The position numbers and the translations under genes are program-made. A stretch of DNA of 60,248 nucleotides from a virus. The stretch is from positions 1 through 60,248 of IMG/VR virus record IMGVR_UViG_3300045988_045310. The stretch is one strand, 5' to 3'. A model generated the notes under the pieces. That model saw only the letters and a list, made by a program, of their open reading frames with translations. It was not told where the DNA came from and did not search any database. Shown here one piece after another: positions 1-60,248 of this stretch; positions within the stretch are counted from its first letter, which is position 1; each line of letters starts with the position of its first letter.

Positions 1-17631: not shown

Positions 17632-19545
17632 CTACGTCATAAGTGTGACAATTCCAGATGTTGCAGTGAGCAAACCTCCAAGTGATGAAACTCCTGTAAT
17701 AAAATTAACATTATGTCCAGGATAATCAGCAACATTGGCTGTTTGTGTTACCAAAGATACATCTGATACGGTTCCATTTATATAATTTTTTGTGACACTT
17801 AATGTGGCACTTGTCAGTACTGTCTTACTGCCTAATATTTGAGAAGTTGTTGATATGTTTTTTACATATTGTGAATTATATGTTGCTCCATTTCCTACCA
17901 CTAAAATTCCGCTTACACTTACCATTGAAGCATCAATAGTAAGATATTGTCCCAATCCTTTTATAGATCCTGTGCTTTGCAATAGTTCGTTATAAAATTT
18001 AATTTCACCTGATGATACTTCTGTGTAACTTCCGTCTTCCCCTATAGACTTAAAACTACCAGTCATTACTGCGTTTTTAGCTGTTATAGTTCCATCTGCT
18101 GATATGCTACAGTTATCTGCTTCCAATACAAAACGGTTTCCAGAAATACTTACCTGTCCACTTTCAACACTTAACTGAGAACTGACATCACCTTTTGATA
18201 CTTTTAATTTGATTTGGTCTGCCTGCAAAGATATTGCCGCTGCCAATTCTACTTCTGTATCTGTTGCCCTTTTCGCTTCTGCTTCAATTTTTCCTGCATT
18301 TTGCGTAATTTTCGTATCCAATCCGCTCTCTACATCCTTGATCTCAGATCGTGTTTCCTCAACAGTACGTTCTAACTCATTTGTTTTTCCACGGAGTTGA
18401 ATTATACTTTTGTTAATTCCATTTACCTGTTCACTGTACTTTGGAGATTTTCCGCTTGCTGATATGGTGTCTGTCGGTTGTTGGATTCCTTTGTATGTTC
18501 TGCTCAACACATAGCTTTCTATGATTTCTTTAGCCGTATATACATTGACTGCTTCTCCAAGGCTCAAACAAGGATTTCCTATTTTTTCACAGTTATAAGG
18601 TCTATATTTTACAACTTTAATAACCTCATACAGATTTCTTGCAACCGTTTCTAGGGCATCTGCGGTCATTCCATAAACAAGGAAATTATCTTGCAAAATA
18701 TAACTGTTGTCGTTCTCGGTAATCTCTGTATCTGGGTAAACTGCACCAATATCATTTTCTGATTGTCTTATCTGCACTTTTGTAACTTTTTGGCAAACAA
18801 AATCTTCATATTTAACAGTTTTGTATTTTCCACCAGTAACCTTTTCTTTTTCAGAACCTTTTCTAGGGTATAATCCTTTCTGTGGATATAATCCTTTCTG
18901 TGGATATAATCCGGATATTATTTCTTTAAGGAAAACATATTCAAATTTTCCATCATGGTTAATGTGGCCAAAACATCCGTTTATTGAGCAGATTGCTTCC
19001 ATGACCGTCTGGCCAGAAAGTTCGCTTGGTTTGATTGTTTCTTCCACTTCCATGCTGTCATTAGGTAATGTGGTTGCTACTTGCTCAACGCCAAAATGTG
19101 AAAAAAAACTGTCTCTGAACTGCTTTAAGGTCAGAGGAAACTTTAATCCGTTATACCATGAAGATACTTCCGCTTCTCCAATGTCGTATATTGCGTCATA
19201 AGCGGTCACATTTCGGTAACGCTTATCATCTGTTGGTTTATCGGAAATGACACGGTATTTTCCAAAAATAAAAGGTGCGTCAGCATGTCCATTAATCACA
19301 GCAGAAACATTTATCTGTTTCCCAATCATGCTTGTGAACACGTTGGAAATTTTGAATTTTAACTGTGATGCATTGCACTGTCCAAATGTAAGGTAATCAT
19401 CATCACATAGGATTTCTTTTAATTCAAACTGTTCAAAATGGATTTCGCTGTTGGTGATTTTTACAGACTTGTCCTCTGTTTCAATCGTGATTTCCTTTTT
19501 GGATGCGCTTTTATCAAACAAATCCGCATAGGTATAGTTACTCAT
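17632..19545 (-). CDS. tail-tip / minor structural protein (Tal-like, by position and size)
   Basis: 637-aa ORF downstream of the Dit-like gene; contains a coiled-coil segment and a GLYPQK tandem repeat. Confidence 0.55.
   Translation of the reverse strand: MSNYTYADLFDKSASKKEITIETEDKSVKITNSEIHFEQFELKEILCDDDYLTFGQCNASQLKFKISNVFTSMIGKQINVSAVINGHADAPFIFGKYRVISDKPTDDKRYRNVTAYDAIYDIGEAEVSSWYNGLKFPLTLKQFRDSFFSHFGVEQVATTLPNDSMEVEETIKPSELSGQTVMEAICSINGCFGHINHDGKFEYVFLKEIISGLYPQKGLYPQKGLYPRKGSEKEKVTGGKYKTVKYEDFVCQKVTKVQIRQSENDIGAVYPDTEITENDNSYILQDNFLVYGMTADALETVARNLYEVIKVVKYRPYNCEKIGNPCLSLGEAVNVYTAKEIIESYVLSRTYKGIQQPTDTISASGKSPKYSEQVNGINKSIIQLRGKTNELERTVEETRSEIKDVESGLDTKITQNAGKIEAEAKRATDTEVELAAAISLQADQIKLKVSKGDVSSQLSVESGQVSISGNRFVLEADNCSISADGTITAKNAVMTGSFKSIGEDGSYTEVSSGEIKFYNELLQSTGSIKGLGQYLTIDASMVSVSGILVVGNGATYNSQYVKNISTTSQILGSKTVLTSATLSVTKNYINGTVSDVSLVTQTANVADYPGHNVNFITGVSSLGGLLTATSGIVTLMT
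18869..18912. repeat. 18-bp tandem repeat TATAATCCTTTCTGTGGA, 2 full copies plus 8 bp, inside the tail-tip gene
   Basis: encodes GLYPQK GLYPQK GLYPRK on the minus strand. Confidence 0.85.
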
Positions 19546-19960
19546 TCGCTACACCTCCGACAAATGAAAATTCTATCTGATTGTACTTAATCTCCCCATT
19601 ATATGTTCCATAGATCGTAGGCTTTATATCAGCCATATATCCGTATTGCGTGACATATTGACCTAAAAATGGAATGTATGCTGTGATATTACATCCTTGT
19701 TCCGTTGCATCAATAAAGTTGCTTCGTATCCCGGACAGTAACTCTTGCAAATCGTCATCCGTCAGCATCGCAGGTGTGGAAAAATCAACACTTAATGCTT
19801 TTAGCTCCACAGCATTTCTATGTACGTATCCATTTGCATCAGTCCACGGGTCTACATCTTGCATATTTACAGCTGGCTGATAACTTTCAGCGGCTATAAA
19901 TCTTGACTGGTCAATAACGTAATCTCCAATTTTTAAAAGCCATCCTTGATATGCTGACAT
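19538..19960 (-). CDS. putative distal tail protein (Dit-like, by position)
   Basis: 140-aa ORF immediately after the tape measure gene. Confidence 0.45.
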   Translation of the reverse strand: MSAYQGWLLKIGDYVIDQSRFIAAESYQPAVNMQDVDPWTDANGYVHRNAVELKALSVDFSTPAMLTDDDLQELLSGIRSNFIDATEQGCNITAYIPFLGQYVTQYGYMADIKPTIYGTYNGEIKYNQIEFSFVGGVANE

Positions 19961-19981
19961 ACGCTCACCGCCTTATTGCAT

Positions 19982-20014
19982 AAAAATAGACAGCACCCAT
20001 TCAGAGTGCTGTCT
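19982..20014 (-). terminator. intrinsic terminator after the tape measure gene
   Basis: minus strand AGACAGCAC-loop-GTGCTGTCT followed by ATTTTTA. Confidence 0.6.
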
Positions 20015-20017
20015 GTG

Positions 20018-23000
20018 TTAAAATACATATACATTCTTGTGTTTTTGGTTAAATTGCTCTTGACCGTATTGTCTTGCGGCAATTCCAATTTGATCGGTTG
20101 TTATTCCAAACTCTTTTTCAAGGATTCCTTGCAGTAGCTGATTATTCTGTTTCAGAAGTGCAATTTCCTGTTGTGCCGTGGAATTGATAGCATCTTTTAT
20201 TCCAGTGATTTCAACTCCACCGGCAACCGCTGTCTTGCCGCCTACTGTCCCGGCAATCTCCGGTACGCCGTTCTCTCCTGCCATGAACATCGTGTATCGG
20301 CTTGGAACGTAACCGCCAGTTTCAAATCTAGGAATACTTATTTTAGGTATTTGTACTGGCTTGAAGCTTATTCCTATAGCTTCCGATATACCGCTAACCA
20401 AGCCAAAACCATCAATAAAAGCATTTATTCCATCAATAATCAGATTTACGCATCCTTCTGCTATGGATACAAGTCCATTAAACACTCCTTTGAAAATATC
20501 TTTTATTCCGTCCCATGCTTTTCTCCAGTTTCCAGTGAACACACCAGAAACAAAATTTATTAATCCTTTTAATGCTGTTCCAAGATTTTTGATAATATTT
20601 CCTATTGCATTAAATACAGTTTCAAAAGCAGGCTTTAAATCTTCCCACAAATGAGTGACTATGGGAGATAAAACATTATCCCATAAGAAGGTGAATACTT
20701 CTATTACTGGTTTCACTTGTTCTACCACAAAATTCATTTTATCGACTATCGCATCAAAAGCCGCTCCCAAAATACTTCCTAATGCATCTGCTAAAGGCAC
20801 TACTACGTTTTGCCAAAGCACTGTAAGTATGTCCGCAACAATCTGAATCACAGGATTCAAAACATTTCCAAGGAATGTTCCAAGCGGAACAAGCACTCCA
20901 TTCCAAAGATTTTCAAAAGCACTTTGCAATTTCGGAAGCACTTCTTCACCAACATATTTTAATGCCGGATTTAGCATATCCTGCCATATGCTTGTGAATG
21001 CAGTCTTCAAAAATTCTCCTATCGGAGTGAGAACATCCACAAGCCCTGTCCATGCACTCTGCAAATCCGGTATAACCGTTGTTGTTAAAAACTCCATTGC
21101 CGGAGTAAGATTTTCTGCAATAGCAGAAATTGATTCCTTGAAACTCTTTCTAACATCCTCGTTTGTTGCATATACAAGTGCAAGTCCTGCTACAACCGCT
21201 GTTATAGCCGCTGTTGCCGCTACTGCTCCTGCACTAATACCACCAAACAATCCGGTTGCTCCTGCCGCTGCGGCTCCCTCTGCTCCTGTTGCCGCTCCAG
21301 TTCCCAGCAGACTTCCAAGAATTGTTTCTCCGATTCCTGCTCCTGCCTTACCACCCATTGACAAAACAATAGAATCTTTGATTGCTTTCCACAGAATATC
21401 TCCCAAACCAGTGAATTTCAAAAGTCCTATTGCTGTCAGAATCGTGGTTTCAATAGGCGCAGCATCGAAGCTTCCTTTCCATAGGTCGATTGCCGCTGTG
21501 ATTGCAGTTTTTATGAAATTTCCGGCAGATGTAAACACAGCAGTCCAGTCAATACCTGCAAGAAATTGTCCTATGTTTTTCCCAATCTGATACCAATCTA
21601 CAGATGCAATAGCATCGGACATCCAGTTAAATATTCCTGTGACAATACCGGATAAATCTTGTCCTGCTTCGAAGAAATCACCATTGAAAAAATCCTTGAA
21701 CAACTTTTTCACAGGTTCAAGAAGTTTTTCTATCTTATCAGCCCAGCCCATAGCTGTATTCTGCATCTTGTCAAATGCTTCCTGCCATACTTTTTCGTAC
21801 TCCGCAGTAGCATCCATGATTTCTTTGGTAAGGTCAATTCCTGCTCCACCAGCGCCACTTCCGGAACCACTGGATTTTGGTGTGGAAATAACTTTCAATT
21901 TATCAAACGCTCTGATTCCGCTTTGAGCATTTTTTGCGCTTGTTCCCACTTTATCCAGTGCATCTGCCGTATCTTCCAAATCCTCATTGTACCCGGATAC
22001 ACCTTGACCGAATGACGAAAAGTCAATCTTGATTCCCAGTAAATTTGCCACACTGACAAGCAGTCTCTTAATCGCAATTACGACACCGTTAATGACAGGA
22101 AGTACTTTCTGCAATACCGGAATAAATAACTGACCTAAAACCATGCCAGCTTCTTTCACGTTGTTTGTGAACTGGCGAATCATGTTGCTTGGAGAATTGA
22201 TTGTATTCGCCAAGTCTCCCCATGACACCTTGGACTGATCTAAGATTGCCAGTAAGCGCAACTGTTGTTTTTCTGCCTGTGACATTTCGGAGACAGCTTT
22301 TTCAATGCCGTATTTGTAAGCATAAGTCTGTAAAGTGGCATTTGTGATATCAATACCATACTTATACAATGCTCTTGACTGACCGATTAATCCCGACTGC
22401 AAGTTAGTTGCAACCGTGCTGAAATCTACGTTAAACAATGAAGAAATATCTCCGGCAAGCATTGTCATGGACTTTGAAATTGCCGTAGTAACTTCTCCGG
22501 TCTGCCCTAAAGAATTGGTGATAGATGCAAGCTGTGAAGCGTACTGGGTAATCTCCTGTAAATTCAGTCCCAGGTTCTTCATTCCGCTTTCAGAAATCAG
22601 TCCACCGTCTACATCTACTTTCAGACCGGACATTTTACCAAGCAGTTCATTTACACGGTTTCCGAAACTCTGCGCATAATCTTCTGCATTGTCGTAACCG
22701 TATTTTTCGAAGTCCTTGCCCCATTCCTTGCCGACTTTATTGAACGCTACCGTGTAGTAGTTGAATGCTTCGATATAGTCCGTAGTTCCCTCTATGGATT
22801 TCCACAGGCTTTTAATTCCACGGATCACAAGGAAATATGTTGCGTAGAATCTGCCGAAAGCCGCAGCAAGGCTGAATGTGCTCTTCGTGGCTCTTTTTGC
22901 ACTTGCCGTATAAGTGTTCAGATTTCGCACTAAAGAGTTTGCGGCTCTACCGGATGCCGCACCAGTAGATGCCAGTCCTGCCAGTGCATTCGTCATGCGG

Positions 23001-23473
23001 ATAATGTTCTCACTGACATTCGGAGCGGTAGACAGAGTGGTGAATAACTGCTTCAAATTCTTTGCCAGTAAAGGAATGTTCGTAATTGCTCTGCCGGATG
23101 CCACACCGCCAAGTCTTGAAATAGATGATGCTATGCTTGCAATATCCCCTACTCCATCTACTTTAGTTCCTGCCATATCAGCAGAAAAAGTCTTTAACGC
23201 AGAAGAAATTTTGCTTAATCCACTTGTATCTATTTTTCCCATTCTGTTAATGGAATTTGTCAGTGTGGATATATTTTTAATTCCGCTCGTATTTATGGAA
23301 TTTGCGGCATTTGCGATACTCTGTATGCTGTTGGAAATGCTTGTCAGTTTGGACGTATCAATAGACAAGCTTTTTTGAAAATTCGTAAGGCTATTTGCAA
23401 GTTTATTCAGTGCGTTACTTGCGTTATTCGCATCCGCTTTTATTTTAATCTGCAAAGAATCAATATCTGCCAT
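20018..23473 (-). CDS. tail tape measure protein
   Basis: 1151 aa, helical/low-complexity, with central Ala/Gly-rich hydrophobic segments; lies between the chaperone pair and the distal tail genes. Confidence 0.85.
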   Translation of the reverse strand: MADIDSLQIKIKADANNASNALNKLANSLTNFQKSLSIDTSKLTSISNSIQSIANAANSINTSGIKNISTLTNSINRMGKIDTSGLSKISSALKTFSADMAGTKVDGVGDIASIASSISRLGGVASGRAITNIPLLAKNLKQLFTTLSTAPNVSENIIRMTNALAGLASTGAASGRAANSLVRNLNTYTASAKRATKSTFSLAAAFGRFYATYFLVIRGIKSLWKSIEGTTDYIEAFNYYTVAFNKVGKEWGKDFEKYGYDNAEDYAQSFGNRVNELLGKMSGLKVDVDGGLISESGMKNLGLNLQEITQYASQLASITNSLGQTGEVTTAISKSMTMLAGDISSLFNVDFSTVATNLQSGLIGQSRALYKYGIDITNATLQTYAYKYGIEKAVSEMSQAEKQQLRLLAILDQSKVSWGDLANTINSPSNMIRQFTNNVKEAGMVLGQLFIPVLQKVLPVINGVVIAIKRLLVSVANLLGIKIDFSSFGQGVSGYNEDLEDTADALDKVGTSAKNAQSGIRAFDKLKVISTPKSSGSGSGAGGAGIDLTKEIMDATAEYEKVWQEAFDKMQNTAMGWADKIEKLLEPVKKLFKDFFNGDFFEAGQDLSGIVTGIFNWMSDAIASVDWYQIGKNIGQFLAGIDWTAVFTSAGNFIKTAITAAIDLWKGSFDAAPIETTILTAIGLLKFTGLGDILWKAIKDSIVLSMGGKAGAGIGETILGSLLGTGAATGAEGAAAAGATGLFGGISAGAVAATAAITAVVAGLALVYATNEDVRKSFKESISAIAENLTPAMEFLTTTVIPDLQSAWTGLVDVLTPIGEFLKTAFTSIWQDMLNPALKYVGEEVLPKLQSAFENLWNGVLVPLGTFLGNVLNPVIQIVADILTVLWQNVVVPLADALGSILGAAFDAIVDKMNFVVEQVKPVIEVFTFLWDNVLSPIVTHLWEDLKPAFETVFNAIGNIIKNLGTALKGLINFVSGVFTGNWRKAWDGIKDIFKGVFNGLVSIAEGCVNLIIDGINAFIDGFGLVSGISEAIGISFKPVQIPKISIPRFETGGYVPSRYTMFMAGENGVPEIAGTVGGKTAVAGGVEITGIKDAINSTAQQEIALLKQNNQLLQGILEKEFGITTDQIGIAARQYGQEQFNQKHKNVYVF

Positions 23474-23493
23474 ACCGCACCGCCTTTACACAT

Positions 23494-23526
23494 AAAAAGA
23501 ACGGTAAGCTGTGACACCTACCGTTC
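23494..23526 (-). terminator. intrinsic terminator between the endolysin and tape measure genes
   Basis: minus strand GAACGGTA-12 nt-TACCGTTC followed by TTTTT. Confidence 0.65.
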
Positions 23527-23532
23527 CTAAAA

Positions 23533-24408
23533 TTATTTTTTAAGATATTCTCTCGTAACCGCACCGCACTTGTAATCAACCTTGATTCCGACTTTCTTTT
23601 GGAATACTCCGATTGCCGTTGCTGTGTCTTTACCTAAAATTTCGTCAATGTTGCTCTTTCCCTTTGCATTCACCGCAGATAAGCAACCATGATGAATGAG
23701 TGCAAATTGCAACCACCGCACATCATCACCTCTCATGCAAGGAACTGTTTTCTTCAACAGTCTTGTCGGTTCTGTGTAAGGGTTGCTGTACGCTTCCGTA
23801 GTGCCCTGTACGGCTTCTAATTCCTTGTACCATACATTCATGTCCACGTTTCCTACAATGCCGCCTACACGACCTTTAGAAGTATACTGCCAGCCTACCA
23901 TGTTTGGTACTTGCGGTTGATACTTCACATCACACTTTCCGTTATTCTTGCCGTACCGTGCGATCCACATAGGATAACTCACACCGCCATAAGGCTTAAT
24001 GTATGTCTTATAAAAACTTTCCCCAGTGTATACACCGAATGACAATCCTGCATCTGTGATGACCTTGCCATAAGCATTGATTATGGAAATAATATTTTTG
24101 CCAAGACCTTTCATAACGGCATCTTCAACATCAAGATATACTGTCACTTTTCTGCCATTAAGAATAGTAAGCACTCTTCTTGCATCAGATCGTGATTTTG
24201 CAACCGTTGTAATATATCCGTATTCATATACTCCGTGCACATGGACATTGTGCTCTTTACAACCTTTCCAGTTCTCTTCAAACTTCTTGTCCGGGTTCAA
24301 ATCCTTACGGATGACTTTCAGAATAGCGAAATCAATTCCGTTCTGTTTTACCGCCCACCAGTTAATCGTCCCCTGGTATGCGGACACATCAATTCCTTTT
24401 AAACTCAT
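23533..24408 (-). CDS. endolysin: GH25 muramidase plus C-terminal peptidoglycan-binding (PG_binding_1-like) domain
   Basis: GIDVSAYQGTINWWAVKQNGIDFAILKV is the GH25 signature; C-terminal LQFALIHHGC...LGKDTATAIGVFQKKVGI. Confidence 0.8.
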   Translation of the reverse strand: MSLKGIDVSAYQGTINWWAVKQNGIDFAILKVIRKDLNPDKKFEENWKGCKEHNVHVHGVYEYGYITTVAKSRSDARRVLTILNGRKVTVYLDVEDAVMKGLGKNIISIINAYGKVITDAGLSFGVYTGESFYKTYIKPYGGVSYPMWIARYGKNNGKCDVKYQPQVPNMVGWQYTSKGRVGGIVGNVDMNVWYKELEAVQGTTEAYSNPYTEPTRLLKKTVPCMRGDDVRWLQFALIHHGCLSAVNAKGKSNIDEILGKDTATAIGVFQKKVGIKVDYKCGAVTREYLKK

Positions 24409-24420
24409 GCTTGTTTCTCC

Positions 24421-24750
24421 TTAATCCGGACTTTCCGGTAATCCTTGCTCTCTTAATGCTTTAATTCTCTGCTTCATTTCCCATATTGCAATTTCTTCGT
24501 TAGATTCCTTATATTTAGGCTCATTATCATGTGCTATCTTTTCTGAAATAGGCTTTTCAACATAAGTAGCTCTTGCTTTGTCCCCATGTAAGCAATGGTC
24601 TATTGCAACGATTAATGCAGATATTCCATAATCTCCCCACCGTTGCCATGAATTCCTATCTTCTTCCTCTTTTTTGAGTTTATATCCCTTGTAACACCAC
24701 TCTAATTTCTTAGGATTCAGATGTTTGAACTCTTCTATCGAAATTCCCAT
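24421..24750 (-). CDS. gpT-like portion of the tail assembly chaperone, probably made as a G-T fusion by -1 frameshifting
   Basis: lies in the -1 frame relative to 24783..25259; that frame stays open upstream past the G stop to the CAAAAAG site at 24804-24810. Confidence 0.5.
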   Translation of the reverse strand: MGISIEEFKHLNPKKLEWCYKGYKLKKEEEDRNSWQRWGDYGISALIVAIDHCLHGDKARATYVEKPISEKIAHDNEPKYKESNEEIAIWEMKQRIKALREQGLPESPD

Positions 24751-24782
24751 GGAAAAAGCAAATGGAAAATATTCTTCCCATA

Positions 24783-25259
24783 TTATTTTGTGCCAGTCGA
24801 TTTCTTTTTGTGATCCTGTGGCATCTTCGTTACCTTGCTGTCCTCTTTCTCCATCTCTTCCTTGGTCTGCGTCATCATTTCCGTCAGACCCGACAGTTCG
24901 AAAAAACCGTCTTCTTTCATACAGTCTGTCAGTTCTCCATACAGCTTCACAAAAGAAAGACCGTTTGCTTTCATGTATTCTTTCATTAAAGCATTGGATT
25001 CATCCGGTGTAATATCTTCATGGTTTTCAAGAAGTCCTGCATAAAAAGCCGTTTTGCATACATGAGGAAATTCTGCAAGCATATATCCGCTACCATCTAC
25101 AATTTCTTCTGGTGTGGGATTCTGTACATTTTTTGCTTTTTTAGCTACATAGCCACCGGAAAGCATAAGAAACATCTTTTGAATCAAATCCTTGCACTCC
25201 ACAGCACCGAACCCAAACTCTAAAGTATATTCAACATCATTAACTAAAATCTTCTTCAT
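24783..25259 (-). CDS. tail assembly chaperone (gpG-like)
   Basis: 158 aa, acidic, immediately downstream of the major tail gene; start MKKILVND with an AAAGGA RBS. Confidence 0.6.
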   Translation of the reverse strand: MKKILVNDVEYTLEFGFGAVECKDLIQKMFLMLSGGYVAKKAKNVQNPTPEEIVDGSGYMLAEFPHVCKTAFYAGLLENHEDITPDESNALMKEYMKANGLSFVKLYGELTDCMKEDGFFELSGLTEMMTQTKEEMEKEDSKVTKMPQDHKKKSTGTK

Positions 25260-25394
25260 AAAAACATATCCTTTCCCCAACATTTTGTTGGAAAGGAGCC
25301 GCCCGAAGACGGCTCTCTTTTGCTTAAATCAATGGTTCGTCTACCGTTTCGTCAAAGTCAGCCACGGCAGTACTATTTGTTTCTGACTGACTTT

Positions 25395-25892
25395 CTATTT
25401 TTTTGTCAGTGTAATTGCTGTTGGATAACCGTTTTCATCCTCTGTTACTGCAACAGTGTAATTATCTTCAATCCACTTCGGTACAGTAGCCTGTGCAATC
25501 GTAGCAGTTCCGGTCAGATGATCGTCTGTTGCTTCGTCCGGTGCAAAACTTTCCTGACCGATAAATGCGCAAATACCCTCTGAACCTTTTCCGTCAGTTC
25601 CATACAAGATGATAAAATCGAGTTTCTTTCCCTCGTTTGTCACCATTTCATCCTTGTACTTTTTCTCAAATGCTCCTTGCACTTCCATACTGTTAGCTGC
25701 TCTACGACCCATTTCCTGTGTTTCGACCAAATCTTCCAGTGTAGAAGTATCCACCATGTTCTGACTTCCGAACGGAGAAGGAATACTTTTTGCTCTCATG
25801 AGCAGTTTGTAAGTTCCTGCCCAGTACTCACCAGTTGCGGCACTAGAACTAGGTTCTTTATAGGCAATTCTTGATTTTAAACCAGTAGCCAT
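25395..25892 (-). CDS. major tail (tube) protein
   Basis: 165 aa; position upstream of the chaperone pair; GGAGG RBS 5 nt before ATG 25892. Confidence 0.6.
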   Translation of the reverse strand: MATGLKSRIAYKEPSSSAATGEYWAGTYKLLMRAKSIPSPFGSQNMVDTSTLEDLVETQEMGRRAANSMEVQGAFEKKYKDEMVTNEGKKLDFIILYGTDGKGSEGICAFIGQESFAPDEATDDHLTGTATIAQATVPKWIEDNYTVAVTEDENGYPTAITLTKK

Positions 25893-25911
25893 ATTTACCT
25901 CCAAATTTGCA

Positions 25912-25938
25912 TAAAAAAATAGAGCCAGTAGGCTCTGT
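25912..25938 (-). terminator. intrinsic terminator upstream of the major tail gene
   Basis: minus strand AGAGCC-tact-GGCTCT followed by ATTTTTTT. Confidence 0.6.
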
Positions 25939-25944
25939 CAATAG

Positions 25945-26352
25945 TTACAATATATCATCAGCATCTACGTTTCTTTTGAACCGTGCTGTGCTTCTGAATG
26001 TGTTCTGCGAAGTATTGCTAAACTCCGGCATGGAAGTTATCTGAAATCGCAAACGTTTGAAAAGTCCGGCAACAGTAGCCATGATAGCTTCAGCTTCTTC
26101 CTGGCTTTTGTTGGTTATCACATCCACCTGGTACGATGCTGTGATTCCATTGATAGACCGTCTTTCAAGGTCTTGTCCTGTCTCTGTGAACGGCATAGCA
26201 TGAAAGTAAACTGTAGGAAATGTGGGTTCTGACAAATCCTTGCTTTTGTCCGTTACATACGCTTTAGGATGGCTCTGCGGTATTTTCATTTTCAAGTATG
26301 ATGCAATCTTGACTTTGAAATCTGATACCCATTGATATTCATTAACCGCCAT
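25945..26352 (-). CDS. tail completion/terminator-like protein (by position)
   Basis: ORF track 25945..26385; start moved to MAVNEYQW, overlapping the upstream stop. Confidence 0.4.
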   Translation of the reverse strand: MAVNEYQWVSDFKVKIASYLKMKIPQSHPKAYVTDKSKDLSEPTFPTVYFHAMPFTETGQDLERRSINGITASYQVDVITNKSQEEAEAIMATVAGLFKRLRFQITSMPEFSNTSQNTFRSTARFKRNVDADDIL

Positions 26353-26878
26353 TTCCAAACACCACCTTTGCTGTCTGTAATACAATTTTACGAAGTTCTA
26401 TTGCAGTCAGGTACATAAATGGTCTTGAAGGCATTCCTTCGGTGAAGTACCACTTACCATCATCAGCCGGATAAAACCAACCGTATCTACCGTCTGCAAG
26501 TTGCCGTATGGTTTTTCCGCTTGCATATTGCCATGTGACACCTTCGGGTAACTTTCCTTTGTACGGTGATTGTTGTCCGACAATTCCAGTACCAAACTCA
26601 ACAAATGCCGCATGGTCTGTTCCGGCAACAACCGCCCATATTCCACCGCCTTTTACCGAACCAACATATTCAGAGTGGATACTCTGTATCAGTTCGCTAG
26701 TAAAGATAGCGTCAAGGTCTGCAATCTGTACTCTAGCAATCTCTACACCGTTTTCTGCCAACCTTTCAGCCAGTAGCCTACATTTATAGGTCAAGCTGTT
26801 TTCGTAGTCTCTAAGAGCCTTAATAGCGTTCTGTATGGACTTGTCACTGAATAGATTTAGTTCAATCGGTTTTCCCAT
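26342..26878 (-). CDS. HK97 gp10-like neck/tail component
   Basis: ...AAFVEFGTG... motif and a size typical of the HK97 gp10 family. Confidence 0.55.
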   Translation of the reverse strand: MGKPIELNLFSDKSIQNAIKALRDYENSLTYKCRLLAERLAENGVEIARVQIADLDAIFTSELIQSIHSEYVGSVKGGGIWAVVAGTDHAAFVEFGTGIVGQQSPYKGKLPEGVTWQYASGKTIRQLADGRYGWFYPADDGKWYFTEGMPSRPFMYLTAIELRKIVLQTAKVVFGNGG

Positions 26879-26879
26879 A

Positions 26880-27302
26880 TTACTTTACCGTCTTTTGAAG
26901 CAAAAACAAGTCAACGGTAAGTCCTTCATCAGCTACACCTTTTACAACATAGTCCGCTGTCTTATCATCAACCAGTCCATCACTATCTCGCCCCACATCG
27001 GATTTCTTCCAAACAATATCTCCTGCCTTAATCGGCAAATATCCCTTATCGGTCACAATCTGACAATAGGAACTGGAATCATCAATACCAAATTCCTTTA
27101 CCAGTACTTCCGACAGTTTGTTGCTGATATTGGCAGAAAAAAGAACAGGGTCAGAAAATCCGATAGCTTCTCTCAAAACTACCGGAATCTTTTCACCGTC
27201 AAACTCGATATACTTAATGTTTCCATTTTCGTCACGGTCGTAGATTGTGACTTTCTCACCCTGTTTGGAATACTTCATTTTTTGCTTATTTGCTTCAAGC
27301 AT
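26880..27302 (-). CDS. head closure / head-tail adaptor protein (by position)
   Basis: 140-aa ORF between the connector and gp10-like genes. Confidence 0.4.
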   Translation of the reverse strand: MLEANKQKMKYSKQGEKVTIYDRDENGNIKYIEFDGEKIPVVLREAIGFSDPVLFSANISNKLSEVLVKEFGIDDSSSYCQIVTDKGYLPIKAGDIVWKKSDVGRDSDGLVDDKTADYVVKGVADEGLTVDLFLLQKTVK

Positions 27303-27564
27303 CTTTCTTCACCTGCTTGTAAATCTGATTTACACCAGTGCTTGCCAAACCGGAAACAATTCCGACCGCAATCGCATTCAGCACATCATTTGCCGGAAAG
27401 TCGGGAATCACATACATTCCTACTACTCCGAGAATGCCACCGACAATGCCGACAACAACCGGAATGTAATTATCCTTAATAACCGGAATAAGCTTCGCTC
27501 CAATACCGGCAAGATAGCAGATAACCACGATTGCTACGCAAGTTCCTACTTGTGAAAAATCCAT
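27295..27564 (-). CDS. holin-like membrane protein
   Basis: 89 aa with 2-3 predicted TM helices (VAIVVICYLAGIG, VVVGIVGGILGVVGMYV, AIAVGIVSGLA) and a basic C-terminus KQVKKDA. Confidence 0.6.
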   Translation of the reverse strand: MDFSQVGTCVAIVVICYLAGIGAKLIPVIKDNYIPVVVGIVGGILGVVGMYVIPDFPANDVLNAIAVGIVSGLASTGVNQIYKQVKKDA

Positions 27565-27869
27565 TATTCTTTACCTCCATTCTTCAATCTGATTTCTTTG
27601 ATTTCCTCGTACATTTTGGTAGCCATTCCATTTCCGCCTAACGCATGATACGCATTGTACATCTCTACAAAATTCTCATACGCATAACTTGGAATTTCTC
27701 CCAACTTCATGTACTTATCGTGATACTCAATAAGTTGAACACGCAAAAGAAGCATTGTTCCCTTACTGTTTGCATCCCTGTCATTCTTTTGTTGTTTAAG
27801 GAGCCAGACAATATATCCTAATAAAATAGGCAATGCAACAGTGTATGTCTGTAATAAAAAATCTTTCAT
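27564..27869 (-). CDS. small N-terminally anchored membrane protein (holin-associated?)
   Basis: start MKDFLLQ with an AGGAG RBS; one TM helix (TVALPILLGYIVWLL). Confidence 0.5.
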   Translation of the reverse strand: MKDFLLQTYTVALPILLGYIVWLLKQQKNDRDANSKGTMLLLRVQLIEYHDKYMKLGEIPSYAYENFVEMYNAYHALGGNGMATKMYEEIKEIRLKNGGKE

Positions 27870-27976
27870 TTCATATCTCCTGTTACTTATTGTTGGCACA
27901 CCGCCCACCACCCTTAAAGTGTGCCGCCTGCAACGATTTTGTTAGTGTCAACAAAATGGTCACGCACAATCTTCTT

Positions 27977-28336
27977 TTACAGCACTTTGGCAAATGGGAA
28001 CACACCTACGAACAGACTGTCACGGTCTCTCCATGTTCTCGACACACCGTTTTCAGAGTAATTTGCCATGAAGTTTTCTCCAGCCTGTGAATGGTCATAC
28101 ACAACCACGTTCACAATCACGTTCTCAAACCGCTTCAAATCCTCTTCAATCTTTTCATCCGTGTAGCTGTCCGGGTACATTCTCTTTGCCACAATGTCAG
28201 CTTTCGCTTGACTGATAAGTTGCTCAATCAGAGGATTATCTTCAAGTTCATCAAACACGACCTCGGAGCTTTCAGAATCAATATGAAATTGTTTCAGACG
28301 GATTTTTACTTGCTCCAAAGTCGTATATTCTGCCAT
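27977..28336 (-). CDS. gp6-like head-tail connector protein
   Basis: 119 aa immediately downstream of the capsid gene; MAEYTTLEQVK.RL-type N-terminus. Confidence 0.6.
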   Translation of the reverse strand: MAEYTTLEQVKIRLKQFHIDSESSEVVFDELEDNPLIEQLISQAKADIVAKRMYPDSYTDEKIEEDLKRFENVIVNVVVYDHSQAGENFMANYSENGVSRTWRDRDSLFVGVFPFAKVL

Positions 28337-28346
28337 GTGCTACCTC

Positions 28347-29495
28347 TTATTCATCCTTTGCTACTACTGCCTTGCTGCCAGCCTTAACTGCCTTGTAAGA
28401 TCCATCGCATTCTACTACGGTGATAATCTTTCCAGTTTCTGCGGTAATCTCTTCGCTACCGTCCCATGCAGCCCACGTCTGTACAGATTTTCCATAAGTT
28501 ACAGTTTGAGCGGATTCTCCAATCTTGTACTTATAAGAGTTACCTGCGCCTTTGCTAGGGCTTACAGTAATCTTTGTTTTACCATTATCTGTGGCGCTTG
28601 CAATACTGGTAACAGTCAGTGTACCAAGAGTGTTATCTCCTGTAATTGTGGACACTACAATGCCGTCAATTCTTTCTGCGAAAAGAACAATGCCAGAAAT
28701 AACAGTGTCCTTACAGGTCATGTTGTCATAATCCGGCGTTTCATGGATTCCAATATATCCGGTTGCATCAGAAGTAAAAGTGAACGCTTCATCCAGATCC
28801 GCACCGTTTACAGGAATGTAGTACAGAACAATATTATCTTTTGCGGTTGCATAGATGCTTCCCTTTGGTACAGAACTGTTAAAGATAACAGTGCCAAGTC
28901 CAAGGAAGTTCTCTACATAGGTCATGCCAAAAGCATTTTGTAAAGAGATTTGTGCGGTTGCCAGATAATCTGCCACATCCAGCGGATTCATGAAGTATAC
29001 TGCTTGAATTTCATCATCTTCAAACAGCACCTGTAACTGTCCCCATGCCTGTGCAAGTGCAGCTTGGAAAGTCTTTCCAGAAGCAGAGCCTGTGCCAGTA
29101 GAAAGAAAATCAAAGAAGTTCTTACGGATTCCCTTCTGCACATCTTTCAGCATTTCGTCGCCAGTCATTACAACCGCTTGATCGTACCCCTTTTCGATGA
29201 TGGCTTCTGCGGAAGTGGCTTTTCTCCACTTCTTCAAAGTAATCTCTTCATAGTTGACGGGTACAGTTTTGTATTTAGAAAGAGGAATGGTATCTCCTTC
29301 TGCAACCAGTCCATCTTGAAGAGTTCCTACTGCCTTGTAGGACTTCAACATGGTTCCTGCTGCCTTAGGGATTTTTCTGGTTACTCCAAGGGCTTCTACC
29401 AACTTTTTAATGGAATACCCAAAAAGGGTTACGAATTCAATTTCTCTTGCTCTTGCAAGGTCATCTTTCTTAATCAGATTGTTTTCTGCTGCCAT
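28347..29495 (-). CDS. major capsid protein with a C-terminal Ig-like extension
   Basis: 382 aa following the scaffold gene; C-terminal roughly 90 aa is a beta-rich TLTVTS...KITVSP...YKYK segment. Confidence 0.75.
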   Translation of the reverse strand: MAAENNLIKKDDLARAREIEFVTLFGYSIKKLVEALGVTRKIPKAAGTMLKSYKAVGTLQDGLVAEGDTIPLSKYKTVPVNYEEITLKKWRKATSAEAIIEKGYDQAVVMTGDEMLKDVQKGIRKNFFDFLSTGTGSASGKTFQAALAQAWGQLQVLFEDDEIQAVYFMNPLDVADYLATAQISLQNAFGMTYVENFLGLGTVIFNSSVPKGSIYATAKDNIVLYYIPVNGADLDEAFTFTSDATGYIGIHETPDYDNMTCKDTVISGIVLFAERIDGIVVSTITGDNTLGTLTVTSIASATDNGKTKITVSPSKGAGNSYKYKIGESAQTVTYGKSVQTWAAWDGSEEITAETGKIITVVECDGSYKAVKAGSKAVVAKDE

Positions 29496-29507
29496 AGTTT
29501 ATACCTC

Positions 29508-30074
29508 CTAAAATAAATCTTGATTCATTGCAATAGCACGTCTGCGCTCATTTCTGTCCGGAATTGCCATAATCTGATCTTTGGTCATACCAGAGTATTC
29601 GCCGCCACCGATATTCACTCTTGGTCTTGTGCGCATCCATTCAGCCTGTGCTTCTGCTACTGCCGCTTTTTTTTCGTTTTCAATAATAGTTGCAATGGCG
29701 GTATGGTCAGATTCCGAAACCGCATCAATCAACTTTTCAACAGATTTTTCAGAAACTCCCTTGTAGGCAGCTACTGCCTTAATGTGGTTAAGTTCTTTTC
29801 GCATGGACTCTCTTTCTTCGTCCGCAATTCTTTGTGCTTCTGCTTTTGCTTCTGCTTCCTGCTCTTCCGCAGTCTGCTTCGATCGAAGTTGTTTCTTGTA
29901 CTCTGCTGCTTCCGAACTAGCTTTATCAGATCTGTTTTTATACTTCTCTTTTTCAGCTCTTTCTGTAGCAAGTTGCGCCATGAGTTCTTCAACAGTAGGC
30001 TGTTTGCTTTCAATCTGTTGTCCACTAACTTCTGTTTTTTGTGTTTCTGTTGTCTGTGTGGTTACATCTGCCAT
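29508..30074 (-). CDS. capsid scaffolding protein
   Basis: 188 aa, highly charged Glu/Lys/Ala coiled coil, between the portal and capsid genes. Confidence 0.7.
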   Translation of the reverse strand: MADVTTQTTETQKTEVSGQQIESKQPTVEELMAQLATERAEKEKYKNRSDKASSEAAEYKKQLRSKQTAEEQEAEAKAEAQRIADEERESMRKELNHIKAVAAYKGVSEKSVEKLIDAVSESDHTAIATIIENEKKAAVAEAQAEWMRTRPRVNIGGGEYSGMTKDQIMAIPDRNERRRAIAMNQDLF

Positions 30075-30160
30075 GATTTTTACCTCATTCTTTCTTAATC
30101 TTGCTCTTTATACTTTTTCTCTAAGTTCTTGCGATTAACGTCTTCTCTGACGTAAGGCAT

Positions 30161-30190
30161 ATAAAAAGCCACTGGGAAAACCCAATGGCT
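30161..30190 (-). terminator. intrinsic terminator between the portal and scaffold genes
   Basis: minus strand AGCCATTGGG-tttt-CCCAGTGGCT followed by TTTTAT. Confidence 0.6.
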
Positions 30191-30204
30191 TGATATCATG
30201 ATAT

Positions 30205-31794
30205 TTATTTGTCTGTACGGCTCTTATCAATTAAAGGGCTGTTAGAAATTTGGTCTGACAAGTCTTGCATTGTCCTTTCCGAATTTGGTTCTTTCTCTCC
30301 ATCCCCACCTTCTCCAGCATTTTGACTATTTGTTTTATAAATAGTTTCTTGGTATTTGCGAACTCCTTCTCCACTTCTGCTGCATACCTTGCTTGGATCA
30401 TCGAAAAACGGGATGGAATCAGTAGTATCTTCAAGACTAAATCCATGACTGAGCATAGTAGCCATTGCATTGACTTTTGTTGACATTTCGTACGTTTTTT
30501 GTCGCTTGATGTTTGGCTCTAAATCAGCTATTGTAAGTTTTCTCATTGGATCATCTTGCGGAACATAGGAAGATGCATTGATAGCTGCTAACACAACCTC
30601 AACCTCTTCCATTTTGCACGAATCAATAATCATCTGCTGTTTTGATGCCGCTGCTTCTGCATGGCTCCACCCTGTAGCATCACTCATTGCGACACCAGTA
30701 CTGCCACCAGAATTATCATTTCTTTGCGGTACATTGCACTTTTGCAAGATTGTTTGTCTCCGTACCTGTATATTGTTAAGCATTCCTTCGTAGTCATAAT
30801 CAACAGCAAGTGCTTCTACAATAGGTGTTTTTCCATCGGATGCCGTATATGTTTGCATCCATTCGCCAGATTTTGGCTTTCTTACGCTTTCTGTAACTGT
30901 GCCATCTTCGTTTTTTTCTTCAACAACAGGAAAATCAACATCATTTGTGTGCCATATAGCTTGTGTATTCTGGTCGACATCATTGGAGAAATCCGAAATC
31001 ATAAGATTCAAATTATCCATTTCGGAAATTTGTCGCTCCCACACTCCCATACGATCATAAGACCGGAAATACTCAACAATAGGGACAACTCCTAAAGGAT
31101 TTTTTTCTCCGCTTCTTTCTTCGTGTTTCCATTTATTAGCATCATCTTCAACAGCATCGCCATTGATGATTTTGTTCATATCCCTAATTTCGTATCTGCT
31201 GTCTTTACTGTAACAAGTGTAGTATGTACTTCCGCTGTTTTTATCATGCCGGAATGTTACTCCAAGCATTGTTCTTCGATCTGCGTAATAGCTTGACTTG
31301 ATAACAAATGAAGTCATTGGATTAAGTACATCATATGTAAAATATGCTTTCCCAGGTTTCCATTCTGTATTTACGTCGATTAAAACATTGCAAATAGCAC
31401 CTATTAACATAGGTCTTGCAATTTCTTGTGTTTTTGTTTTGATTTTTACAAGATTGTATTGCTTATTAAGGTTTTTTACTCCCTCTGCAATCTCTTTATC
31501 CTCTGCATCTCCAGTCTGAACCAACGTAATAGGATTCCCGAAGCCGAATGAACTCCAAAATTCCGTTATCTCATTTGCCACATTATCTACGCAATGGCAA
31601 TCAATGTCTGTTCTTACTTTCTTTTTTCTTTTAAGTGGCTGATTTCCTTCATCATACTCCATGAGGTATCTAATTCTTGCTGCATTTACCCTATGGTCTG
31701 TCATGGCATTCCTCAAAACATCAATGACATTTTTGTATGTAATTTCTTCTACATCCGTATAAAGTACAATTCTTCCAGTTTGCATTTTTATCAC
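30205..31794 (-). CDS. portal protein
   Basis: 529 aa; position after the terminase and before the scaffold gene. Confidence 0.75.
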   Translation of the reverse strand: MIKMQTGRIVLYTDVEEITYKNVIDVLRNAMTDHRVNAARIRYLMEYDEGNQPLKRKKKVRTDIDCHCVDNVANEITEFWSSFGFGNPITLVQTGDAEDKEIAEGVKNLNKQYNLVKIKTKTQEIARPMLIGAICNVLIDVNTEWKPGKAYFTYDVLNPMTSFVIKSSYYADRRTMLGVTFRHDKNSGSTYYTCYSKDSRYEIRDMNKIINGDAVEDDANKWKHEERSGEKNPLGVVPIVEYFRSYDRMGVWERQISEMDNLNLMISDFSNDVDQNTQAIWHTNDVDFPVVEEKNEDGTVTESVRKPKSGEWMQTYTASDGKTPIVEALAVDYDYEGMLNNIQVRRQTILQKCNVPQRNDNSGGSTGVAMSDATGWSHAEAAASKQQMIIDSCKMEEVEVVLAAINASSYVPQDDPMRKLTIADLEPNIKRQKTYEMSTKVNAMATMLSHGFSLEDTTDSIPFFDDPSKVCSRSGEGVRKYQETIYKTNSQNAGEGGDGEKEPNSERTMQDLSDQISNSPLIDKSRTDK

Positions 31795-31995
31795 CTACAT
31801 AAATGTCATTCCGCTGCTCTGATCTCTTTTTGTAAGTTTCTTGATCTCACGTTCTCCGGTCTCTGTATGGTAAACAACCATCTTATTGCAATTCCGGCAC
31901 TTATATTTCTTGTCGATATGTGATTTTGAACTGCATTCACCGACCAACCGTCCGCATTTCGGACAGTACACTCTAATTTTTTGGTTAAAAATCAT
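31795..31995 (-). CDS. Com-like zinc-ribbon protein
   Basis: YCPKCGRLVG...YKCRNCNKMV, two CxxC pairs; start MIFNQK with an AAGAGGT RBS. Confidence 0.5.
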   Translation of the reverse strand: MIFNQKIRVYCPKCGRLVGECSSKSHIDKKYKCRNCNKMVVYHTETGEREIKKLTKRDQSSGMTFM

Positions 31996-32014
31996 AAATA
32001 CCTCTTTTCTGCGC

Positions 32015-32048
32015 ACAAAAATACCGCCCTTGCTGATAAAAGCGGTAT
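32015..32048 (-). terminator. intrinsic terminator
   Basis: minus strand ATACCGC-14 nt-GCGGTAT followed by TTTTGT. Confidence 0.5.
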
Positions 32049-32148
32049 TTCTGGAGTCTTCACATTATCTGAGGAGGAAATGAAAAATATCTTGGAATCT
32101 TTCTGCATCTTAATAGTATCACGGAAAAATCGGACATATCGGACAAGT

Positions 32149-32583
32149 TTAATTTGCCATGTAACGATCGAATGCTTTTCTTACGCTATCCTCTGTGTTT
32201 CCACCACCGATTCTATCAGCAACCTTGTTCCATGATAATTTTTCAATAAAACGTAAATTTATGATCCGTCTTATACGACTGTCCTGAACGCTTGCAATAA
32301 ATTCTTCGACTTCATTATTTTTTTGCAGTAAATCGTCCTCTAAAAGCTGTAAAGTAGCCTTTCTTGAATAAAGCAAAGTTCGTTTTCTGCTGTACTCTGG
32401 ATAAGGGAATCCTTCAATACGGAAATGTTCAGTGCCCCCGCATCCACCTGATACGCTGTCAACAACATTCCCATCCGATTCAATTTTTCTGATATCCGAT
32501 TCAAGTTTTTTAATCTTCTGCTGTACTTCTTTGATTTCTTCCTGTAAATCTATGTATTGAGATAAAACCTCTTTGGTCACCAT
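32149..32583 (-). CDS. coiled-coil protein with a sigma-70 region-4-like HTH
   Basis: C-terminal RRIINLRFIEKLSWNKVADRIG.....SVRKAF resembles a sigma region 4 / LuxR-type HTH. Confidence 0.45.
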   Translation of the reverse strand: MVTKEVLSQYIDLQEEIKEVQQKIKKLESDIRKIESDGNVVDSVSGGCGGTEHFRIEGFPYPEYSRKRTLLYSRKATLQLLEDDLLQKNNEVEEFIASVQDSRIRRIINLRFIEKLSWNKVADRIGGGNTEDSVRKAFDRYMAN

Positions 32584-32595
32584 TCGATTTACCTC

Positions 32596-34335
32596 CTATA
32601 TAGGGCTTGGCAAAATTACTGTTGGCTTTATGTATCCGCTACGCATCTCATTTTCAAACAATGCAATGCTATCTGGTGCATCATCGTGTTTTACTTTTCC
32701 GCTACGTGTCATAGTGGTTAATTCCTTCATGAATTTGTAGTACTGGCTCTGCCTGTCCATTTTCTTGAAATCACGAAAATAATAATCACGAATTACATTA
32801 TCCCTTGCATTTTCCATTCTCGTAATTTTGTTGGAACAGTTAAACTTAAACCTTGCGCTACATCTTCCTCCCTGCGACTTTACAATGTCCATAACATCAC
32901 GACCAAAATATTCCCCGGCACTGTTGCTCTCAAAAGTGACTGTTTTAACATTGTGCTTAATAAGCATATTTGCGCATTCAGGCTTTGTGAACTGTGTTCC
33001 TGCATTATCAAATACTACATCAACGATATATACCTCGTTACCGTACACATATCCGACTGGCATAGCGCAGCTATCTTCTCCTTTATCTGCACTATCACAA
33101 GCCGCCATGATTGCGTCTGGTTCTCTGTCAATCGGAAGTTCTTCAAAGTAGTGCAATTCCTTTTCAGCAAACATACGTCCCTTTGCTTCAAACGGTGATT
33201 GTTGAAACTCAGATTCCCATGTTTCCTCTGAAACAAGTTTTCTCTCTTTCCGGTAATAGTCAGTAGTGAATATTTTTCTAAGGCCTCGCTTGTCCTTTCG
33301 GTATATTTCCCAGTTACTTTCGTCCGTTACAGGGTCAAGTGCCGGAATTGCAACCTCTTTCCATCTCCACCCTAGTTCATCAGCCTTGGTCTGTAACGCT
33401 GTAATAGGGTCATACAGGCTGTATTTTGTTCCCTGGATAATAATTGGTGTACCCTCTAATCTACGTCCTAAAACGTCATCTGTGACCTTTTCACACAGGA
33501 ACTCTAGCCTGTCTCTGTTTCTTGCTTCCTCATGGTTCTTTACGCAGTCATCAATATAAACAAGCACATTTGCTTCCGTACAGCCTACGATTGCACCGTC
33601 AATGGGTCTACAAGTAAATGTTGGAAAAATATTTTTGCTTTTAAGGTCTATGGAAAGGTTTTCTGCGCTCTTGTATCCATCTTTGCTTATTTTTGTAGCT
33701 TCCGGAAAAACACTTAAAAACCGCTGATAGGTACTTTCAGTCTCAAATCCTTGTAAAAGACCACCGTAGAACCTCTTTACCAGTCCTTCACCTTTTCCTA
33801 CACCGAAAATGCTTCCGTCCGGGTCTCTGCCGCCCATCATCTGTGCCAGTTTTAGTCCTCCGGTGGTTTTCCCAGTACGTTTCGGTTGTGAAACTGATAA
33901 GAAATCCAGTTTTCCATCGTAAATCTCTTGATATGCTCCGACTACCGGCTTTAGAACCTGTCTTCTCGGAAAATAGAACCTCTTCCACGGATCTTTTTCA
34001 TCAATTTCAATGTAATAGAAAAAGCTATCCACAAGATAAGCTGCTTCGTACATTAAAACATTGTAGAATTGCTCCAAAACCTTGTATGAAGTATTGTTAT
34101 CCCCTGCGTAAACTTCCAGGTCTGCAACCCTGCCGCCGGTCTTATCCTTGACATATTGTGCAATGTATGTTTTTGCTTTTGCTGATTGCTGTAATCCGTA
34201 TTCAATGTCATGTTCTGACCGAAAAGCAACTGCCAAAGCATCTATGTACGCATCAATGACCTGTTCATCAATCTCCTTTCGCTGTATGTAATTGTCATAG
34301 CTGTTTACTGCCGATATAAGGCTCTGACTTGCCAA
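32596..34335 (-). CDS. terL: terminase large subunit
   Basis: Walker A-like QPKRTGKTTGG; C-terminal nuclease-like region; start placed at TTG 34335 (GGAAGGAGG RBS 10 nt upstream), whereas the ORF track extends to 34473. Confidence 0.8.
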   Translation of the reverse strand: MASQSLISAVNSYDNYIQRKEIDEQVIDAYIDALAVAFRSEHDIEYGLQQSAKAKTYIAQYVKDKTGGRVADLEVYAGDNNTSYKVLEQFYNVLMYEAAYLVDSFFYYIEIDEKDPWKRFYFPRRQVLKPVVGAYQEIYDGKLDFLSVSQPKRTGKTTGGLKLAQMMGGRDPDGSIFGVGKGEGLVKRFYGGLLQGFETESTYQRFLSVFPEATKISKDGYKSAENLSIDLKSKNIFPTFTCRPIDGAIVGCTEANVLVYIDDCVKNHEEARNRDRLEFLCEKVTDDVLGRRLEGTPIIIQGTKYSLYDPITALQTKADELGWRWKEVAIPALDPVTDESNWEIYRKDKRGLRKIFTTDYYRKERKLVSEETWESEFQQSPFEAKGRMFAEKELHYFEELPIDREPDAIMAACDSADKGEDSCAMPVGYVYGNEVYIVDVVFDNAGTQFTKPECANMLIKHNVKTVTFESNSAGEYFGRDVMDIVKSQGGRCSARFKFNCSNKITRMENARDNVIRDYYFRDFKKMDRQSQYYKFMKELTTMTRSGKVKHDDAPDSIALFENEMRSGYIKPTVILPSPI

Positions 34336-34429
34336 TATAAAAGAGCCTCCTTCCCTAAAATTTTGGAAATTTGGCTCTCTGCGTAGGCACTCTACGACTG
34401 GTGCTCTAGAAAATATTCTATTTGCTATG

Positions 34430-34600
34430 CTAAGCAGTCCAAAACACAACATAACACATATGGTTTGTGTCAAATGTTATACTAATAATTTGTTCTGCAC
34501 TCTTTAATTCTTCCCAATCCTGGTCATTTTGCAGAATGGCTTGATTTATATCATTAAGGTTTTTGCAATATTGCCATTTCACCAACTTTGCTTGATTCAT
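34430..34600 (-). CDS. small hypothetical protein, below the ORF-track length cutoff
   Basis: 56-aa ORF MNQAKLVKWQYCKNLNDINQ... filling the gap upstream of terL. Confidence 0.35.
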   Translation of the reverse strand: MNQAKLVKWQYCKNLNDINQAILQNDQDWEELKSAEQIISITFDTNHMCYVVFWTA

Positions 34601-34603
34601 AAA

Positions 34604-34894
34604 TTATTTCACCCCAATTCTATTGATTTTACCGCACTTCGGGCATTTGATTTCAGCCTGTCCGTTGAATTTTCCTAAAAGGCGGTTGCATTTGCTACAA
34701 CGATGCTCGGACAGTTTTACATAAAAACATTTTTTCAAAGCTTCCTCGTCTTTCTTTGTATCTGCCACGACAATCGGGTCTTCTCCCAGTGTTGTACATT
34801 CAATTTTTATATTTTCAATATTCCCGATGTTTTTAGGTGTGACCTGTCGAAACACATCACGTTCTATATTTTCAATTACTGCTGTCATGCTCAT
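34604..34894 (-). CDS. protein with a C-terminal Mu Com-like zinc ribbon
   Basis: C-terminus HRCSKCNRLLGKFNGQAEIKCPKCGKINRI matches the Com pattern RC..C.KLL......EIKCP.C. Confidence 0.55.
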   Translation of the reverse strand: MSMTAVIENIERDVFRQVTPKNIGNIENIKIECTTLGEDPIVVADTKKDEEALKKCFYVKLSEHRCSKCNRLLGKFNGQAEIKCPKCGKINRIGVK

Positions 34895-35159
34895 TTTTCA
34901 TCCACTCCTCAAACTCTTTCCGGCACTTATGGCATAAGTCATATTCCTTTGATTTACGTTCATGGCTTACAACGATGGTTGCGGATAGCATTTTGTTTCT
35001 CAACAGTCGTTCATTTGCTATATAACCTGTCTTGTCGAAATAATCCATACGAAAATGTGCTGGCATTTTTACCGGAATCAAATAATTTAAAAAATCCGGC
35101 ATTTTCCCTATCTCTGCTCCGCACCTGTCGCAAGTTTTACATTTGTTTTTATGTTTCAT
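34872..35159 (-). CDS. hypothetical zinc-binding protein
   Basis: 95 aa with CKTCDRCG and CHKC pairs. Confidence 0.5.
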   Translation of the reverse strand: MKHKNKCKTCDRCGAEIGKMPDFLNYLIPVKMPAHFRMDYFDKTGYIANERLLRNKMLSATIVVSHERKSKEYDLCHKCRKEFEEWMKNEHDSSN

Positions 35160-35236
35160 TGGTTACCCCTCTTTGTATGGATTGAAGAAGTCCTCATCTT
35201 TTCCAATTCCAAGATGCTTTTTCAATGCAAAATTTG

Positions 35237-35569
35237 TTATCTTTCCCGATTAAACGAATTACTGACAATATAATTTGCAAGTTCTCCATCTTTCCATCCG
35301 TCCGTACTTGTCATATAATCATAAATCTTCTTATATTCTCCGGTCAGCTTGTCAAATTCAAACCAGCCTAAGTCAAGCGTCACTCCATAATTATAAAATC
35401 CCTTGTCAGACCATTTGCTGACATAATACATTAACTGCTTGTACGAAAATCCAAGCCTTTCAAAAATATTACCAATAGTTCTTATGCTCAATTCCCGATC
35501 GATCGAATGTGATTTTCTTTTCTGCTCATTCACGCAAGCTCTGAAAAATATTTCTTCTAATGACTTCAT
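35237..35569 (-). CDS. hypothetical protein
   Basis: 110-aa ORF. Confidence 0.5.
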   Translation of the reverse strand: MKSLEEIFFRACVNEQKRKSHSIDRELSIRTIGNIFERLGFSYKQLMYYVSKWSDKGFYNYGVTLDLGWFEFDKLTGEYKKIYDYMTSTDGWKDGELANYIVSNSFNRER

Positions 35570-35584
35570 TCCTCCACCAACCTT

Positions 35585-35932
35585 TCAAACCAAACCTAAC
35601 ATATACAGAATTTTAAGCTCAGATATTTCCTCTGCACCCTCTCTTGTGTGTATAAGAATTTCTTTAACTTTTTCATTTTCCATATCGCTGTATTTTTCTT
35701 TGTCATAAGCTTCTGAAAAACAATAATATTTGCAATATCCATATCCTGTCCCAAGTCTATTGCCGTAAATACTTTTCCCGACAATATCGTAATAATTTGG
35801 TACTCTTAAAATATCGTGTTTTTCATCTAAGGTGCATTCCTTTTGTTCTGCTTCCAATTTTGATTGAAGATATTTCAGAAAACTTCGTATATCCTGTTCT
35901 GATTTAGAAATATATAAAATAGTTTCTTTCAT
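35585..35932 (-). CDS. hypothetical protein
   Basis: ORF track 35585..35965; start moved to MKETILY, just after the upstream stop. Confidence 0.5.
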   Translation of the reverse strand: MKETILYISKSEQDIRSFLKYLQSKLEAEQKECTLDEKHDILRVPNYYDIVGKSIYGNRLGTGYGYCKYYCFSEAYDKEKYSDMENEKVKEILIHTREGAEEISELKILYMLGLV

Positions 35933-35934
35933 TC

Positions 35935-36156
35935 CTACACCAACTTTCTGCCACACATGGGACAAAACTCAATATTGAAATATCCCATAGCCGCTGTATG
36001 TGCAAAAATAACAATGGCTGGTTTATCGTATCCGGTATCTTTCAGAATCATTGCATATGTCAAATTTGTTTCATTCGCACATTCATGAATTTTTATGTCA
36101 TCTCCGAAGATTGTATTTTTATCATGCCACTTTTCACAAAATTTACACATTTTCAA
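35935..36156 (-). CDS. hypothetical Cys-rich protein
   Basis: 73-aa ORF with CKFC...C...CPMCG. Confidence 0.5.
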   Translation of the reverse strand: MKMCKFCEKWHDKNTIFGDDIKIHECANETNLTYAMILKDTGYDKPAIVIFAHTAAMGYFNIEFCPMCGRKLV

Positions 36157-36346
36157 ATCCTTTCTTCATAATCCTTCTGCTTTCTTCCATCACTTTACAG
36201 TCTCTCGCAGAATCTCTCTCAATCTGATTTTGAGGTATCCTTCCAAACTTTTCCAAAGCGTATTTTTCTACTGCTTCTTTGGAAACGTCTATGCCAAAAT
36301 TTCGTAATGCTTCTGTCTGCGGTTGATAATCTTTCAATCCATTCAT
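36143..36346 (-). CDS. hypothetical protein
   Basis: the ORF track extends to 36490 across a tRNA; start moved to MNGLKDY (GGAGG RBS 8 nt upstream). Confidence 0.5.
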   Translation of the reverse strand: MNGLKDYQPQTEALRNFGIDVSKEAVEKYALEKFGRIPQNQIERDSARDCKVMEESRRIMKKGFENV

Positions 36347-36363
36347 CCTCATATCCTCCGTAA

Positions 36364-36436
36364 CCCATGCAGACGGAATCGAACCGCCGACACACATCCT
36401 ATGCGGTTGCTGCTCTACCACTGAAGCTATACATGG
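36364..36436 (-). tRNA. tRNA with CAT anticodon (Met/Ile2-like) and an atypical anticodon loop
   Basis: 7-bp acceptor CCATGTA/TGCATGG, D-arm TAGCTTCAGTGGTAGAGC, T-arm GGCGGTTCGATTCCGTC; loop CGCATAG has G where U33 is expected, and the stem has one mismatch. Confidence 0.6.
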
Positions 36437-36595
36437 GAATCGCACCGTAAAACCTTTTATGGCTTGCGCTTGCCATAACCAAATGTGCACCGCCTACTTG
36501 TCACTGACTATCCACAATCTCACAGTCTTGTCTGTTCTCTACTTCATAGGCTTGGTTTTCGCTAAACATATGTGGCTTACGTTTTAGCTAGGGAA

Positions 36596-36703
36596 TAGTT
36601 GCCGTGGGAGTTGAACCCACCCGACCCAAACAATGTACGACTACTTTTGAATCTGCAAATTCTACTCGCAGAAGTGTTTTTCGTTGACCGATAATGAGCA
36701 ACT
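36596..36703 (-). tRNA. atypical 108-nt tRNA-like gene (isotype undetermined)
   Basis: 7-bp acceptor AGTTGCT/GGCAACT and perfect T-arm GTGGG-TTCAACT-CCCAC, but 76 nt between acceptor and T-arm instead of about 41-55. Confidence 0.4.
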
Positions 36704-36772
36704 ACTATCCATACATCTCCCATCGACCTGAACTATTGCAGTAGTGCCAGACTAAGTGGAGATAAGGATAAA

Positions 36773-36840
36773 CACGCCCGGAAAGCATCGAACTTTCGTT
36801 AGAGGTTTTGGAGACCTCTTTCTGACCAACAGACAGACGT
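36773..36840 (-). tRNA. tRNA-Trp (CCA) with a reduced D-arm
   Basis: acceptor ACGTCTG/CGGGCGT (2 G-U pairs), anticodon arm GAGGT-CTCCAAA-ACCTC, T-arm GAAAG-TTCGATG-CTTTC. Confidence 0.65.
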
Positions 36841-36992
36841 ATATAAAGTTTTCACGATTTTTTGAAACTTGAAACGGTCAAACTTTTTCATTGCTTTCCA
36901 AAACAAGAGGAATTGCCACTATTTCAACAAAGTTACTTTCTAGAATTTTCGCTTCTCAATAGCAACCACAGGTCGCATCCTTCAGCAACGCA

Positions 36993-37076
36993 CGCCATGT
37001 TAGGGATTTGAACCCCAGAGACTTTTACATCCAGACTGTTTTCAAGACAGCACCCTCGACCAACCGGACACATGGC
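36993..37076 (-). tRNA. tRNA-Ser (TGA), class II with long variable arm
   Basis: acceptor GCCATGT/ACATGGC, anticodon arm GCTGT-CTTGAAA-ACAGT, T-arm TGGGG-TTCAAAT-CCCTA. Confidence 0.7.
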
Positions 37077-37170
37077 AAATATAGCATGGTTAATTGCTAA
37101 AACAGGTATCTCAACTCACAATTATGCATATCCCCCTGCGAACAATGATATGCGTTCCCACTCGTATAAA

Positions 37171-37253
37171 CGCAGATACAAGGATTTGAACCTTGACAGC
37201 ATTTCTGCTGGATAGCTTAGCAAGCTACTGTGATACCATTACACCATATCTGC
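37171..37253 (-). tRNA. tRNA-Ser (GCT), class II
   Basis: acceptor GCAGATA/TATCTGC, anticodon arm GTAGC-TTGCTAA-GCTAT, variable arm CAGCA-GAAA-TGCTG, T-arm CAAGG-TTCAAAT-CCTTG. Confidence 0.75.
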
Positions 37254-37411
37254 AGTCGGGAGGTTTTTTACTTGGTTATCTCCCACCCAAGGATTTTTTA
37301 GTCAGCCGCAAGCGGCTCCATCAAGTTCCCATGAGATAAACATTAACCGGTGTATTTATCCCCTATGCTTCTGTAATAAGCATACTCGGAGTGTACTTGC
37401 AACAACACCCA

Positions 37412-37485
37412 TTGTGACGAAGGGACTCGAACCCATACCCCACAGCTTAGAAGACTGTTGCTCTCTCCATTTGCGCTACGTCACA
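37412..37485 (-). tRNA. tRNA-Arg (TCT)
   Basis: acceptor TGTGACG/CGTCACA, anticodon arm ACAGT-CTTCTAA-GCTGT, T-loop TTCGAGT. Confidence 0.75.
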
Positions 37486-37608
37486 ATGTGCGTTTCCATA
37501 AGCTGTATGCCTACATTTAAGGCACTGACACAGCGCAACACTTATGGATATTTTTATTTTCGCAGGGCATCCGCCAGTTACCTGCTAGTCGGTTGCGATC
37601 CGACATCG

Positions 37609-37692
37609 TGGGGAAAGAAGGAGTCGAACCTTCGGTGTTTCTAATGTCACGGTTTTACAGACCGCTGCAATCGCCACTATGCATATTTCCCC
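37609..37692 (-). tRNA. tRNA-Tyr (GTA), class II
   Basis: acceptor GGGGAAA/TTTCCCC, anticodon arm GCGGT-CTGTAAA-ACCGT, long variable arm, T-arm GAAGG-TTCGACT-CCTTC. Confidence 0.8.
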
Positions 37693-37964
37693 AAAACCTG
37701 TGCCGTATAACCACAGCTAAACTTCTGGCACACCTATCTGCTACCTACCGATTATTGCAATCACGGTATCGTCTTATAGACGCAGATAAAGTTTTCACCG
37801 CTATATGGTTGCAAAGCTTCAAGCGGTTACGTGGAAAACCCTCACGAGCCTTGCGACGGCTCTTAACAGCATTCCGCTATGAGGTGAAAGGAGTGTCTCC
37901 AATGGAAAAGTATGGAAGACAATTCGCAGATGGCAAAGACAGAAAGAAGAAAACATCTGCGAAA

Positions 37965-38035
37965 CAGGACTACCAGGATTCGGACCTGGGATGCAGCAGT
38001 CAAAGTGCTGTGCCTTACCGCTTGGCGATAGCCCT
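37965..38035 (-). tRNA. tRNA-Gln (TTG)
   Basis: acceptor AGGGCTA/TAGTCCT, D-arm TCGCCAAGCGGTAAGGCA, anticodon arm CAGCA-CTTTGAC-TGCTG, T-arm CCAGG-TCCGAAT-CCTGG. Confidence 0.8.
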
Positions 38036-38328
38036 AAACTCCGGGAGAGAGACCATCTGCTCCCGGATTATTTTCGTGAAACACCCTATATTGCTTAATT
38101 GTCACGCCTGCGCACGGTACTCTGTAAAACTTTGTGTTGTCGAACGCATTATTTCATTTTTCATTTCCCACACACAGGCTACATACACTCTTGATGCCTT
38201 GATTTCTCGGACACATATCCAATGCCAACACAACACCGGATATTCGGCAATAAAAATGGCTTTATGAATTTAACCCATTCAACGATGTGATATGGGATAA
38301 TTCGCATAATCTCCGGTAACCACATAGG

Positions 38329-38493
38329 CTATACCCACATAAAAGTTATTCCAAACGCAAGGAACATTGCAAATGCGAATAAAATAACTTCGTCTGATGC
38401 TTTTTTCTGTTTAGGAGCATCAAATGCACTTGCTATTGCGAAAAACGCCATTACTGCGGTTGTCACGATTTTCAAAATTATGAATAAAATCAT
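38329..38493 (-). CDS. small membrane protein
   Basis: start MILFIILK (GGGAGG RBS; ATGA overlap with the upstream stop); two hydrophobic helices. Confidence 0.5.
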   Translation of the reverse strand: MILFIILKIVTTAVMAFFAIASAFDAPKQKKASDEVILFAFAMFLAFGITFMWV

Positions 38494-38675
38494 GTTAACT
38501 CTACCTCCCACACAAAGTAATTTGCAATCATAAATATCAGTCCGAACGCAATGCACAGCACTCTCGAAATTGTATCTGCACTAGAATCCCTTGCAATCTG
38601 AAAACAACTTCCGCAAATAGTAAGTAATGCTGTTGAAGAACATACTTTTAAGAATTTCCTGATTATCTTTTTCAT
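38490..38675 (-). CDS. small membrane protein
   Basis: 61 aa with two hydrophobic helices. Confidence 0.5.
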   Translation of the reverse strand: MKKIIRKFLKVCSSTALLTICGSCFQIARDSSADTISRVLCIAFGLIFMIANYFVWEVELT

Positions 38676-39073
38676 TTTTTCTTCTTCCTTTCTTCAATTT
38701 CATCAATCATTGCCATTACCAGTGCTTTAGCAAACTGGCTATTGTTGTGCATTTTAATCAGCAGATTGCCTTGCCGGATAAGATACGACCAGTCATCATC
38801 CGTTTTCGGATTAGCGCACTCTTTATGGATTTTCCAAACTTCTGTGTAGATCTCTTTAATCTCCGGTGGCAATTCACATTTCTCCTTAACTGGCAAATCT
38901 TCTTTAGGCTCTTTATCAAGCCTGCTCTTTTGGTGCTTCATCTGACAGCTAACCATTTCTGTAACGTTCTCACGGTCTCTTTTGATTCCGTGACCTTTCA
39001 GAAATAATTCGCATTGCAGAACTTCACCACATTTTGAACATTCGTCTTTTATCTCTTTCCCAAATATCTGCAT
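38672..39073 (-). CDS. hypothetical protein
   Basis: 133-aa ORF with 4-nt overlap with the downstream gene. Confidence 0.5.
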   Translation of the reverse strand: MQIFGKEIKDECSKCGEVLQCELFLKGHGIKRDRENVTEMVSCQMKHQKSRLDKEPKEDLPVKEKCELPPEIKEIYTEVWKIHKECANPKTDDDWSYLIRQGNLLIKMHNNSQFAKALVMAMIDEIEERKKKK

Positions 39074-39077
39074 ACGC

Positions 39078-39197
39078 TTAATCCTTGCTTATGACTACTG
39101 CTCTTAAAAATACTCCGATGATGAACAGGATATACACCCATGCAGGAGCATGCAATTGAACCAGTATCCATGCTAAAACTATGTAAATGAAAATCAT
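39078..39197 (-). CDS. 39-aa hydrophobic peptide, below the ORF-track length cutoff
   Basis: GGAGGTG RBS; MIFIYIVLAWILVQLHAPAWVYILFIIGVFL... Confidence 0.35.
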   Translation of the reverse strand: MIFIYIVLAWILVQLHAPAWVYILFIIGVFLRAVVISKD

Positions 39198-39246
39198 GTG
39201 GTACACCTCCTAAGGGTCTTTTTTATTTTTGAGAATTTTTTAAAAA

Positions 39247-39792
39247 TCATCCACATTCTCTGTAAAACTTTTCTTCCCGTCCGTCATCATAAATAACTCT
39301 TGCAATCGGTTCTGCAGAATGATCCACTTTCTGGCACTTTGGAATACTAAGCATATCTACTCGGTTCTTTATAACCTTGATGTGATTGTCTCTCAGGTAT
39401 TCTTTGTAGTACCACTTGTCAGATAGCTTGTTTCCACCGGAAATGTTTAGTTTTTGCTCACATTCTTTCTTGCCTATCTTTCCAGTTTTGTACTCCTCTA
39501 AAATTTCTAAATAGTTTGATGCCGGCAACATTTTAGGTCTTCCTGTTTTCTCCGCTCTTTTTATGACCCTTATGTTTAATGATCCATGTGCAATTTGATG
39601 GCAAACATGGCAAAGAGGTACAATGTTCCCTATATTGTTTGTTCCTCCCAATGCCAAAGGAACTACATGGTGATACTCTACATCCAAATTACTTCCACAG
39701 TTACAGCAAACTGTTCCAAGCTTATCTTTAAGTTCGTCCTTAAATGACGGTCTGTTAAATTGCAATTTGTTTTGTGTGTAAGATAACTCCAT
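39247..39792 (-). CDS. HNH endonuclease
   Basis: CCNCGS..DVEYHHVVPLALGGTNNIGNIVPLCHVCHQIAH; lies between the TerS candidate and terL, as in cos-type HNH-assisted packaging modules. Confidence 0.8.
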   Translation of the reverse strand: MELSYTQNKLQFNRPSFKDELKDKLGTVCCNCGSNLDVEYHHVVPLALGGTNNIGNIVPLCHVCHQIAHGSLNIRVIKRAEKTGRPKMLPASNYLEILEEYKTGKIGKKECEQKLNISGGNKLSDKWYYKEYLRDNHIKVIKNRVDMLSIPKCQKVDHSAEPIARVIYDDGREEKFYRECG

Positions 39793-39992
39793 GTTAGTAT
39801 CACCTCCTGTCGAAGCCTTTTTATTTTTTGGGTAGTTTACTGTACTTAGTAGGGCGGGTTTCCGAATTTCTATAAACCCCCTCCCCCATCATCACCAACA
39901 TATTTCAACTATGCGCAAAATTCGTGCTTCGCGCAGTCTTTATTGACACGTCCTTAACTATCCCATATTTCCGCACGTTTCCGTAGTTGTTG

Positions 39993-40655
39993 CTACTCAT
40001 TCGCATCTGCTGTATCATCTCCATACGCTCCGGAATCGGTCAACATTGATGTATTTTGTCCAAAATTTGTGTCTAATCGCGGAAGTTGGTCGGCTGTCCT
40101 GGTTATCTTGTGTACAATCTCTTGCTGTGTGGTCTGTTTCCGCCCGTGGTCGTTGTTTAATCGTTCCGTTGCTCCCAGCGCATTCCGCAGATTAAAAGCA
40201 ACAAGCTGATCACAATCTGCATCATCTAACCAATTTACAAAAGCTTTTCTGACCTCGTCCATGCTCGATGTACTTGATTTAGTCCTCCAGGCACTTAAAG
40301 CCTGTTTAGATATCCCTGTTAATATCTTAAATGTATCAGCTGTGGCAGTCATATCATAAGCATTAGCTAACTCCCTAAGATATAAATAAACCTCATACAA
40401 CAGATCTATGTTGTACGCATTGTAGTTAGTTAGCATTTGGTTGATACTATTATCCACTACGTTTTGGGGTATATCTTTTAATACATTACTAGGTCTTATA
40501 TAATTATTATATATATATTGCATGGCACCATTAAAAACCGGTTGCCGTTGTGATCTCATGTCATCGATGCCATAAGCTGCACAATAATCGTCAAAGTATT
40601 TACGGATATTTTTTTTAATCTCGTCAATGTTTGGAATCTCTCTGACGTCCTGCAC
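39993..40655 (-). CDS. putative terminase small subunit
   Basis: first gene after the repeat-rich non-coding region; C-terminal LRNALGATERLNNDHG resembles the TerS tail motif; GTG start with an AGGAGG RBS. Confidence 0.4.
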   Translation of the reverse strand: MQDVREIPNIDEIKKNIRKYFDDYCAAYGIDDMRSQRQPVFNGAMQYIYNNYIRPSNVLKDIPQNVVDNSINQMLTNYNAYNIDLLYEVYLYLRELANAYDMTATADTFKILTGISKQALSAWRTKSSTSSMDEVRKAFVNWLDDADCDQLVAFNLRNALGATERLNNDHGRKQTTQQEIVHKITRTADQLPRLDTNFGQNTSMLTDSGAYGDDTADANE

Positions 40656-40699
40656 CGCTCTGCACCTCCTAAAAATCTGCAATAAAAAAATCACTAAGC

Positions 40700-41290
40700 A
40701 TCACTTAATAAACCCATGTTTTTTTAATCTCCTCCACAGATCAGGCAAAACATAAATTTACAAAAGTGATCAGCTAGTGACTTCTGATCGGTTCCGGTCT
40801 GTCGGCTCCGGTGGTCTTGGTTACAATCTGGGCGGATGCATATCCAGAGGGGGTTGGATTTGCACCGCTGTCACTCGCACCGTGTTAACGTCGGCTCCCT
40901 AACTGCTTTTATCATAACACAAGACCTATTTATAAATCCACAACAACCTTTTACGTATTTGATGATTTGTTGTTGTGGTATGTCTGCCGGTGATCCTGAT
41001 CAAATAAAAATCATGCGATTAAAAAATATCATCCGTGTAAATTTGACAAATGGGATTTTTTGACAGACAGACAGGTAATTTTTGCAGATGGGTACATGGT
41101 GGCAGCTGGTCGGCTCTAGTATTTATATATACTTGGTTATACAATGTCTTTCTGCACTTATTTACTTTTATTTTATCTAACCTTTATTTTATCTAATCTC
41201 CTTTTATTTAATCTGCGTCTACAAAATGTCTACAATTTGTCTACAAAATTTAGCACGTTAAAATGTCACAGTGAAAATAGATCAAGAAAA
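40700..41290. other. about 590-bp non-coding, repeat-rich region; candidate packaging (cos/pac) site and late promoter region
   Basis: no credible ORF; GC-rich core with GTCGGCTC x3; 10-bp inverted repeat CCACAACAAC/GTTGTTGTGG; three 11-bp tandem GTCTACAA(A/T)(A/T)T; three TTATTT(T)A(T/A)CT units. Confidence 0.35.
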
Positions 41291-41310
41291 GCAGGCTGTT
41301 ACACCTGCTT
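41283..41310 (-). terminator. possible terminator overlapping the stop of the AP2-domain gene
   Basis: minus strand AAGCAGG-tgtaacag-CCTGCTT followed by TTCTTGAT (weak T-run). Confidence 0.4.
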
Positions 41311-41881
41311 ATAGATTACGATATTTTGATTTTAATATGTTTATAAAATCATCTGTTAATAATCCGGATTCTTTTGCTTTTTGTGCCTCCTCTCTTGCCG
41401 ATTTTGCTACATTTATGTTTGATGTGGTCACAATCTTGATTTGCCTGTGATTAACAGATACGCAAGCAATCCATTTATTTTTTACAGTGTCCCAATTAAC
41501 ACCAGGGATGCCGCTATTTTTATGTATTCCGGTTGATTGCTTTTTATCGATATATATTTTTTTCGATTTCTTGACTTTTTCTTTGTTCTTTTTATTCCAA
41601 TCCTCAGATTGTTTATTATCAATTATTTTTAAATGTTTTTTAGCGCATTGAGGGCAAAATCTTTGTAAGCCGCTGCGCTTAATTATATCGCATCCGCAAG
41701 ACTCGCACTGTATAATAGACCCAAGCGGAGTTGTAGATCCGTGCTTGTTGCGCTCTTTATATCTTTTGCTTTGCTCTTTTTTTCGTTCCTGTCTGCATTC
41801 AGGACAGTAAAACGCCCTCGGCCCACCTAAAAAGCTGGTTCCGCACGTTCTGCAGATTCTTGGTAGTATATTATCTTTCAT
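41309..41881 (-). CDS. zinc-ribbon plus AP2-like DNA-binding domain protein
   Basis: two CxxC...CxxC ribbons (CRTCG..CPEC; CESCG..CPQC); C-terminal GIPGVNWDTVKNKWIACVSVNHRQIKI is AP2-like. Confidence 0.6.
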   Translation of the reverse strand: MKDNILPRICRTCGTSFLGGPRAFYCPECRQERKKEQSKRYKERNKHGSTTPLGSIIQCESCGCDIIKRSGLQRFCPQCAKKHLKIIDNKQSEDWNKKNKEKVKKSKKIYIDKKQSTGIHKNSGIPGVNWDTVKNKWIACVSVNHRQIKIVTTSNINVAKSAREEAQKAKESGLLTDDFINILKSKYRNL

Positions 41882-41929
41882 CTTTTTACTCCAATGCAAA
41901 AAGCGGAGCTTTTCGGCTCCGCTGAATAT

Positions 41930-42142
41930 TTAATAGCACGGGTTTTCTTTTGCCAGCTCCCAAACCTCGTTGAATTTTTGCTCGTGTCGTTTTACATACT
42001 CATTAAAAAATTCTTGGTCTGTACAAGGTGCTAATGTTCCATGTATTTGCTCTCTTAAATCGTCATCCATAAAGGATACCGCCAAATCATAATCAATGTT
42101 TACTCCATATTCATTTACAACTGTTTTTCTCATGTTATCCAC
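41930..42142 (-). CDS. hypothetical protein
   Basis: 70-aa ORF. Confidence 0.5.
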   Translation of the reverse strand: MDNMRKTVVNEYGVNIDYDLAVSFMDDDLREQIHGTLAPCTDQEFFNEYVKRHEQKFNEVWELAKENPCY

Positions 42143-42160
42143 CTTTTAACCTTTCTTTTT

Positions 42161-42520
42161 TTAATTTGCATATGCCTTTTTGGGCTGCCAGTTATAATTA
42201 TATGCTTTTTTTCGGTAGTCCTCAAAATCTCTTGATGTCTTGCGGATCATTTCCGCTTTTACTGTGATCCGGTCAATTAGTGCCCTGTCACCGTATGCGG
42301 TCTTGCTGGCCAATAACTCCGAATCTGTCATGCTCTCCAGTGCTTGGAGCGTTTCCGCTTGCACCGTCTCCAGTGCTTGGAGTTCTGCCCGGTTAAATTC
42401 TTTCAGCCGTTCTGATTCCACATTTTCCAGTTGCTCCCGGTAGTACCGGAAGAACTGCCGGACGTTTGAGCGGATCCGGGCGGCTTTCTTTGCTGTGATC
42501 TGCTCCGGTGTTCCTGTCAT
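42161..42520 (-). CDS. hypothetical coiled-coil protein
   Basis: ORF track 42161..42604; start moved to MTGTPEQ (AAGGAG RBS 8 nt upstream, just after the upstream stop). Confidence 0.5.
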   Translation of the reverse strand: MTGTPEQITAKKAARIRSNVRQFFRYYREQLENVESERLKEFNRAELQALETVQAETLQALESMTDSELLASKTAYGDRALIDRITVKAEMIRKTSRDFEDYRKKAYNYNWQPKKAYAN

Positions 42521-42525
42521 GTCGT

Positions 42526-42969
42526 TCACTCCTTTTCTCTCTGTATTCGCTCCATGCCTTGATTGTAAATTTCTTCCGCTTCTTTCCGCTTGCGTTTTAC
42601 CCATTCAACATTGCTTTCGTCTGACCGCTGTCCAGGTAAGCCCGCCCATTTCGGAGGATGTTTAACGACTAGTGCAACTTCTCCGTGCTCTCTAGCGGCT
42701 CTTTCTGCCGCTGTTTTGGCTTGTAAAGCGTGTAGCCGTTCATTTGCCTGCATGAGTGCGATTTTTTCGTCTATGAGGCTTCTAGAGCCTGTCACGGGTG
42801 TTTCTTTCGGTTGCTCTGTCACCGTTTGCGGCTGTACTGGTTGCAATGCTGCGATCACGGCACCTATAACAAACTGGTTTACGCTTATACCGTTCTTTTC
42901 TGCTTGCGCTTTGATCTGCGGTTCTAGGTCTTTCGGGAATCTAATCATTTGGTTAAATGTTTCCGCCAT
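42526..42969 (-). CDS. ribbon-helix-helix (Arc/CopG/omega-like) DNA-binding protein
   Basis: N-terminal MIRFPKDLEPQIKAQAEKNGISVNQFVIGAVIAAL is an RHH fold signature; lies directly downstream of the TGATATCA array. Confidence 0.6.
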   Translation of the reverse strand: MAETFNQMIRFPKDLEPQIKAQAEKNGISVNQFVIGAVIAALQPVQPQTVTEQPKETPVTGSRSLIDEKIALMQANERLHALQAKTAAERAAREHGEVALVVKHPPKWAGLPGQRSDESNVEWVKRKRKEAEEIYNQGMERIQREKE

Positions 42970-42989
42970 TTTAGCACCTCCTTTTCTTG

Positions 42990-43102
42990 TGATATCATCT
43001 ATGTGATATCATTAGTTTTTTATGATATCATTAGTGTGATATCATGGCTATGATATCATGACATCATTAGTGTGATATCACTTGTTTGATATCGTGATAT
43101 CA
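42990..43102. repeat. array of 8 palindromic TGATATCA sites (7 perfect, 1 with one mismatch)
   Basis: perfect copies start at 42990, 43004, 43023, 43037, 43051, 43073 and 43095; TGATATCG at 43087; longer unit TGATATCATTAG seen twice. Confidence 0.9.
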
Positions 43103-43111
43103 CTATAGCAT

Positions 43112-43150
43112 TTTGTGCCTTATATGTCAATATGTTTTTGTGCCTTATTT
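43112..43150 (+). repeat. iterons 1-2 of TTTGTGCCTTAT(A/T)T
   Basis: copies at 43112-43125 and 43137-43150, the latter overlapping the stop of the RHH gene. Confidence 0.85.
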
Positions 43151-43336
43151 TAATATTTTTTCGTCGTGCTCCAGTTTTTCCGCAACAGCTAATTTTATAA
43201 AATCGTTCACACTCTTATAACCTAATTTATTGATACGGTCTTTTGTGCCAGTTGCAAAACGGCAATTCACCCGTTCAAATTTGTTGTCGTATTTGTAAAT
43301 TGCTTTCCTTGTTGCGTCCGTTGTTTTTCGCTCCAT
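43145..43336 (-). CDS. small RHH/Arc-like DNA-binding protein
   Basis: start MERKTT (AGGAGG RBS 7 nt upstream); ...RVNCRFATGTKDRINKLGYKSVNDFIKLAVAEKL resembles an RHH fold; flanked by iterons. Confidence 0.5.
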   Translation of the reverse strand: MERKTTDATRKAIYKYDNKFERVNCRFATGTKDRINKLGYKSVNDFIKLAVAEKLEHDEKILK

Positions 43337-43377
43337 TGTTTGCACCTCCTTATATAAATGTATCTTTATTATATTTG

Positions 43378-43522
43378 TTTGTGCCTTATATGTCAATATT
43401 ATTTTTTATCTACTATAATATAATCATGTTTCTTTTTGTGCCTTATACATTATGCACAACAAAATCGCTTATTTTGTGCCTTATATTTGTATATTATTGC
43501 GTCTTGTTTTTGTGCCTTATAT
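43378..43522 (+). repeat. iterons 3-6 of TTTGTGCCTTATA(T/C)
   Basis: copies at 43378, 43435, 43473 and 43509, all in the same orientation; the 21-mer TTGTGCCTTATATGTCAATAT is identical in copies 1 and 3. Confidence 0.85.
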
Positions 43523-43633
43523 CTGTTATAGTTATCTCAACAAATAAAAAAGCCGGTGACACCTACCAAGCGAACACCGGCACCCAAAAAGAAAGGCACC
43601 GCAATTATAACACGGTGAAAAGGTAAAAGCAAT

Positions 43634-44035
43634 ATGTTGAAAACAAATTGTAAAAAGGCAATGGAGAACATAAAAAAGGAAATTATTGACGCTTACGAAT
43701 CAGCGGAAGAATATTATACCTTTAACGGCAGGGAAGCGAAGAAAGAATACAACGATATTTGTAAAGATATCATGAACGCATTTTACATTGAAAAAGTAAA
43801 ATATGATTGCAGGAGAATGAGCCGTCAAGAATTATTTATTGACTGGATGTCAGGACTTCCAACCGCTTTCCCTGTATCTGATGAAATTTATTTGCGTTCT
43901 GCATCCGACTGGGTGGGAAAAATCTTGGAGCAGGCAGAAGAAGAAAAGGAAAAATTCACCGAGGAAGAATCCGAAAAATTAGCTTGCTGTTTGCTTTTCA
44001 GGGAACTTGAAAAACACGCAAGCAAGGCAAAATAA
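43634..44035 (+). CDS. hypothetical protein
   Basis: 133-aa ORF on the plus-strand island. Confidence 0.5.
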   Translation: MLKTNCKKAMENIKKEIIDAYESAEEYYTFNGREAKKEYNDICKDIMNAFYIEKVKYDCRRMSRQELFIDWMSGLPTAFPVSDEIYLRSASDWVGKILEQAEEEKEKFTEEESEKLACCLLFRELEKHASKAK

Positions 44036-44207
44036 TAGGTTGACAGTATGGAAATTATAACCGCTTTATTTTCCGACATTGCTGCCGGGTACATCATCAG
44101 ATATTACAGAGAGTTAAGCAAGTAAGATAGGCTTACAACCGGGATCGAGTCCCGGTCTTGCTTTTACCCGGAAACGGGAAAAATTGAAAATGCGGAGGAG
44201 CGAGAAA

Positions 44208-44546
44208 ATGAAAATTATAGAAAAATCGAAAATGCCTGACGGCACAGAAATACAACTAGAGGATTGGCACGACAAAAACACAAAAGATTATAATGATTTA
44301 TACGGTTATGTAATAGGTGTATATCCAGTTGCTAAAAATTCCGGTCGTTTTGGTTGGGTAAAATCCGGAGAAAAATTTAGAATATCAATTAATTATAATA
44401 AATATGCAAATTATACTGATGAAATGGTGTTGAATGATTTTGAAGCGTTAAAAAATGGAGAAAAAACATTATCAGATTTAAAAGATCATTTTTTTAATAA
44501 CTTTAAAGATCAATTTTATTTAGGAATCATAGATTTTGAACCTTGA
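44208..44546 (+). CDS. hypothetical protein
   Basis: ORF track 44184..44546; start moved to MKIIEKS (GGAGGAG RBS). Confidence 0.5.
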   Translation: MKIIEKSKMPDGTEIQLEDWHDKNTKDYNDLYGYVIGVYPVAKNSGRFGWVKSGEKFRISINYNKYANYTDEMVLNDFEALKNGEKTLSDLKDHFFNNFKDQFYLGIIDFEP

Positions 44547-44565
44547 CAGCCGCCGCAGAGGATGC

Positions 44566-44594
44566 CCGCCGGATCACTACCGGCGGCGGTTTTA
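44566..44594 (+). terminator. intrinsic terminator
   Basis: CCGCCGG-atcacta-CCGGCGG followed by CGGTTTT. Confidence 0.6.
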
Positions 44595-44637
44595 TGGGTG
44601 AAATTTACCCAAAAATTAAAAATAGGAGGTTGCCAAG

Positions 44638-44754
44638 ATGAAAGAAAAGAACCTTGAAAGACTTTACAAGCTGTTAGAGCGTGCGGAGCGAGAGAAAGAC
44701 ACGGAGACAGCCGCCGCCATTCGGTGGGCAATTTTTGAACTTGAAAACAGATAA
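44638..44754 (+). CDS. 38-aa hypothetical protein, below the ORF-track length cutoff
   Basis: AGGAGG RBS 8 nt upstream of the ATG; MKEKNLERLYKLLERAEREKDTETAAAIRWAIFELENR; followed by a terminator. Confidence 0.4.
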   Translation: MKEKNLERLYKLLERAEREKDTETAAAIRWAIFELENR

Positions 44755-44779
44755 AAGACGGCTTGCAACCGTCTTTTTG
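44755..44779 (+). terminator. intrinsic terminator
   Basis: AAGACGG-cttgcaa-CCGTCTT followed by TTT. Confidence 0.65.
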
Positions 44780-44853
44780 ACGTGTCCTTCCGTTTGGCGG
44801 TCTGTTTTCGTTGCTCTTCTGCCGGATCCGGTCGGATTATGTGCACAGGTATA

Positions 44854-44883
44854 TTGACGGCTTGCGATGGCTTGGTGTACAAT
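44854..44883 (+). promoter_or_regulatory. promoter (TTGACG-18-TACAAT with upstream TG)
   Basis: TTGACGgcttgcgatggcttggtgTACAAT, upstream of the 44912 gene. Confidence 0.5.
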
Positions 44884-44911
44884 CAAATATTACAAGGGGG
44901 ATTTTGCCAAA

Positions 44912-45106
44912 ATGCGAAAATTGGGAATAGGTCATGTATATGACATCATGGATAGTGTTTTAGATGCTGGAAAACGGTTGGAAGTCGTTTTAAATGTGGA
45001 ATCTACCAGGGGTGGTCTGTCTCCGGAATCTGCGGAGCTGCTACGGTCTGCGCACGATGCTATTCTTTCGGCTGTCGGAGACCTTGCGAAAGCTGTGACA
45101 CGGTGA
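44912..45106 (+). CDS. hypothetical protein
   Basis: ORF track 44867..45106; start moved to MRKLGIG (AAGGGGGA RBS). Confidence 0.5.
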   Translation: MRKLGIGHVYDIMDSVLDAGKRLEVVLNVESTRGGLSPESAELLRSAHDAILSAVGDLAKAVTR

Positions 45107-45167
45107 CCGGATGCACCACAGGAGCTTACAAGCGTTTCATGCCTTGAATCGGCATAAAAAAATTAGT

Positions 45168-45345
45168 GAAAAATCTCTGAAAACGGATTTTTCAGCTTGA
45201 AAAGTGCTACCCCGGGGGGTATTTTGAAAAAGGCATTATATTTTGACGAAAAAATTTTCTTTTAAAAACCTCTGAAAACGAGATTTTCTGTTGAAAATGC
45301 AGGCCTACGGGGGTATCGAAAAATTTGACCCGAAAATTTTCTTCA
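45168..45345 (+). repeat. two tandem imperfect direct repeats of about 85-95 bp in an intergenic region
   Basis: both units contain CTCTGAAAACG.GATTTT...TTGAAAA.TGC...GGGGGTAT..GAAAAA..TTTGAC..GAAAA.TTTTCTT. Confidence 0.7.
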
Positions 45346-45350
45346 CATTC

Positions 45351-45379
45351 GTGACATATTTCCTATCATGTGCTACAAT
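45351..45379 (+). promoter_or_regulatory. promoter (GTGACA-17-TACAAT with upstream TG)
   Basis: GTGACAtatttcctatcatgtgcTACAAT, 29 nt upstream of ATG 45408. Confidence 0.5.
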
Positions 45380-45407
45380 TTTATAAAAAACGAAAGGGGA
45401 TTTTTAT

Positions 45408-46376
45408 ATGAAATGCTACAAATGTGGTTCAGAAATGAGAGTTGTTCCGGAACAGGTGGCTACTGATGAGAAAGGTCTTCCTGTGTATCACAGAATAGGT
45501 TATTGTGATTCTTGCATGGCTAAATTTGACATTGATATTGTGGAACAACAAAATAAGAAAAAGAAAAAGCAAAGCATATTAAGTATACTATCTGTTGTGT
45601 TCACTCTTCTTGGTCTTACAATTCCAGTAGCAATTATTTTAGCCATTATTGATATTGTTAAAGGCGATAAAAATAACAAAAATCACAGCGGTTCATGGTT
45701 TTCAATTATTTTTTCTGTAATTGTAATTCTTGTTTATTTTTTAGGTGGTCAAAATGTGGAAAACCAAAATGTTTCAAATAATGTAAGTATAGAGTCTTTG
45801 ACAGAAGCAGAAAGTAAAACTATGGAAGTACCAAATGAATCAGTCGAAAACTATCTTGATTATCAAGGAGAAAATACAAATCAAGAAACAGATTCTAAAA
45901 TAGAGTCTACGGCTACTCAATCAGAAAGTAATGTAATGGAAAATGAAAATTATGTAGAATATGAGCAGGAAGATGATTTATCAGAAGAGGAATATAAAAA
46001 ATCATGTGTTGAATTATTCTATGATGATATATTTTTCTCCCAAGATGATTTAGAGGGAAAAGATGTAAAACTAAATCTTTTTGTGTCAGAACTTTATGAA
46101 TTAAGAGCAAAAGATATGTATTATGATTATATTCAAGAAATGTTTGGAGAATATAATTTACAGCGGAATTTTTTAAAATGCTGTGTTTTGAGGGAAGGTA
46201 CTGAAAGCTATATGGGGGAACAAATCAATGTACTGTTTTCTAATGATTATGGATTAAACGCAACCGATTATTCCGGTGGTGAAAAAATAACTGTATATGG
46301 AAAAATAATAGGATACAGTACGAATTCATGGAGAGGTTACAACAAATGTGAATTTATGCCATTATATATAGAGTAA
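45408..46376 (+). CDS. membrane protein with an N-terminal zinc ribbon, 2 TM helices, an acidic linker and a C-terminal globular domain
   Basis: CYKCGS...CDSC ribbon; hydrophobic ILSILSVVFTLLGLTIPVAIILAIIDIV and WFSIIFSVIVILVYFLGG; Glu/Asn/Ser-rich linker. Confidence 0.6.
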   Translation: MKCYKCGSEMRVVPEQVATDEKGLPVYHRIGYCDSCMAKFDIDIVEQQNKKKKKQSILSILSVVFTLLGLTIPVAIILAIIDIVKGDKNNKNHSGSWFSIIFSVIVILVYFLGGQNVENQNVSNNVSIESLTEAESKTMEVPNESVENYLDYQGENTNQETDSKIESTATQSESNVMENENYVEYEQEDDLSEEEYKKSCVELFYDDIFFSQDDLEGKDVKLNLFVSELYELRAKDMYYDYIQEMFGEYNLQRNFLKCCVLREGTESYMGEQINVLFSNDYGLNATDYSGGEKITVYGKIIGYSTNSWRGYNKCEFMPLYIE

Positions 46377-46381
46377 TTTTT

Positions 46382-46409
46382 AGAGCATCCGCAAGGGTGC
46401 TCTTATTTT
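46382..46409 (+). terminator. intrinsic terminator
   Basis: AGAGCATCC-gcaa-GGGTGCTCT followed by TATTTT. Confidence 0.7.
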
Positions 46410-46554
46410 AAGCAAAAAAAGAATGCCCTCCACGACAAGGACACTCTTTTTTTAAAAATACATGTTTAATGCGCTTTTGCTGAAAAGTATTGCTACTGTT
46501 CAGCTGGTTTAAATTATAACCTGAACAATTATAATTATAGCATTTGTAAAAGCA

Positions 46555-46875
46555 CTACGCAAGCATTCTCATGTAATTTTTGATAATTTCATCAGCCAGT
46601 GTAAACACATTTCTTCCATAAGTGGCTAGGAAGTCTGCGACAATCTCTTCTACCTCAATCGGCATGGTAAGGTTGTATGAAAATGCAAACGCATGGCACA
46701 ACTCATGGCAGAGAACACGGTCAAAGAATGAGCCATTGATTCTGTTGGAAATATAAATGCACTGCGTATTTCGGTCTGTCATTCCAAACGTATATGTGTT
46801 ATCAGAACGCATTAACATAGTGCTGTGTGGCTCTAAAAGCCTTAAATTCCAAACGATTCCATTTATTGTGAACAT
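46555..46875 (-). CDS. small HExxH metallopeptidase (ImmA/IrrE-like)
   Basis: LCHELCHAF HExxH motif in a 106-aa protein. Confidence 0.5.
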   Translation of the reverse strand: MFTINGIVWNLRLLEPHSTMLMRSDNTYTFGMTDRNTQCIYISNRINGSFFDRVLCHELCHAFAFSYNLTMPIEVEEIVADFLATYGRNVFTLADEIIKNYMRMLA

Positions 46876-46889
46876 CTTACCACCTCCAA

Positions 46890-46915
46890 CATAAAAGGGG
46901 CTAAATAAGCCCCTT
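46890..46915 (-). terminator. intrinsic terminator ending the cargo operon
   Basis: minus strand AAGGGGC-ttattta-GCCCCTT followed by TTATGT. Confidence 0.55.
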
Positions 46916-46922
46916 ATGTGTG

Positions 46923-47570
46923 TTATCCGATTTTTGTAACCAGTGCAGAAAGCTTGCTTTTAAGGACAGACTTCTCTTCCGGTGTGGCATCATTAATGAT
47001 TTCAGACATATCCGTTGCCAGTTCGGTCATGTAGGTGTTCAGGTCACGGACTTTTGCTTCTTTGTCCTGCTGTGTATTTGCCTTATGCAGTTCCTTATTT
47101 TCCATATAGGTTCTGCGGCTCATTCCGCTTCTACCCTCTCTTGCATCACGCATGGGACCAGTAGATGTAGAAGCTTCAGTGTAGTACATTCTTCCCATGT
47201 CTCTATCCATGTCACGGTGATACATTTCCGGTGTCATGTGGTAATAGGGTGGCTCTTCATACCCTCTGCGGTAGGTTCCACGACCTTTAGGTGCAAATCT
47301 GCCGTCAGCATAGCGGTAATGGTCATAAAAACGTTTACCACCGTCACCGTAACGATCAAACATTTCCATGTTTTCGTCCGGGTCATAGTCCTGCATGGCT
47401 TTTGTCAACTCACGGTAATACATAGCTTCGGATAAGTCTTTCATCATATCAATGACGTTTCCCATTTCGCAAGTATCTACTTTGTCAATTCCTTTGTCAA
47501 ACTGCGTTTTAGCGCATTCAGAAAGTTTTTCAATCATTTCATGCATTCTTTTAACATCCATGATTTCCAC
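46923..47570 (-). CDS. hypothetical Met/Tyr/Arg/Asp-rich protein (cargo operon)
   Basis: 215-aa ORF with a low-complexity central region (YRRGYEEPPYYHMTPEMYHRDMDRDMGRMYY). Confidence 0.5.
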   Translation of the reverse strand: MEIMDVKRMHEMIEKLSECAKTQFDKGIDKVDTCEMGNVIDMMKDLSEAMYYRELTKAMQDYDPDENMEMFDRYGDGGKRFYDHYRYADGRFAPKGRGTYRRGYEEPPYYHMTPEMYHRDMDRDMGRMYYTEASTSTGPMRDAREGRSGMSRRTYMENKELHKANTQQDKEAKVRDLNTYMTELATDMSEIINDATPEEKSVLKSKLSALVTKIG

Positions 47571-47573
47571 CTC

Positions 47574-47996
47574 CTACGCTTCACGAACGGCAATTAAATT
47601 GCTGTTCTGTACCTCAATAGCCTGTGTGGAAGTGTTCTGAACCGCTACTGTGCTGCAGCATCCACGAGGAACATCAATGTAAGCCTGTGCAGATACATTG
47701 AAGAAATTCTCTACTGCTGCCAGAGTTACAATCATTCTTGTGGACTGTAAAGGTTCTCCGTCTACTGCCAACGCAAGGGAAATTTCCCCAACAGTTCCAC
47801 CAGTGGGAATCTGAATGTTACCGGAATAACTTACAAGGAATCTTGCCCGGCACTGATTAGTGATACCTCTTAACTTCACAATTCCGGATCCCTCTCTATG
47901 ATTGATACAATTACTTCCATTTACGGCAGTTTCGGTAAAAGCAATGTCTGCTCCTGCTGCCACAGTCTGTAATGCTACTGCTGTATATTCAGCCAT
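47574..47996 (-). CDS. BclA C-terminal-domain-like (C1q/TNF-like jelly-roll) protein
   Basis: QTVAAGADIAF.....NG..I.H..GS....L.....Y.V.Y pattern resembles exosporium BclA-CTD proteins; start MAEYTAV with a GAGAGG RBS. Confidence 0.4.
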   Translation of the reverse strand: MAEYTAVALQTVAAGADIAFTETAVNGSNCINHREGSGIVKLRGITNQCRARFLVSYSGNIQIPTGGTVGEISLALAVDGEPLQSTRMIVTLAAVENFFNVSAQAYIDVPRGCCSTVAVQNTSTQAIEVQNSNLIAVREA

Positions 47997-48109
47997 AAAA
48001 AGTACCTCTCTTTCAAAATAATAGGGGCAAACCATGTAGTCTGCCCCATGTTGTCAGTAATTCTGCATAGCAGACATAACCATAAGGTTAAGTTACTCGA
48101 TATGCAGTT

Positions 48110-48886
48110 TTAACATCCGCAACCAGTGTTGCAACCACACCCGTAATATACGTTAGGGTTGGGAACCTGATATGCAGGAATAGGTGCAGGTTTCACAGTG
48201 TTGATGATCTGCTGTGTCTGAGCCGCCATCTGAGTAGTGAGAAGTGCATTCTGCCGATCCTGTGAAGCTGCTCTGCGCAGATCGTTATTTTCTGCGGTCA
48301 GAGTTGCAATCTTGTCTTGGCATAAGTAGTCAAGGATTGCTCTCGTACCGGCATTTTGACTATCGATAATGTCACGAGTGTTGTTGTTCATGGTGTTCTG
48401 CAATGCGCAAGTATTCGTTGCCATATTGTAGTTTACACCCTGGATAGCTTCACGGGTATCGCAGCAGCACTGCGCTAACTGTGCCTGTAAAGCGTTAGCA
48501 TTCTGCATTCCTGCTACGGTGTCGGCATTGATAGCCTGTTGGATGCCATAGCCAGTCTGTAAAATGTTGGTATTTACGCCATTAAATCCGGTAAGCATAC
48601 CGTTGTTTACAGCGTAGAATCCGTCACAAAGACCGTTGTTGATTCCGTCCAGTTTACCGATGATAGACTGGGTGTCGAACCCTCTTTGCAATGCAGAATC
48701 GGTGTAGTAACTGGAATTAGAGCCATTACCGCCCCAACCATTACCGCCCCAACCACCAAAAGCGAAGAAAAGGACGAAAATAATAATCCACCAGGCACCG
48801 TCGTCACCCCATGCACCGTTGTTTCCATATCCACTGTTTGCAGGCATAACAGGCATGGTAAAGGGAGTATTGTTACTCTCAAACAT
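48110..48886 (-). CDS. Gly/Asn/Gln-rich membrane-anchored protein with a Cys-rich C-terminus
   Basis: TM helix WWIIIFVLFFAFGGW; GWGGNGWGGNG repeats; CCC and a terminal YYGCGCNTGCGC. Confidence 0.5.
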   Translation of the reverse strand: MFESNNTPFTMPVMPANSGYGNNGAWGDDGAWWIIIFVLFFAFGGWGGNGWGGNGSNSSYYTDSALQRGFDTQSIIGKLDGINNGLCDGFYAVNNGMLTGFNGVNTNILQTGYGIQQAINADTVAGMQNANALQAQLAQCCCDTREAIQGVNYNMATNTCALQNTMNNNTRDIIDSQNAGTRAILDYLCQDKIATLTAENNDLRRAASQDRQNALLTTQMAAQTQQIINTVKPAPIPAYQVPNPNVYYGCGCNTGCGC

Positions 48887-48941
48887 AATTTTTTACCTCC
48901 ATATAAGATTTTTTATACTTAATCTTGCAAGAATTTAGTAT

Positions 48942-49181
48942 CTACTTCATAGGAAATTGACGCTTGAATTTATCAAATTCGGAATCAAAATCCATACCAC
49001 GTTCCTTAGCAATATTTCTTCCTAACTGCTCTACTCCGGCAAAATCTCCTTTTTGAGCCATGCCCATTATATTTTTAGCCATAGGGTTTGACATGATCTG
49101 ACTGTTTCCCATCATATTTTGGATAAACTGTCGCGGATTCCCCATTGTCTTAAGCATCTGCATAGGATTCATCATATTCAT
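48942..49181 (-). CDS. small Met/Asn-rich protein
   Basis: 79 aa, MNMMNPMQMLKTMGNPRQFIQNMMGNSQIMSNPM... Confidence 0.45.
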   Translation of the reverse strand: MNMMNPMQMLKTMGNPRQFIQNMMGNSQIMSNPMAKNIMGMAQKGDFAGVEQLGRNIAKERGMDFDSEFDKFKRQFPMK

Positions 49182-49654
49182 TCTGCATCATCCTTTCTTT
49201 GCGATTGTGGAGTTTTTCTTTGCGTTTGCGAAGTTTTCAACTGCTCAATCTTTTGTTCCAGTTCATCGAAACGCTTCATAAATACCGCTGTGGCTTCGTC
49301 TGATAGATCAAATTTCGCCTTTTCTGTGTCTGACGGTGAATTGTTAGGGTCTGCATCTAAAACAGGCTTATAGAGCCTTGTATAGATTTTCCCATCTGCT
49401 CCCCAGGATTTAGCATAGATCTCCGACAGGTCTTGTTTGGGGAAGAATGCTGTGTTGCCATCCATAGGAACTTCATTCGGTGCTATGCACTCTTGCGCCG
49501 GCACAATACGACCGTACATCTGTACTGCGTTTTGCTGCGGCTGTTGCATAAACTGCTGTGGTTGGAACTGTTCCTGCTGTGGCATAAACTGTCCGTACAT
49601 AGGTGTTCTATACTGCGGATTGAAATAGTTCGGATTCATAATCGGCTGCGGCAT
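49178..49654 (-). CDS. Gln/Pro-rich protein
   Basis: 158 aa; N-terminal PQ-rich low complexity (FMPQQEQFQPQQFMQQPQQ). Confidence 0.5.
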   Translation of the reverse strand: MPQPIMNPNYFNPQYRTPMYGQFMPQQEQFQPQQFMQQPQQNAVQMYGRIVPAQECIAPNEVPMDGNTAFFPKQDLSEIYAKSWGADGKIYTRLYKPVLDADPNNSPSDTEKAKFDLSDEATAVFMKRFDELEQKIEQLKTSQTQRKTPQSQRKDDAE

Positions 49655-49707
49655 GGCTGTTCTCCCTTTCTTCCATTGATTCTATCTGTTTCGCAATTTC
49701 AACTTCA

Positions 49708-49896
49708 TCAAGTGTCTGATATGTCGGCTTGTTCATAAGTCCCAACGGACTGAAATTCATAAGCATTACCAAGTTCTCCTATAACTTCTTCTGTGGCATG
49801 GACTACGATTGATTGATATTTAAGCGGAACACTTCCCATCTGTTCTTTACTAAAAATACGTTCCAGTGCTTCATCTGAAAATCTGAATTTTGCCAT
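49708..49896 (-). CDS. hypothetical protein (first gene of the cargo operon)
   Basis: 62-aa ORF. Confidence 0.45.
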   Translation of the reverse strand: MAKFRFSDEALERIFSKEQMGSVPLKYQSIVVHATEEVIGELGNAYEFQSVGTYEQADISDT

Positions 49897-50021
49897 AAGG
49901 TCATTCCTCCTTATGCTTAAATTTTGGCATAAAAAAAGACGGTCTACCCGTCATGTATCCGTCACATTTCATTCACTATAAAATTATTGGAATCTTTGCA
50001 AAAAACTCCTTTCGTTTTAGG

Positions 50022-50208
50022 CTTGACTACTATTTTGACTACTATTCGACTACCCGTTGCCCGGGAATGCCCATTTTATCAGCTTTTTCGAGTGGAAGCA
50101 AGGGGGCTCGAACCCCACTCTATTCCTCTTACTTTCCGCATATTTACTGGCTTTCTAGGTGTTTTTTGTTGATTACTTTTGACTACTTTCGCAAAAATAG
50201 TAGTCAAA
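50022..50208. other. attP region: tRNA 3'-end-like core flanked by TTGACTACT arm-type repeats
   Basis: 50093-50117 (minus) reads TGGGG-TTCGAGC-CCCCT + TGCTTCC + A, i.e. T-arm plus acceptor 3' strand with no 5' half; TTGACTACTATT x2 plus CGACTAC at 50023-50053; TTGATTACT, TTGACTACT and inverted AGTAGTCAA at 50169-50207. Confidence 0.55.
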
Positions 50209-51429
50209 TCACCTTGCCTGTAAATCTGGTATACTACTCAAAATAGACGATTTCTTTTCAATGGTTTTCCTGTTCCTATGATAGTGTATTTCTGATGTCA
50301 TAATATCTGTATGCCCCATCTGATCCATAACAAGTCTCTTATCCACATTGTTATCCATAAGAATAGTTCCATATGTCTTTCTTACTTTGTGCGGTGGCTT
50401 TGGATAAATTTTCAATTTCCTGCAAAGCCTTTTCTGCCTTTGTCTAACCGCCTGTGCGGTGATCCTAATATCATTTTTTGTAAAAATGTAATCTCCAAAC
50501 GGATTCATGTGTTTTATTTTATCGCAAATCCATACATAATCACTTGGTATAATTGCTGTTCTGATTCCTGCCTTGGTTTTAGGATACTCTTTTACTTCAA
50601 CAACATTGTTTCCGTTTTCATCTTTATACTTCGTCTCCGTTCTGCGAACGTTAAAAGTATTATCAGAAAAATCGGAATGCCTTAATGTTACAACTTCTCC
50701 GATACGTACGCCAGTTAAAAACATAAGCAATATCGCAACATTAGAAGTATCAAGGTGGCTGACAAGATACTTAATCATTACATCAGTTTCATATTCGTCG
50801 AATACTTCTTCATAGTCTTCTTTTATTACTTTTTTAAAATCACTATCAGATACGTCAAGATTCTCAAAAAGTTCTACAATATTAAAATCAATAAGTTTAC
50901 GTTTTTTCGCCCGTTTAAGGAAAGTTCTTGTAATTCCTTTTAGACCGGAAAAAGATTTAGGTGTCAACTCTTTATCGGCAATTTCTTCCTCTAAAAAATC
51001 CCCCCATTCATCTTCTGATATTGATTTTATTCTTCGCTTACCCAACTCTCCATAGTGTCTGAGAAAATATCTCTCGTCTCTGTCGTATGTTGCTTTACAT
51101 ATCTTTTTAAGAGACAATCTCCGGTCTTCACATTCGTAAAACACTTCTGTAACTGTTGGATTTTGCTCTTTTTGGTAGTAAAACTCAATAACTTCTTCTT
51201 TGAGATCTTCCTCGCTTTTCTTTTTTACAAGTCTCCTTCCTTTTTCTTCATCTGGCAAATAAGTTCTCCAGTATCCGTCTTTGCCTTTGTTGATTGCGTA
51301 TTGGTGTTTCTTCAGATACTCCTCTTTCTTTTTCATTTCAATGCTTTTTTGCAAAGATTCCGTGTCAATCATACCATTGCTAACGGCATATTGCAATATT
51401 TCCATATCAGAAAGTTCCAAATCTATCAC
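50209..51429 (-). CDS. int: tyrosine-type site-specific integrase
   Basis: RIGEVVTLR (catalytic Arg), HKVRKTYGT (HxxR) and HTDIMTSEIHYHR (terminal Tyr region). Confidence 0.85.
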   Translation of the reverse strand: MIDLELSDMEILQYAVSNGMIDTESLQKSIEMKKKEEYLKKHQYAINKGKDGYWRTYLPDEEKGRRLVKKKSEEDLKEEVIEFYYQKEQNPTVTEVFYECEDRRLSLKKICKATYDRDERYFLRHYGELGKRRIKSISEDEWGDFLEEEIADKELTPKSFSGLKGITRTFLKRAKKRKLIDFNIVELFENLDVSDSDFKKVIKEDYEEVFDEYETDVMIKYLVSHLDTSNVAILLMFLTGVRIGEVVTLRHSDFSDNTFNVRRTETKYKDENGNNVVEVKEYPKTKAGIRTAIIPSDYVWICDKIKHMNPFGDYIFTKNDIRITAQAVRQRQKRLCRKLKIYPKPPHKVRKTYGTILMDNNVDKRLVMDQMGHTDIMTSEIHYHRNRKTIEKKSSILSSIPDLQAR

Positions 51430-51628
51430 CTTCTAACCGCTTAAGTTTATTTTTTATAGACCTCACTCTTCTTTCTACAGTAGTTACAGAAATGGAATGT
51501 CTAAAGGATATTTCTTTTTGAGAAATTCCTTTAGACAAATCCCAAAACACTTTCTCTTCCTCTTCCGTGAAATTGGCGTTCCGGAAGATTTCTTCAAGTT
51601 CTGGCTTAGTCAGTTTTGACAACTTCAT
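51407..51628 (-). CDS. small sigma-70 region-4/LuxR-like HTH protein overlapping the int start (possible excision/regulatory factor)
   Basis: FTEEEEKVFWDLSKGISQKEISFRHSISVTTVERRVRSIKNKL. Confidence 0.5.
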   Translation of the reverse strand: MKLSKLTKPELEEIFRNANFTEEEEKVFWDLSKGISQKEISFRHSISVTTVERRVRSIKNKLKRLEGDRFGTF

Positions 51629-51660
51629 AAGCCATTCTCCTTCGCTAAATTTCAGTTTAC

Positions 51661-51909
51661 CTACGCATTCGAAACTATCTCTTTTACTTTTTTCTCGTAA
51701 AATTCATCCGAAATATACTGATCTCTATAAGGGAATTTACTGTCTGTCAGAACAGCATAGGCTTCCGCCCAAGACAGACCTCCTCTTGCTGCTAATCTGT
51801 CTAATGTCTGACCACAGTGGTTTTTTAATGCCTGCTCTTCATGCGGTTTGATGATATCATAGGGAATGTATTCTTTGCCCTTTTTCGTCATAATCGGAAA
51901 TTCTTTCAT
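51661..51909 (-). CDS. hypothetical protein
   Basis: 82-aa ORF. Confidence 0.5.
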   Translation of the reverse strand: MKEFPIMTKKGKEYIPYDIIKPHEEQALKNHCGQTLDRLAARGGLSWAEAYAVLTDSKFPYRDQYISDEFYEKKVKEIVSNA

Positions 51910-51928
51910 ATACTACCTCTCTTTCAGT

Positions 51929-52720
51929 TTAAATGTTTAACGAAAGCTGTCTGGCATCCACCTCATAATTCATCCATAGGACTTCTGTCCTCGCACGTCC
52001 GCCTTCTGCTCTGGTAACCTTATATGCCTTTTGCCATTCTGAAAGCATATCATTATACATGTTGTTGTCATATCCTGATATAAGAACTTTCCCCAGGTGA
52101 TTAGCAAGGGTCTTTAATAATTCCTCATGTTCAGCATCCTGCATTTCATACTTATAGAGGTAATTCTTCCTTGTCCCATGCAAATATGGCGGATCAGCAT
52201 AGATAAATACATCTTCTGTGTTGTACCTTTCTATCAGTTCTAAGGCCGGTAAATTCTCAATCTGAACTCCCTTTAGCCTCTCAGTAGCCAGTTTCATTAT
52301 TTCAGGAAGTTCGCACCACGCTTTGGCCGGATTTGGAGAATTAGTCTGTTGGCCTGATTTAAAACCATTCTGATACAAATTCCCGCACCCAAATCCCATC
52401 CAGCATTTAACAGCAAATCTTCTCGCTCTCTCTAAATCATCACAAGATGGTTCATAAGCTGCCTTATACTCTGACCGGGAAAATGGTGTAAAATCTATCG
52501 CACGTTCCAGTTCGTCACTTCGATCTCTCAATATGCGGAAGAAATTTACTATTTCTTCATCGATGTCATTAACTGTCTCAATGTGACTACGCTGCTTATT
52601 AAAAAACACCGCCAAGCTACCAGCAAAAGGTTCTACGTAAACATCATGCTTCGGTATGTATTCGCATATCCAAGGTGCAAGACGATTCTTTGCTCCCGGA
52701 TATTTTAATATGCTTTTCAC
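51929..52720 (-). CDS. dam: DNA N6-adenine methyltransferase (Dam/D12 class), no cognate nuclease seen
   Basis: KYPGAKNRL, EPFAGSLAVFF and YADPPY motifs; GTG start. Confidence 0.85.
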   Translation of the reverse strand: MKSILKYPGAKNRLAPWICEYIPKHDVYVEPFAGSLAVFFNKQRSHIETVNDIDEEIVNFFRILRDRSDELERAIDFTPFSRSEYKAAYEPSCDDLERARRFAVKCWMGFGCGNLYQNGFKSGQQTNSPNPAKAWCELPEIMKLATERLKGVQIENLPALELIERYNTEDVFIYADPPYLHGTRKNYLYKYEMQDAEHEELLKTLANHLGKVLISGYDNNMYNDMLSEWQKAYKVTRAEGGRARTEVLWMNYEVDARQLSLNI

Positions 52721-52757
52721 ACTTTCACCTTCCTTTGTTAAATCCTAATATTTCACT

Positions 52758-52991
52758 TTAGATGTTCATAACACCAGACTTCCATCCTGCTTTTTTAGCC
52801 TCTTCTGAAAGAATCTCATTTTCTTCAGCTATAGCCATTTTTCTTTGTTGTTTTTCTAAACAATATATTGATAAAATTTCATCCACCAACTCATTAATAC
52901 TACATAACATATCTCCGTCAACCTCTTCGGTTCGTTCTGCATCATTTAAAATATTTTTTATATCTTCTGCACATTCATGTATTTTTCTCAT
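52758..52991 (-). CDS. hypothetical protein
   Basis: 77-aa ORF. Confidence 0.5.
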   Translation of the reverse strand: MRKIHECAEDIKNILNDAERTEEVDGDMLCSINELVDEILSIYCLEKQQRKMAIAEENEILSEEAKKAGWKSGVMNI

Positions 52992-53023
52992 ACAAATGCC
53001 TCCATAAATCTTAATATTTCAGT

Positions 53024-53374
53024 TTACTGATCCTTATCTCTTGCTATTGCTTCCCGAATCCTGTCTGCAAACAGAGCGCAGGCTTCATCTACCGATGCAA
53101 TATTATCTCTTATATCCTGAGTTGGTATATCAAGTTCTTTTCCAAGTTCATAGAGTACCTCGCAGACACCATCTGTATAAGTTGCCTCCTGCGCCGATTT
53201 CTCATAATTTGAACATTCAAAAAGACTTTCAGCAATATCAAGTCCTTTGTTCAGTCCCTCCATGTAAGATCTTTCTTTTTCCGATCTAAGCTGTGACGCT
53301 CTTTCCTGTATTGCTCTTGAATCATTGATTGCTTTGAGAGCCTTGTCCGTATCAATATTTGTTGCTTTATACAT
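53024..53374 (-). CDS. hypothetical protein
   Basis: the ORF track start at 53389 is a GTG inside the RBS; moved to MYKATN (GGAGG 8 nt upstream). Confidence 0.5.
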   Translation of the reverse strand: MYKATNIDTDKALKAINDSRAIQERASQLRSEKERSYMEGLNKGLDIAESLFECSNYEKSAQEATYTDGVCEVLYELGKELDIPTQDIRDNIASVDEACALFADRIREAIARDKDQ

Positions 53375-53395
53375 TTTTTCTACCTCCACTAAATC

Positions 53396-53611
53396 CTAAA
53401 TGATTTTCTTTTTGCGCCGGAGATGCGCTGCCCAGTACTCCGTTATCTTGTACTTGGGGCACTCGTCCCTCCACATCTCCCGTCCTGTCTTGCCATCCCA
53501 GTGGATGCAATCCTCGCAGTTATAGCACGGTTCATCCATCTCTCCCTGGCAATGGTCAAAGCAGTTTGGATTATTTGCACAATGCTCGCAGATACATCTA
53601 CTGCAACTCAT
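53396..53611 (-). CDS. Cys-rich hypothetical protein
   Basis: 71 aa with many Cys (CSRCICEHC, CFDHC, CYNCEDC). Confidence 0.5.
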   Translation of the reverse strand: MSCSRCICEHCANNPNCFDHCQGEMDEPCYNCEDCIHWDGKTGREMWRDECPKYKITEYWAAHLRRKKKII

Positions 53612-53636
53612 ACCATTCCTCCGCTAAATCCTAAAA

Positions 53637-53855
53637 CTACCATCCCATATCATTTCTATCGCCGATGGCATTGGGATCTATCATGTATGACATATTTAAC
53701 TTTGCTTCCGCAAGTTCCTTCTTTAATTCCTTCACCTGCTTTTTTAATGCTGCATTTTCATCCATAATTTTCATGATTTTGCAATCTTTCTTCTGATCAC
53801 ACTTGTTGCGCACAGAATAGTTATCACACATCTGACAGATCTCTGTCTTACTCAT
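53637..53855 (-). CDS. hypothetical protein
   Basis: 72-aa ORF. Confidence 0.5.
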   Translation of the reverse strand: MSKTEICQMCDNYSVRNKCDQKKDCKIMKIMDENAALKKQVKELKKELAEAKLNMSYMIDPNAIGDRNDMGW

Positions 53856-53881
53856 ATTCTCTACCTCCGCTAAATCCTAAG

Positions 53882-54442
53882 TTACTTACAAAAGTCGCAT
53901 ACTGTATTACACTTTTTCCACTCTTCCGAATGTTCCGCATATCCATCAGCACCGTTCAAATATTTATAAGCAAGTACATTTAGGCACCTTTCACAAGCAG
54001 ATGCTAAAACAGCAATGGCTTCTTTCAACGTGTAATCTCCACTATTTACCATTGCAAGGATAAGATCTTGATTTCCACCGCCAATGCCTGTATGCTGTTC
54101 AAGTAATAGAGTGGTTTCCGTACCATAATCCCATTTTCTACCCCAGGGTTGCCACCACTTTCTTAACTGACTGCATCCACACGCAGCACATGTATGTCCT
54201 TTATATCCCTTTATTAGGTCGTTGTCTTTTTCCCACCATTTTCGTTTATGCTTACAGCTTGATTTTTCATTCTTATCATGCACCTTATATATTTTTTCCG
54301 TAACCTCTAAAGGGAAGCATGAATGGTATGTAACCACACCTTCCGGTATATCACAGCTATAATCATCTGTTTTTTTGATCATCTTTCCGTTTTTATCCTC
54401 GTACCAAATTCCCATTTTTAATTTTTCACGATCAATATTCAT
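53882..54442 (-). CDS. hypothetical Cys-rich protein
   Basis: 186-aa ORF. Confidence 0.5.
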   Translation of the reverse strand: MNIDREKLKMGIWYEDKNGKMIKKTDDYSCDIPEGVVTYHSCFPLEVTEKIYKVHDKNEKSSCKHKRKWWEKDNDLIKGYKGHTCAACGCSQLRKWWQPWGRKWDYGTETTLLLEQHTGIGGGNQDLILAMVNSGDYTLKEAIAVLASACERCLNVLAYKYLNGADGYAEHSEEWKKCNTVCDFCK

Positions 54443-54467
54443 ATATTATTATCCTCTCATTCCTAAT

Positions 54468-54644
54468 TTAAGCTAATATGTGAATTTCCTGTTTGATATC
54501 ATCGCTTTCAATATCCGATACTGTTTCTTCGAAAAAAATAGCATCTTCTCCATTCATATCTTCTTTAGTAACAGTTTTTCCAAATTTAATATCATATCCT
54601 GCTGGTAATTCCATAAGTAATACTATTAATTCATAATTTTTCAT
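54468..54644 (-). CDS. hypothetical protein
   Basis: ORF track 54468..54689; start moved to MKNYEL (GGAGG about 9 nt upstream). Confidence 0.45.
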   Translation of the reverse strand: MKNYELIVLLMELPAGYDIKFGKTVTKEDMNGEDAIFFEETVSDIESDDIKQEIHILA

Positions 54645-54666
54645 CTTCATATCCTCCAATTCTAAG

Positions 54667-54834
54667 TTATTTTTCATTCTCCTCAGCATTGCTGATACTA
54701 ATCTTTTGCATTGCCGGTAGTGCCAGTGCCACTAAACACCACGCTGATCCGGTATATTTGATAGCAAATATCACCGCTGTTGCCGTAGATATCCAAGCTG
54801 CTGCATAAGCAAACCACACATTTTTATTTTTCAT
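54667..54834 (-). CDS. small membrane protein
   Basis: start MKNKNVWF (AAGGAGG RBS); two hydrophobic helices. Confidence 0.45.
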   Translation of the reverse strand: MKNKNVWFAYAAAWISTATAVIFAIKYTGSAWCLVALALPAMQKISISNAEENEK

Positions 54835-55017
54835 AGCATCCTCCTTTACCATCCGATGATACATTATCCTGGCATCAATCCATACTCTGGTAAATCCCGG
54901 AGCACGTACCGTATCCGGCGCACCTCTGTCCGTCCAGTATATTCTCCACCTGCGAACTCCATTAAGATTAGGACATATCCCAGCTGTACATCATCTTCAT
55001 CTTTTCGCAATTCAAAG

Positions 55018-55260
55018 TTACTTATTTACCAGTTCTGCCAGCTGAATAAAATCAAGAGTTTCGCACCCATCATATAAGTCATATACTTTCTCCACGATTT
55101 CATCACAATACCCTGCTTCTTCCAACTGATCCGAAAAATCAGGATCAGAAGATGTACAACCATATTCTGTTTTTGTTGATTTTTTCTGAAATTTTTCGTT
55201 TTTAGACATTTCCAATGTTTCAATGCAACCATTATCCGTTGTTTCAATGCAATATTTCAT
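55018..55260 (-). CDS. hypothetical acidic protein
   Basis: ORF track 55018..55338; start moved to MKYCIET (AGGAGG 8 nt upstream). Confidence 0.45.
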   Translation of the reverse strand: MKYCIETTDNGCIETLEMSKNEKFQKKSTKTEYGCTSSDPDFSDQLEEAGYCDEIVEKVYDLYDGCETLDFIQLAELVNK

Positions 55261-55373
55261 GTGATTTTCCTCCTGTTTTTTAACTTTCTTTTGAGTTTCT
55301 TTCGATAGATAACTCAAATTTTTAATTAAATTTTTCATTTCTTAACTCAAATTTTGAGTTACTATTTCACTTT

Positions 55374-56582
55374 TTATTTTCTGATTTCACTTTCTTGCTC
55401 AATATTTAAGTTTTTGAACATTGCACACATCACATCAACCACGATACTGTTACCAAACTGCTTGTAAAGCTGTGTGTTGCTGTTGACCGCTGCCATCTTG
55501 GAGATATCTTCATCAGATACTCCCATAAGACGTCCACATTCTATCGGTGTCAGCTTTCGAATACTATGTTGTAATTTCACACTTTCATATAATTTTCTCA
55601 TTGCTGGCTCTGCTATTTTTGGTACATTGCAATGACCAACTGTAAGTGTAGGTGCAATTCCATCTGTATAAACAACTTTTCCATCCTGCGATGAATTTAT
55701 TCTTCCAGCAACTTTTATAAGACAATTAGAACCATCTTTGTAATATCTAGCTGGTATTGTTGATGCAATGTCATCAACATCTTTAATCACTGCATGAAAA
55801 GTATTTCCTTTTTCTTTCTGCTTTTTTGCGTGTTCCAAAAATCCTTTCAATGCCTTATCACTTACATAGAATTTGTCATCAATCACTTCTTCTTGATAAT
55901 CACGTATTCTTTTTGTAAGTTGTATAGCTTCAGGAAAATTATATGAATATTCTCCCAAAAATGAAAACATGAAACATCTTTCACGGTTCTGTGCCACTCC
56001 GTAGTTCTTTGCGTTTAAGTCCTGCCAGTAACTTACATATCCAAGACTTGTCAGAAAATCGATCCAGTTTTGAAAATCTACCATGTTTGCATCGGCATGG
56101 ACTTGTGGCACGTTTTCCATGAACAAAATCTGTGGTAACTCACCTCCACCATCTCTTATCTCTTTCAGAATCCGTTCAACTTCCCACAAAAGACCGGACC
56201 GTGTTCCACTACCTTTTTTCATTCCTGCTTGCTTCCCGGCAACCGATAAATCGGTGCATGGAAACGAGTAAGTAAGTAAGTAAGTGAAGGCTTCCGTATT
56301 GCAGATATTCAAATCATCCGCATGAACCTTTGTTATGTCCATTGTATGAAAATCTGTGCCATGCACCGCATTGTAGCTTGCTACGGCATACTTATCAAAC
56401 TCAACAACTCTGTAATGCTCAAATTTTGCACCGATTCTTTCCAGTGCCATTGCCTGCGAACCATATCCGGCAAACAGTTCTATCAGCCTTATAGGCTTTG
56501 TAATACGTATCTGTTCACGTATCAGGTCAAAAATGCTCATCTGATTCTGACATTCGTAATCAAACTTATCTAAATCACTCAT
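55374..56582 (-). CDS. dcm: DNA cytosine-5 methyltransferase, no cognate nuclease seen
   Basis: motif I LFAGYGS, motif IV SFPCTDLS, motif VI ENVPQ, motif VIII QNRERCF, motif X GNSIVV. Confidence 0.9.
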   Translation of the reverse strand: MSDLDKFDYECQNQMSIFDLIREQIRITKPIRLIELFAGYGSQAMALERIGAKFEHYRVVEFDKYAVASYNAVHGTDFHTMDITKVHADDLNICNTEAFTYLLTYSFPCTDLSVAGKQAGMKKGSGTRSGLLWEVERILKEIRDGGGELPQILFMENVPQVHADANMVDFQNWIDFLTSLGYVSYWQDLNAKNYGVAQNRERCFMFSFLGEYSYNFPEAIQLTKRIRDYQEEVIDDKFYVSDKALKGFLEHAKKQKEKGNTFHAVIKDVDDIASTIPARYYKDGSNCLIKVAGRINSSQDGKVVYTDGIAPTLTVGHCNVPKIAEPAMRKLYESVKLQHSIRKLTPIECGRLMGVSDEDISKMAAVNSNTQLYKQFGNSIVVDVMCAMFKNLNIEQESEIRK

Positions 56583-56641
56583 TTTTTCAAGGAGACCGCA
56601 TATGCTTCACTCTGGCCAGAGTCTCGGCTCCTTTCTTGATT

Positions 56642-56812
56642 TTATCTAACTATTGTTTCACTCTGTTCCTTGTACTGTCTCCCTGCCATCTGCACCAGAT
56701 AATGCTGTAAGGCTTCTGCGACGCTGATACTGTGCTTTACGCAGTATCGGTCAACGTAACGCTTAAAGTCCTCATTCTGCTCGTACAGGGCGGTGTAATC
56801 AATGTTCTGCAT
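56642..56812 (-). CDS. 56-aa hypothetical protein, below the ORF-track length cutoff
   Basis: GGTGG RBS 5 nt upstream; MQNIDYTALYEQNEDFKRYVDRYCVKHSISVAEAL... Confidence 0.4.
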   Translation of the reverse strand: MQNIDYTALYEQNEDFKRYVDRYCVKHSISVAEALQHYLVQMAGRQYKEQSETIVR

Positions 56813-56836
56813 CTGTTCCACCTTTTTCTTCTTTCT

Positions 56837-57043
56837 TCATAGTAGCACATATGGTATTCCCGGAAAACGTATCTGATACTCTCCATCAGGGCAGTTCTGT
56901 TCATGCTTGTGCATAAACCACTCGAAAACAGCCTTGATTGCCATTTTGGTAACGTCTTCCTTTTTTCCTACCCATTTATCATTTTTCAGATTGCCATAGT
57001 AAATAGTATCTGTGATAGGGCTGACACCCATTGCCTTAGCCAT
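56837..57043 (-). CDS. hypothetical protein
   Basis: 68-aa ORF. Confidence 0.5.
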   Translation of the reverse strand: MAKAMGVSPITDTIYYGNLKNDKWVGKKEDVTKMAIKAVFEWFMHKHEQNCPDGEYQIRFPGIPYVLL

Positions 57044-57093
57044 CTAATCCGCCTCCCCGTAGCGGAACCTTTTTATAAAATCATCCGCATCAA

Positions 57094-57786
57094 TCAATCG
57101 CATCGTTTATCCTCCTCCGGTTTCTTGCATCTTTCAAATTCGATAACCCACACCCACGGATTAGCGCCCCAACCGTAGCGGTCAATGTCGGATTTATTGA
57201 TGGTTGAATCCCAAAGGTCATGAAACATCCATTTTACAAAATCTTCTCCAACGTGTTTTAAAGGTTCTTCTTCAATTCCTTCTTTCACACACCCTTTTCC
57301 GTCAATATTCTGCAACCGCTCCACTTTTACATCCGTAACTTTAAGCCAGATTCTAGCGGCTTCTTTCGGCATGTGGATGGAGGGATGCCACCTTGCATCT
57401 CCGCTTATTTCGTTGGTTGCTCGATACATATAGCAACCACAGGTTTTATCCAAAACACTTTTCTTTGGTTCTTTGGGGCAATTCCCTCTTTCGTCTCCCT
57501 CACATTTCCAACATTCAAAACGTTCCCATGTTTCCCGGACATACAGGATGTCGCCCGGACAGATAGGACAGGTTCTTTCTGCTATGCTTAACTGCTCCGT
57601 ATGTTTCTTATCTGCAAAGTTATGTACTGCATAAGTTCTCTTGTCGGCATTGTAAAATTCCATATCCGGTACGGTATACTCATTTGCATCTTTGCATATC
57701 CGCCGGGTGCAAGTCTTTCTTCCGTCCAGAATTGCCAGAACCATTTCTGTATTGAATAAAATCGGTTTAATTGTCATCTGTTCCAC
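57094..57786 (-). CDS. ASCH/PUA-like domain protein
   Basis: N-terminal KPILFNTEMVLAILDGRKTCTRR is the common phage ASCH-type signature. Confidence 0.5.
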   Translation of the reverse strand: MEQMTIKPILFNTEMVLAILDGRKTCTRRICKDANEYTVPDMEFYNADKRTYAVHNFADKKHTEQLSIAERTCPICPGDILYVRETWERFECWKCEGDERGNCPKEPKKSVLDKTCGCYMYRATNEISGDARWHPSIHMPKEAARIWLKVTDVKVERLQNIDGKGCVKEGIEEEPLKHVGEDFVKWMFHDLWDSTINKSDIDRYGWGANPWVWVIEFERCKKPEEDKRCD

Positions 57787-58081
57787 CTGCCTTTACAATC
57801 TCGATTGCTTTGTTTATGCACTCTTCTATGCATTTTTCATATGGAGTGTTTTTATAGTAGCACATCTCTTCATTTCCATAGTCCTCCAACTGCTCTACAA
57901 TCTTGTTCTGGTCGTAGATCTTACTTTCTGTAAATGCCTTTTCCATCATCACTGCGGTTTCCAACTCAAAGTTACCGCAGCAGGTACCCATATCCGCAAT
58001 ACATCGTTGGAAGAAATCTACAAATCGGTCTGCGTTATAGTCCACTTCAAATGCCTCTGGAATATCAATCAGTATTTTCAT
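57767..58081 (-). CDS. hypothetical protein
   Basis: ORF track 57767..58108; start moved to MKILIDIP (AGGAGGG RBS). Confidence 0.5.
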   Translation of the reverse strand: MKILIDIPEAFEVDYNADRFVDFFQRCIADMGTCCGNFELETAVMMEKAFTESKIYDQNKIVEQLEDYGNEEMCYYKNTPYEKCIEECINKAIEIVKAGGTDDN

Positions 58082-58238
58082 CGTTCGCCCTCCTGTTCCA
58101 TGCTTCAATCAGCTTTTCTTCATTGTAATCTTCTTTCAACATCATCATTCTTCCACAATTCATGCATTGTACGTAAAATTCGCATAAGATAGCACTTTTT
58201 TTCTTACATGATGGACACGGCTTAAGTTCTTCGCTCAT
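58065..58238 (-). CDS. Lar-family restriction-alleviation-like protein, below the ORF-track length cutoff
   Basis: 57 aa MSEELKPCPSCKKKSAILCEFYVQCMNCGRMMMLKEDYNEEKLIEAWNRRANDENTD; LKPCP.C...C..CG...IEAWNRR is the Lar signature; ATGA overlap with the upstream stop; AAGGGGTG RBS. Confidence 0.6.
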   Translation of the reverse strand: MSEELKPCPSCKKKSAILCEFYVQCMNCGRMMMLKEDYNEEKLIEAWNRRANDENTD

Positions 58239-58510
58239 TCTTCACACCCCTTTTCTTCCAACGCATTGTATAAGCGCAAGTATATTTCAAAATCATTCGG
58301 GTTCATTTTGTCCGAAAGAAAATCCAAAAAATCCTTATTTTTTAGGCATTCCTCCACCGTGCCTATCTTGCGGTACTTCTGTACCTCTTCCAGTGCCTTG
58401 ATTGCCATCTCGTAACCTTGGATTTCGTTTTTTCTCTCGTAATTTTGTGTACACATTTTGGCTAAATCAATAGATGTCTCAAGTTCTTTGATTGCTTCAT
58501 TCTCCGTCAT
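58235..58510 (-). CDS. hypothetical protein
   Basis: ORF track 58235..58552; start moved to MTENEAIK (GAGGAG RBS). Confidence 0.5.
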   Translation of the reverse strand: MTENEAIKELETSIDLAKMCTQNYERKNEIQGYEMAIKALEEVQKYRKIGTVEECLKNKDFLDFLSDKMNPNDFEIYLRLYNALEEKGCEE

Positions 58511-58512
58511 GG

Positions 58513-58803
58513 CTACTCCTCGCTTTCTTTCTGTAACCATGTCAGCGTACAATCCTTACAATCATGGCTAAAATCGCATACCTTGTCACTTTTTAATAAA
58601 TTCCGCAGGACACATAATAGCGCCATCGCCAGTTCTTCGTCCGTCATTCTCCTGATCCGGTCTGCGTTGGTCATAGGGGAGTAGTGCTCGCAATCTCTTT
58701 CTATGTCCTCATGCGGACAGTCGTTGATTTTGTCGCACCATGAGTACGCATCAAACCCGTTATCCTTTGTTTCTAAATTCTTGCAGTTATTACATTTCAC
58801 CAT
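58513..58803 (-). CDS. hypothetical Cys-rich protein
   Basis: ORF track 58513..58845; start probably MVKCNNCK. Confidence 0.45.
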   Translation of the reverse strand: MVKCNNCKNLETKDNGFDAYSWCDKINDCPHEDIERDCEHYSPMTNADRIRRMTDEELAMALLCVLRNLLKSDKVCDFSHDCKDCTLTWLQKESEE

Positions 58804-58810
58804 CTTCCAC

Positions 58811-59038
58811 CTACTTTTCTTGCAAAAATCTCTTGATGACATCAATATCTCTGTCCAGCACGCTTAAATGCTCTTTGTTCATTTTTTGATAGACAATCAA
58901 GGGATTCTGTCTTCCTGCCTTTTTTGCTCTTAATACTTCCCATATACCTTTCGGTTCTTCAATCGTCCATCCGGTTTTGATAAGCCATTTGCGAAAAGCA
59001 TCCCATTTGTTGCTATGCAGTGTGTTCCTATTTGCCAT
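58811..59038 (-). CDS. hypothetical protein
   Basis: 75-aa ORF. Confidence 0.5.
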   Translation of the reverse strand: MANRNTLHSNKWDAFRKWLIKTGWTIEEPKGIWEVLRAKKAGRQNPLIVYQKMNKEHLSVLDRDIDVIKRFLQEK

Positions 59039-59399
59039 ATTCTACCTCACTTTCCTGGTACGTCTCCGGCAGTGGCATCCAAGCTATAACATTTACGCTA
59101 TCAATATCATCACCGAGGACAAACCGTCCTCCCAAATATTGTACAAAGCAACAACGGTTTCGATATGTATCCCATCCAATTACGCTATTAAGAGATTCTT
59201 CCGGCAGTCTCTCGCTAACCGGAATCCACTTGCCATATTGTCCCTTCTCCTCGGCATCCTCATAGGCGGCTAGCTTCTCCGTTGGACTTCCGTTACCGTA
59301 ATCAGGCAGTCTCCAAATTGTCTCTCCGCATCTTTCGCATTCAAACGGATGCTTATATACCGCCACTCCGGCTATATTTCTAGTTGTTAGTCTCTCCAT
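59028..59399 (-). CDS. DUF551-like phage protein
   Basis: start MERLTTRN (AAAGGAG RBS); KWIPVSERLPEE... is typical of DUF551. Confidence 0.5.
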   Translation of the reverse strand: MERLTTRNIAGVAVYKHPFECERCGETIWRLPDYGNGSPTEKLAAYEDAEEKGQYGKWIPVSERLPEESLNSVIGWDTYRNRCCFVQYLGGRFVLGDDIDSVNVIAWMPLPETYQESEVEYGK

Positions 59400-59543
59400 C
59401 CTTGCTCCTTTCCGGAATCCTCGGTCTCTCTGCAAATTGAGGATAACTGCAGTCATATGGAATATGATTCCAGTGGTCAAAATGCCCCACAATAGAACTG
59501 TTTTGCATACTGTATAATTCATTCTCGCTATGAAATCCTCTGC

Positions 59544-59855
59544 TCACGATTTTGCACTCCTTTTCCCGTATGTACTTGCGATTCTGTATACATTGCAAAG
59601 TTCTCTATAATATATTTCCTGGGCATGGATATAAGCATCCACACGGTCAAGTTCCGTTTCACACCACTTGGCAAATTCTTCTGTGGATAACGGTGTCTCT
59701 GAAGTATCAAATTTCTCACTGTTATCAATCACAAAACTCACCATATCAACCGGAATGTGGTTCAAATCCGCAAGAATCTGAATCTGTTTGTCCTTGTCCT
59801 CTGCTTTTTTATAATTCGCCAACAATTCATAGCCTGTCATTTGCATTTGCATCAC
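59544..59855 (-). CDS. hypothetical protein
   Basis: 103-aa ORF with 4-nt overlap with the upstream gene. Confidence 0.5.
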   Translation of the reverse strand: MMQMQMTGYELLANYKKAEDKDKQIQILADLNHIPVDMVSFVIDNSEKFDTSETPLSTEEFAKWCETELDRVDAYIHAQEIYYRELCNVYRIASTYGKRSAKS

Positions 59856-60248
59856 CTCTTATCAAGTTTGATTTCATTGTCGTAACAACGCTTCTTTGGA
59901 TTTCCCTCTACGGGAGAAATCATCTTTTTAGGGTCTGTGGTGTATGCTCCGTTTAGCTTTACACCTATTTTGCTTTTTTCATCCACGTAGCAAGATGGCT
60001 TGTAACGATCCGGTGGAATGTAGTTGTGAATGCGCCAATGCTTTACAAGCATAACACCACTATCGAAAGATAAAAGGAATCTATTGTCTATCAATGCTTT
60101 CAAATCATCATCAGAAGCACCGCACATCCTTATGATTTTCCGTGGGTTATTTACAAATCCGTCATCATCAGCGTTCATACAGATATGGAAATAAAGCATT
60201 TGAGCCGTAGCAGGAATATCCAAAAAAGCATCACTCTCAATTATTTTT
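59852..60248 (-). CDS. phage replisome organizer (N-terminal-domain family); the 5' end continues across the window junction to ATG at window position 103
   Basis: SAKIIESDAFLDIPATAQMLYFHICMNADDDGFVNNP is the replisome-organizer N-terminal signature. Confidence 0.7.
   Translation of the reverse strand, partial: KIIESDAFLDIPATAQMLYFHICMNADDDGFVNNPRKIIRMCGASDDDLKALIDNRFLLSFDSGVMLVKHWRIHNYIPPDRYKPSCYVDEKSKIGVKLNGAYTTDPKKMISPVEGNPKKRCYDNEIKLDKR
60172..60248. repeat. 77-bp exact duplicate of positions 1-77 (circular-closure overlap)
   Basis: base-by-base identity of both window ends; a gene reads through the junction in frame. Confidence 0.9.

Follow-up and report, generated by a model that had tools for sequence, protein, structure and literature searches.

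What do two dense arrays of short repeats do when they lie beside two small genes for presumed ribbon-helix-helix (RHH) proteins in a virus genome? We addressed this question in a stretch of 60,248 nucleotides of viral DNA, which is called the window here. A sequence-only reading had proposed that the arrays could form a dual operator switch between leftward and rightward genes, an iteron origin, or a partition site of a plasmid-like phage. Our analysis favors, with a probability of about 0.72, the view that the arrays are the predicted sites of two small repressors governing three promoters around a variable slot of a human-gut phage that holds an AcrIC5 homologue, the whole being an autorepressed pulse controller similar to Aca and Reg576.

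The coordinates of the two RHH genes given by the sequence-only reading were checked and are correct. The genes are as follows.

42526 to 42969, minus strand: RHH1, 147 amino acids, with an Arc-like N-terminal RHH domain (Pfam, fold and alignment)
43145 to 43336, minus strand: RHH2, a putative RHH repressor of 63 amino acids, allele A (strand ERVNCRF; homologue alignment and weak profile matches)

RHH1 comprises an RHH domain at about residues 4-42, a disordered linker, and two long C-terminal helices. The protein scored 29.2 bits against the Pfam family HicB (cut-off 21) and 17.9 bits against Arc, just under the cut-off of 20.4, and its PHROG matches were to Arc-like families. In the structural model, an extended segment at residues 4-12 is followed by helices at residues 16-25 and 30-42 in a strand-helix-helix order. 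Nearly all Foldseek matches of RHH1 were RHH proteins, and Arc was superposed over 39 residues with an rmsd of 2.1 (probability 0.97, TM 0.72), although the small size of the domain keeps the Foldseek E-values from reaching significance. The domain is closest to Arc and Mnt, the similarity to Arc being weak (E = 0.33). The profile match and the modeled fold superposition support the RHH fold that had been read in this gene. A scan of GTDB genomes with RHH1 returned no relative.

For RHH2, the strand from F20 to R26 was invariant in 25 homologues save V23, which is V or I. Allele A of RHH2 had no Pfam match and no family match above threshold, while allele C had sub-threshold Pfam matches to TacA1, ParD, and NikA, and phrog_13890 matched RHH1 and RHH2 alike. 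A plain sequence search of RHH2 against the PDB found no match, and the RHH2 profile gave weak matches to the RHH domain of PutA and to MazE4 (E = 0.6-1.5). The monomer model of RHH2 shows an extended segment and then helices at residues 31-38 and 43-62, and the sole fold match of this low-confidence model was HicB (E = 8.6). With its matches below threshold and a model pLDDT of 64, the 63-aa product, which had also been called an RHH protein, is only suggested to have that fold.

We then located promoter-like elements around the two genes.

43102 to 43130, minus strand: P1, TTGACA-17-(TG)TATAGT, an 11/12 consensus match with a predicted start near 43095
43368 to 43396, minus strand: P2, TTGACA-17-TATAAT, a 12/12 match and the predicted promoter of RHH2, with an expected start near 43361
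43524 to 43532, plus strand: P3, a predicted extended -10 element, TGTTATAGT, with a predicted start near 43539, which would drive 43634-44035
43634 to 44035, plus strand: the first rightward gene, 133 amino acids, presumably driven by P3

P1 and P2 were the two best promoter matches of the region in a consensus scan. P3 was missed by the scan because its -35 element is weak, and was identified by eye. Its pattern, TGnTAT(A/T)(G/A)T, stands at a constant distance from the conserved leader CAACAAATAAAAAAGCC in each of the four cassette types, and the motif adjoining it varies by allele.

The first array lies in the leader of RHH1.

42990 to 43102, no strand assigned: array 1, nine 8-bp palindromes of the TGATATCA type (copy search, TRF and covariation)

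Seven boxes are exact copies of TGATATCA (at 42990, 43004, 43023, 43037, 43051, 43073, and 43095) and two have one mismatch (TGACATCA at 43059 and TGATATCG at 43087), so that eight palindromes in the sequence-only reading become nine, while its seven perfect boxes and its span of 113 bp stand. Just five exact copies of TGATATCA occur in the remaining 60 kb. From the background rate of TGATATCA matches with at most one mismatch, 0.09 boxes would be expected per 113 bp, against the nine present (P for at least nine, about 1e-15); array 1 is real and non-random. The start-to-start steps are 14, 19, 14, 14, 8, 14, 14, and 8 bp, and TRF reported periods of 14, 33, and 36 bp. The array extends from the -10/+1 region of P1, where it covers the last -10 bases, to 5 nt short of the ribosome-binding site of RHH1.

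The second array consists of six copies of another motif.

43112 to 43125, plus strand: array 2 copy 1, inside the P1 spacer
43137 to 43150, plus strand: array 2 copy 2 (O2), overlapping the stop codon of RHH2, immediately upstream of the P1 -35 element
43378 to 43391, plus strand: array 2 copy 3, inside the P2 spacer
43435 to 43448, plus strand: array 2 copy 4 (O4), auxiliary, in the P2-P3 interval
43473 to 43486, plus strand: array 2 copy 5 (O5), auxiliary, in the P2-P3 interval, its position kept in relatives
43509 to 43522, plus strand: array 2 copy 6 (O6), 1 bp upstream of the TG in the extended -10 of P3

A search for TTTGTGCCTTATAT with up to two mismatches found these copies at 43112, 43137, 43378, 43435, 43473, and 43509, all on the plus strand, and no further copy in the window. 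Shuffled sequences contained 0.94 +/- 0.92 copies, and none of 100 shuffles had six, which confirmed the six same-orientation copies described earlier; array 2 is also real and non-random. An 11-nt core, TAAGGCACAAA, is exact in 6/6 copies. Copies 1 and 3, which fill the 17-bp spacers of P1 and P2, respectively, share an exact repeat, TTTGTGCCTTATATGTCAATAT, of 22 nt rather than the 21 nt first counted. These repeats, the hexamers, and their relative positions are visible in the DNA itself, and the start sites are predicted.

The genes and hairpins behind P1 indicate what such promoters would control.

42161 to 42520, minus strand: orf119, a helical, coiled-coil-like protein, always with RHH1
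41930 to 42142, minus strand: an AcrIC5-family (anti-CRISPR) homologue, 70 amino acids (Pfam PF22147)
41902 to 41923, minus strand: a terminator-like hairpin of 8 bp (6 G-C) followed by TTTT, 3' of the AcrIC5-like gene
41309 to 41899, minus strand: a Zn-ribbon protein of 196 amino acids whose C-terminal domain is weakly AP2-like (Pfam and PHROG)
41289 to 41310, minus strand: a second terminator-like hairpin, closing the accessory unit

The P1 unit thus runs in the order RHH1, orf119, AcrIC5-family gene, and Zn-ribbon/AP2-like gene; a terminator-like hairpin follows each of the last two genes, and such hairpins also bracket the accessory unit as a whole. The AcrIC5 homologue matched PF22147 with an E value of 1.4e-19 (70.4 bits; cut-off 27) and occurred in 13/79 of the RHH1 loci and in 3/44 of the loci with RHH2 only. 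The 196-aa protein matched Pfam AP2 under the cut-off (E = 0.018) and HNH/AP2-type families in PHROGs; a 196-aa AP2 protein adjoining an AcrIC5 homologue was reported earlier (10.1101/2023.05.22.541795). As in the Aca functional class, an AcrIC5-family gene is found in the unit, in third place, and the repeats overlap the predicted P1. In other phage lineages, the RHH2-P1 cassette precedes variable small, often acidic ORFs, and the slot again includes AcrIC5-like genes and Zn-ribbon or AP2-like proteins. Ten cargo proteins of those lineages had no credible family match and fell in no known anti-defence family.

The region had been placed at the head of the late arm. That placement is too simple, as the P1 unit has the terminator-like hairpins at 41923-41902 and 41310-41289 and carries the AcrIC5-family and Zn-ribbon/AP2-like genes. 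The slot behind P1 is read as accessory and probably anti-defence. Beyond the unit, family searches with a conserved 220-aa gene (39993-40655) gave no credible match, and the gene was therefore not called a small terminase.

To relate the arrays to the two proteins, we compared about 160 loci of related gut phages, in which alleles have been swapped naturally; a comparison with related phages had been recommended in the sequence-only reading. In this set, each array covaries with the alleles of the protein presumed to bind it. Three alleles of RHH2 occur; the motif differs from one to the next, whereas its five or six positions and the promoter hexamers are unchanged: strand ERVNCRF occurs with ATAAGGCACAAAA (5.8 copies per 700 bp), strand DRINIVF with ATAATGCACATA (5.9 copies), and strand DRITVMS with AGCATAGTTTAAT (4.9 copies), with essentially zero cross-occurrence between alleles. 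TTGACA and TATAAT/TATAGT are kept in alleles A, B, and C around an allele-specific spacer motif. Alleles B and C also have an allele-specific motif at the RHH2 stop codon, matching the place of O2, and in both of these alleles, as well as in the type-4 cassette, the place of O6 is taken by allele-specific motifs. The GGCACAAA core is retained down to 64% RHH2 protein identity.

RHH1 behaves in the same manner. Strand FNQMIRFP occurs with the box core TGATATCA in 36/36 distinct loci, and strand FDYKVRFP with TGACATCA in 11/11. The residues that change between these alleles align with Q9 and N11 of Arc, and the counterpart of Arc R13 is kept. The number of boxes in relatives ranges from 1 to 10; the single box left in locus L006 lies precisely on -10/+1, and in all variants of array 1 the promoter-proximal box overlaps the start site. 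Mosaics of RHH1 and RHH2 alleles (1A, 1B, 2B, 2C, and 3C) separate the two systems, in that the motif in the P1 spacer goes with the small gene upstream and the array in the leader goes with RHH1. In locus L025, alleles B and A are stacked with a hybrid promoter. Only a few independent events underlie the covariation (three alleles for RHH2, two or three for RHH1), and because of the physical linkage between motifs and genes, block inheritance adds to the pattern. Array 1 and array 2 are most likely binding sites for RHH1 and RHH2, respectively. A third RHH1 allele has a different strand (YSVPVRFP) and still the TGATATCA core; a simple residue-to-base code for RHH1 is therefore weakened and fails for this allele.

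We propose that the 660-bp intergenic region and the two small genes form a transcription-control cassette. RHH2, expressed from P2, would bind the 14-16-bp motif ATATAAGGCACAAAA at six sites: in the spacer of P2, its own promoter; in the spacer of P1; just upstream of the P1 -35 element; beside the extended -10 of the divergent P3; and, as auxiliary sites, at two places in the P2-P3 interval. With sites at P1, P2, and P3, one protein would shut three promoters. RHH1, the first product of P1, would bind the 8-bp palindromes over the P1 -10/+1 region and the leader as a second, cooperative layer of autorepression, with the number of boxes setting its strength. On entry into a cell containing neither RHH1 nor RHH2, P1, P2, and P3 would be active simultaneously, giving an early burst of RHH1, orf119, the AcrIC5 homologue, and the rightward gene, and of the AP2-like protein by read-through. 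Repressor build-up would then throttle expression, leaving a low level in lysogens. Of the earlier ideas, the dual operator switch between leftward and rightward genes is the one that the evidence favors, and it can be made more precise: motif copies lie in the P1 and P2 spacers and next to P3, array 1 lies on the P1 start and leader, and the arrays covary with the alleles. However, the leftward unit is accessory and not simply the head of the late genes.

The proposed cassette does not account for orf119 or the conserved C-terminal domain of RHH1. It could be that RHH1 and orf119 are the antitoxin and toxin of a type II toxin-antitoxin-like pair, in which array 1 serves as an operator for conditionally cooperative autoregulation and the anti-CRISPR neighbor is incidental. 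The pair has the expected layout: RHH1 carries its RHH domain at the N terminus and helices at the C terminus, with a disordered linker between them, and the next gene is small and tightly or translationally coupled (a gap of 5 nt here and a 4-nt overlap in locus L160). RHH1 and orf119 occur together in 79/79 loci, the C-terminal domain of RHH1 is conserved across relatives while its DNA-binding domain is swapped, and the top matches of RHH1 are the HicB antitoxin family in Pfam and VapB by fold. On the other hand, orf119 is in no toxin family and had no credible match in Pfam, PHROGs, NCBIfam, PADLOC, or PDB sequences, and it has a helical, coiled-coil look. Toxin-antitoxin operators normally have one or two palindromes, whereas array 1 has up to ten boxes, and RHH2 and its sites at three promoters would be left unaccounted for. 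We consider such a pair unlikely. Since it is compatible with array 1 as the operator of RHH1, it rivals the biological role and not the mechanism of the proposed repressor cassette.

Alternatively, array 1 may act as RNA, with leader hairpins that control translation or stability in the manner of the Aca2 5' untranslated region. The leader in the window folds at -33.1 kcal/mol (z = -5.3 against shuffled sequences), and structured leaders are bound by Aca1 and Aca2 (PMC13551039). However, the allele-2 lineage has only TGACATCA boxes, all oriented the same way, which breaks self-complementarity without compensation, and the leader folds no better than chance (z = -1.7; 15/200 shuffles were as good). 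The box type follows the DNA-binding strand of RHH1. Rfam gave only sub-threshold miRNA noise at the array region, and no match at the non-coding stretch 40600-41400. Because the TGACATCA lineage is no longer foldable, we rejected this explanation as very improbable.

Could the arrays instead serve replication or maintenance? Array 2, with or without array 1, has the one-orientation direct repeats, the 36-57-bp spacing, and the AT-rich intergenic setting of an iteron-type replication origin. However, no initiator gene lies nearby, the neighbors being RHH1, RHH2, orf119, the AcrIC5-like gene, and other cargo, and the replication genes (a DnaD-like loader, RecT, and an SbcC-like gene) are at 59852-60223 and 114-11612. 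Two of the copies sit exactly within promoter spacers, the motif covaries with a 63-aa RHH-like protein and not with a Rep, and the cassette precedes variable cargo in other lineages. There is scant likelihood that the arrays are such an origin.

A partition centromere for an RHH protein of the ParG or omega type is supported by the short-repeat arrays that such centromeres form and by a match of RHH1 to phrog_795, "partition protein ATPase" (E = 1.4e-4). However, the RHH domain of RHH1 is N-terminal, unlike that of ParG and omega. No Rep gene and no ParA or Walker ATPase was found among the window ORFs scanned with PHROGs and Pfam, which agrees with the sequence-only reading that neither a Rep nor a ParA gene is visible, and the window has an integrase and an attP-like site. 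A GTDB scan with an RHH2 alignment as query found seven loci (six in MAGs) in Lachnospiraceae, Clostridia, or Ruminococcus, which served for host assignment alone. Relatives of RHH2 sit on bacterial contigs of 100-530 kb; L006, moreover, is down to one box. We find plasmid-like maintenance as implausible as an iteron origin, and both suggestions, including that of a plasmid-like lifestyle for the phage, found no support. DNA similarity searches of 41000-46000 against cultured phages and plasmids gave no match.

It is equally improbable that array 1 is a packaging site (pac or cos) for an RHH-type small-terminase-like protein. Terminase small subunits recognize repeated boxes, and the packaging and structural genes follow downstream of the region on the same strand. 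However, a distance of 8 kb, with seven tRNA genes, an HNH gene, and several ORFs in it, separates array 1 from the large terminase gene (32596-34473); the units are set apart by two terminator-like hairpins; the box number ranges from 1 to 10; and a promoter-proximal box covers the start site in all variants.

The proposed repressor cassette can be compared with several known systems. Two RHH repressors in one small temperate-phage control region are also found in immI of the Salmonella phage P22 (Arc and Mnt). The -35/-10 spacer of Pant holds the Arc operator, a position like that of the array 2 copies in P1 and P2, and RHH1, like Mnt, has a C-terminal helical extension. Unlike in immI, no antirepressor gene lies downstream here (the sole Ant-like gene, 10845-11612, is in the early region), the two genes are tandem and not divergent, and there are far more sites. 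At several promoters, the omega protein of pSM19035 occupies 7-10 short repeats, and MetJ recognizes 8-bp palindromes in tandem (AGACGTCT), each box taking one dimer. Array 1 likewise consists of 8-bp palindromes, two pairs of which abut at 8-bp spacing. In contrast to the omega and MetJ sites, most boxes follow one another at 14 or 19 bp and are located downstream of the promoter; partition and copy-control genes are absent, as is any co-repressor context, and RHH1 has a long linker and an extra domain.

Aca14 of Pasteurella multocida (WP_005725436.1 / HDR1349883.1) is an RHH regulator that represses its own operon and a neighboring anti-defence operon (PMC13551039). As proposed here, a small RHH protein is encoded beside anti-CRISPR or anti-defence genes and the sites overlap promoter elements (PMC13551039). 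Aca14 has one inverted repeat over each -10 element, whereas the motifs here are 14-16 bp, in one orientation, partly in spacers, and at six positions of three promoters; a second RHH protein and a tandem array of 1-10 boxes add a further layer. The Aca14 gene ends an acr operon in a proteobacterium, while the regulator here lies upstream with its own promoter in a gut Clostridia/Lachnospiraceae lineage. Reg576 of the Bacillus pumilus plasmid p576 is an RHH protein for the transient expression of establishment genes (PMC6294495). It is a Firmicutes repressor of its own and several establishment or anti-restriction promoters with direct-repeat operators (PMC6294495). Its operator, a dual TTATCCC heptamer with a 2-bp gap bound by two dimers, differs from the array motifs (PMC6294495), and the system is plasmid-borne with a single regulator and no tandem palindrome array in a leader, as opposed to a phage with two RHH genes.

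Aca proteins are the main handle for anti-CRISPR discovery. To our knowledge, nearly all known Aca proteins are helix-turn-helix proteins of Proteobacteria, and the first of RHH type was reported in 2026. If our reading is correct, the cassette would be an RHH-based counterpart of Aca in abundant uncultured gut Clostridia/Lachnospiraceae phages. More speculatively, RHH2-P1 might be a portable regulator-promoter cassette with interchangeable specificities that marks a hypervariable anti-defence slot in very abundant human-gut Lachnospiraceae phages, on which RHH1/orf119 and the 1-10-box array are stacked as an evolvable rheostat of pulse size and length; we hold this extension to be possible but rather doubtful. 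RHH2-P1 would then be a guilt-by-association anchor for new anti-defence genes in the slot, and the small cargo genes a list for anti-defence screening. The allele-matched operator sets would provide ready specificity swaps, and the loci with 1-10 boxes a natural series for how site number tunes repression.

The rightward flank of the control region has hairpins of its own.

43543 to 43581, minus strand: a terminator-like hairpin with a T-run, just upstream (in the minus-strand sense) of the control region and within the rightward mRNA leader

The minus strand of 43533-43640 folds at -31.3 kcal/mol (z = -3.2). The rightward leader is conserved in relatives and the gene behind it varies; family searches with the rightward genes of the window gave no credible match. 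A further terminator-like hairpin is found at 44138-44156, beyond the first rightward gene, and another, at 43597-43617, could either act as a second terminator or carry an antisense promoter. In relatives, the hairpin at 43543-43581 is formed by one of two unrelated sequences, with a T-run behind both.

The control region carries two repeat arrays around two minus-strand genes, RHH1 (42526-42969), encoding a 147-aa Arc-like protein, and RHH2 (43145-43336), encoding a 63-aa putative ribbon-helix-helix (RHH) protein. In array 1 (42990-43102), seven boxes match TGATATCA exactly and two have one mismatch, a density with P ~1e-15 by a Poisson estimate from the background. The sequence-only reading had described this array as it is but for the count, which we find to be nine boxes and not eight. 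Its array 2, six same-strand copies of TTTGTGCCTTATAT, was borne out: 0.94 copies are expected from shuffles, an 11-nt core is exact in 6 of 6 copies, and no further copy occurs elsewhere in the window. Overall, the observation was confirmed with minor corrections.

A consensus promoter scan gave two outstanding minus-strand calls, P1 and P2, and a plus-strand promoter, P3, was also predicted:

43396-43368, minus strand: predicted promoter P2, TTGACA-17-TATAAT, preceding RHH2
43130-43102, minus strand: predicted promoter P1, TTGACA-17-TG-TATAGT, preceding RHH1
43524-43532, plus strand: predicted extended -10 of P3, TGTTATAGT, facing the first rightward gene

The 17-bp spacer of P2 is filled by array-2 copy 3 and that of P1 by copy 1, which explains why these copies have an exact 22-mer in common, made up of the motif and the -35 element. 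Copy 2 overlaps the stop codon of RHH2, a short way upstream of the P1 -35; the stretch from P2 to P3 holds copies 4 and 5, and copy 6 ends 1 bp ahead of the TG of the P3 extended -10. Array 1 starts on the final bases of the P1 -10 (TATAGTGATATCAC), spans the predicted leader and stops 5 nt short of the RHH1 ribosome-binding site. A strong hairpin with a T-run (43581-43543) lies upstream in the minus-strand sense and, with terminator-like hairpins downstream, marks the unit as an insulated cassette rather than just the first late operon that a place at the head of the late arm had implied.

The leader of the rightward gene (43533-43633) is conserved, and relatives have its terminator-like hairpin (43581-43552) in one of two versions that are unrelated in sequence. 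Another small hairpin, at 43617-43597, bears a conserved minus-strand TG(T/C)TATAAT; speculatively, this could be a face-to-face promoter for an antisense RNA of ~55 nt ending at the terminator.

We then compared about 160 related loci. RHH2 occurs as three alleles, defined by the strand (A, ERVNCRF; B, DRINIVF; C, DRITVMS), and each is surrounded by its own motif (A, ATAAGGCACAAAA; B, ATAATGCACATA; C, AGCATAGTTTAAT) at shared positions, namely the stop codon, the spacers of both P1 and P2, and two or three distal sites. The TTGACA and TATAGT/TATAAT/TACTAT hexamers stay in place across the alleles. The 700 bp upstream of RHH1 hold on average 5.8, 5.9 and 4.9 own motifs in A, B and C loci, respectively, with essentially no cross-occurrence. 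Between A and B, two motif positions differ, as does one strand residue predicted to face outward (R26 to V); hybrid motifs occur. At two loci (L025, about 2300-3000, and L096), alleles B and A stand in tandem, so that three RHH genes follow one another, and the promoter between them is itself a hybrid, its -35 preceded by a B motif and its spacer holding an A motif.

RHH1 likewise has at least four N-terminal alleles joined to a conserved C-terminal domain. FNQMIRFP accompanies TGATATCA arrays in 36 of 36 distinct loci, and FDYKVRFP accompanies TGACATCA arrays in 11 of 11. In a phmmer alignment to Arc, the two outward-facing positions that change align with Arc Q9 and N11, and the retained Arg with Arc R13; all three are DNA-contact residues of Arc. 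TGATATCA boxes are also present with a third allele, YSVPVRFP, so there is no simple residue-to-base code. The fourth has an RHH2-like N-domain, lacks a separate RHH2 gene and carries ATATGATA-type sites at both P1 and P3. Mosaics of the two genes (1A, 1B, 2B, 2C and 3C, named by RHH1 and RHH2 allele) show that the P1 spacer motif follows the upstream small gene and the leader array follows RHH1, though the two are only ~10 bp apart. The P3 extended -10 and following leader are conserved over cassette types, while the gene beyond varies. The number of array-1 boxes ranges from 1 to 10; the sole box of one locus (L006) is the -10/+1 box.

RHH1 scored above the Pfam cut-off for HicB and just under that for Arc, and its best PDB sequence matches were Arc and Mnt, both weak. 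In its model, an extended segment and two helices are followed by a disordered linker (~43-64) and then by a pair of long helices (65-95 and 120-146); fold matches were almost exclusively to RHH proteins. The evidence for an RHH fold in RHH2 is convergent but weak; its strand residues are invariant across homologues. The P1 unit continues as follows:

42520-42161, minus strand: orf119, downstream of RHH1
downstream of orf119: 70-aa protein of the AcrIC5 anti-CRISPR family (PF22147, E = 1.4e-19)
41923-41902: terminator-like hairpin after the AcrIC5-family gene
after this hairpin: 196-aa Zn-ribbon protein with a weak AP2-like domain
41310-41289: second terminator-like hairpin, after the Zn-ribbon/AP2-like gene

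Orf119 is present in 79 of 79 RHH1 loci, closely or translationally coupled to RHH1 (42161-42969 in the window). This linkage, the conserved C-terminal domain and the exchanged DNA-binding domain suggest a protein partner or effector role beyond autorepression. A toxin-antitoxin pair would fit the architecture and the strict linkage, but Pfam, PHROGs, NCBIfam, PADLOC and PDB sequences gave no toxin signature for orf119; were the pair real, the biological role would change and the operator mechanism would stay. An RNA-level role for array 1 is unlikely, since the TGACATCA leaders lack excess folding energy (z = -1.7 vs -5.3). The plasmid-like readings offered earlier, an iteron origin or partition site, are not supported: the required Rep or ParA partner was not found among the ORFs scanned, and the promoter-embedded positions conflict with both. 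A packaging site is hard to reconcile with a terminase gene 8 kb away, terminator-like hairpins in between and a box number that varies.

The operator-switch interpretation was supported and sharpened by the promoter-embedded motifs and by the co-variation of allele and motif. We infer binding, repression, start sites and anti-defence activity. RHH2 would occupy the promoter spacers and repress P2 and P1, and act on P3 via -10-proximal DNA; RHH1 would coat the P1 start site and leader, adding cooperative autorepression. With its flexible linker and helical domain, RHH1 could span boxes spaced 8, 14 and 19 bp, which would account for the tolerance of copy-number change. The consensus promoters would be active on entry and shut off afterwards. 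Such behavior has been described for Aca regulators, among them Aca14, an RHH protein acting as repressor of two operons (PMC13551039), and for another RHH protein, Reg576 (PMC6294495). The cassette as proposed resembles the Aca, Reg576 and Arc type in pairing an RHH autorepressor with operators; so read, it stands out by its two tiers, spacer-placed operators, interchangeable specificities and copy-number-variable box array.

Gene content in the RHH1 lineage varies between orf119 and a conserved 220-aa gene; an AcrIC5 homologue is found in 13 of 79 loci and an AP2-like gene in 16 of 79. In other phage lineages, the RHH2-A gene, stop-codon motif and P1 promoter directly precede differing small, often acidic ORFs, again including AcrIC5-like genes and Zn-ribbon or AP2-like proteins, before the same 220-aa gene. 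Ten of these other-lineage cargo proteins were searched and none matched a known family. An AcrIC5 homologue adjoining a 196-aa AP2-domain protein has been described, in work stating that acr loci frequently contain AP2 proteins (10.1101/2023.05.22.541795); Firmicutes and Actinobacteria have AcrIC5 orthologues (PMC7913775), and AcrIC5 is acidic and a proposed blocker of the Cas8c PAM site (10.1101/2025.06.06.658234). Between the second terminator-like hairpin and the 220-aa gene lies a 600-bp non-coding stretch (40695-41290), 89-96% conserved in the close family only, with TTTTGTAGAC three times at 41217-41249, TTAGATAAAATAAA-type repeats at 41170-41214 and no Rfam match.

The genome (~60 kb, 39% G+C) is that of a temperate siphovirus-like phage:

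about 40.7 kb down to 14.3 kb, minus strand: structural and packaging genes, including large terminase, portal, major head protein, tape measure and endolysin
32596-34473: large terminase
12432-13927, plus strand: cI-like regulators
12.3 kb to the left end, resuming at the right end: early and recombination genes
50209-51429: integrase gene

The window edge cuts through a DnaD-like loader, which makes circular permutation of the contig probable. Just past the integrase 3' end, an attP-like region (50020-50210) has a tRNA-3'-end-like core (50095-50125) flanked by TTGACTACT(A/T)TT repeats, three at 50023-50060 and two or three more at ~50169-50207, one inverted; the TTGACTACT repeats probably serve as arm-type sites for the integrase. 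Human-gut viromes very commonly contain close relatives, and relatives of the RHH2 gene were found on Lachnospiraceae/Clostridia assemblies; cultured phages and plasmids had no DNA-level similarity to 41000-46000, the part compared.

Seven tRNA genes (Met, Trp, Ser x2, Arg, Tyr, Gln; 36363-38036, minus strand) lie in the late arm between an HNH-containing block and the terminase. Two different plus-strand transposase ORFs, one in the early region (5490-6857) and one between tail genes (16280-17497), run opposite to their phage neighbors and match phrog_2199; they may be IS110-like. Within a 637-aa tail-region gene, a perfect 18-bp tandem repeat (18869-18912, 2.4 copies) encodes GLYPQK repeats.
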